Shown one piece after another: positions 1 to 64,000 of a DNA stretch of 64,000 bases. How positions within the stretch are numbered: the stretch's first letter is position 1; each line of letters begins with the position of its first letter. The position numbers were made by a program, and so were the translations under genes. The DNA comes from Bugula neritina. Its lineage: Eukaryota > Animalia > Bryozoa. The notes under the pieces are model-generated. The model saw only the letters and a program-made list of their open reading frames with translations. It was not told the origin of the DNA and searched no databases. The stretch spans positions 8,399,751 through 8,463,750 of the forward strand of contig OZ037773.1 in NCBI GenBank assembly GCA_964035545.1, read 5' to 3'.

Positions 1-3000
1 TTTAGTTTCATTAGACTTAGTAGATGTAGTAGCAGACACAGTATATGTAGCAGGAACAGTAGATGTAGTAGGAACAGTGGATGTGGTAGACATAGTAGAT
101 GCAGTAGTAGCCACAGCAGATGTAGTAGCTACAGTATATGTAGTAAACACAGTAGATGTGGTAGCAGGAACAGTAGATGTAGTAGTAGGAACAGTAGATG
201 TGGCAGCAGCTACAGTAGATGTAGTAGCTACAGTAGATGTAGTAGGGACAGCAGATGTAGTAGCTACAGTATATGTAGTAGGAACAGTAGATGTGGCAGT
301 AGCTACAGTAGATGTAGCAACTGGTTTAGCAGATGCAGTGTCCACTTCTGTAGATGAAAAGATTGACTTGGCAGAGGCAGTGATAGTTTCAGCAAGCACA
401 GTACCTGTATCACCAAAAATATAACCATGAAGTCATACATTTGCTTGTCTGAGAAGCAGAAAAACAACATCTTGTTAGCACAGGGCTGCTTTTAAAAACT
501 TCAAAATCTGAAAAAAATCATTTACCTGATTCGATGGGACTGTTTGGCACAAGTTTATAAAAAACTTGACAAATCGGGAACCACCATGGACAAGTAGTCT
601 GTCCAACTGTTGATGTTGAGGAGGTTGGAGAAGTTGCAGTGACTGGAAAAGCAGTGAGCTTGATGTGGAAAAGACCAATACCATGGAGACGCAATTCACT
701 CATGGATATGAAAATTTGAAATATTCGTTAAACTTTCCACATATTTTGCTAGAAGTCCAGAACTCATTATCCTGTTTGATTGAGATACTAAAAGTTAGTT
801 TAAAAAGTGTTGCAAATTCTGAGGCTTCCATATAAATTGTATAATATTACAACCCTTTGTGATATTGAGTACAAGCAGTTGACCCACAAAGCTTAGCTAC
901 AAGCGCTCTATGGGACATTAAATTTGTAACAATATGTATAAAACCTAAGCACAAAATCAGTGCTATGTGAACACTTGAATATGACCCTCAGGTGTTACCA
1001 TTTTAGACGTAGCAAGTTTTTTAAATACTTGATTACCTTTTAATAGATGAGACGAAGCTTCCATGTGCCCAGTAGCTTTGGCTAGATATCCCTTCAAAGG
1101 TTTTGTATTTTGTGTGACTACGAGAATTTCTGTTTTCTCAGCAATTTTTGGAATGGTGTTGGCTAATTTAGCCGGAGAGTTCCCAGAGTTTGTTGTGTTA
1201 TCATCTGTTTCATGTGCTTTGGGAGGTAAAGTAGTGGTTTTGCTCAACAGTGTGCTAAGGTAGCTGGTGATGGCTGGCTTTCCTTCAGTTGTAGTAGTCT
1301 GGTCAGAGATGGTGCTTGTTTGAGTGGTTAGCTGGGTAGTCGTAGTGATTGGTTTAGTAGATGTAGTGGTTGGTTTAGTAGGTATAGTGGTTGGTTTAGT
1401 AGGTGTAGTGGTTGGTTGAGTAGGTGTAGTGGTTGGTTGAGTAGATGTAATGGTTGGTTGAGTAGTTGTAGAAATTGGTTGAGTAGATGTAGTACTTGGT
1501 TTAGTAGTTGTAGTGGTTGGTTTAGTAGTTGTAGTGGTTGGTTGAGTAGATGTAGTGGTTGGTTGAGTAGATGTAGTGGTTGGTTGAGCAGTTGATTGAG
1601 TAGATGTAGTAGTTGGTTTGGTAGTTGTAGTGGTTGGTTGAGTAGATGTAGTGGGTGGTTTAGTATATGTAGTGGTTGGTTTAGTAGGTGTAGTGGTTGG
1701 TTTAGTAGGTGTAGTGGTTGGTTGAGTAGATGTAGTGGTTGGTTGAGTAGATGTAGTGGTTAGTTGAGCAGTTGATTGAGTAGATGTAGTAGTTGGTTGG
1801 GTAGATGTAGTGGTTGGTTGAGCAGTTGATTGAGTTGATGTAGTGGTTGGTTTGGTAGTTGTAGTGGTTGGTTGAGTAGATGTAGTGGTTGGTTGAGTAG
1901 ATGTAGTGGTTGGTTGAGTAGATGTAGTGGTTGGTTGAGCAGTTGATTGAGTAGATGTAGTGGTTGGTTTAGTAGATGTAGTGGTTTGTTTAGTAGGTGT
2001 AGTGGTTGGTTGAGTAGATGTAGTGGTTGGTTGAGTAGATGTAGTGGTTAGTTGAGCAGTTGATTGAGTAGATGTAGTAGTTGGTTGAGTAGATGTAGTG
2101 GTTGGTTGAGCAGTTGATTGAGTAGATGTAGTGGTTGGTTTGGTAGTTGTAGTGGTTGGTTGAGTAGATGTAGTGGTTGGTTTAGTAGTTGTAGTGGTTG
2201 GTTGAGTAGATGTAGTGGTTGGTTGAGTAGATGTAGTGGTTGGTTGAGCAGTTGATTGAGTAGATGTAGTGGTTGGTTTGGTAGTTGTAGTGGTTGGTTT
2301 AGTAAATGTAGTGGTTGGTTTAGTAGGTGTAGTGGTTGGTTGAGTAGATGCAGTGGTTGGTTGAGTAGATGTAGTGGTTGGTTGAGTAGATGTAGTGATT
2401 GGATTAGTAGGTGTAGTGGTTGGTTGAGTAAATGTAGTAGTTGGTTGAGTAGATGTAGTGGTTAGTTGAGTAGATGTAGTGGTTGGTTTAGTAGATGTAG
2501 TGGTTGGTTTAGTAGGTGTAGTGGTTGGTTGAGTAGATGTAGTGGTTGGTTTAGTAGGTGTAGTGGTTGGTTGAGTAGATGTAGTGGTTGGTTTAGTAGA
2601 TGTAGTGGTTGGTTGAGTAGATGTAGTGGTTGGTTGAGTAGATGTAGTGGTTGGTTGAGCAGTTGATTGAGTAGATGTAGTGGTTGGTTTAGTAGATGTA
2701 GTGGTTGGTTTAGTAGGTGTAGTGGTTGGTTGAGTAGATGTAGTGGTTGGTTTAGTAGGTGTAATGGTTGGTTGAGTAGATGCAGTGGTTGGTTGAGTAG
2801 ATGTAGTGGTTGGTTGAGCAGTTGATTGAGTAGATGTAGTGGTTGGTTGAGTAGATGTAATGGTTGGATTAGTAGATGTAGTAGTTGGTTGAGTAGATGT
2901 AGTGATTGGATTAGTAGATGTAGTGGTTGGTTGAGTAGGTGTAGTGGTTAGTTGAGCAGTTGATTGAGTAGATGTAGTAGTTGGTTTAGTAGTTGTAGTA

Positions 3001-4234
3001 ATTAGTTTAGTAGTTGTTGTGGTTGGTTTAGTAGGTGTAGTGGTTAGTTGAGTAGGTGCAGTGGTTGGTTGAATAGGTGCAGTGGTTGGTTGAGTAGATG
3101 TAGTGGTTGGGTGAGTAGTTGTAATAGCAGGTTCAATAGTTGCAGTCATTCCTTGAAAAATCAAGTTGAGTTTTTGACTAGACGTAATGACCGATTGCCT
3201 AGTTGTAGTGTCTAGATCACCAGATCTAGCGGTTGCTGTACAAAAATAAAGTGGATAATGTGGTTTAACAATAGTTAGAATAAGCAAATAGATGGCAATG
3301 TGTAGCCATCTTAGTTAAAGCTGTACCCCAAATGTTAAAACCCTTTTGAATAAAATAAGAAAACTGGTTTTTATGGAGACTTTAATGGCTGAGATTGCTT
3401 TATTGAGCATGTTTTTGCGATGAAATGAAACTAGAAAATGTCTTGCCGGTGCTACAAAAATCTTTGCTAAAGCATTTCAAAAAGTATAAAATAAAATTCA
3501 CAAAACACTTATTTTTCTTAGCTTTGAAAAATTCAGATTTTTTGAATCAAAATTATCATTTTCAAGTAAAAACCTTACAATAAACATAACCAAATTTATA
3601 TTTGATATTAACAGTTTTTGATAACAACATATTTAAAATATTACTTCATGTAACGAATTTATTTGCTTGCAGCAATATGTGTTCTAGTTATCAGAACAGC
3701 CACAGGCAGTAACAAAATTAGCATTTTTATTAAAAAAGTTAATCAAGCCGTCAAATGTTTTTAACAAGACTCTGTTGAGTTGGTTGCAAATAAAGTTCAG
3801 TGTTGGTTTAAACATGTGAAAAGACAAATATTGGCATTTCAATAAAATTGTGGAGTTACAATTTTAACATGATAGAAGTTATTTAAAATATTTTACTGCT
3901 TGAGGGCTCATACTAAGGGTTCTCTAATGTAGGTTTTCAACTGTTACATATATCTATGTGTGTGTGTGCGCGCGCTCGCGCATGTATATAGCAACGTGAG
4001 TAGCCTTTTAAAGATACTATACTTCACATACAATTTTGTAACATACAATATTAAATCTCAGATGGCAAGACTGAATAAAAGTATGCTACTTGGTGTTTAT
4101 TCGCAGCACAGAGGTGGACACATTGTAAACTTCTACTTCACTAAATCTTATGTTTAAGGATAATCTTTAGTACCCCAACTAATTCTTGGAATTATGAAAA
4201 GACAGGAACCAAGTATCATGAGTAGCCCTTGCAT
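1..4234 (-). CDS. Secreted Thr/Pro/Ser-rich mucin-like glycoprotein (3' end beyond left edge of window)
   Basis: Exons 4234-4174 (MQGLLMILGSCLFIIPRISW, hydrophobic signal-peptide-like), 3235-1037 (ATARSGDLD..., about 600 aa of TTTSTQP-type repeats), 642-526 (VTATSPTSS...CPWWFPIC...) and 404-<1 (GTVLAETIT...VATSTVATATSTVPT). All junctions are GT-AG and phase 1. The donor at 1036 is inferred; the ORF could instead end at the stop at 963. Confidence 0.75.
1330..3120 (-). repeat. Coding 21-nt tandem repeat (7-aa PTTTSTQ/PTTTPTK units, PTS mucin domain)
   Basis: + strand unit gtagtggttggttgagtagat with an interspersed gagcagttgattga variant; the frame is open across the array only on the - strand. 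Confidence 0.9.
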
Positions 4235-5560
4235 TTTGCTCCAACGTAGCTAAAAGCACAAACAACAAGAAAATTAGATGCTGCAATTTGAAAACTGCAA
4301 TTTCATTATACCATGCTGAGCCTTACCAAAAGGAGACCTTGAAAGTCAAAGTATGTCTGATACTACTTCTGTGGTCAAACAACTTCACACTGTGAAGAAA
4401 GATTATTTTAAAAGATCAACAATAAATTAATAACCAAAAAATTAAATAGCCATAAACAAAAATAGAGGGCAAGAACATGTTTTGTTTGTATGATATATAT
4501 AGCCTAATAGTAATAGTGTTATACTTATGATTGTTAGTTATAAAATTACTTTTCATTTTTGATAAAAAATCTCACAGAATGAGAAATGAAATTTTAATTA
4601 AATCATTATAAGCATCACTATCAGTATCAGTCAACAGGCTTAGTTACTAGTATTAAACTTATATCAAATTAAGTTATACTAATAGTAATACTCCAACACT
4701 AAATTTAATATAAAATTGAACAGTATAACTTATAAGTATTAGTATAAATATAATATTAACAATATCTGTAAAGAATAATTGTAAATGACTACAACTACAA
4801 GTACAAGTTGAAGTAAATCATTTTTAGATTTTAGTCATCATAACAAGTACTAATACTAATAGATCAGTTATATGTTTTACATTACTCAGCTATACAGTAT
4901 TAGTATGAGTATACTTATACCTAAAAAGTTGTAATTGTATTTATACCCTCATACAGTTTATGTTATACTTTAACTTATACTTGTACTGTTAATGTTATAG
5001 TTAAAGTTGTAAAGCGAATTTTTCAAATTATCCAAAAAATAAAATGGGCAATATTATTTATAATTTAACTTAGAATTTGTGTAACTAATTATATTTGCAA
5101 TCACTATAACATGTTCTGTTAAAGCAAGACTAATGAAAAAATAAACATAATGACCATTAAAGATGTTGATGTTTTCAATTTCAGTGCCACACACAACATC
5201 AAAATGGATTATGACTCAACTTTGCAGGTCAACATTAGCCACATGTGCTGTGCAATCTGTCTGCTGCAACTTTTGAATAGCCTTTGCTCTAGACAATAAT
5301 TACCAAATTCATTGCTTGCCTTCTTATTATTTTTCAATATTCTACAGTATCGTTTGTAGAGAAACTAAAGTTTGTAAACTAAGTAACAGCGAACAAGCTT
5401 GAAACATTTTTATCCTTAAAAAAGAGCTCGCTAAGTGCAGCACAAAGTTTGAGATCAAAATAATAGCAAATTTTGTATGCACATAACTGTGCAAACTCGT
5501 GCTTAAAGACCCCAAACATTGTGCTGCATCTTGTCTACAACCAAGTGAATAGTTTTAATT

Positions 5561-5835
5561 GTTATAAGAAGCTCCGAGTTGAGGATGAATGGATGCAGTA
5601 TTTTGAGATTCTCGAGATTGAAATTAAAGTTGAATTTTAGAAAACCCCCAACTCTAAGCTTGAGAATCTTAAACTATTACACTAAGTCACTTCCAACTTG
5701 GAGCTGCTTATAAACCATTCAAAAAGTGCAGTTGTTTGGGATTCTCAAGTTTGGAGTTAGGGAACGTAACTCCAAACTTGAGAATTTTACACTACTGCAC
5801 TCATTCACCCCCCAACTAGGAGCTGTTTATAAAGC
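5561..5835. mobile_element. MITE-like TIR family A, one full copy (5561-5715) plus an adjacent partial copy
   Basis: gttataagaagctccgagttg ... caacttggagctgcttataaac form imperfect inverted ends. A second right end caactaggagctgtttataaag lies at about 5812-5833, and a related element lies at 45362-45612. Confidence 0.55.
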
Positions 5836-6119
5836 AGTTCTGTCTCTACAGTTCCTCAGCTTTACCGTCATTTCTTCTATCTTACACATACTCACTTTTA
5901 TACTTATCACATTATTCCTAGTTATCACCCCACATTTGATAATAATATAATACAAATACTATAAGCCAAGTCGAACTACTCTAATTTGTAGTTTTCCCCT
6001 CGTTATAATAAAAATAGTTGTTTGTTTAGAAATTATTTATTAGTTTCAACAATCATTATTTTGTCATGTATATTATGACTTGAAAAATTTATCGAAATTA
6101 AATTGAATAAACCCAATAA

Positions 6120-6510
6120 AGCGCTACAAATATTATCTTGATAACATCGTAATGTCGAAAATAATGACGAAATTTACCCGTAGGTTCTCGTTAAACTACG
6201 AACCCACCATCCACAGCATTCGCAATCAAGCGCACGAGAGTGGTGTTGTCTTTGAAAGTCAAAGTTTTCATAAAATAGCATTAAAGTGGCCGTCCCACTC
6301 GTTGCTTGCCACACTGCTTTTAAAACAATACTTGTATTTGTGGCAGCGTTTAGTCCTTTGTAACCTAAACCATAGTTGAAATTAATTATAACTAGTATTT
6401 GCAACACTAACGTAACGTCAACGACAACAGGGATCGTCATTGCGATTGTGAAATTCAAAACTGAAAGTGAAAGTCAAAGATTTACCATCAGGATTCAGGG
6501 GGCATCACCA
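6120..6510. promoter_or_regulatory. Probable bidirectional promoter between the mucin-like gene and NXF1
   Basis: Local CpG enrichment in a CpG-poor background, immediately upstream of the NXF1 ATG at 6510. A - strand donor (cgg|gtaaat at 6177) could supply the mucin gene's 5'UTR exon, whose acceptor is at 4250. Confidence 0.5.
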
Positions 6511-9500
6511 TGAGTGGAAGCTTTTTTAAAAAGTCTTTAGCAGCTAGCAATATCAAGATACAAGCATCTGGAAGTGGCGGAAGATCTGTACACAATGAAG
6601 ATTTTAATGGTGTGTCATTGTCATTGTGTGAATCTTCAAGTTCATTAGTGATTAGACTTAGTATTTTACTATTTAGTAGTATAATTCTTAGTATTGTTTA
6701 TAATTTAATTTTATTAATTAGATTCAGTATTGGTATTACTATTACTATTAGATTTAGTAGTACAATATGAAAATGAATTACCGATTGGTGATTAGTATTA
6801 CGTATTTTAATTCACGATGACAATTACTCAGGATGAATTCGACTTATTCGTATATCTATAACAGTAATAGTAATACTAATAGGCCTACTGTAATAGCAAT
6901 ACTAATAGTAATAGTTATACTAATTTAGTTTAACAAAAATAAAACTATTCTAGTTTAATACTAATAGTAATAGTAATGCCATTTGACTTTGCCAATTGGA
7001 AACCAGTAAAACTAGAAGTAAAACTAAATGTAATACTAATACTAATAGTAATAGTAATACTTATACTATTAGATTTACTATGTCTATTAGTATTAGTATT
7101 ACTAATACTAATAGTAATAGTATTACTATTAGTGATATTAGTAAATTTAATAAATTTAGTAAATTTAAATACTAAATTTAAATAGCATTGTAAATTTTAA
7201 TTAGAGTTATAATAATAACATTCACTTAATCTTATTGATACATTGGATTTGGACTTTGAATTTGGAAAATTACAATGATAATGATTATCATTATAACATT
7301 AGGTTTAACTTTGAGGATCAGGATGTATACTAATAATTTACTACGTCTGCTGGCAATCCCTTGTAAAATTAATACTAATTCAGTAATTGGTATTATATTT
7401 TGTATTAGTATAGCTGTATCATAATCATAGTATGTGTATTAGTATAAATATAATAACAGTATTGTTTGTTCAGCAAAGTATTGTTGTTGGCATTGCTATG
7501 GGTGTGGTAAAATCACTATTAGTACTAGTATAATGCTATAAGTATAACTATCTAACTCTTAACTTTTAGTCATAATGATAATTGTAGCCATGTATTTAGT
7601 GCTACTACAGTCTACAAGCATTAGTATAACTAAAATTAAAAATAACATCAGCTGTATTAGCATAATTAGCAATTTAAGAAATATAGAATTAGATGTTTTT
7701 CGTTCAACTTTTTCCCATGGACTCAAGTTGATATACTTACAGTAATGGCAAAATGTTGAGGTTGCTATTATAATCATAGTTATCTAATGGTCCTAGTGAT
7801 ACTACAAGTTATACAGTATAACTGTTACTTGACTATTAATGGTGTAATGTACTGTGTTACTTTTGATGTATATTATAGGGGTAGCTTTGTGAATGTAATG
7901 TCTAAAGGTAGTGTGCAGATGGTAAAAATTTATGTTTTCTACCACATGAAGAAGACTTGCTCCAATATTTTATCCAATTATTGATGCGAGCTTTATGTTT
8001 TATTTTGAATGTTATAAAATATATAGTACTAGAAATTAACATTTTTTGTGTAAAGCTTTTCTTTGTTTAAAATTTGTTTATTCCATTACATTTATTACTG
8101 GTTGAAATTGCCATTAGGTTTGTTAGTTAGTTGTATGGGTAGTTTGCACTTGAATGTTACTTTTTATTAGACGGTTCAATGGACGACCAGTACGACAGAC
8201 AGTCCTACGGTGGTAAGGGGCCGAGGACCATCAGCTATAGGGCTAGAGGCAGGGGCCGTGGAAGGGGTGGCTTTAGAAACAACTACAGTCAGCATGATCA
8301 CAGAGGTGATTCATTTACACTGCACTGCTCTACATTAGTCTATGCTTTGCTTGATCCAAGACATAGTGACTATTGCCTGCTTATTGGTAGCAGGAAACAC
8401 TACTTCTGTGGAAAATGTTAAGTTTCTAAATTTGTTTACAGTTTCACTATCAATAAGGTGTATTCCTTATCTTCAATTCATATTCATTGTTTTATCACAG
8501 ATAATAGAACGTTGACTGAGAGATTGGGGGAGAGGATGGGGTACCGTGGTCGAGGTAGAGGCAAGAAGGGGCCTGGGGAGTATATAGCCCTGAAACATCA
8601 AGACCAAGGTCATAGCAAACCAGTCAATGGACCACAGTGGTATCAAGTGACAGTGAGTGTCAGATTTCGTGATTACTTTGACTTTAGAGCAGCTCCTAGT
8701 AGCTTCTTATTATGTTGTTTATTATCATAGGTTAGATATGATGAGGTCACTTTGTGGGGCACACATAGACACACACAATGAAAAATATGAATCAATTTAA
8801 TCATGATAGTATATGGAGTGAAACTCAAATCCTTATATATTGTCTATTTTTGCTTAGCCTCTATTATAAAAAGTTATATATAAAAAGTTATGTATAAAGA
8901 GTTATTATAAATAGTTATATATATTATAAAGAGATAAATACATAACTCAAATATGTTTCCCTTCCAGATACCATATGGTACCCAAGCTGGTAAAGACTTT
9001 ATATACGAGTCTATCAACGAGTTACTAGACATTCCCTTTCAGCCAATCTCCTACAAAGAAGAAGGAAAGGCCTCCGTGTTCTACGTGGAGTTGTCTTTCT
9101 CGTCAATCGAGGCGTTGAAGGCCGTCAATAAAAGGATTACAATGCCAAACGGGTTCAAGGTCAGTATGCAATCTGCCCTGTGTTTCCCTTCATTACGTAT
9201 CATTAATCATTGCTTAGTTCACAGGCATCATTGGTCTTCCACCTGATTTCTACTTGTCATGTGACCATCTTGTATCTCTTGCCTTCTCTTCAGATGATGG
9301 TGACTGTGAGACAAGGGTCCCCGCCAGTTCCCAAGGTAGTCGAGGGAGCGTTGATGGATAAACTGCTGAGTACAATGAATGAGCTCTACAGCACAGAAAA
9401 CAAAGTGTTAGACCTCTCTGCTCTGCACAAACACGAGAGTAAGTGTTAGTCAGTCTGTCTGCCTGTGCATCTTCCTGGTCATCTGTCTGTGCGTCTCTCC

Positions 9501-12500
9501 ACTCATCTGCCTGTGTGTCTCAACTATTGAAGTACTGGAGTTATATTGGAGAGGGAGATTATGTGTACGTCTGCTACTTCTTATGTGTATGTCTGCTACT
9601 TATTATGTGTACGTCTGCTACTTCTTATGTGTACGTCTGCTACTTCTTATGTGTACGTCTGCTACTTTTTATGTGTACGTCTGCTACTTCTTATGTGTAC
9701 GTCTGCTACTTCTTATGTGTACGTCTGCTACTTTTTATGTGTACGTCTGCTACTTCTTATGTGTACGTCTGCTACTTCTTATGTGTACGTCTGCTACTTC
9801 TTATGTGTACGTCTGCTACTTTTTATGTGTACGTCTGCTACTTCTTATGTGTACGTCTGCTACTTCTTATGTGTACGTCTGCTACTTTTTATGTGTACGT
9901 CTGCTACTTCTTATGTGTACGTCTGCTACTTCTTATGTGTACGTCTGCTACTTCTTATGTGTACGTCTGCTACTTTTTATGTGTACGTCTGCTACTTCTT
10001 ATGTGTACGTCTGCTACTTCTTATGTGTACGTCTGCTACTTCTTATGTGTACGTCTGCTACTTTTTATGTGTACGTCTGCTACTTCTTATGTGTACGTCT
10101 GCTACTTCTTATGTGTACGTCTGCTACTTCTTATGTGTACGTCTGCTACTTCTTACAGGTCTAAAGCCCGACTTCCTCCCTCTGAACAGACCTCAGGTGA
10201 TGACCAGTGTCGTCAGCATCATCTGTGAGCACATCGCACAAGATCTGGTGGCTCTCAACCTCAGCAACAACAGACTTTCCTCTCTGGTACACCTTGAGAA
10301 GGCTGTGTCCTCCACCCCCAACGTGCAGGGCCTCGATCTCTCCAATAACCCTGAGGTACACAGTCTACAGTCAATAGACTCTTACTCTACCTGCTTTAAA
10401 TTTGAAATAATTCAATTGCTGCATTCAGGAGTGGCTACTGTTACAGTGGAATTTTCTAGTTGCTATCCACTGGCGCGTTGTTAGTTTTCAAAAGCTGATT
10501 TTTTTAACAGTTTTGTTTTTTTCACGACCATGTTTATGTTGAGATGTTCTTACTTGTCTATGAATACTGAATGTAAATTCTGATTACTTCAAGTTGAGGG
10601 AAAGTGAATTAGATCGACTTAAAGGTTGGAATCTGACAGAAATCAACTTGACTGGCACCTCCATTGCTAAAAGGAACAGCGATGATTTCAACACATATCT
10701 GTCGTATGTACCTGTTCAGTTTATCTTTCTAACCATTCTCTGTATTAGTAACCTATAAGCCGTTTACTCTCCTAGCATCGTATGTTGTCAATCCAACCGC
10801 CGACTAGCGCCTCTACCTTCGTGTCTCGTATAGTCGTTGCTGGTTTAAACAGACTCAATAGCCACAGAATGTTTCTGTATTACAATAAAACCTGAGTAAT
10901 GCTCAAGTGAAAGGAAACAGTTTTTGTATTTTGTAATTGCATATTTACTGCTCGCTTTTTCCTCTTAATAGATTAGCAAGTTGTTTATTTTTTATAATTT
11001 GCAAAAATGTATTATAATATAATAAAATATAATATAATAATATAATGCCCATATTTACCTTGATGAGAAACTATTGTGTTTAGTTCTCGATATCTTGATC
11101 AGTAACTGTTATACATAAATTTTATTGATTTCTTGATATAAACAGTTTTATAGCTTATAGTTTTTTAGTCTTTTGCAAATAAGGAGGAAGTTTTTAATTT
11201 TATTTTGATTCTTTAAAATATTATTTAATTAAGCATGTGTCGGTCTTGAAAATATTGTGTTTTTAGAAACTCTTTTTAAATTGTTACTCATTCATGTTAC
11301 TCTAATTGTCATTTCCAAGTGTCTTTTTGTTTTGGTTTTTTGGTTTTCCTACTTATGTTATGCTAATCTTTTTTTCCATTGCATTATCACTCTGATATTT
11401 TTCGCAATAGTTTACTATGTTTAGTTTTATCTTTGCTCTGCTTATCATGTTACACTAGTTACTAGGTTATTATTTCTGTGTTACTTAGTCAATGCTCTAA
11501 AAATCTTCCATTAGAATGTAGTTATTTATCACAGTATTGTGTACTCGTAGTGAATTCTTTTTCTTTGTAACTGCTCAGTCTTGTATTTGTCTAACTGAGT
11601 GGACAATTTATACTTTTTACTGAATAGTTATTGCTTGTTTTTTGTCTACACGATCAAAATGAGTAATCATGTAATTGACAGCTTAGATTTAAAAGTAGGG
11701 AAATGATTTACCATTGTATGGAGAAGTGACACGTATCAGAAGTGTTGTACGGGACACTTGCCACGTGTGTCACAACAGGCTGCACACATCGTGCAGAGAC
11801 CTAAGTGTGGGCACTGAGAGTGATAGACTGAGTAGTACTACAGTGTTACTACTCACTCAGTCAGTCTCACTCTTAGTAGTGAGTTATGCTGACTTAATCA
11901 CTCTTGTTTCACTCATGTGAAGCTGCCACATTGGTGAGATCATTTGATACATCTGTAACTTTGTCAATGATCTTCTCATGTTGCTAGATATGCTAAGCTG
12001 TCTCCAGGCATTGATTGCTCATTTTTGTCTCCTTTTGGTACTGGTGGTAGTAATGTAGCCACATCAGTTCAATGTATAGCTTATATCATTTATAATGGGA
12101 ATTACTAGATTTACACTACTTTCTAGTAGCCATTTCTCATTTTTGTTTTGCTATGTTGTTAGTTTTTATTGATTCCTTTACTAACATGTAATTGATGTGT
12201 CCTTCATCCTATTGAGATGCGGTAAAAAATGTAGTAATATCTTTGGTTTGTACGTAATTATAACTAATCTCTTCATATCACTTCTTTGTGTTCATTTTGC
12301 TATCATATCTATTCTTTTGAGACTAGAAATAACATCATGGATTATGTCATCATCTGTGTACAGTTTCTTAATTATTGACTATTATGTGTACCTTGATTGT
12401 GTGAATATTTTTATTTCTATGCAAGTTACAGAACCTGTCCTATATTTCTCAACTAAATGGCAATACAACCAGATATAATATTTTTCTATTTCTCATTTTA

Positions 12501-15500
12501 TGTTGAATTTTTTATTTTTGTCTTTTAATACTTAAGGCTCTGATTTAGCATGCCTGTGATTTTTCATGTTAGTAATCTTTTTTTCAGTCTCTTAGAATAG
12601 TATAAATAGATTATTTTCATTTTTTAGATGATCTTATTTTTATTTTCTTCTGACAATTATTGACTGATGTCAAATTTAAGTATGTTGAAAAATCTTTCGT
12701 AATAATACTTGGCTGCTTCTTAACTTTTTATATATTTTTTCAAATGTTTTGTTGGGCTGTAGCACTAATGTTTTTATGTGTTAGTCAGCAAACCAGCATT
12801 TTTAATCCATTACTTTATCATAGATCATTTTAAAATTTATTAAATTATTTTTATTTTATGAGTAGTATTAAAGGAATTGTTAGATTTTCTAAATGCCTGT
12901 TTGCAGCTCCTACTCTAATAATAGACACATTTTGCTTTAAACTTACTTCAGTGTTCCCATTTTAATTTTACTTAAATTTTAAAATATTCATTTTCCAAAA
13001 GTTCTTCAATAGGTTTGTGCATTCTATTTTTATCTGAACCTCAAAATAAATTCTATTTTTATTCTTAATTTACGATATTTTTATAGTTATCTATTTTTGT
13101 ATCATGTTTTTATATCTGTTTACTTTTTGATGCTTCATATTTGAATTTTGTTTGAACCATTTATAGTTTTTTTAAAGTTGTTTTTTGTCATGTATATTCT
13201 GTGAATAATGTGCTAATCTTCTTGCATTTGCATCAATATTATGTTGCATGACATTTCTGGGTAATGTACTGCCAATATTGTAACTTCTATAAGAGATTTT
13301 GGATGCCTGGTGGACACTAGAGGTGCACCAAGTAAACATTTTCATGTTACCTGGTGCACCTCACACCAAATCTGACCTGCTGTTTGGTTTCTAAGGAAAT
13401 ATTCTATTGGTTGATGTCTCATACCGAGCCATTCTATTGGCTTCAATAATCTTAAAGTTGTTGGATTGGCAGCATATAGTGATAGGAAGCAGCAAACACC
13501 GCTGTGGTTTAAGAGAAATTGTCCTTCAGAAATATGAGTTCATTTTGTGCTAAACATAGTATTATTGGGGAACAGCTCCCTGTATATGCCAGACTTTGCT
13601 TTGATGGTTGGTGAAATGGAGTTTGTACTGTTGATGGTATCTGAGGTTGGTGACATACTATTATTACTATTACTACTATTATTACTAATTACTCTATATA
13701 CTATTACTATATACTACTACTACTAGTTATACTACTAGTACTGGTGACATACTATTACTACTACTACTACTAGTACTAGTACTGCTGTTGCAGCTGCTAC
13801 TGCTACTACATTTACTGACTAATTAACTAATTTACTCATTTAGTTCCACACGTTTGTGTAGCAGATTTTGATTTGTTTTATGAAATACTTCTCTGTGTTG
13901 TAGAAATGTGAGAAAAAGATTTCCCAACATAGTTATTCTGGTAGGCCTACTATTCTATGTATTCACAGAAAACTTGTTACACCTTCAAGTTACTTGAGTA
14001 TTTATTGACATTACCTCAGCAGGGGTCTTGCTAAGTATTAATTATTTGATGAAGTAGTTCCAATGTTGCCAATGCTAATTTATCATCTTCCTTGTGCTGA
14101 ACACACATTTTCTCAGAGCTCTGTGTTTTATCTTCACTTGATAATCATGTAACTTCCTTCTTCCTTGTTGCATCAGTATTTGCCTAACAAACTCATCTCT
14201 TGATAGGACGGAAACAATGCACCACCACCAATTAAATTCGAAATCGAAGAGGCCGAGGAAAAACGACTCCCTGTGCCGAAATTTAATTTCTTTGGAGTAA
14301 ACAATGAATGTCAGAGTCTGGTGATGCGGTTTATAGAGCAGTATGTATGCCTTCTCATCGGTTATGTAGTCTTTGATTGTTCTTGTATAGCCTGCGGGGA
14401 GTGGGGGGGGGGCTTCACACACCTTCCTTGGTAACTTCACCTTGCCTTGGGATCCTCTGCTCCCTGCATAAACTAGAATTATAGGGATGGGATATTAGAC
14501 CAGGTGGGCACAGGTTGGTGTATCATACACATACTACCTGCTGGGTGTATAGTATGTAGTGTATAGGTGGGCACAGGTTGGTGTAAGATATACATACTAC
14601 CTGCTGGGTGTATATAATGCCCAGCATCAACATCTGTCTGCAGGTACATACAGCTGTTTGATTCAAATCAGAGAAGCAACCTCATAGAGGCGTACCATGA
14701 CCATGTTACTTTCTCCACCAGCTTCTGGTTCTACCCGGATGAGAACGCAAAGTAAGCAGTAGTTAGCTGTATCATATATGCTATCCTATGTGTTAGTTGA
14801 CTGTATCATATCCTATGTGTTAGTTGGCTGTATCATATCCTATGTGTTAGTTGGCTGTATCATATCCTATGTGTTAGTTGGCTGTATCATATCCTATGTG
14901 TTAGTTGGCTGTATCATATCCTATGTGTTAGTTGACTGTATCATATATCCTATGTGTTAGTTGACTGTATCATATCCTATGTGTTAGTTGGCTGTATCAT
15001 ATCCTATGTGTTAGTTGGCTGTATCATATCCTATGTGTTAGTTGGCTGTATCATATCATATCCTATGTGTTAGTTGACTGTATCATATCCTATGTGTTAG
15101 TTGGCTGTATCATATCCTATGTGTTAGTTGACTGTATCATATCCTATGTGTTAGCTGGCTGTATCATATCCTATGTGTTAGTTGGCTGTATCATATCATA
15201 TGTGTTAGTTGGCTGTATCATATCCTATGTGTTAGTTGGCTATATCATATCATATGTGTTAGTTGGCTGTATCATATCATATGTGTTAGTCGGCTATATC
15301 ATATATCCTATGTGTTAGTTGGCTGTATCATATCATATCCTATGTGTTAGTTGGCTGTATCATATCATATGTGTTAGTTGACTGTATCATATCCTATGTG
15401 TTAGTTGACTGTATCATATCATATGTGTTAGTTGGCTGTATCATATCCTATGTGTTAGTTGACTGTATCATATCCTATGTGTTAGTTGACTGTATCATAT

Positions 15501-18500
15501 CCTATGTGTTAGTTGACTGTATCATATCCTATGTGTTAGTTGGCTGTATCATATCCTATGTGTTAGTTGGCTGTATTGTATCCTATGTGTTAGTTGGCTG
15601 TATCGTATCCTATGTGTTAGTTGGCTGTATCATATCCTATGTGTTAGTTGACTGTATCATATCCTATGTGTTAGTTGACTGTATCATATCCTATGTGTTA
15701 GTTGACTGTATCATATCATATCCTATGTGTTAGTTGGCTGTATGTGTGTTAGTCAGCAGTTTTGAGCACATCTGGCTAGCTGCCGATGTTCTACACACCA
15801 CTATACTAATTCTATACTGACATGTCATCACCTAAAATGTGTATAAACTTGTTTAATGAATCTCTTTTGGAATTGTCCACTCACCAAAGGGGAAGCCTGG
15901 TTTTAGCACTAGTCTCTCTATCGCCCTGTCTATTGCGTTCACGCTGCTATTCCAATCTGGGTAGATGTGTTACCTGTTTACACTTCAGTTCAATCACCGA
16001 GAGTTTACCTGTGACTTGTAGGCAGCATCGGTTTGACATTGGCTGCAGCAGAAACCTGGTGAGGATTCCACCACAAGAACGTAACGGGAAACGTGTACAC
16101 TACGGGAAGGAGGCAGTTGTTAAGTTCTTGGCCGAGGAGTTCCCGGAGACGAATCACTTGATGGAGACTCTCAATGCTGATGTTATTCATCACAGTGTAA
16201 GTATATACGAGTAGTGTAAGTATAGTAGTGTAAGTATAGTAGTGTAAGTACATGAGTAGTGTAAGTATAGTAGTGTAAGTATAGTAGTGTAAGTATAGTA
16301 GTGTAAGTGCATGAATAGTGTAAGTATATGAGTAGTGTAAGTATAGTACTGTAAGTATAGTAGTGTAAGTATAGTAGTGTAAGTGCATGAATAGTGTAAG
16401 TATATGAGTAGTGTAAGTATATGAGTAGTGTAAGTATATGAGTAGTGTAAGTATATGAATAGTGTAAGTATATGAGTAGTGTAAGTATATTACTATCTTG
16501 TGATTGTATCTGACATACTAACGTTGTGGTTGCGCTGTTTAGCCTCAGATGTTGAGTTTCACCATAACGGGCCTGTATGAGGAGTCCCGGAGCAGCAAGT
16601 CTTTCAAGGTCACAAGGTTATTCTCCAGAAACTTCACAGCCGTGTACCAAGGCGCAGGTGAGCTTCGAATATACACACTCGGTGCTCTGCTATATATTAT
16701 AATAATATATATAGTAAAATAATATATATATAGTAGAATAACATAATATTTTGTGTAATAACATATATTGCAAAATAATTATACAATAGAATAATATAAA
16801 TAGTATAATAATATTATATATGCAGTAGAATAATATAATATGCACTCACACTCTATGCTCTGCTATACAGTAGAATAACCTTGCAGGTATTGTCATCATC
16901 AGCGAGCAGCTTTCCTTCTCTAACGCCAACCCCGATAGACGAGGTCGGATGGTTGCTAACGGCAGCAAAAGGTCAACTGCCGCTCTCGGCAGCCAACCGT
17001 CCGTCTCCACCGTCTCTGCGCCGGTAGATGAGACAGCCCAGAATGCAATGGTGCAGAGGTTCATGATCGACTCTGGCATGAATGCTCATTACAGCAGAGA
17101 GTAAGTGTATTCCTTCATATCTCATTGTAGTGTGTGTTGTTACATGTGTAGTGTGTGTTGTTACATGTGTAGTGTGTGTTGTTACACGTGTTGTGTGTGT
17201 TGTTACACATGTTGTGTGTGTTGTTACATGTGTGTTGTTACATGTGTGTTGTGTGTGTTCTTATACATGTAGTGTGTGTTGTTACACATGTAGTGTGTTG
17301 TTACACATGTAGTGTGTGTTGTTACATGTGTTGTGTGTGTTGTTACATGTGTTGTGTGTGTTGTTACACGTGTTGTGTATTATACTAAGTTTTCTCTGTT
17401 TTAGATGTCTGCTGGTCCACAATTGGAACTATGAAGAGGCTGGCAAAAAGTTTACCATTCTTAAGGTATGGCACTATAATATACTATATACTACTACTAT
17501 ATACTACTACTATATACTACTACTATATACTACTATATACTATATACTACTCACTATATACTACTACTATATACTACTACTATATACTACTATATACTAT
17601 ATACTACTCACTATATACTACTACTATATACTACTATATACTACTATATACTACTATATACTACTCACTATATACTACTACTATATACTACTACTATATA
17701 CTACTATATACTACTACTATATACTACTACTATATACTACTACTATATACTACTACTATATACTACTACTATATACTACTACTATATACTACTACTATAT
17801 ACTACTACTATATACTATACTATATACTACTATATACTACTATATACTACTACTATATACTACTACTATATACTACTACTATATACTACTACTATATACT
17901 ACTACTATATACTATACTATATACTATTATATACTACTATATACTACTACTATATACTACTACTATATACTACTACTATATACTACTACTATATACTACT
18001 ACTATATACTACTACTATATACTACTACTATATACTACTACTATATACTACTACTATATACTATACTATATACTACTATATACTACTATATACTACTACT
18101 ATATACTACTACTATATACTATACTATATACTACTATATACTACTATATACTACTACTATATACTACTACTATATACTACTACTATATACTACTACTATA
18201 TACTACTACTATATACTACTACTATATACTACTACTATATACTACTACTATATACTATACTATATACTACTATATACTACTATATACTACTACTATATAC
18301 TACTACTATATACTACTACTATATACTACTATATACTACTATATACTACTACTATATACTACTACTATATACTACTATATACTACTACTATATACTACTA
18401 CTATATACTACTACTATATACTACTACTATATACTACTATATACTACTACTATATACTACTACTATATACTACTACTATATACTACTACTATATACTACT

Positions 18501-18983
18501 ATATACTACTACTATATACTACTACTATATACTACTACTATATACTACTATATACTACTACTATATACTACTACTATATACTACTACTATATACTACTAC
18601 TATATACTACTATATACTACTACTATATACTACTACTATATACTACTACTATATACTACTACTATATACTACTATATACTACTACTATATACTACTACTA
18701 TATACTACTACTATATACTACTACTATATTATTACCATACTAATACTTTTACTATATACAACTAACTACTACCAACTATCCTTCCCTATTGATACTTCAT
18801 AAACTAAATCTGTTTCAAGTGAATTCAATGTTATGATTATATCCACTAGTCCATTATAATACGTTATGTAATTCAACTGTCATTCCTCCATCCACTATTT
18901 AGTGAGCATTTGGAAGGTTTTTATGTACAGTGATTATTCTCTTTTAGGCTGAAGGCAAAATCCCTGCTGATGCATACTGCTAA
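6510..18983 (+). CDS. NXF1: Nuclear RNA export factor 1 (TAP/Mex67/sbr), 15 coding exons, about 636 aa
   Basis: Exons 6510-6609, 8171-8305, 8501-8652, 8968-9159, 9294-9438, 10159-10355, 10594-10703, 13904-13940, 14207-14340, 14644-14751, 16022-16196, 16543-16657, 16887-17100, 17405-17465, 18948-18983, all phase-compatible. RGG-rich N-terminus; RRM (WYQVTIPYG); LRR (LVALNLSNNRL, LDLSNN, RFPNIVILDG); NTF2-like domain (FIEQYIQLFDS, AYHD, LFSRNF); UBA/TAP-C (SGMNAHYSRECL..HNWNYEEA, GKIPADAY). Exon 1 is the least certain. Confidence 0.95.
9560..10155 (+). repeat. 21-nt intronic minisatellite (ttatgtgtacgtctgctactt[c/t]), about 28 copies, ending at the NXF1 exon 6 acceptor
   Basis: Direct tandem repeat; the last unit becomes ctacttcttacag|. 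Confidence 0.95.
10704..13903 (+). other. NXF1 cassette intron between the 110-nt and 37-nt exons (positional homolog of the retained, CTE-bearing mammalian intron 10)
   Basis: Upstream exon 10594-10703 is 110 nt and downstream exon 13904-13940 is 37 nt. They encode LRESELDRLKG...TYLS and NVRKRFPNIVIL, matching the human ELDKIKGL...TYIS and AIRERFPKLLRL region. This is the longest intron of the gene (3200 nt). Confidence 0.85.
11726..11978 (+). ncRNA. Candidate structured RNA element (multi-hairpin) inside the NXF1 cassette intron
   Basis: Hand-found stems: gtgacac/gtgtcac (11726/11767) enclosing aagtgt/acactt; ctgcac/gtgcag (11780/11791); actgagagtga/tcactcttagt with inner gagtagta/tactactc (11813-11877); gatcatt/aatgatc (11938-11972). 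GC content is raised relative to the U-rich surroundings. Confidence 0.4.
14757..15745 (+). repeat. 27-nt intronic minisatellite (atcctatgtgttagttg[a/g]ctgtatcat), about 36 copies, starting just after the exon 10 donor
   Basis: Direct tandem repeat that generates the spurious SYVLVGCII ORFs. Confidence 0.95.
16194..16490 (+). repeat. 14-16-nt repeat built from the exon 11 donor (agt|gtaagtat), 19 GTAAGT copies
   Basis: Counted directly; the first copy is the functional donor at 16197. Confidence 0.9.
17128..17380 (+). repeat. About 21-nt degenerate minisatellite (gtgtgttgttacatgt...) filling NXF1 intron 13
   Basis: Direct tandem repeat. Confidence 0.9.
17472..18730 (+). repeat. (tac)n/tata compound satellite, about 1.26 kb, starting at the exon 14 donor
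   Basis: tactactactata / tactactata units, almost only A, C and T. Confidence 0.95.
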
Positions 18984-19255
18984 TGTAAAGGCTAACTTGT
19001 ACCTGCTTTATGACACCTGCACAAGATGTCAGTTAGATGACATTTACTACTACATATATGAGCTGACAGCTCCTAGCAAGTGTATCTATTGACTGAAAGG
19101 CTGGCTGTTTGATACTGAATAATATTTAACTATTATTGTCCATTTTATTGGCATGCCAAAACTTATGATACAGTGTAAGATTTTATGTCATACTGTATTC
19201 TTTTTATCCCCTAATTTCCATTTAACTATGAATATTGATATATTACTGTATATAT

Positions 19256-19261
19256 AATAAA
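19256..19261 (+). promoter_or_regulatory. Probable NXF1 polyadenylation signal (AATAAA)
   Basis: First canonical hexamer seen downstream of the stop codon, about 270 nt after it. Confidence 0.45.
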
Positions 19262-20814
19262 ACAATTGTATTATCACTTAGAAAATGTGGTATTGCCTAT
19301 CAAGATGTAACAAAACAACTAGCTTATAGGAAAAGCATTAGATTTAAGTAAGCTTATTCATTGACCCAGTGAGCTAAACAGCAATGACATATGTATTACA
19401 TATTACATATGTCTACGTATATATTACTTATGTATGTTGACAAAAAAGTACTGGTTTTTCCAGTCTAATAAAAACTTATAGTTTGCAGTTATTTCTCCTG
19501 AATAATATTTACTAAAATCTACATTAGAACAGCTTTGTACTTCGCTCAGGACTTGGTAGTTATCTTAGGCTTTCTGAGAAATGGACAGGAAAAACTACCG
19601 GATGCAGACATATCAAACAAATACATTTCCTACATTATTTGACGTTCTTTTAAACAAACAGGCATCAAGAAGTAGTTAGGTGATAGATATAAGAAGGGAT
19701 GTACATATATATTTTTCCAGTCAAGGCCACCCATTCAGAAGTAGCCTGCAGTGTTATGGTAATAAAACCTTAAGTTGGTTATCCCTCCACCAGCAAGACA
19801 ATACTTTTCGGTCATGAAAATTATTGTAAGGAAAATAACTACATGTAAAATCCTATTGCTGGATAAGTACTATATTATATACAAGGTGACATATTTTCAC
19901 TTGCAGTCTTTTCAACACACCAAGTAGCTAGATAACTCTTTAAACACTAATAGTGATGGCTTATTGCAGATAGGAGAAGTACTAGGGTTACTGGTTACTG
20001 GTATTTTATACTCTGGTGGTCTGCCAAAGTAAAGCACTAGGCTTAGAAAAGCCGTCTAAGTTTGAATCAAAACTCATTTAAATGCAGTCTAGTACTTAGT
20101 GAATAGGATTACATCTCTATCCCGCTAGTTGTATGTAGTTATAATTAACTAATGCAGGTTATTACCTACTCTAGTCTTTGTATACACTAGAATATTCGCC
20201 CAGATAGCATACATGAAGTGAAAGCCAGTTTAGATTTATAGGATGTATAGCCAGGAGAGTCTAAGTGTTTATGAATTGAATATATATTTTAGAGTATTAC
20301 CTTAATTTCATTATAAGTAACAATTAACTTTTGTAACTTTGTAACAAGCTGAAAATTATCATAACGCCACAAAAATGAGAAAATTATAATAACAAGTAAT
20401 GCTACTTCAGAATTATTCAAGTCTAGTCTCCAGACTGACTAGCAAGTGTGCTGCTGTTACAATGCTGCCTTTGCTAGTGGGATGATGAAAAGCACATTGC
20501 TATAACCGGACATATTTACTAAAATAGTGTGTTAAAATATTATTAAGACTTTTACAACTAATGAAATTGATATATGGTAACTTGTATATGTCATTTCACA
20601 AATTGAGTAAAACCAGTATAAATATGCAAGAAGAATTTCTAAATTTAAATATAAACTGCATAAATCTGCACATGTGATATCAACATTTGATCAAATCTAT
20701 TATTCTTATTTTTATATGTAGTACCTTTTATGCTTGAGTAGAATAAATTTCCAATAAAAATTAACCTGGGTGTGTCTTACAGAAGATAAGAAGAAACAGC
20801 AACATTTTTACACT

Positions 20815-21028
20815 GGTGTCCGGTAAAAATGGCACAGGTAAAAATGGTTCAAATGGCAAAATAGTTAAAGTCAGCGCACGTTCAACATTAAGGTTTGGGG
20901 TAGGGTTGGGTGTTTATGATGGGGGTATAGGTTTGGGAATGGGGGTTTGGGTTTAGGGATTAGCAAAATTTAACATCGGTGTGCCATTTTTTCCTACTTT
21001 TCCATTTGTGCCATTTTTACCTAAAACC
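20815..21028. mobile_element. MITE-like TIR family B with G-rich core
   Basis: TIR ggtgtccggtaaaaatggcaca ... tgtgccatttttacctaaaacc with internal ggtttgggg/ttaggg runs. Related copies at 22144-22209, 53344-53495 and 63721-63841. Confidence 0.75.
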
Positions 21029-21554
21029 GTCTGCATTATATACCACTCAATCAGCCTATGCTAAAACAAAACACCTACACGCCATTTTAGTAACTATTCC
21101 AAAGGACAGTTAATGGCAAGCATTTTGTATCTGAATGTGGACAAAAACTAGTAAGCTTTTGGATTTAGTTGATATATGTTCAAGTTAGTCTTTGGTCACG
21201 ATCTTAACTAACACAACAAACAGTTTCAATGAAAAGCTGCATGTTGCAGTATTAGTGCGAAACAATGACTACACACACCATGTTATATTCTTAATATATT
21301 GTAATAGGCTTTAAAGATAGGCCTATTCAGCAGGAAGCTGTGTTTGAGGGATTTTATAACACACCACACAGATACTGGAATGCTGAAAATGGCTGTTATC
21401 AAAACTTGTAGCATAAATGAAATGAACCATGACCGCAGGCTGCCTATCCATATTTCAACTACTAGTTACAAACATGGCTAATTGTCCATTGTATTCATGC
21501 TGATCAGCTGTGTTGTGGTGGGACTGCTGTAGAATCTCAGTAATTATCTTCAAA

Positions 21555-24500
21555 ATGACCAAAGAAAGGTTCGACAGAAATTTATCTCTCGTTTTCTGCT
21601 TAGCCAGTCAATTTTTCAACTGCGTAGCTATTAGTGTGCCCTCTCCATTTCTACCAAGGGAGGTGAGTCCATTATTATCAATTCTCATCTGTATATAAAC
21701 TTTAAGTATTAAATTATTTTTTTCCAGCTATATTTTGAAAAATAGTTTTTCTACACTTCATATACTTAATGTACTGTGTTTCCTTAACTGCAAATATACT
21801 GTCTTTTAAAAAAATTTAAAAATAATTTATTTTTCAACCATTATGTATTTTTTACCTAATTTTTATTCGTCATTCTTTACTAGAAAACTGCTTACTGCCA
21901 AATATTTAGATCAACTAAAAGATGAATTTTTTAAGCATAATTTTGCTAAATAATTAATAATTATATTTATCTGCTAAATATTTCAAACCCATGCAGTGGA
22001 ATATTAACTCCCCAAACTTGTTAGTACATTCATAACCTTTAAAACAAACAGATAGAAATATTAAAGAAGCTGCCAGAAGTTTGGTATCCAAAAAGCAAAT
22101 AAATGGTTTGGTTCAGCATTACTGATGGCCTATAAAGACTTTAGGTGTCTGGTAAAAATGGCACAGGTAAAAATGTGCCATTTTCCCCTGTCTCATTTTG
22201 CCTAAAATCATGATTTTTGTTACATAATATTAACGTTATAATATTTTGCAGAGGATTTGATATTTACTCAGTCATTCTAACATGTATGCATAAAAACATA
22301 ATAAAGGTGAATAACAATTTTATTCAAAATAGACAACAATGTCCATCACAGTCTGAATTGAACATAATTATTATGACTAGAACTTATTAATCAATCCAAC
22401 TATAAAGGCTGAGCTAAATTTCTTAATGCTTTACAAGGAGGATTTAAGACAGAGATACTTTTTTACATTAGACTGTTGAATAAAGATGCAGCAAAATAAA
22501 GTGGTAAAGGGGCATCATGACTTATATGACTTACTGTTCCAAGTTATAAGCCTACAATTCAGTCTTACCGTATCAGTTTTAGTCCTGAGATGAGTCTACA
22601 GTTTATCTAATCATAAACACTCTTCATTTTGTAGACTGAGCTTCATGGCCTCAGCAGCCTAACCACGGGTATAATGCTCGGTATTGTAGACTTTGAAAAC
22701 TGTCTCTTCAGTTTCATGTGGAACAAAACAGTAAGTTTCACAGAAATGAATTAGTATATTACCTTTTTTCCTGATATGTTTCTTGCAGGACAGGTGTTTT
22801 TTTAAATTCTCCACTGTTACGGCCCTTACCTTAATTTTGAGCTTTAATAGTTTATTTTAGTTTTGTTACAACAAACTTTTGCATGATGAGACATTTCTGC
22901 TACTAGAACATACTAAGAACATAATCTTTTGCCATCGCTGGAAAACCAGGCCCTACTGCATGCTTATATTTATACAATTTACCTACTTAAACGTACACCC
23001 ACCTTTTATATAGGCAGTTAGAATCGGAATGAGAAATGTGCTGAAAATCGGCAACCTCGTAACTTCCTTGGCAACAGCATTATTTGCATCAATACACTTC
23101 ATCCCCCACGGCCAGAGTACCGCATTTATCACTGCTGGATTAGCCATCAGATTTCTGTTAGGCATCGGGTCCTCTGCTTGTTGGACCTCTTCCCTCACCA
23201 TAGCTGGTAGTCTTTTCCTGGAGGAAAGTGTCTGGGTTCTGGTAAGACACGAATGACAAGTTTTTGTGGTTTTTGCTAACTTGAAAACGCTTTACTTCCT
23301 GTCACAGACTTGATCTGCTCAACAGGGCTCACGTTTGCCTAGAATTGTCTGATGCGTAGCAGAAGCTTGTTATGTGGCTAAGGACTGTGTCTCATCCTGC
23401 TACTAACATGATTAAAGAGCTGCCATTACACTTTCTGACATCACCATGGCCTAATGCACTATTGTATGCCATGTCTGATTAGCGCTCTAACTAGACTATG
23501 ACTTCTTGATAGATTTAATTTTGCAAATCCAATCTTGAGAGTTTCAAATTTTTGCTGTTTCTAAGTTTCTTAGGAAAATAACAACATTTGCATATATTTA
23601 GTAAATTAGGTGTATATGACAAGCTGCTTGTGCTTGCAGAGCATATTGGCAGCTTTGGGCGGAGTTGGAATGGTTAGTGGTCCAGCAATAGGCAGCGCAC
23701 TCTTTACTGTAAGTATACTGTTCCCTTTTTACTGTAAGTACTGTTTACTCTTTACTGTAAGTACTGTTCACTCTTTACTGTAAGCACTTCGCAACTCTTG
23801 ACTGTCAGTACTTTTTAACTTTTACTGTAAGTATTACTTTACTGTCATTGTAGGTACTACCTTACTCTTTACTGTAAGTACTACTCAATTCTTAGCTATA
23901 AGTAGTCTTTACTTTTAGCTACTAAGTCACTCTTTTCTATCCATCACCATTTTGTCTGTCTGTTCATAGTCAATTGGAAATTAGATGATGAAAATACAAT
24001 AGTACGTGGGTACTGTAACCAAGTAATTGCATACATATATGTAGATCTGCCTCTAGGTTCCAACCTGTTGCTTAGTGATGAAGTTTTGTAAATTCATAGA
24101 ATATATTATTTGGTGTGAATTTGACTTAATAAACAGCTGATGGCATATAAAACGAAATATTTTCTCACACAACCAGGGGCTACATATCTTATGCAGGCTG
24201 ACCTAAAAACACTGAATAGTTTCACCTAAGAATTTCAAGTTTTCCCATATCATTTAAAAATTGCCTCAAACTTTAAATTCACTTGAGGAATAGTTAAGTG
24301 TATGGTTTAAGTATTAATATCAAGTTGCTAATGAAGCTGATAAAACGAAGTAGCATACAATTTGTCCATGTTTCTAGGTTGGTGGGTTCTGGCTAGTGTT
24401 TGTAGTCTGTGGAGGAGTCATGTTTGTTTCCTGTATTACCATGTTTATATGGCTACCAGATCCAGGTATATTATACAATATGTCTATATATCTATACATC

Positions 24501-27500
24501 TTACTGTATTACCATGTTTATACATCTACCAGATCCAGGTATATTATACAATAATAATATATCTATCTATATATATCTATACATCTTACTGTATTACCAT
24601 GTTTATATGGCTACCAGATCCAGGTATATTATACAATATGTCTATATATCTATACATCTTACTGTATTACCATGTTTATATGGCTACCAGATCCAGGTAT
24701 ATTATACAATATGTCTATATATCTATACATCTTACTGTATTATCATGTTTATATGTCTACCAGATCCAGGTATATTATACAATGTGTCCATATATCTATA
24801 CATATTACTATATTACCATGTTTATATAGCTATCAGATCTAGGTATATTACACAATATGTCAAGAGATTATTACTTACTGTATTTTGGTATGAAGTATCT
24901 TTTTAGGTAATACTGTATAAAGTAGACCTGTATTTTAACATAAATGACAAAGTCTTAAGATTAATTTACATATTTTTGATTTGGCAAAATAACTACTGAA
25001 GCAGCAACCACACAAAAGCTTGACAATTATGCACCAAATGTGGTGGTTTTAGGTAGTTGGCTGTCTTTTCCAACACTCTGCTTTTGGCTCGGAGTTTAGG
25101 TTGAACACTCATTTAAATAACCAAGCCTCGTTTTAGCAGAGTTCACTCTAAAACTGCCAAAATTGCACATAACTCAAACTCATTTATCATAATAAAAATA
25201 TCTATGATTGTCATACATCATTTTCTGTGTATAATAGTCTACTGATACCTATACAGCAATTGCTGGGAAAAATTACTGTTTTTAATAAGGTTTTGTAATC
25301 TATTCAGTTTGTCCATAGTGATATAATTATAATAAGCAGTAATAAAAAGGACAAATAAATAAATAAATAAAATATAAAAGAAGCTTAGTCAGAGATGTAA
25401 CATTTTTAGCCTTGATTACAAGCAGTTAAATGTGGGGCCACATTAGCAGAGATTTACTAACTAATGGTATGTGCTTTAACTTTACAACTGGTCTGCAGCA
25501 CTGCTGTTTCCGTAGCGACAATGATGCACTGCACTGTTGGCTGGGAAAGTTTGCTGCAAAGTGGAAAAAATAACTCGATAAAAAACAAAATGAGTATAGA
25601 TTGAAACTAAAGAAGTGAACTCAATAGTTACCAGCCAATTAGACCGTACTTGCAGACATTTTCTGCACTGGTTGCATAGCCCTTTCATCCCATGCAATCT
25701 GTACAAATTGTCCAAAATTTCTGCTTGTGCAGATCTTTTGAGTGCAGAAATATATCACACTTAAAGTAGGCCTAGCTGCTTTCAGTAAAATGGAAACCAC
25801 AGTTGCTGACCAAATAAGATTAGTTTGTGTTTGATGTTAGATAAGGGAGATGACATCATCTCTAAGAAAGACCAATCACAAGATGTTTCATATGCAAAGA
25901 TGCTCCGCAACCCGAGGACTCTCATTGGTCTGATAGTTGGAATGTTTTCCGCTTCCTGTTGGACCTGCATTGACCCTATTTTGGAGCCACAGCTAAGAAC
26001 TGAAGTATTTTAAACTGATAAACGGATGTTGCTAAAGTTGTTTATATTTGTATGCAGTGTTTAAATTTCAAGCTCTCGAGTTATTGAACCCTATAGATGT
26101 TGGTGCATTGCTATATTATTATGTAGTCCATAGGTGCAAGTATACTGCTATATGTACTACAATTTATATAGCTGCTAGTGAAATTATTTTTAAGGTTCTT
26201 GTAGTGGTTATGGTTATTGTAGTGGTTATGGTTATTGTAGTGGTTATGATTATTGTAGTGGTTATGGTTATTGTAGTGGTTATGGTTATTGTAGTTGCTA
26301 TGGTTATTGTAGTGGTTATGGTTATTGTAGTGGTTATGCTTATTGTAGTGGTTATTGTAGTGGTTATGGTTATTGTAGTATGGATTAACTGAAGATAAGA
26401 CAGCCCTAGTGTTTCTCCTCCTCTCCGGAACATTTTTCATTTCCTCTCCAATTGTTGGAAGATTTGTTGGAAAACCCGTGAGTGTGCAATGATAAATTTA
26501 ATGTTATTATATATGTTTATGATAAAAGATCATTTATTCTACAAACTTTTTTATCCAGTTTTAATAATTTATTTTGCACTTCAGTGTTTTTATTATTCAT
26601 TCTTTTTTGGTAATGGTAAAAACAATTAAAAGATTGAGCTATAGTAATTGCAGGTCATGTTGGTGACTTTTAAACTTTTATTGGGCTTTGAAATTCTTAA
26701 CTTAGGAGTTACAGGATATAGGGCCGCAAATTGTAAACCAATATTGACAATTGTAAATGAACAGTAACTTATTCTCAGCTGACATAATTTTATCATTTCT
26801 ATTGACCTCTATATGCTGACAAGCACCTCTATGCCCTGAAAGCCGTAAGCTATAATCATTCCTATGTGTTCTGATACTTACAGTATTGTATGGACAGTCT
26901 CTTTGTCGTCATAATCGGACTTGGTGTAGCGGTAGGATCTTTCTTGCTTGCTGGGCCATGCCCTTTATTTAAAATAGAAAAATTAGAGTAAGTAAAATTT
27001 TACTCAACTAAAATAGTTTTAGCTTTCTGTAGAACTATTCTGAAACTATGTCAGCCAAAGCTATATGATGATTTGTCATAAAATCATTGATGCTTATAGC
27101 TAGTTATACTTGCAGTTTGTGATAAAAAAGGTTGATATGAATGGATGTGCTACATTTTATCCATGGCAATTCTGTATTATGCATACGTTGTGTATATTTC
27201 AGGTTGTGGATGTTACTAGTGTGTCTGTCAATCCTTGGATTAACCAATAGTCTAATATATGTACCTGCTCAAGATCTCACCTTTAGCATAGAGTAAGTTG
27301 CAGTATATAGATTATAGACAGTGCAGTATACTTGCATACTTGGAGTCGTATGTGTATGTATTTAGTATAGAATAATTCAGTGTTCATTTTATATTGAAGC
27401 TCTATATTGCTTGACAATAACAGTCTAGCTATAAGTGAACATGCAGCGGTTTTCAAATTGATGCTTCAAAACATCTACTTAGCTTCATATAAAACTATCT

Positions 27501-29889
27501 ATATCAAAATCATTCCCTAAAAGCCATTTAAATTCCAAATAATTGATTAGGTTAATAACAGTTATTACGAACGAAATTTGAAATAAATAAGCTGCTGGGA
27601 ACATCTGAAATTTAAAATTTAAACTATTTTAAATCACTAACTTGTTTTGTTATTTCGAACTTGTATAAAGCTCAAAGATTAAATTGAAATGAAGAAAGCT
27701 TTGCTAGGGTTTGAAATTTGCTAATTTCTTCTTTTGAAGCAAGTTGAACTATAAAATTTTAATGTGAGGAGAGGTATTTTTGATAAGAGTAGTTTACATG
27801 TTAGACTAGAAAAGAGTTAGGTGACCCTCTAGGTGGGGTAAAACCTAATGAATTACCTCCACTTAACCGTTAGACATCCAGCCCTCACTTGGCTTTGCTA
27901 ACTTAGGCTATAACCCTCATTATCTGGCAATACAATTACTTTTTTAAAATATTAGTACATGAAATAAAATGGTGTAGCCTATACTATGACATATGTTATA
28001 AGGATCTATACGATATATTATGATATGCAGAATAGTATATTTTGATATTCTATGATATAACACATCAGGATGTAAAATATATAAGACATCATGCTATGAT
28101 AAGCTGTGATGATCCATGATAAGGTAAAACAACTCCATGAACAAAGATAAAATAAGAACTACACCAATGCAAGAGAAAACAAAAATACATAACAAAAGCG
28201 CATAAATAAAACATGTATTGCATAAGAAGCAAAGAACAAAAGTGCTAATGAATACTGTGTACATTATACATACATACTATAATATGCTCTGATAAACTAC
28301 GATGTGTTATTATGGTACAATATCATATAATGTGATGTATGATATTACATAATATGACTCGTTGTATATTGGTTGATGTATCAATTTGCTTTTAATGACT
28401 GCACTCATTATAAACACAAATTTCAATTGTTAACAAATGAGAATTAAAAAATAATTGAATAGAAAAAGCAACTATAAGTGTTTCCTATGCAACAGAATAT
28501 ATTATTAGATTGAATGCAGGTTTAGTAACATTGTAATTATAAAAGCTTGTTGAAATTCAACTGTGTTATTCAGTACTTGTGCACGGCTTGCATTAGTTTG
28601 TTTTGCTCCGATGGCATGTAAACAATGGCCCCATTTAAAAAAGACATTAGATCTGTAAAAATTGTTGTGCATTTTGGAATTTGCTAGAAGCCAAGACTAT
28701 TTGATTTATAAAGATTTGTTTGTAATTAATACTTAATGTGTATATTTTGTTAGTAACATGGAGCTGCCAGAGAACGCTGACAGAACGATGGTTAGAGGGT
28801 TTCTATCCTCTTGCTGGGTGACATTCTATTCCTTTGGGTGAGTAAGTCATGTCATTAGACTTTCAAGGTTATTCTAAGGTCACTCATCACTCTACTCAGT
28901 ATAGTAGTGTATCAAGTATTAGGATCGCTATCTGCTTTCCATATTAGTTTAGGGAAAAATAATTTTTAGTGCAAGTTGTGTAAACAGCAATCATTTTCCC
29001 TTAGCTATAAGAGTGTAAAATAATAGCTTTACCATTTGATGCACACTTTCCATTAGCAATATAAGCAGCAGCAGCAGCAGCAAGTAGGTACAGCTATAGG
29101 GCATATTAGCTTTTATGTCAAGTTATAAATTATAATGATTTGAGAATAGAAAAGATGCCAATAGATTCTTATTAGCAGATTTTAGCTGTCTATGTAGCTA
29201 TGAGTTTTAAGATAACTTGTTACCTAATAATTAATTAGTCTCCAAGTAGGAACTACCCAGATATTTCCATCACCAAATGATTTTAAATATGCTATTATAT
29301 ATACAATAGCACAGTCAGACTTACACTCTGCAAGTAGCTCTACCTCAGCTTCATCTACTAAGCAGTTGTAACACAAGGAGTTGTTCTGCCTTGGCAAGAC
29401 AACCACTTTTCAAAGTCCACATTAAGAGACTTCTTTTAGCTGAATAGTACTGCAGTACTGATCTAAGTGACTGAGTACTATTAGCAGTTCCACTTTTCAG
29501 CTTTCAGCTTCACTTTATTTTATTTCAATCAACTTTTAATAATTGATAACCATGAGTAAAAATGCACAACTGGAGCTTGATAATTTTTAACATTGAGCAG
29601 AAAAACAATGTTGTGTGTGGCAAGTAGGGCCTTGAAAATCAGATGCCAGAAAAGAAGCACATGTTGTGTTTGCAGTTGATTGTGTATTTGTAAAACACTA
29701 TGTTGTAGGTTTGGAATAGGGATGGTATTTTCTGGAAGTGTCGCTCAGTACACTGGCTGCGCCTGGACTATGACATCCTACGCAGGTGGTTGTGTTTTGT
29801 TTATAGTAATAGTTTCAATTGTAAAAATTAGAGAAATATTATTGTTGAGTGTTTGCAAACCTAAATATGAAGCTTTAAATTCTTTTTGA
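21555..29889 (+). CDS. SLC18B1: MFS-type transporter SLC18B1-like, paralog A, 11 exons, about 436 aa
   Basis: Exons 21555-21662, 22635-22730, 23014-23241, 23640-23708, 24378-24465, 25841-26004, 26379-26477, 26884-26987, 27203-27292, 28754-28837, 29709-29889. Motifs SPFLPRE, GMVSGPAIGSALF, CIDPILEP, AGPCPL and VRGFLSSCW parallel SLC18B1 GPFFPKE, GLILGPPVGG, FLDPTL, LGPVP and VSGLFSAMW. Confidence 0.85.
22144..22209. mobile_element. Internally deleted copy of MITE family B
   Basis: ggtgtctggtaaaaatggcacaggtaaaaatgtgccattt...cctaaaatc, i.e. both termini with the core missing. Confidence 0.65.
23700..23905 (+). repeat. Degenerate repeat of the exon 4 donor (ctttact|gtaagt) of paralog A
   Basis: At least 5 actgtaagt copies directly after the functional donor. 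Confidence 0.8.
24431..24862 (+). repeat. About 70-nt tandem repeat, about 6 copies, comprising the 3' end of exon 5 plus its donor
   Basis: ctgtattaccatgtttatatggctaccagatccag|gtatattatacaat... is repeated. Confidence 0.9.
26200..26378 (+). repeat. 18-nt repeat (tggttatggttattgtag), about 10 copies, ending in the exon 7 acceptor
   Basis: Each unit ends in ttgtag; the last one is the inferred acceptor. Confidence 0.9.
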
Positions 29890-30267
29890 CAATTATAATC
29901 ATTTGAAATAAATTAATTTTACTCGGAAAAATATTTTGACTTTTTACAAATGTTTTGTTATTATATATTTTTATTTAAAAATATAGTGAATTTCTTTAAA
30001 CCCAGCTTTTCGTTTAATCGTAGAATTACATATGACAAACTATTTAATCCATAGGCAACAGTTTGAGTATTTCACACATTAAATAATTTCGTGCATATGA
30101 TGGATAAACGGTGTCCAGGTAAGGAAAGGAGGGTAGTGGAGGTTTACCATGCTATGATTAACTAATATCAGAGAGAGAGTTCTGCATTGTTGTTCTGACC
30201 ATTGTGGATACATAACCTCGTCAATAACTAGTGATGTGCTTAATACAAATTATGTTAGACATCTGAC

Positions 30268-30932
<665 letters not shown>

Positions 30933-31397
30933 GTGGGCCAATAATCTTTAATGGCTGCAACTGTTTTAACAACTTTTGGATTTATCTATGAGACTGTTAT
31001 AACACTGATAGGTAAACATTATGTATAATGCTCGTGTGGTTGCGTAGTAGAAATTAGCTATTAACTTTTCGCGACTAATTTTAAACTTTATCACAGAGAG
31101 TATTTAGTAGTTAGAGAAAGAGCAGTCATGATAAGCAAGCTTTCCACAAACAAACATTATTTGGAATTAATGGTGAAAGACAAAGAAAACACTAGAATAT
31201 TCTTTATATAATAATAACATCTTATAAAAATATAGTAAGAAACGTATTTCTGCTATATGACCAGGAGCTATGACCAGGAGCTATGACCAGGAGCTATGAC
31301 CAGGAGCCAGGGTCATATTTGTTATGGTTAGTTAGAATAAGCTTAAAAACAACAGTCAATGCATCAAATATCTCTCCCAGAGGTTCTTTCTTTACAT

Positions 31398-39793
<8,396 letters not shown>

Positions 39794-41964
39794 GCTGTAG
39801 TAATGTTTTCAGTTTCCTGCTGTTGTGTATTCACATATACCTTGAAAATAAACTACAGCTATAACTTACAATATAATTATAATTATTACATTACACTATA
39901 TATTATTTGTTACAGTATACCGTATAATTACTACATTATGCTATATAATTACTATATTATGCTATGTACATATATTTGTTGCATAAAACCTTATAATTAT
40001 TATACAATACTTTATTATAACATTCCCTCACCTTTGATAACGCAAGAAAATGTTGAATGAAGTTTTTTTGTTATGAAAAATGTTTCTAGTATTATATTTC
40101 TAATGTAAATAAGTATTAAGCAAAAAGAGTATATAACAATTACTTATTTTTAGAGTTAAAAGTAACAATGACAATATCTATCTTATACTTTTTAGTTGAT
40201 CACATTTCACATGTTTAGAGCAAATGTGCACATTTTCTAGTAAATAAAGATCCGGTTTTATATAGTAATATGAAATAATCTAGTGAGATGAATAAGATAC
40301 CAATTCGTGACTCTAATCCAGTTACAACTGATCAAAGCTATTGCAAACCAACTGATTACAAGGTTAGATAGCATTTCTGAAGCGTTAATGGGCTTCTAGT
40401 GAATGTTCTCAATATTTGGAGTGGCTCCAGCCCTCAGCACGACAATCCAACTGTTCTTTGCTGATAGTCTATTTTCTATCGGCTTGGATTTTAAAGTATT
40501 TTCATTGCAGCATTTACATGAGAGCAGCATACGTATACAACCTATACTTCTAACATAGCACCATATAGCACTCTTGGTATGTATAAATGAGTATATCAGA
40601 AACTGGTGTATCATTTAATCAAGCATTTACGATTGACTTACTTCTAAGGCACTAGGTTATTACACCTTGCCTCTACACAAGGCCACGCCTTCAAGACTAC
40701 AAAAGCAGTAACAAATTTAACATGCACAAATTAACTATTACTCATACAAACAAGCAAATAAACTTTTGTGGCTTAAGTGAGCAAAAATACAATATCAATA
40801 ATTGTAGTTAATGACATTACAAAAAAAATAAATATCATTTTGTAAACTTACCTATTTTGCTATATAATAACATACTATAAACTGGTACATGTTTTTGACA
40901 TGTGACACTACCTGAGCTGGGACTGCGTTGCAAACACAGCTTGTATGCAGAAAGCTCAATACATAGTGCAATGTAAAACTTTTGTATATTTCACTACAAT
41001 ATTATGATCCTGCTGTATATTCTGCCCTCCATTCTCTTACAATACTGAATGAAGGAATTGTCTGCTCACAAACGGACTAAGGTGAGAGCAAGTAACTCTC
41101 AGTTGTAATAGTCTCAACTTGTACATTTTGAATTACTCTTTAAAAAATTATATTTAGAATACAATAAATAACTATAGAAAAACTTTTAGTTGTTCCCATT
41201 AGATATACAAAGTTTTGTTAGCGAGAGAAAGTTTGTGATAAAAGAAATAAATATATTGATATGTTTGCAAATACAGTTTCATATTTGCTTGATAATTATA
41301 ATTATTTATAAATTATTATTATAAATTAATTAGAATTAATGTAAACAGTCTTCTGCTAGACAACTCCTTGCATGAAATAGTTCTGGAAAACAAGTGCTTG
41401 CGTCAGGTATATCAGATTTTCCAGCCTACGGTAGCTTGCATCAGGGAAAGCTATTCACAGACAGCCGCAATAAAACACTCTCCAGTTCTAATACCATATA
41501 ATAGAGATACTAATTAGGCTTTGTAGAGCTTTAGAATACTTGCAGCATTTATTTGTGGGTCAGTAATTTAAAATGGCTGCAACTGCTAAAATGCAGCTGT
41601 TGCATTTTCTACAAAGCTTTACAAACTATTAGTTGAAAATCATGAGTAATACTGATGTGGCTAGGAAGCTATGTGATAGGAACTACGGTTATCTTTTGGC
41701 TAATGTGGAAATCCATTGAGAATACTTAGTGAATGGAAAAAAAGGAGTTTTTATCTACTAAGCAAGGTTTTATAATTAAAAATTTCCTTTGGAAATCAAA
41801 AAATAAAGGTTAGAAAATATCAAAATACCTAAGTTTTATATAGTAAATTGTAATGAGTATTAGAATAAGAGTTTGAACAAGTTTGACCTTTGAACCTAGT
41901 ATTTAGGGTTAGTTGCATCAAGTCCTTAAAACAACAGTCAATGCCAAGATGTTTCTCCCAGAGG

Positions 41965-47884
<5,920 letters not shown>

Positions 47885-48724
47885 GCTGTAGTAACGTCTT
47901 TAGTTACCTAGCTGCTGTTATGTATCCACAGACACCTTGAAAATAAACTCCAGCTATAACTTACAATATGTCAAGACACAAGCGCTTATTTTTTAACCTA
48001 TCTCTTTGTTTTCTAATGAATAGACTAGATTTTCAGATATTTTTTTTGAAAAGTCATGAAAGCTATTGAAAGCTGATTGGTTGCTCACCTAGACAAATGT
48101 AAATGTAAATGTGTTATAGTAGTGGAGATTGGTGTCATTATTAGCAGAACCAGTATTTCACACAAAGACCAATGACTTATTTTGCTTTTAACATTTTAAC
48201 TGTTGACTTGTTTTTGTAATTCCAAAGAAAGTCAAGAAAATGCACTGCCTATTGAATAAAGAGCAAGAAATTAACAATGTTTTAACATTTCTATAACGGA
48301 GAAATTAAAAAAGCCAGTGTACGTTTTTGATCAAAATATAGCAAAAGAAGTCATATTCAAGTGAAAATCATATGGCCCATATTTGAACCAAAATGTATTA
48401 AGAAAACTAAAGAAGTTAGAGTAAAATTTCTTTACTACTTCATCTATAAATGTAAAAAGCCTCGTGTTTATAAAATATAAGTAGATCTAAGCTTATGAGA
48501 GTCTAATTATATTATTACACTATATATCTGTTACAATATACTATATAATTACTACATTATATTATATATGTGTTATATATTAAATAACTATAACATTTAT
48601 AATACCGTCTTCTTACCTTTGAAAGCATAAACAAATGTCTAAAAAAGCTTTTCTCTATACGAATATTGTTTCTAGTATAATATTTCTGATGTAAATAAAT
48701 ATCTAGCAAAATAGTCTATATAAC

Positions 48725-48797
48725 TCACACACACATGCACGCGCATGCGCACGCTCACACACGCACACACACACACACACACACGCACATGCACACT
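48725..48797. repeat. (CA)n/(CG) microsatellite
   Basis: Direct reading. Confidence 0.85.
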
Positions 48798-50313
48798 AAC
48801 GTGTATATACACGAGATTGCTCGAAGGTACTTGGTCTGTCATCAGACAAAACTAGAGAAAGGGAATTTGTTATTAAGTATAACACAAATACTGCACTTAT
48901 TTTAAGATTCAGTTTACGCAGCGCTTGCTACAAGTAACATTCTCGATATATTTCTTGTATTGTATTGTATAGACAGTCATGTACTATAATAGCAACCAAC
49001 TTATTATATTTACAGTCATGTGTTGAAATAAATTAGAGTGGAAAATGCCCGGCAATGGACTACTGATTTTTGGAATAATAATTAGATTTTGAGGTTAAGT
49101 GATCAAAATAGCATTCTGGAAAAATAAATTTATTAGTGTATTCCAGCCTCATTGGGTTCCAAGTTCTACAAATTGAGGTCACATAAATATTCTGAAGAGA
49201 TGAATACTTAACATGCAAATGCATACCTTGCAGATTGCTGGTTTTACAATTCAGCGAAAGTTCTGTTAAAACTAAAGCCTAAAGCAAACCATTACAGACT
49301 AACTACATATTACAACCTACAGCAACAGTAGCATATGTATAGCGTACAGCATATATAACTTGTATAGCATGTATAGCATGAGTTTATAGCAGCAGAGTAT
49401 AGCCTTTTATTTAGTGCATTATATATTATTATTTTAAAATGGCTGTTTGTTGAACTCAGGGTTGTCTTCTCATTATTACTATCTAAAGTTGTCTTCTCTG
49501 TATAATATGCAAAACTACGAAGTCTAAACACAGAATAGAATGCTAACACTGCACAGAGATAACGCAGCTCCAACATAGAAAACGTTCTTAAGAACCAATA
49601 CCTGTTGAATGGCCATAATAATATTATTATAGCATACTTTTAAATTATTTGTATAATAAATACTCAACATTCTCCGTTAAAATAATACATGCTCCCAATG
49701 AGAATAAAACTCTTGACACAATGCTTTGTGTAAAAAAAGAATTGCTTGATGAGAAAATTTTATACTAAAACTATATCTGATACAGTATTTATATGTATAA
49801 TAATTAACCAGGACAGTGACCTAAGGAGTTATATTCTCATGTGTTAAGGAGATGCCCTTGATTTACTCTAAGGCTGACATGATGTTTTCAAACTTGAGCT
49901 TATAGGAATGTTATGCTTAAAATGGTGCGCTTAGGCTATAGTAAACTAGTTGTATGTAAAATGAAAAATTATATGTGGGTGTGGATTATGAAATTTGGGT
50001 TGTTGTGTATCGTTAGAAAAGTTTCCTTGTTTGATACACTGTAGGATAACATAACTCCCATAATTATGAGTTTGGTTCTTGTAAATTATGTGATTTTAGT
50101 AAAAGCGAAATGTGACCGATTACTATATGCCTATTAGTCATTTCAATTTTTACAAAAAAAAGTTTATTAGCTTTTTTATTTTATTTATTTATAGTATAAA
50201 AACATTTCTCTGCTTATTATTATTATATAACTATGAATGATGCACATAGTAAACATACTTATAAGATAACGACTAAGAAGTTGATACTGACATGTCTCAA
50301 TATTTCTACTAAT

Positions 50314-52921
50314 TCATGGAAACTCCTTGCTAAGGTTGACTTCAGCACAAAATGGCGAAAGTCCAAAATGGCTGACTAAAACTCTCTCAGATGTAATGAG
50401 TGAACCTTCTGACCATCCATAGAATGCTCCATCTTTTGTTGACGCAAAGAAAGCGTCTCCCGTGATGTATATTTCAGCCTCAGAAAATGGCTTCAGCGTC
50501 TTGAACTGCAACTGATATGAGTCCACACCAACCTGGGAAAGACTGCCCGCGCTGACACGCTTGGAGTCCCAAATCTTTATGGAGGCCCCCACTGGAGCTG
50601 GTATACTCTTCAAACCTTTGAAAACATTGAAAAACAGAGTTTATAGAATAGAAATAGACAAAAAGGTTGGTACAGTGATAGAAAAATTGAGAAAAAAAAC
50701 CTGTGTTCTAGATAAGAAATGTAGCATGAGGAGTTATGTTCTCACGAGAATTTTAACCTACGTTCCAAACGAAGATTTAAAGAACTTAGGTTATATCAAT
50801 TTCTCTACTACTCCTCCTAAATTTAGACAAGTAGTTAGAAGAGTTCTTTGAAACAAAAAACCAGCTTATTACTTATAGAAATATTTTATAAATTAGAATG
50901 TAAAGCTAATATTTTGTATTGATTATTTGCGTTTGTATGTGTAACACTTTAATGCTTGAGGTGAGTGCAGTAATTGAGAAATTGAGAAAAGCCTTAGTTT
51001 TAGATGTAGTTAAAATGTTTTGGTTTTGCAAAAATTTCACCCTGCACTCCAAACCAAAATTTATTAAGAAAGTAACGAGCTTGGACTATTCAAATTTCTC
51101 CACTACTGCACCTTTTCAAAATCGATATCTAGCTAGGCAGCTAATCACCAATAGTTGTGCAGCACTTTATGTCTCACCAAACACAGTGCAGAGCTGCTGC
51201 TGCACAAAGTCTACCAGCTTTTGACTCGGCAAATATTCACTTGGCACATTTCCAGCAGACGGTTGAAATCTCTCATATCTGGACTGGTTTAGTCCGTCAA
51301 ACACATCTGAACAGGTGAATGTGTATGCGGCTAGTAGAGTGGCGTATCCTCCCATTTTACCTTGACCTCCTCTAGCGGCCACACAGGATATTGGTAGGTC
51401 AGTCTCAAACCTGCCCGACACCAAACCTGCACCTTCCCACCATGCATCGGTATACGTGAGAAACACTTTTGTACTCTTCAAGCTGATTGTATTAGAAAAG
51501 AGTTCTCTAAACTCCATGTTTCGTTTGGATGGATAATTCCAGACGATAGACTCAATTCCACTTCTGTTACAAGCTAAAATCAACCTTTTCCCTGTAAATG
51601 GCTCTGCTGATGAAACTGTCGCCACTTTAAACGCATTTTCACTTTCAGTAACTTCAACTGCTGCTTCCCCAGCTAGAAGGGTTGCATTATCCATTTTGTT
51701 AAGGTTTGATACCAGCTTTTTAGTGAGCTCGATCATGCCATCTTTGACGCAGTAATCTTGCTCTAATGGGTCAAAGTCTTTGTGTTTCTTAGCAAACATT
51801 GCAGCAGCAGCTACTGAAATATCCATGGTGTGGAGCATAAAACTTCGGCCAAGTATATCAGTGTTTGAGGCGTAAGAGTAGTATTGACGTAAACTCATGT
51901 CTGTAGCTTTCTGGCCTGTTTCTCCCACTGTGCCCTCAAAAAGATTTCCATTTTCCGGTGCCTTAATTTGAAAGTCGTAATTCTCAGGATTCAGGTATGG
52001 TAAATCATGTTCAGTTAGTGAATACACTCTTTTGTAATCATCTTCACAGTAAATGGGTGTATTTTTATAAAATCCTATTAACTTCTTTTCATTGCTTTCC
52101 TCCTCACCCCAAAAGGTTTCTATCTCTAAATTCAGATCTTTTATAAGCTTGTATAAAATCTTGTGACGAGATGGTAAAAACCTGTAAGACAAAAATAACA
52201 TATACTGTGAAGAATCATTGTGCTACATGCCAGCTACTTGTGTATAACATGAATGCATGGTTGGTTAGGTTTATCATGGTTCTATTAGTTACTTAGTAGA
52301 ACACTGGATCACTACTTCACATGATTTGAATGGGTCTGTATGGTATGCTGCCCCAAACCCCAAACCCAGATGGAAAGCTTTTTTTAAAGTGGGCTAAGGA
52401 CTTATTCATATGTGGCACAGGAGCAAATATGACTAGAAGTGAATGCTCTCCCTATTCCCTAACATCACTGATGGCCTTTACTAGCGATCTAACTCATAAC
52501 CTCGTGTTCACTAAGCCAGGTTACTAATCCACTCATAAAAGTGCTATGAGTTTGATAAACCAAATGATTTTTTTCTCCTACATTTATTTATTGCGGATAG
52601 TTTTATTGCTATCAGATTGAACCCATGCAATCAAAAAGCCATCACCAGTTTTTTGCTGTTGCGAAAATCTTTTCAGTCGCGGGTCTTGTAATTGGAATTG
52701 GAACAAATATTTTTAATTGTAAAAACTTTATTATTTGTATATGTTTACCTCATTGCACCAAAGCCAGCCATGTGACCACCAGGCATTTCACAAGTCAGAT
52801 ATCTGCCTCCAAACTCTTTCTCGGCTTCCAGAACCAGAACTTTGAGGGTGGTGGAAGTGGCCAACCTCCAGGCTGTATACAGACCACCTATCCCTCCGCC
52901 TACTATTATAACATCGTACAT
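50314..52921 (-). CDS. FAD-dependent amine oxidase / L-amino-acid oxidase family protein (achacin/aplysianin-like fold), 3 coding exons, about 492 aa
   Basis: Exons 52921-52749 (MYDVIIVGGGIGGLYTAWRL...LVLEAEKEFGGR...GAMR: GxGxxG and GG motifs), 52181-51178 (FLPSRH..., KVFLTYTDAWW, TDLP) and 50615-50314 (IYITGDAF...GWSEGSL). Phases 2 and 1 are consistent. Confidence 0.85.
50665..51113. mobile_element. Two decayed copies (about 155 nt each) of a small TIR element, family D, in the oxidase intron
   Basis: Copies at about 50665-50818 and 50959-51113 share cagt..tagaaaaattgagaaaa ... aatttctc.actact.c.cct. Left gtgcagtaattgagaaattg is the inverse of right caaatttctccactactgcac. Confidence 0.5.
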
Positions 52922-53343
52922 TCTTGTTAGACCTGCTGTATGAATGTACTACCAGTCCTTGTGCCTCAACATGCCAAGCTGAAAACTCAATTAACTTTAT
53001 AGTATGTGGTGAAGGTCCTGAATGCATAATTAGAATTTAACAGTTTTTGTAGTTCAGAAAAATGTAGATTTATATGGCTATGCATAGCAGGGTGAAAATG
53101 TAGCTATGAATTAATTAGTAATAAATCTCCCTCTAAGTAATGTAGTTTAGCAAGCAAGTTAGCGTGACAAACAGTCTACTTCTATAGTCTAATGCTCATT
53201 TAGAGATTAGATTTCAAAATTGCTGAAAATCTTGCTAAACTGATTTCTACACAAATCAAAGTGTATGAAATTTGTAGCTTAGAATAAATACTGTCTTGAA
53301 GTTTCTTCCGTCATATCAACTATAGATACTTGCAACCCAGCAG

Positions 53344-53495
53344 TAGGTAAATTGGCATATTTTCAATATTGGGGTTTGGGGGGAGGGAGAGGGGTTTAGG
53401 GCCAAAAAGTTTGGAATGGAAGATTTAGGTTTGGGGTTTAGAAAAATTTATTATGAGAATGCCATTATTACCTGTGCCATTTTTACCTAAAGTCC
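53344..53495. mobile_element. MITE family B copy
   Basis: aggtaaattggcatattttcaatattggggtttggg ... cctgtgccatttttacctaaagtcc. Confidence 0.65.
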
Positions 53496-55432
53496 ATTTC
53501 TATACCTCTGAATGAGGAAGCAACTTCTTCTGTAAGATTACTGATGCCAATAACCATAACGTGTAAATGTGGAAATAGCTGGACAAGAGAAAACAACTGC
53601 TGATGTGTATAAAAAGGTATATTATATACTACAACTTTTTAACCCCTGGAGTGCAACAAAGGCAGGAAGCTGTTGTGTAATGTTGTGCTTTAAAATATTG
53701 AGCTATTTCTGACATGATAACATAATATATTTAAATTCTGCCAGTGAAGTGCATTACTCCTGCTTATTACCCAAGCTGAAAGCATGTGTTCACATGAAAG
53801 GATGAATCTTAAAGCTTGTAAGATATGATTTGCTCCAGTTTCACAAAACTGATTGCAGACAAAGGAGTTAAGGAAACTTCGCAGACTTTGTGATGATTGT
53901 AGTGTTGAGATTCCCCACTAGCCCTATAGTACAATGGGTCTTGCAAGTTAAACGTCTTGAAGCTTGATTGAAGGAGGGGGGAGGGGGGCAAAAGTTTTTA
54001 CAGGAAACTGAGCAGTATTTCTACTTCTTCACAGTAAGAAGAATTGTTATACACAAAAATTAAAATTATACAAAAACATCAATCAGTTGTATTTTAACAA
54101 TATATGCTTTAAAGCTCATTGTAGCCAGTTTATATATCTTAACACAGTGCAAGCAGCATAGTAGTGCTTGCTAAATCATCTACATAGTTACTGTTTATAC
54201 AATGCCAACGCTAGATTATGCAATAAAACAGAAAGGATATAATTGATTGCCAAATATGGAGGCATGTAATGATTAAATACAATTATACCAGCTCTGCATA
54301 CTCTATTACTGTAATAGCAGCAATTATGCATATCTATGAGGGAGTTGTTCTCTCTAAACTATTAATAGATTTTATATAGCTAAGCCTGTTAATCTATTCC
54401 ACAGTCTTGATTTAAAGTGCAACTATAAACACACCAAGTTGTGTAATAACTTTGCCGTTAGGGCATTTCAATGTTAAAAAGCAACTGCTTTGTGATTTCA
54501 GTCCTAAACAAAATTTTTGCCTAAATAGTGTATAAATACTCAGGTTGGTCATTTTAAATAAAGAATATTTGTGCGTATAGAATCTCTTTAACATGAAGTA
54601 AAGTACTAGCAAAGTTCCTAGTTATATGGCTTATAAACTTCGTTGACTTTTATAATACTTTTATATACTCCAATTATCAATAGATCTGGTTGAAATACAA
54701 TTGAGCTCTAAATTTTGGCACATATTAGACACCCTAGTGTGTTAATTTAGCAAAATTTGTTTGAGTTAAGAATGTTTGTTGTTCTAGACTGTGTGATGGT
54801 TGTAGACTACCACCTACTCAGTAGAAACGGCTGCCCATTACCCTAACATAAAGTATGTAGATGTACACTTCCCTTCTGCATACATTACGCTCTCCATGAT
54901 GGCTATTGAGCAACATCTCATTGGTATTTATTCGAATAAGCTGATAATTATACTAATTAGTTATGGGTTGCCTGCCTTAATTAAGGATGCGGTGAGTTAT
55001 TCTTTTATGTTAGCTCATTCACTGCCTAAAGCTGCCATCTTAACTACCTGCTGCCATTGTTATTCTAAGCATCTGCAAGTCTTGGTTTCCTCAAGAATTC
55101 ACTAAAGTAAAGGTAAGTTACAATCTTGCTGTATCCTTATATTTTGTTTATTGTTAGTGTTATGTGAACATCAAATTTGTTTCTAGCAACTTGCTCGTTA
55201 AAGGTATGGCAAAGAACTTTTCTTTCTACGTTGTAGAATACATTTGATTCCTCACAGTTTTAAGAACATTTATCTGCAGGCTTTTCTTATTCACAAGTTG
55301 ACCTATAAGTTTATAAATATTTTAATTATGAATGTATAAAAATAGTTACAAGTCAAAAACCAGTCTTTTGTACAAACTTAGAGCTTCATTTTGTCTAAAT
55401 TCTGCTTGACCAGTTGGATGGTGAGGCTTCAT

Positions 55433-55530
55433 ACCAGACTCTCATTTAGACTGAGTACCAGACTCTTATTTAGACTGAGTACTAGACTCTTATTTAGACT
55501 GAGTACCAGACTCTTATTTAGACTGAGTAC
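55433..55530. repeat. 24-nt repeat x4 (ccagactcttatttagactgagta)
   Basis: Direct reading. Confidence 0.9.
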
Positions 55531-56671
55531 TATACGTTCCTTTAGAAAGATAAGGTTCAATAAAAGCAATATACAGACCTGTACATTCTGCAAATAATTT
55601 TATTTGCATTAGAATGCAGTATTGAAAGTGGACATGCTGCTACCTGGTTTACAGCTACATAGTTTATGTAATGAAAATATATTTATATTATATATTGTTT
55701 TCTGTATAAAACAAGCTAAATGTATACAATTTTTGTTAAATGCTATTCTTTACCTCTCTTGCATCTATTTTCTATAAGATGAATGCATTTTATATAATTT
55801 TATTTATGTTTCAAGAAAGTAAATGCTCGTTTTAAATATGAAGAGATTCAGCTTTTACACAAACCAGTTGCTTATAAGCTAAGTAATGCACAATTGGACA
55901 ATGACTTTGAACAGCCTCAAAATTAGATATAATTATGTACTAGTACATGGGATACTGCATTAGTCTTAATAATTACCAATAATAGCATTAGGACTGTCTA
56001 TACCTTTGCTTATCTATTTGACTAGACATTATACAGCACCTGCCAGCTATGTATATTATAGCTAGCATAGGTTATAATTGCATTGTGTGCATAACTCCCA
56101 AAGAGTTAATCTGATTCATCATAGTCTGAGCCTATTTAACCTAATTTGCACCATCTGGGAAGATTTAATAACAATACAATGAAACTGATTCTGTGAAAAC
56201 CATTAGACTTATTTACTAAATCAACTAATTGGTTCTTCATTGTTTCTCTTATTTCCTTGTACCAAAGATGGCTATTTTATTAGCTATCATTAGAGCACCT
56301 GCTTTTGGAGCACCTGTTATTGCTGCCACATGCAGGGCAATTGCTGTTGGTATGTAAACTTCAAGATGTATTCCCATATATAACATAGCATTTGTAAAAC
56401 CTTTGTCTACCTTCAAACAAGGACACAAATATAAGTTCAAGCAAAGTAAATTAAACTTAAAGAATAATTTTAGAAAATATGGGTTTTCCGTGGTGATTGG
56501 ATGGACATCAAACAATAGTTGTTTTCCCATTCATACAGCTATCACTTGTATAATTTTTCAACGTGTTTTCACAAATTAAAAAAAAACTTAGCCAAAATGT
56601 GTTTTTATGACTAGTATTTGCTAGATGTTCTGATAAAATAAAGAGTGAATTTTTCTGTTTACCTTTTTCAG

Positions 56672-59600
56672 ATGAATTCATTCGATGACGCTGGTAGATC
56701 CACTGCAACCATGCAGTTCAGTCTAGCCCAAAATCCAAGAAGCTCTCAGTCACCTTCAAGAGGGGTGAAGATGGTCAGGCATGCTGATCTCCCAAAGCAG
56801 GTAAAATAATAAAATGAAGAGCTAGAGCTATGAAATATTTCAAACTATAACTTAATCTATAAATTTCTGTACATGACTAAAAGTTGCTAGGACATTACAA
56901 AGTGAACAAAAATTTAGCACAATGCCCGAGTATATACTCCATTTACTACTGCAAAAAAATCAGATTTAGCTGACCTATTAGACATGGGTTTGCTGAAGTT
57001 AGATTTGTGTAGGTTTTCAAATTCTAATCACTGGCTTCAGTTTGTGAATGCAGGGCAACTTTTTAGCCTTATACTAAAACACTCTAAGACTGTGCACACT
57101 CTCTCAAAGTTTGCTAGAATAGACTGAGACTTCTGTAATGTATGAGCTAAATGTTGTGGATGTACACAAATATATCAAAGTAGGAGTGTGCTTTGTTGGC
57201 TATTTCGCTGGAGCTTAGTCTACATCCTGCAGCTCCAGTGTAATTATTCTGCTGCAAATGCAGATCAAAGTATCTATAGCTTCCAATCAGCTGTAATAAA
57301 ATACAAGGAATTCCTAAAGCATTATAAGAGAACTGTTAGCTGCCTACATAACATAGTATAATAATATCCTTTTATTACACTCAGTATTTTCAAAGGTCAC
57401 ATAATCAGAGTACGTCAGATGGTGGAATGCTTTCGCATCTCATCCCTGCAGTAGCTGCAATCTAAGCTACAGGCTTTAGTTAGACAAGTGTAACACACCT
57501 TCTGATTGCTACTAAGATATTCGAATCGAAAAAGCATCTTAGAAAATGATGCTTTGTGAATGAGAACTGTTGTAATAGTAGCAGAGCTGTTTATAGTTTT
57601 GCTAAAATTGACTGCAGACACGAGTATAGTTTTTTCACCATAAATTCAGCCACCATGGCTACAGAAATTTAATTGTTTTATAAAATTGAGATGGAAAGAT
57701 TTGAAAATGTTTGCAGTAATAAATGCAGTATATGCAATCATAAACTAAATTAGTTTTACATGAGCTTTCCTGCAGCAATTAAAGAGTTGGCTACCTAATA
57801 ACAACATTGTATATAGGAATAAAGCTTTTAAGTTAGTCAGTAACTACAGCACGATATTAGGGGGTGCAGGTCAGTACCGCCATAGTTTGCTGTGCTCTGA
57901 TTTTGGGCTAAAGTTATGGTCATTTCAGCAAATTTCTCTAAAATTTCATCTCTTGATTTCACAGGGCATGCAGCAGTCTTCTTCGTCTAGTTATCCTTCA
58001 CACTACCAGCAGCAGCAGTACCAACCGGCACAGCAGCAATACCAGCCACCCCAGCAGCAGTACCAACCGGCACAGCAGCAGTACCAGGCAGCACCACAGC
58101 AGCAGTACCAACCACCAGCTCAATATCCTCCCACACAGCAATTACAGTATCAACCACAACAAGATTTTCGCTCCAACTATGACCAATCCTCCAGTGGTAC
58201 TCTCATATCAAACAATATTACTAGTTATTTGTGATGCGACAATGCTAATATTATACTTTATTCCCATATAGTGCATTCTAACTTACCTCTTCAATATAAT
58301 TCATGCTACACTTAAATAATATATTTTGCTATAAAGTTATATTATAGAGTTTTATTAAATCATATTTGTAATGGTTATATTATTGTTATAGTATTTAGAT
58401 ATACATTATTATATTGAGTAATATTATAGTTACATTATTATATTTATATTATTATATTATCTAATGAAGGTAACAACCTTGTGATGTTTATTTTTAGAAT
58501 TTAGCCAGCAGGCACCCACTGCTAATGCAGGTGGTAAATATGGCCCCAAACCTATGAAGAAGTGGGCTCCTAGGAACACCCCCTCAAACCAGGTGAGAGA
58601 GAGATAAGTTTGCTGGTTGTAATAGTAACTAGCAATAGCAGGTGGTGAATCAAACAATTAAGTTCAAAGTTTCCATCTGGTGACCCTCCTAGAGGTGTAT
58701 TACATGTCTATTATTGCACAACCTTTTATCTCGGCAGCCACCCCCCTCCTATCGTATCTCAGCTAACCGGGTTGTTGAAGTGACCTTCACATTCCTCAGA
58801 GGCATGGAAGTACTACAGAATGCTGTATTTTACTTTCGTAGAGTCATTTGCTTTTGACAGAAGTTTATTGGGTGAAAAAAAGTTAAATAACTTTCTCAAT
58901 TTGACATAAAATGAAACTGTATGGGTTATGAAGCCACTAAAAGCAAATGGCTATAAAATGAGCACTAAACATATAACAGCTAGCTGTGAAATTGAAAAGC
59001 TAATTTATTGTTTGTAGTTAAAAAAAACCAATATAATAATCATCCATTATTTTAAAATCATGATTGGTTCAATATACATGTGATCATACATCATACATCT
59101 GTGATAAAATATACAATAATCATGCATGAATTTAGCAGGCTGCGAGTAGTGAGTCAAGTAGAGTAGATAACTCTCACTCTGCACAACCACACAGCCAGAG
59201 GCAGCAACATGTGGGCGGATCTGCGACGACAGCATTGCCCCAGGTTGAGCAGCAACAGGTATGTATAATGCTATCCATCATGCTATGTCAAAGGTTTAAC
59301 ACATACAGGTCTATACAGTAAAATATAACACAGTAAAATCTAACAGAGTAAGATATTATAATGAAGTAAAATATATAATACAGGGTGTAGTACTAACACT
59401 AACTTGTAGCAGCATGGTGTTGGCACTAACATCAACTTGTAAATAATTTTAGTACTACAAATGCCATAGTTATCATGCTTATTTTTAGATATTAACTCCA
59501 ACTTTAGTTTTTGAACAGAATAAAACATAAGTCTAAAATATAATAAACAGCGTTAGGTGATTTATTCAATGGTTTATATTGTTTTGGTTGATTTGCAGCA

Positions 59601-62600
59601 TTGTTGATTATTTTGTTAATTCACATGGTTTTTCTAGATGTTTCCTTTTCACATTTCTACAGTTAATAGGTATGCTATGAACTGTTTTATCTAACAGTGC
59701 CTAAACAATGCTTTACCCTCTAGCAGCGTCGTCTAATACCCCAGAGTAGAGACACCCATACCTTTTGTACAATGTGTTACCACTAGTCAACCACTATGTC
59801 ATCAACTGCTATTTGGGTTCGCTCTGAATTACAACTTACAAACAATGCCTAATGTGAAAATTTACAGAGCGCCCAATACTCTTGTTAACACAGCTCTGAT
59901 GTCTTGTCGAAAACCAACTGCCAACTTCTACATCTTTAGGAAAAGCTTTGATATTAAAAAATCAAACTGCCATAAGCAACATGGCTGTAGTAGAAGGAGA
60001 GTAGCCACTATATTCTTCCAGGCTCTGAAACAACCTTGACCTTGCATGCTGACCCTCGTGTCATGTCGCTTGTTATGATAACTTTGTACTCTTATAAATT
60101 ATATTACGATTTATGCTGTTACCTACCATATCTTCTCTGCACCAGTAACTACCACTCAAAGGTCATCACAAAGCTCTTGTTTTAGGCTAACAAACCAAAC
60201 TGGAAGCAGAGGCAACAGGATATGACCTCACAGAGTGCAGGAAGCCAACAACTCCCAACAGGGAGACCGAAGCAGCCTGCGACTTCTGCACGGCCAGCCA
60301 AGCCGGCCCACACTCTACCAGAATCAAGTGGTCCAATCATGAAGGGAGTGGCCAACTCCGCAGCAATGGCAATAGAGGCAACTGCTGAGATACAGGGTGG
60401 GTAGAGGCAACTGCTGAGATACAGGGTGGGTAGAGGCAACTGCTGAGATACAGGGTGGGTAGAGGCAACTGCTGAGATACAGGGTGGGTAGAGGCAACTG
60501 CTGAGATACAGGGTAGGTAGAGGCAACTGCTGAGATACAGGGTGGGTAGAGGCAACTGCTGAGATACAGGGTGGGTAGAGGCAACTGCTGAGATACAGGG
60601 TGGGTAGAGGCAACTGCTGAGATACAGGGTGGGTAGAGGCAACTGCTGAGATACAGGGTGGGTAGAGGCAACTGCTGAGATACAGGGTGGGTAGAGGCAA
60701 CTGCTGAGATACAGGGTGGGTAGAGGCAACTGCTGAGATACAGGGTGGGTAGAGGCAACTGCTGAGATACAGGGTGGGTAGAGGCAACTGCTGAGATACA
60801 GGGTGGGTAGAGGCAACTGCTGAGATACAGGGTGGGTAGAGGCAACTGCTGAGATACAGGGTGGGTAGAGGCAACTGCTGAGATACAGGGTGGGTAGAGG
60901 CAACTGCTGAGATACAGGGTGGGTAGAGGCAACTGCTGAGATACAGGGTGGGTAGAGGCAACTGCTGAGATACAGGGTGGGTAGAGGCAACTGCTGAGAT
61001 ACAGGGTGGGTAGAGGCAACTGCTGAGATACAGGGTGGGTAGAGGCAACTGCTGAGATACAGGGTGGGTAGAGGCAACTGCTGAGATACAGGGTGGGTAG
61101 AGGCAACTGCTGAGATACAGGGTGGGTAGAAACGTATGCTCCGGCAAGTTAGACTTTGTGATAGTAGGTTTACTTGTTACTGCCAGTTATAGAATTTCAT
61201 ACTTTAGTGATTGCAAGCCTTGTGAAAAACTTGATTTGAATATTTACTAATATTTGTATCTATATTTACTGTATAATTTACAGGTGTATACTCTATGTAT
61301 CTACTGTGTACTCTATATATCTACTGTATACTCTATGTATCTACTGTATACTCTATGTATCTACTGTATACTCTATGTATCTACTGTGTACTCTATGTAT
61401 CTACTGTGTACTCTATGTATCTACTGTATACTCTATGTATCTACTGTGTACTCTATGTATCTACTGTGTACTCTATATATCTACTGTATATGTGACTCAC
61501 AGGTATATAATCTATGTAATTACTGTTCAGGTGTGAGGAACAGGATGGCCACTTTGAGACAGGAAGCAGACAAGGCCAATGAAAGGGCAGATGAGATGCA
61601 GAAGACGGTGTCTGAATTGACTCAGAGATTGTACGAGACGGAGAAGGAGCGCGACAGCTTACACAAGTATGTCACACAGGCTAACTCGCGAACTTCTGCT
61701 AACTTATTGATAGGATAAAACAACCCAGCAAAGGCTACCAGTAGAATGATTTTCGTAATTTGTTGGGACTAAAATTTTAGATACAGTTGTAAGTAAGACC
61801 GGTAGATGCAGTAATGGAAAATTAAAAAAAAGAGATGCCATAGATCAGAAATGTAGCAAAATAAGTTATGTGCCCACAAGATATTCAACTCAAGCTAAAT
61901 CTTCTAAAGAAAATTAAAGAACTTGGGCTACTGAAGTTTCTTCTTTACTGCATGTAAATATTGCTCCATGCACTGGTTGCAGGCAGAAAGATGATCTAGA
62001 AGATAAAGTGTTCAAAGCGGAGAGTGAGTACAGAGTGGTCTCCGAGAAACTAACCGAGACGGACAGAAATCTGGCCAATCAGCAAAATGCGGTACTAAGT
62101 CTATATGTCGTCTGCTAGATTTTTCTTCTCTCTTTCTTAGTATTTAGCTAAAACGAATTCGATGTACAACATCCTTTATAGAATAAAAACCATGATGGGC
62201 ATCACAAATAATAGTTGCATTGCGACGTGAGAGGAGTTGTCTTCTAATTTATCGAGTAACATAGAGCTGTAAAGGGTTGTTTAGTACTTATGTCCTGAGT
62301 ACGTTTCAGATGAAAGGGTTGACAGAGAAGATGAACTACATGGAGAGGGCAGAGGAGACATATAAGCAGCAGATGCACGACACAAATGAGAGAAGCTCCA
62401 AGGTAGGTGTGAGGTCCACTTTTAGCAGCTCTACTCTAACATGACTGGATGTACACAAGGTAGGTGTGAGGTCAACTTTTACAGTTCTACTCTAACATGA
62501 CTGGATGTACACAAGGAAATTTTGTGAGTCACTCAAAGGAAGGCAGAAAGTTAAACAAAGGAGTGATGATTCAGCTTAATTATTATCATTTTCATTCCGA

Positions 62601-63377
62601 TTTACATTAACATCCTGAGAGAATTATACATTTGAAACCAGTACATATATAGATTTACTATTCATCAAATATAATTAACCAATCCTTAATGCCAATTGTT
62701 TTTAATAAAATATGATATGCAACTAAAACCATAAGTCGCAAGATAAAAAACTTTAAAATGATGCAATTGCAAGGAGTTGATCCTAATTAAAAATATTTTT
62801 TATTTGAATAAAACTTTCAAATTAGATGTTGACTTTCAAACTTCAACAATAAATATCATATAGATGAGTAGAATGCATTTCAACTGTCTTATAGCTAATC
62901 ATGAAACTTGTAATAATTTCAGTTTGACCAGATGGCCCAGGACTACAAGAGGTCTTTGAGCAAGATGCAGATGGATAATGACAAGCTGGAACATGATTTG
63001 TCAAGTTACGCTGATAAGGAGAGACAACTACAACAGCAACTCAAGGAAGCTGAAGATCGGGTAAATGACATCCAATATTATATATGGCTCTCTTAGATAT
63101 AATACGTTTAATTAACATGACGATATTAAACCCGCTATCGTCTGCTCCGGCTAATAACCCGGATGTGAACGCAGGTAGTAGAGCTGAACAGCACGGTGGC
63201 CAGAATGCAGGCAGAGAATACGCAGATGGAGAGAGCCATGGCCGAGTCCAAGAGAATGAAAGACAAACTGGGACAAGTTGAGCGCAAAGCAGCCGACTAC
63301 CACCGCCATTCAAATCTCATGCAGCAGGAGGCTCAGAACATTAGCCAAGAGCTAAGGGCAGCCACTGAGAAAGAGAG
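56672..63377 (+). CDS. Tropomyosin-like coiled-coil protein with long Q/P/S-rich disordered N-terminus (continues beyond window)
   Basis: Phase-compatible exons 56672-56800, 57965-58196 (QQQYQP repeats), 58498-58592, 59139-59258, 60186-60396, 61531-61666, 61983-62091, 62310-62402, 62932-63060, 63175-63377. IQGVRNRMATLRQEADKANERADEMQ...ETEKERDSLHK resembles a tropomyosin N-terminus and is followed by heptad-rich sequence. The start codon is uncertain. Confidence 0.7.
60373..61130 (+). repeat. 29-nt minisatellite, about 26 copies, made of the exon end plus donor (agaggcaactgctgagatacagg|gtgggt)
   Basis: Near-perfect copies (one g>a variant near 60515); the first copy is coding (EATAEIQG). Confidence 0.95.
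61283..61490 (+). repeat. 20-nt minisatellite (ctactgt[a/g]tactctatgtat) just upstream of the acceptor at 61530
   Basis: Direct reading, about 10 copies. Confidence 0.9.
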
Positions 63378-63720
63378 GTTAGTTTATAGGGTGGTTAGCT
63401 TACGCCCCATTCATGGTGACGTGGTACACTGCTAAGTACTGGTCCAGTGACCACTTGAGTGTTATAATGTGCCATATTGAGTTATATTGTGTCATAACTG
63501 AATTGTAATGTATCATAACTGAGTTATAATGTGTCACAGCTGAGTTATAATGTGTTACAATCAGGTTATAATGTATCATAACTGAATTATAGCAATAACT
63601 AACAGCGTGAAAAAGTAAGACCCAATTTGGTACTAATTTATGAAAGTGAACAGCCCAAGGTGTGCAAGTTTTGAAGTTATGCTTTAAGAATGTTACAAGA
63701 ATATTAGTTACACCAATTTC

Positions 63721-63841
63721 AGGTGAAAATGGCACACTGATGTTAAATTTACCCACACCCCAGCCTCCAAACTCAAACCTCCAGTATTGAAAATGTGCCA
63801 TTTTTACCTACTTTTCCATTTGTGCCATTTTTACCGGACAC
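63721..63841. mobile_element. MITE family B copy, opposite orientation
   Basis: aggtgaaaatggcacac ... C-rich core ... tgtgccatttttaccggacac, the reverse complement of the left end at 20815. Confidence 0.7.
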
Positions 63842-64000
63842 TAGTTGGACCATAGGTTGATATAGTATGGGCTTTAAAACCACAGTCATTAAGTAGGAAG
63901 CTTTTTTCCAACTCTAAATACATTTGAGGCTGCCACTTAAAGGGTGTTGGAATATTATCATCTAGCACGGGGATGTTACATTCACAGATACCTAAATGAG

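Follow-up and report, generated by a model that had tools for sequence, protein, structure and literature searches.

Introduction

The question raised by this locus is whether a long intron in a bryozoan NXF1 gene, found in a window of 64,000 nucleotides (the whole stretch of DNA that was analysed), is the counterpart of an intron that other animals partly retain, and whether it might serve the same regulation here. The Mamon laboratory is reported to have recognised a "110-nt exon / cassette intron / 37-nt exon" block in nxf1 genes. It was documented for mammals and zebrafish that NXF1 intron retention occurs and that a short protein is formed (PMC5170612; PMC4338338). For Drosophila, the part of PMC8151460 that cites Ivankova 2010 mentions an intron-containing NXF1 transcript, as the first-pass annotation of this window had claimed for the fly ortholog. 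Its proposal that the bryozoan intron is the homologue of the retained vertebrate NXF1 intron is likewise borne out, the counterpart being vertebrate intron 10 (PMC4338338; PMC5170612).

The NXF1 gene and its cassette block

Judged by the domains that it encodes, the gene is the nuclear RNA export factor NXF1 (TAP, Mex67). The gene and its cassette are arranged as follows.

8179..18983, + strand: NXF1 gene of 14 coding exons, encoding 600 aa with RGG-rich N-terminus, RRM, LRR, an NTF2-like domain and UBA/TAP-C
10594..10703, + strand: exon 6, 110 nt, AG before and GTATGT after; codes for the last part of the LRR; phase-2 end
10704..13903, + strand: cassette intron (intron 6), 3200 nt, GT..AG, 95% non-tandem sequence
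13656..13783, + strand: microsatellite TAC / TACTATTAC, the sole sizeable tandem repeat of the cassette intron
13904..13940, + strand: exon 7, 37 nt, pyrimidine tract and AG before, GTAGGC after; encodes NVRKRFPNIVIL

All 13 introns of the model are GT..AG and the frame is open from end to end. The Pfam profiles Tap-RNA_bind, LRR_NXF1-5, NXF_NTF2 and TAP_C match successive exons: a Tap-type RRM (PF09162, E = 6e-15) in exon 3 is followed by an NXF-type LRR (PF24048, E = 7e-11) in exon 5 that runs on into exon 6, the NTF2-like domain (PF22602) lies on exons 9, 10 and 11, and UBA/TAP-C (PF03943) starts at the end of exon 12, the latter match being weak since exons 12–14 each encode a part of the domain. 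Moreover, the best PDB matches of the gene product are NXF1/TAP chains, its N-terminus agrees fully with the first residues of Bugula neritina KAF6034902.1, and the C-terminal end of the full-length model resembles the ends of its homologues. The window, and with it the NXF1 gene, is collinear with the B. neritina contig L001 at 86–94% identity. The public Bugula neritina annotation breaks NXF1 into three genes; a clean single model is given here.

The cassette block stands at the boundary of the RNA-binding half (RRM and LRR) and the pore-binding half (NTF2-like and UBA) of the protein. Exon 6 covers positions 95–134 of the 142 positions of the LRR_NXF1-5 profile, and exons 6 and 7 together comprise 147 nt, i.e., 49 codons. 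The arrangement of a 110-nt exon, an intron and a 37-nt exon noted at first pass holds at both exon boundaries, and so does the claim that this intron is the longest of the gene, the next of the 13 having 1482, 1270 and 720 nt. Tandem repeats account for 165 of its 3200 nt, compared to a minisatellite content of 76–91% in the other long NXF1 introns, which leaves 3035 nt of non-tandem sequence vs. 51–308 nt in the latter. The microsatellite is about 850 nt longer in B. neritina L001.

It might be argued that the intron is an ordinary one and spliced constitutively, with exon sizes kept through protein conservation and old intron positions, a neutral length and no isoform of consequence. The unique length outlier speaks against this explanation, whereas T content and donor strength agree with it. 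The intron contains 42.5% T, which is ordinary beside the other NXF1 introns (40.0% pooled, range 31–48%), and the strong U-richness put forward as a special feature therefore falls away. The idea that weak splice sites point to retention was rejected; 5/9 positions of the donor agree with U1, the same as in three other NXF1 introns. A transposon origin was rejected as well, low-copy elements excepted, as no part of the intron recurs in the rest of the window or in L001 and no Pfam domains were found in its ORFs.

The same block in other animals

Exon mapping revealed 110/37 exons, phase 2, the same protein position and an outsized intron in Lingula, Owenia, Lineus and Priapulus. As the same pair, phase and protein position recur in four other phyla, these exon sizes are not due to chance. 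Variant exon pairs are found in Acanthaster (101/37) and in the coral Porites (116/37), and all seven exon-mapped relatives, Porites included, share a 37-nt exon in the same place. By its exon structure, the window represents a new bryozoan case of an already known, ancient bilaterian NXF1 architecture.

The intron length was also compared. In the window and in 5/5 mapped bilaterians no intron, except in some cases intron 1, is longer than the cassette intron, and among internal introns it ranks first in five bilaterian phyla. Moreover, in the compact relative represented by contig L002 the neighbouring introns have 63–80 nt and the cassette intron more than 900 nt; a metagenome scan with the conserved exon-6 pattern returned a second copy of this contig alone. 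These data argue against an ordinary intron of neutral length. In its favor, the homologous intron of Porites is short, having 711 nt among much longer ones.

Read-through and truncated product

If the intron were kept, translation would run on into it over a short distance.

10702..10758, + strand: read-through, comprising the split Ser codon, 17 intron codons (10705–10755) and TAA at 10756–10758

The read-through of 17 codons to this TAA is as it was first described, and the peptide reads S-YVPVQFIFLTILCISNL-stop. The predicted truncated product has 325 aa (307 full codons, Ser and 17 codons) and not about 361 aa as stated in the first-pass annotation. The TAA lies 55 nt into the cassette intron with seven exon junctions downstream; a stop upstream of further junctions is a weak indication of unproductive splicing, as it would be found for almost any retained intron.

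The length of 17 codons is at chance level and the intron-encoded tail is no conserved feature. With a per-codon stop probability of 0.066 the mean open run is 15 codons, and the other NXF1 introns of this gene show read-throughs of 1–42 codons and, within a repeat, one of 425. Among eight exon-mapped animals or contigs the lengths are 0, 0, 0, 3, 4, 17, 20 and 24 codons. The stop falls inside the 5′ splice site in Lingula and Acanthaster (read-through "R stop"), leaving no intron-encoded tail, and Owenia reaches 24 codons. The read-through length is thus not conserved. The suggested similarity to the vertebrate read-through is numerically correct (18 codons in human, PMC5170612, vs. 17) but a coincidence, given the range of 0–24 in relatives and the 85 codons of the closest relative, as assembled. 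Over its first 200 nt, where the tail is encoded, the intron shows 88% identity to B. neritina L001 and is therefore unconstrained there. When the exon-6 read-through ORF and the ORF of the conserved block described below were searched against protein databases, no matches were obtained. This unremarkable read-through length again fits an ordinary intron.

Conserved blocks and hairpins within the intron

Overall, the cassette intron is 90.3% identical to B. neritina L001 and the other NXF1 introns are 89.7% identical, a comparison for purifying selection that relies on a single close relative whose assembly carries indel errors. As these values are practically the same, no general constraint is apparent. 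The near-absence of minisatellites noted at first pass is real, but it is not a sign of constraint: together with the outsized unique length it sets the intron apart, yet neither feature is evidence of sequence constraint. Equal identity to B. neritina is in line with an ordinary intron. Against that explanation stand two blocks with conservation at the level of exons, each of which contains a strong hairpin.

11482..12088, + strand: best-conserved intron block, ~94.5% identity to B. neritina L001, equal to the coding exons
11813..11877, + strand: hairpin H1 inside this block, 23-nt arms and 9-nt loop, structure scan z = -3.4
13254..13500, + strand: second conserved block, 94.3% identity, containing hairpin H2
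13320..13362, + strand: hairpin H2, 16-nt arms, z = -3.1 to -4.4

In the block 11482..12088, 32 mismatches were counted in 600 aligned columns vs. 58 expected (permutation p ~ 0.0015), and 371 nt at 11690–12060 fold with z = -3.1. H1 is kept and is stronger in B. neritina L001 (-40 kcal/mol, z = -5.7). Coding potential of the conserved block was ruled out by indels of 4 nt and 1 nt in its sole ORF in B. neritina. A comparison of the window intron with 830 nt at the start of the L002 intron gave a best match of 34 bits, controls reaching up to 31, and was rejected. Aligning the orthologous introns for conserved blocks thus yielded the two blocks at ~94.5% in B. neritina but no similarity beyond controls to the intron of L002, the more distant relative.

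The size of the intron and its blocks might also be explained by hosted elements unrelated to NXF1 isoforms, e.g., intronic microRNA precursors (H1 and H2) or a transcriptional enhancer. This would fit the observation that the folding z-score falls below -3 only at the H1 and H2 windows, which are perfect-arm hairpins of pre-miRNA size, each in a best-conserved block, the rest of the intron not being unusually structured (mean z = -0.16). However, Rfam searches over the cassette intron with E values up to 10 gave sub-threshold noise alone and no family: all miRNA families stay below threshold, and the match of H1 to mir-14 is below any threshold. Moreover, H2 carries one arm substitution in B. 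neritina L001 that is uncompensated, the conservation signal is modest and comes from one close relative, and the long intron of other phyla would be left unexplained. We consider hosted elements distinctly unlikely as the explanation.

The constitutive transport element

The NXF1-binding CTE was reported from mammals, zebrafish and coelacanth only, and was not recovered by BLAST from birds, reptiles, fly or worm (PMC4338338). On the sense strand of the Bugula intron the canonical CTE, a stem-loop shared by NXF1 intron 10 and MPMV/SRV-1 (AAGACA in an internal loop opposite GACGGGTAA), has no match with up to 3 mismatches. Two covariance models derived from the elements of Owenia, Acanthaster and Lingula give 73–96 bits for their own member sequences and recovered Lingula de novo at 25.5 bits; in the window intron they reach at most 6.6 bits. 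Two further matches were discarded, namely a 13-bit match at 17277–17347, which is antisense within a 21-nt minisatellite and represents noise, and a 19-bit match in intron 1 of Owenia lacking AAGACA. Absence of CTE, Rfam family and deep conservation together fits an ordinary intron.

In contrast to Bugula, the cassette introns of Lingula, Owenia and Acanthaster all contain a sense-strand CTE-like stem-loop, GACGGGTAAG ... CCTAAGACAGG or a near variant. In an all-against-all comparison of cassette introns, Owenia and Acanthaster formed the sole significant pair, and it was through this similarity that the CTE was recognised. A CTE in the NXF1 intron of brachiopod, annelid and sea star appears to be unreported so far. 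It was found neither in the cassette intron of Lineus (a nemertean) nor in that of Priapulus (a priapulid).

Speculatively, the CTE might be ancestral to bilaterians, being present in a brachiopod, an annelid, a sea star and vertebrates, and might have been lost in the Bugula lineage with the long intron kept, and the block 11482–12088 (H1) and/or 13254–13500 may replace it for NXF1 or for adaptors handling intron-retaining mRNA; we regard this as improbable. If true, it would represent cis-element turnover within a conserved autoregulatory circuit.

Possible retention and proposed mechanism

RNA-seq contigs of two invertebrates from four sequencing runs have all upstream introns spliced and the cassette intron kept, reaching 430–890 nt into the intron, though long introns kept in such assemblies may stem from late splicing intermediates and not from mature mRNAs. 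In these two invertebrates, short forms (337 and 319 aa) and full-length forms (637 and 603 aa) share 90% clusters. This retention speaks further against an ordinary intron, an explanation that we consider unlikely on balance. A truncated isoform might also arise by cleavage and polyadenylation within the intron and not by retention of the full 3.2 kb, e.g., after the following hexamer.

10884..10889, + strand: AATAAA hexamer, possible intronic poly(A) signal, 181 nt into the cassette intron

The hexamer lies 181 nt past the 5′ splice site and the contigs of the other invertebrates extend over 430–890 nt only, but this explanation is very improbable, as AATAAA occurs three times vs. ~2 expected, which is chance level and not evidence by itself, de Bruijn contig ends are not transcript ends, and no poly(A) tail was seen.

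The homology of this region to the ancient NXF1 cassette, the exon sizes and phase, the intron size and the in-frame stop are established; the explanation as a whole, in which some transcripts would also keep the intron and NXF1 dosage would be coupled to its splicing, has a probability of roughly 0.55. For the Bugula lineage, retention and autoregulation are deduced from other animals, in analogy to which a fraction of the NXF1 transcripts would keep the cassette intron. This could act by two routes. The retained mRNA might be translated into the 325-aa short NXF1, which would bind RNA yet fail to bind NXT1 or nucleoporins; alternatively, the mRNA might be detained or degraded, resulting in less full-length NXF1. 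Both routes would couple NXF1 dosage to cassette-intron splicing. Because a canonical NXF1-binding CTE is lacking from the Bugula intron, export of the isoform, if any, would have to rely on another element, for which the two hairpin-bearing blocks are the sole candidates.

Comparison with known systems

Vertebrate NXF1 intron 10 and its exons are homologous to the Bugula block and share its position at the LRR/NTF2-like boundary (Li et al., 2006; PMC4338338; PMC5170612), and the intron lengths are comparable (human 1801, zebrafish 3995 and coelacanth 3426 nt vs. 3200 nt in Bugula). The retained product comprises RRM and LRR, no NTF2-like/UBA part and a short intron-encoded tail (356 aa in human, 325 aa predicted in Bugula). 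However, the vertebrate intron has a CTE and the Bugula intron has none, and the tails are unrelated in sequence. Moreover, retention, export and translation, demonstrated in vertebrates, are hypothetical in Bugula. Drosophila sbr (Dm nxf1) has the same block and, like Bugula, no canonical CTE by BLAST (PMC4338338); its intron-containing transcript was observed and is head-enriched, according to the passage of PMC8151460 that cites Ivankova et al. (2010), whereas such a transcript is hypothetical in Bugula. Similar to NXF1, SRSF3 and SRSF7 are RNA-processing factors in which a kept intron brings a premature stop (autoregulatory introns/poison cassettes; PMC5737842), but these introns are ultraconserved and the Bugula NXF1 intron is not conserved beyond a close relative.

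Significance

As a summary, the initial observation is partly confirmed and its interpretation partly supported, and three empty arguments are corrected, i.e., the match in read-through length, the U-richness and the constraint deduced from the lack of minisatellites. Bryozoa are added to the phyla in which NXF1 keeps the 110/37 cassette and its outsized intron, which is of modest value. The CTE finding in invertebrates is more interesting than the window itself, since the age and the repeated loss of the self-recognition circuit are now testable, with Bugula as a natural "CTE-less" comparison.

The NXF1 gene and its cassette intron

The window sequence is animal DNA, AT-rich and laden with minisatellites, and contains an NXF1 gene of 14 exons on the plus strand (8179-18983). 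Open frames and GT..AG sites, together with alignments to homologues, were used to build the exon model, which gives a product of 600 aa with zero frame breaks. The exons match the Pfam families Tap-RNA_bind, LRR_NXF1-5, NXF_NTF2 and TAP_C in this order, and the best matches of the LRR exon are solved structures of human NXF1/TAP. The cassette comprises:

10594-10703, plus strand, exon 6 (110 nt)
10704-13903, plus strand, intron 6 (3200 nt, GTATGT...TTGTAG)
13904-13940, plus strand, exon 7 (37 nt)

Read-through from exon 6 encodes Ser and YVPVQFIFLTILCISNL, followed by TAA at 10756-10758, in exact agreement with the coordinates and peptide of the first-pass annotation. This annotation had also correctly described intron 6 as the longest of the gene (3200 nt compared to 1482, 1270 and 720 nt for the next) and as nearly free of minisatellites, with 165 nt of tandem repeat compared to 76-91% in introns 4, 9, 10 and 13. 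Unique sequence amounts to 3035 nt in intron 6 vs. 51-308 nt in every other NXF1 intron. The short product, given there as about 361 aa, would comprise 325 aa in our model, and the supposedly strong U-richness of intron 6 (42.5% T) does not differ from that of all other introns combined (40.0%; individual introns 31-48%). The splice sites of intron 6 are of ordinary strength.

Minisatellites fill intron 4 (9559-10155, 22-nt unit), intron 9 (14782-15743, 27 nt), intron 10 (16194-16490, 17/76 nt), intron 12 (17126-17378, 21 nt) and intron 13 (17482-18764, 13 nt). The lengths of minisatellite introns are far from those in the public B. neritina assembly (intron 4: 720 vs. 167 nt; intron 13: 1482 vs. 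644 nt). Other features of the window are:

963-3287, minus strand, 774-aa open frame with Thr/Pro-rich tandem repeats (TTTSTQPTTT...), resembling a mucin-type exon, with a counterpart on the B. neritina contig
23029-23253, plus strand, major-facilitator-type transporter exon
30274-30950, (GT)n microsatellite of roughly 680 nt
38942-39229, minus strand, major-facilitator-type transporter exon
47031-47318, minus strand, major-facilitator-type transporter exon
51167-52201, minus strand, uninterrupted 344-aa open frame without Pfam match, weakly similar to PDB structures of flavin amine oxidases/L-amino-acid oxidases over their C-terminal half (E = 4e-6)
60182-61147, GC-rich minisatellite with 87-nt unit, open as a repeated 29-residue frame
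61545-61715, tropomyosin-like coiled-coil exon (weak Pfam match)

The three transporter exons are similar to each other and match Pfam MFS_1 weakly; the near-identity of the two on the minus strand suggests tandem paralogues.

Cassette architecture across animals

For annotated NXF1 loci, every exon was mapped exactly onto the DNA.

Table. The NXF1 cassette in the window and in other animals (species; exon A, nt; cassette intron, nt; exon B, nt; read-through, codons)
Window (bryozoan); 110; 3200, longest of 13; 37; 17
Lingula anatina (brachiopod); 110; 4210, longest of 21; 37; 0
Owenia fusiformis (annelid); 110; 2323, second to intron 1; 37; 24
Lineus longissimus (nemertean); 110; 7292, longest; 37; 4
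Priapulus caudatus (priapulid); 110; 2114, second to intron 1; 37; 0
Acanthaster planci (sea star); 101; 3248, second to intron 1; 37; 0
Porites lutea (coral); 116; 711, not long for the gene; 37; 20
L002 (marine-metagenome contig of a more distant relative, 67% aa identity in the RRM exon); 107; >900, neighbours 63-80; not reached; 3

The cassette donors are in phase 2 in all compared species and contigs and the encoded peptides align; it is near-certain that the block in the window is the orthologous NXF1 cassette. The 110/37 sizes, the phase and the aligned peptides across species show that the cassette architecture is ancient and common to bilaterians. The Mamon laboratory has reportedly described an nxf1 "cassette intron" block. 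What was observed in the window is real but of a known kind, to which it adds one phylum.

A search with the RRM exon identified KAF6034902.1 (B. neritina, 143 aa), the start of which is identical to that of the window NXF1. It is encoded on the public B. neritina contig L001 (GCA_010799875.2, VXIV02000972.1), which aligns collinearly to the window for >20 kb, in introns and flanks as well as exons (86-94% identity). The window therefore derives from a bryozoan closely related to this B. neritina assembly but distinct from it, and is not of human origin. Its NXF1 exons 3 and 6 contain frameshifting 1-nt indels, and the annotation at 10001-19879 divides NXF1 among three models (143, 138 and 294 aa), of which the second terminates in exon 6 at a premature stop and the third starts within the cassette intron. 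Because of these single-base indels and split models, small indels in L001 are not trustworthy.

Read-through tail and intron retention

The tail of 17 codons was measured correctly by the first-pass annotation but is no evidence of function, as the base composition predicts one stop per 15 codons; the other window NXF1 introns would be read through for 1-42 codons. The similar length that it gave for vertebrates holds for human short Nxf1, a 356-aa protein with 18 intron-encoded residues (PMC5170612). The likeness is nevertheless coincidental, because across species the read-through length varies from 0 to 24 codons, and B. neritina as assembled has 85 codons due to a 2-nt indel shifting the frame. 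In several species the stop forms part of the 5' splice site (AG/GTAA or AG/GTGA), leaving no tail at all. The intron-encoded tail is thus not conserved.

Bryozoan transcripts were sought using the read-through ORF and an intronic ORF as queries, neither of which gave any match. The protein database contains NXF1 products terminating exactly at the cassette exon boundary ("...Y-V/I-R stop"), and short and full-length NXF1 fall into the same 90% clusters (337 with 637 aa; 319 with 603 aa). The contigs concerned come from Logan assemblies of four sequencing runs, from two invertebrates:

L009 1-1587, SRR30522655
L011, L012 and L013, SRR24189495, SRR24189497 and SRR24189503, respectively
L014-L016, further contigs

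In L009 and L011-L013 the RGG, RRM and LRR exons are spliced and the sequence continues beyond the donor, with 430-890 nt of the intron kept, the ORF ending with "...YVR stop" at the splice donor, although long introns may also show up in such contigs as late splicing intermediates. Sister contigs end exactly at the exon/intron junction, as expected of a branch between two isoforms. Retention was described for vertebrate NXF1 (PMC4338338; PMC5170612), and an intron-containing transcript was reported in the fly (PMC8151460). Extrapolating from these animals, retention of intron 6 is likely in Bugula.

Conservation and structure of intron 6

At aligned sites, identity to B. neritina is 94.4% in coding exons, 90.3% in intron 6 and 89.7% in all other introns together. 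Intron 6 thus shows no general constraint, and its lack of minisatellites, from which constraint was proposed earlier, is no evidence of it. Identity is 88% over the initial 200 nt of the intron, where the tail would be encoded. That intron 6 is an ordinary long intron and always spliced is the strongest of the rival explanations, fitting its splice sites and overall identity and set against the retention seen in other animals, and we consider it unlikely.

Identity is not uniform along the intron, however: 11482-12088 has 32 mismatches to B. neritina vs. 58 expected in a 600-nt stretch (permutation p about 0.0015) and 13254-13500 is 94.3% identical, both reaching exon-level identity. Scanned for folding along its full length, intron 6 showed no general structure excess (mean z = -0.16) and two windows below z -3, one in each block. 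Hairpin H1 (11813-11877) is kept in B. neritina and stronger there, whereas a single change in hairpin H2 (13320-13362) is left uncompensated in B. neritina; both are near-perfect and of pre-microRNA size. As only one close, error-prone relative was compared, the hairpin blocks are suggestive only. They might represent hosted microRNAs or enhancers, which would be compatible with retention; the hairpin size agrees with the former, the Rfam search of intron 6 including H1 and H2 gave no family at threshold, and we regard this explanation as rather improbable. Neither a repeated element nor a protein-domain remnant was found in intron 6.

A transport element in other cassette introns

An all-vs-all comparison of cassette introns yielded a single significant match, Owenia vs. 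Acanthaster (49 nt, E = 3e-7). The common sequence, GCCAATGACGGGTAAG ... CAACCTAAGACAGGC (sea star variant AAGCCAGG), represents the two strands of the internal loop of the constitutive transport element (CTE), the NXF1-binding element known from vertebrate NXF1 intron 10 and SRV-1. SRV-1 CTE primers contain AACCTAAGACAGG and, as reverse complement, GACGGGTAAAAG, and AAGACA is conserved in the internal loop of each CTE unit (PMC4330393). GGTAAG in the shared element fits the 5'-splice-site-like sequence adjoining the CTE loop (PMC4338338). The flanking stem differs in sequence between both species while its pairing is kept. A covariance model of these two elements detected a de novo match in the Lingula cassette intron (25.5 bits, E = 1e-5); in the three-species alignment, itself fitted to the model, 15/15 pairs are kept, 8 with changes on both sides. 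The CTE-like stem-loops, with GACGGGTAAG opposite CCTAAGACAGG or near variants and covarying stems, lie in the cassette introns at:

L005 11490-11551, sense, Owenia fusiformis
L008 13682-13749, sense, Acanthaster planci
L017 9904-9970, sense, Lingula anatina

Run unfiltered over the whole window gene, the CTE models found nothing in intron 6 (maximum 6.6 bits), in agreement with motif searches allowing three mismatches. Likewise, they gave no match in B. neritina, L002, Lineus, Priapulus, Porites or the intron portions kept in the RNA-seq contigs. In the literature searched, mammals, zebrafish and coelacanth are the only animals for which an NXF1 CTE is described; birds, reptiles, fly and worm gave no BLAST match (PMC4338338), and no invertebrate CTE is reported.

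Interpretation

We favor the explanation, at a probability of about 0.55, that some Bugula transcripts keep intron 6, their reading frame ending at 10756. Such transcripts would encode a 325-aa protein with RRM and LRR but without the domains that bind NXT1 and nucleoporins, or alternatively might be detained or degraded; either fate would make NXF1 output dependent on the splicing of intron 6. Intronic polyadenylation, as another account of intron 6, is very unlikely. Overall, a functional reading of intron 6 is plausible by analogy to other animals; tail length, U-richness and constraint deduced from the lack of minisatellites are no evidence for it. That NXF1 itself recognizes intron 6 RNA in Bugula via the conserved hairpin blocks is speculative.

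The first-pass annotation proposed that this lineage runs the circuit with its own cis element. The vertebrate CTE is indeed absent from intron 6, but loss of an ancestral CTE is more likely than independent invention of the circuit. One finding was unplanned and is the one most worth following up: three invertebrate phyla have a canonical CTE in the homologous intron, whereas Bugula lacks the element.
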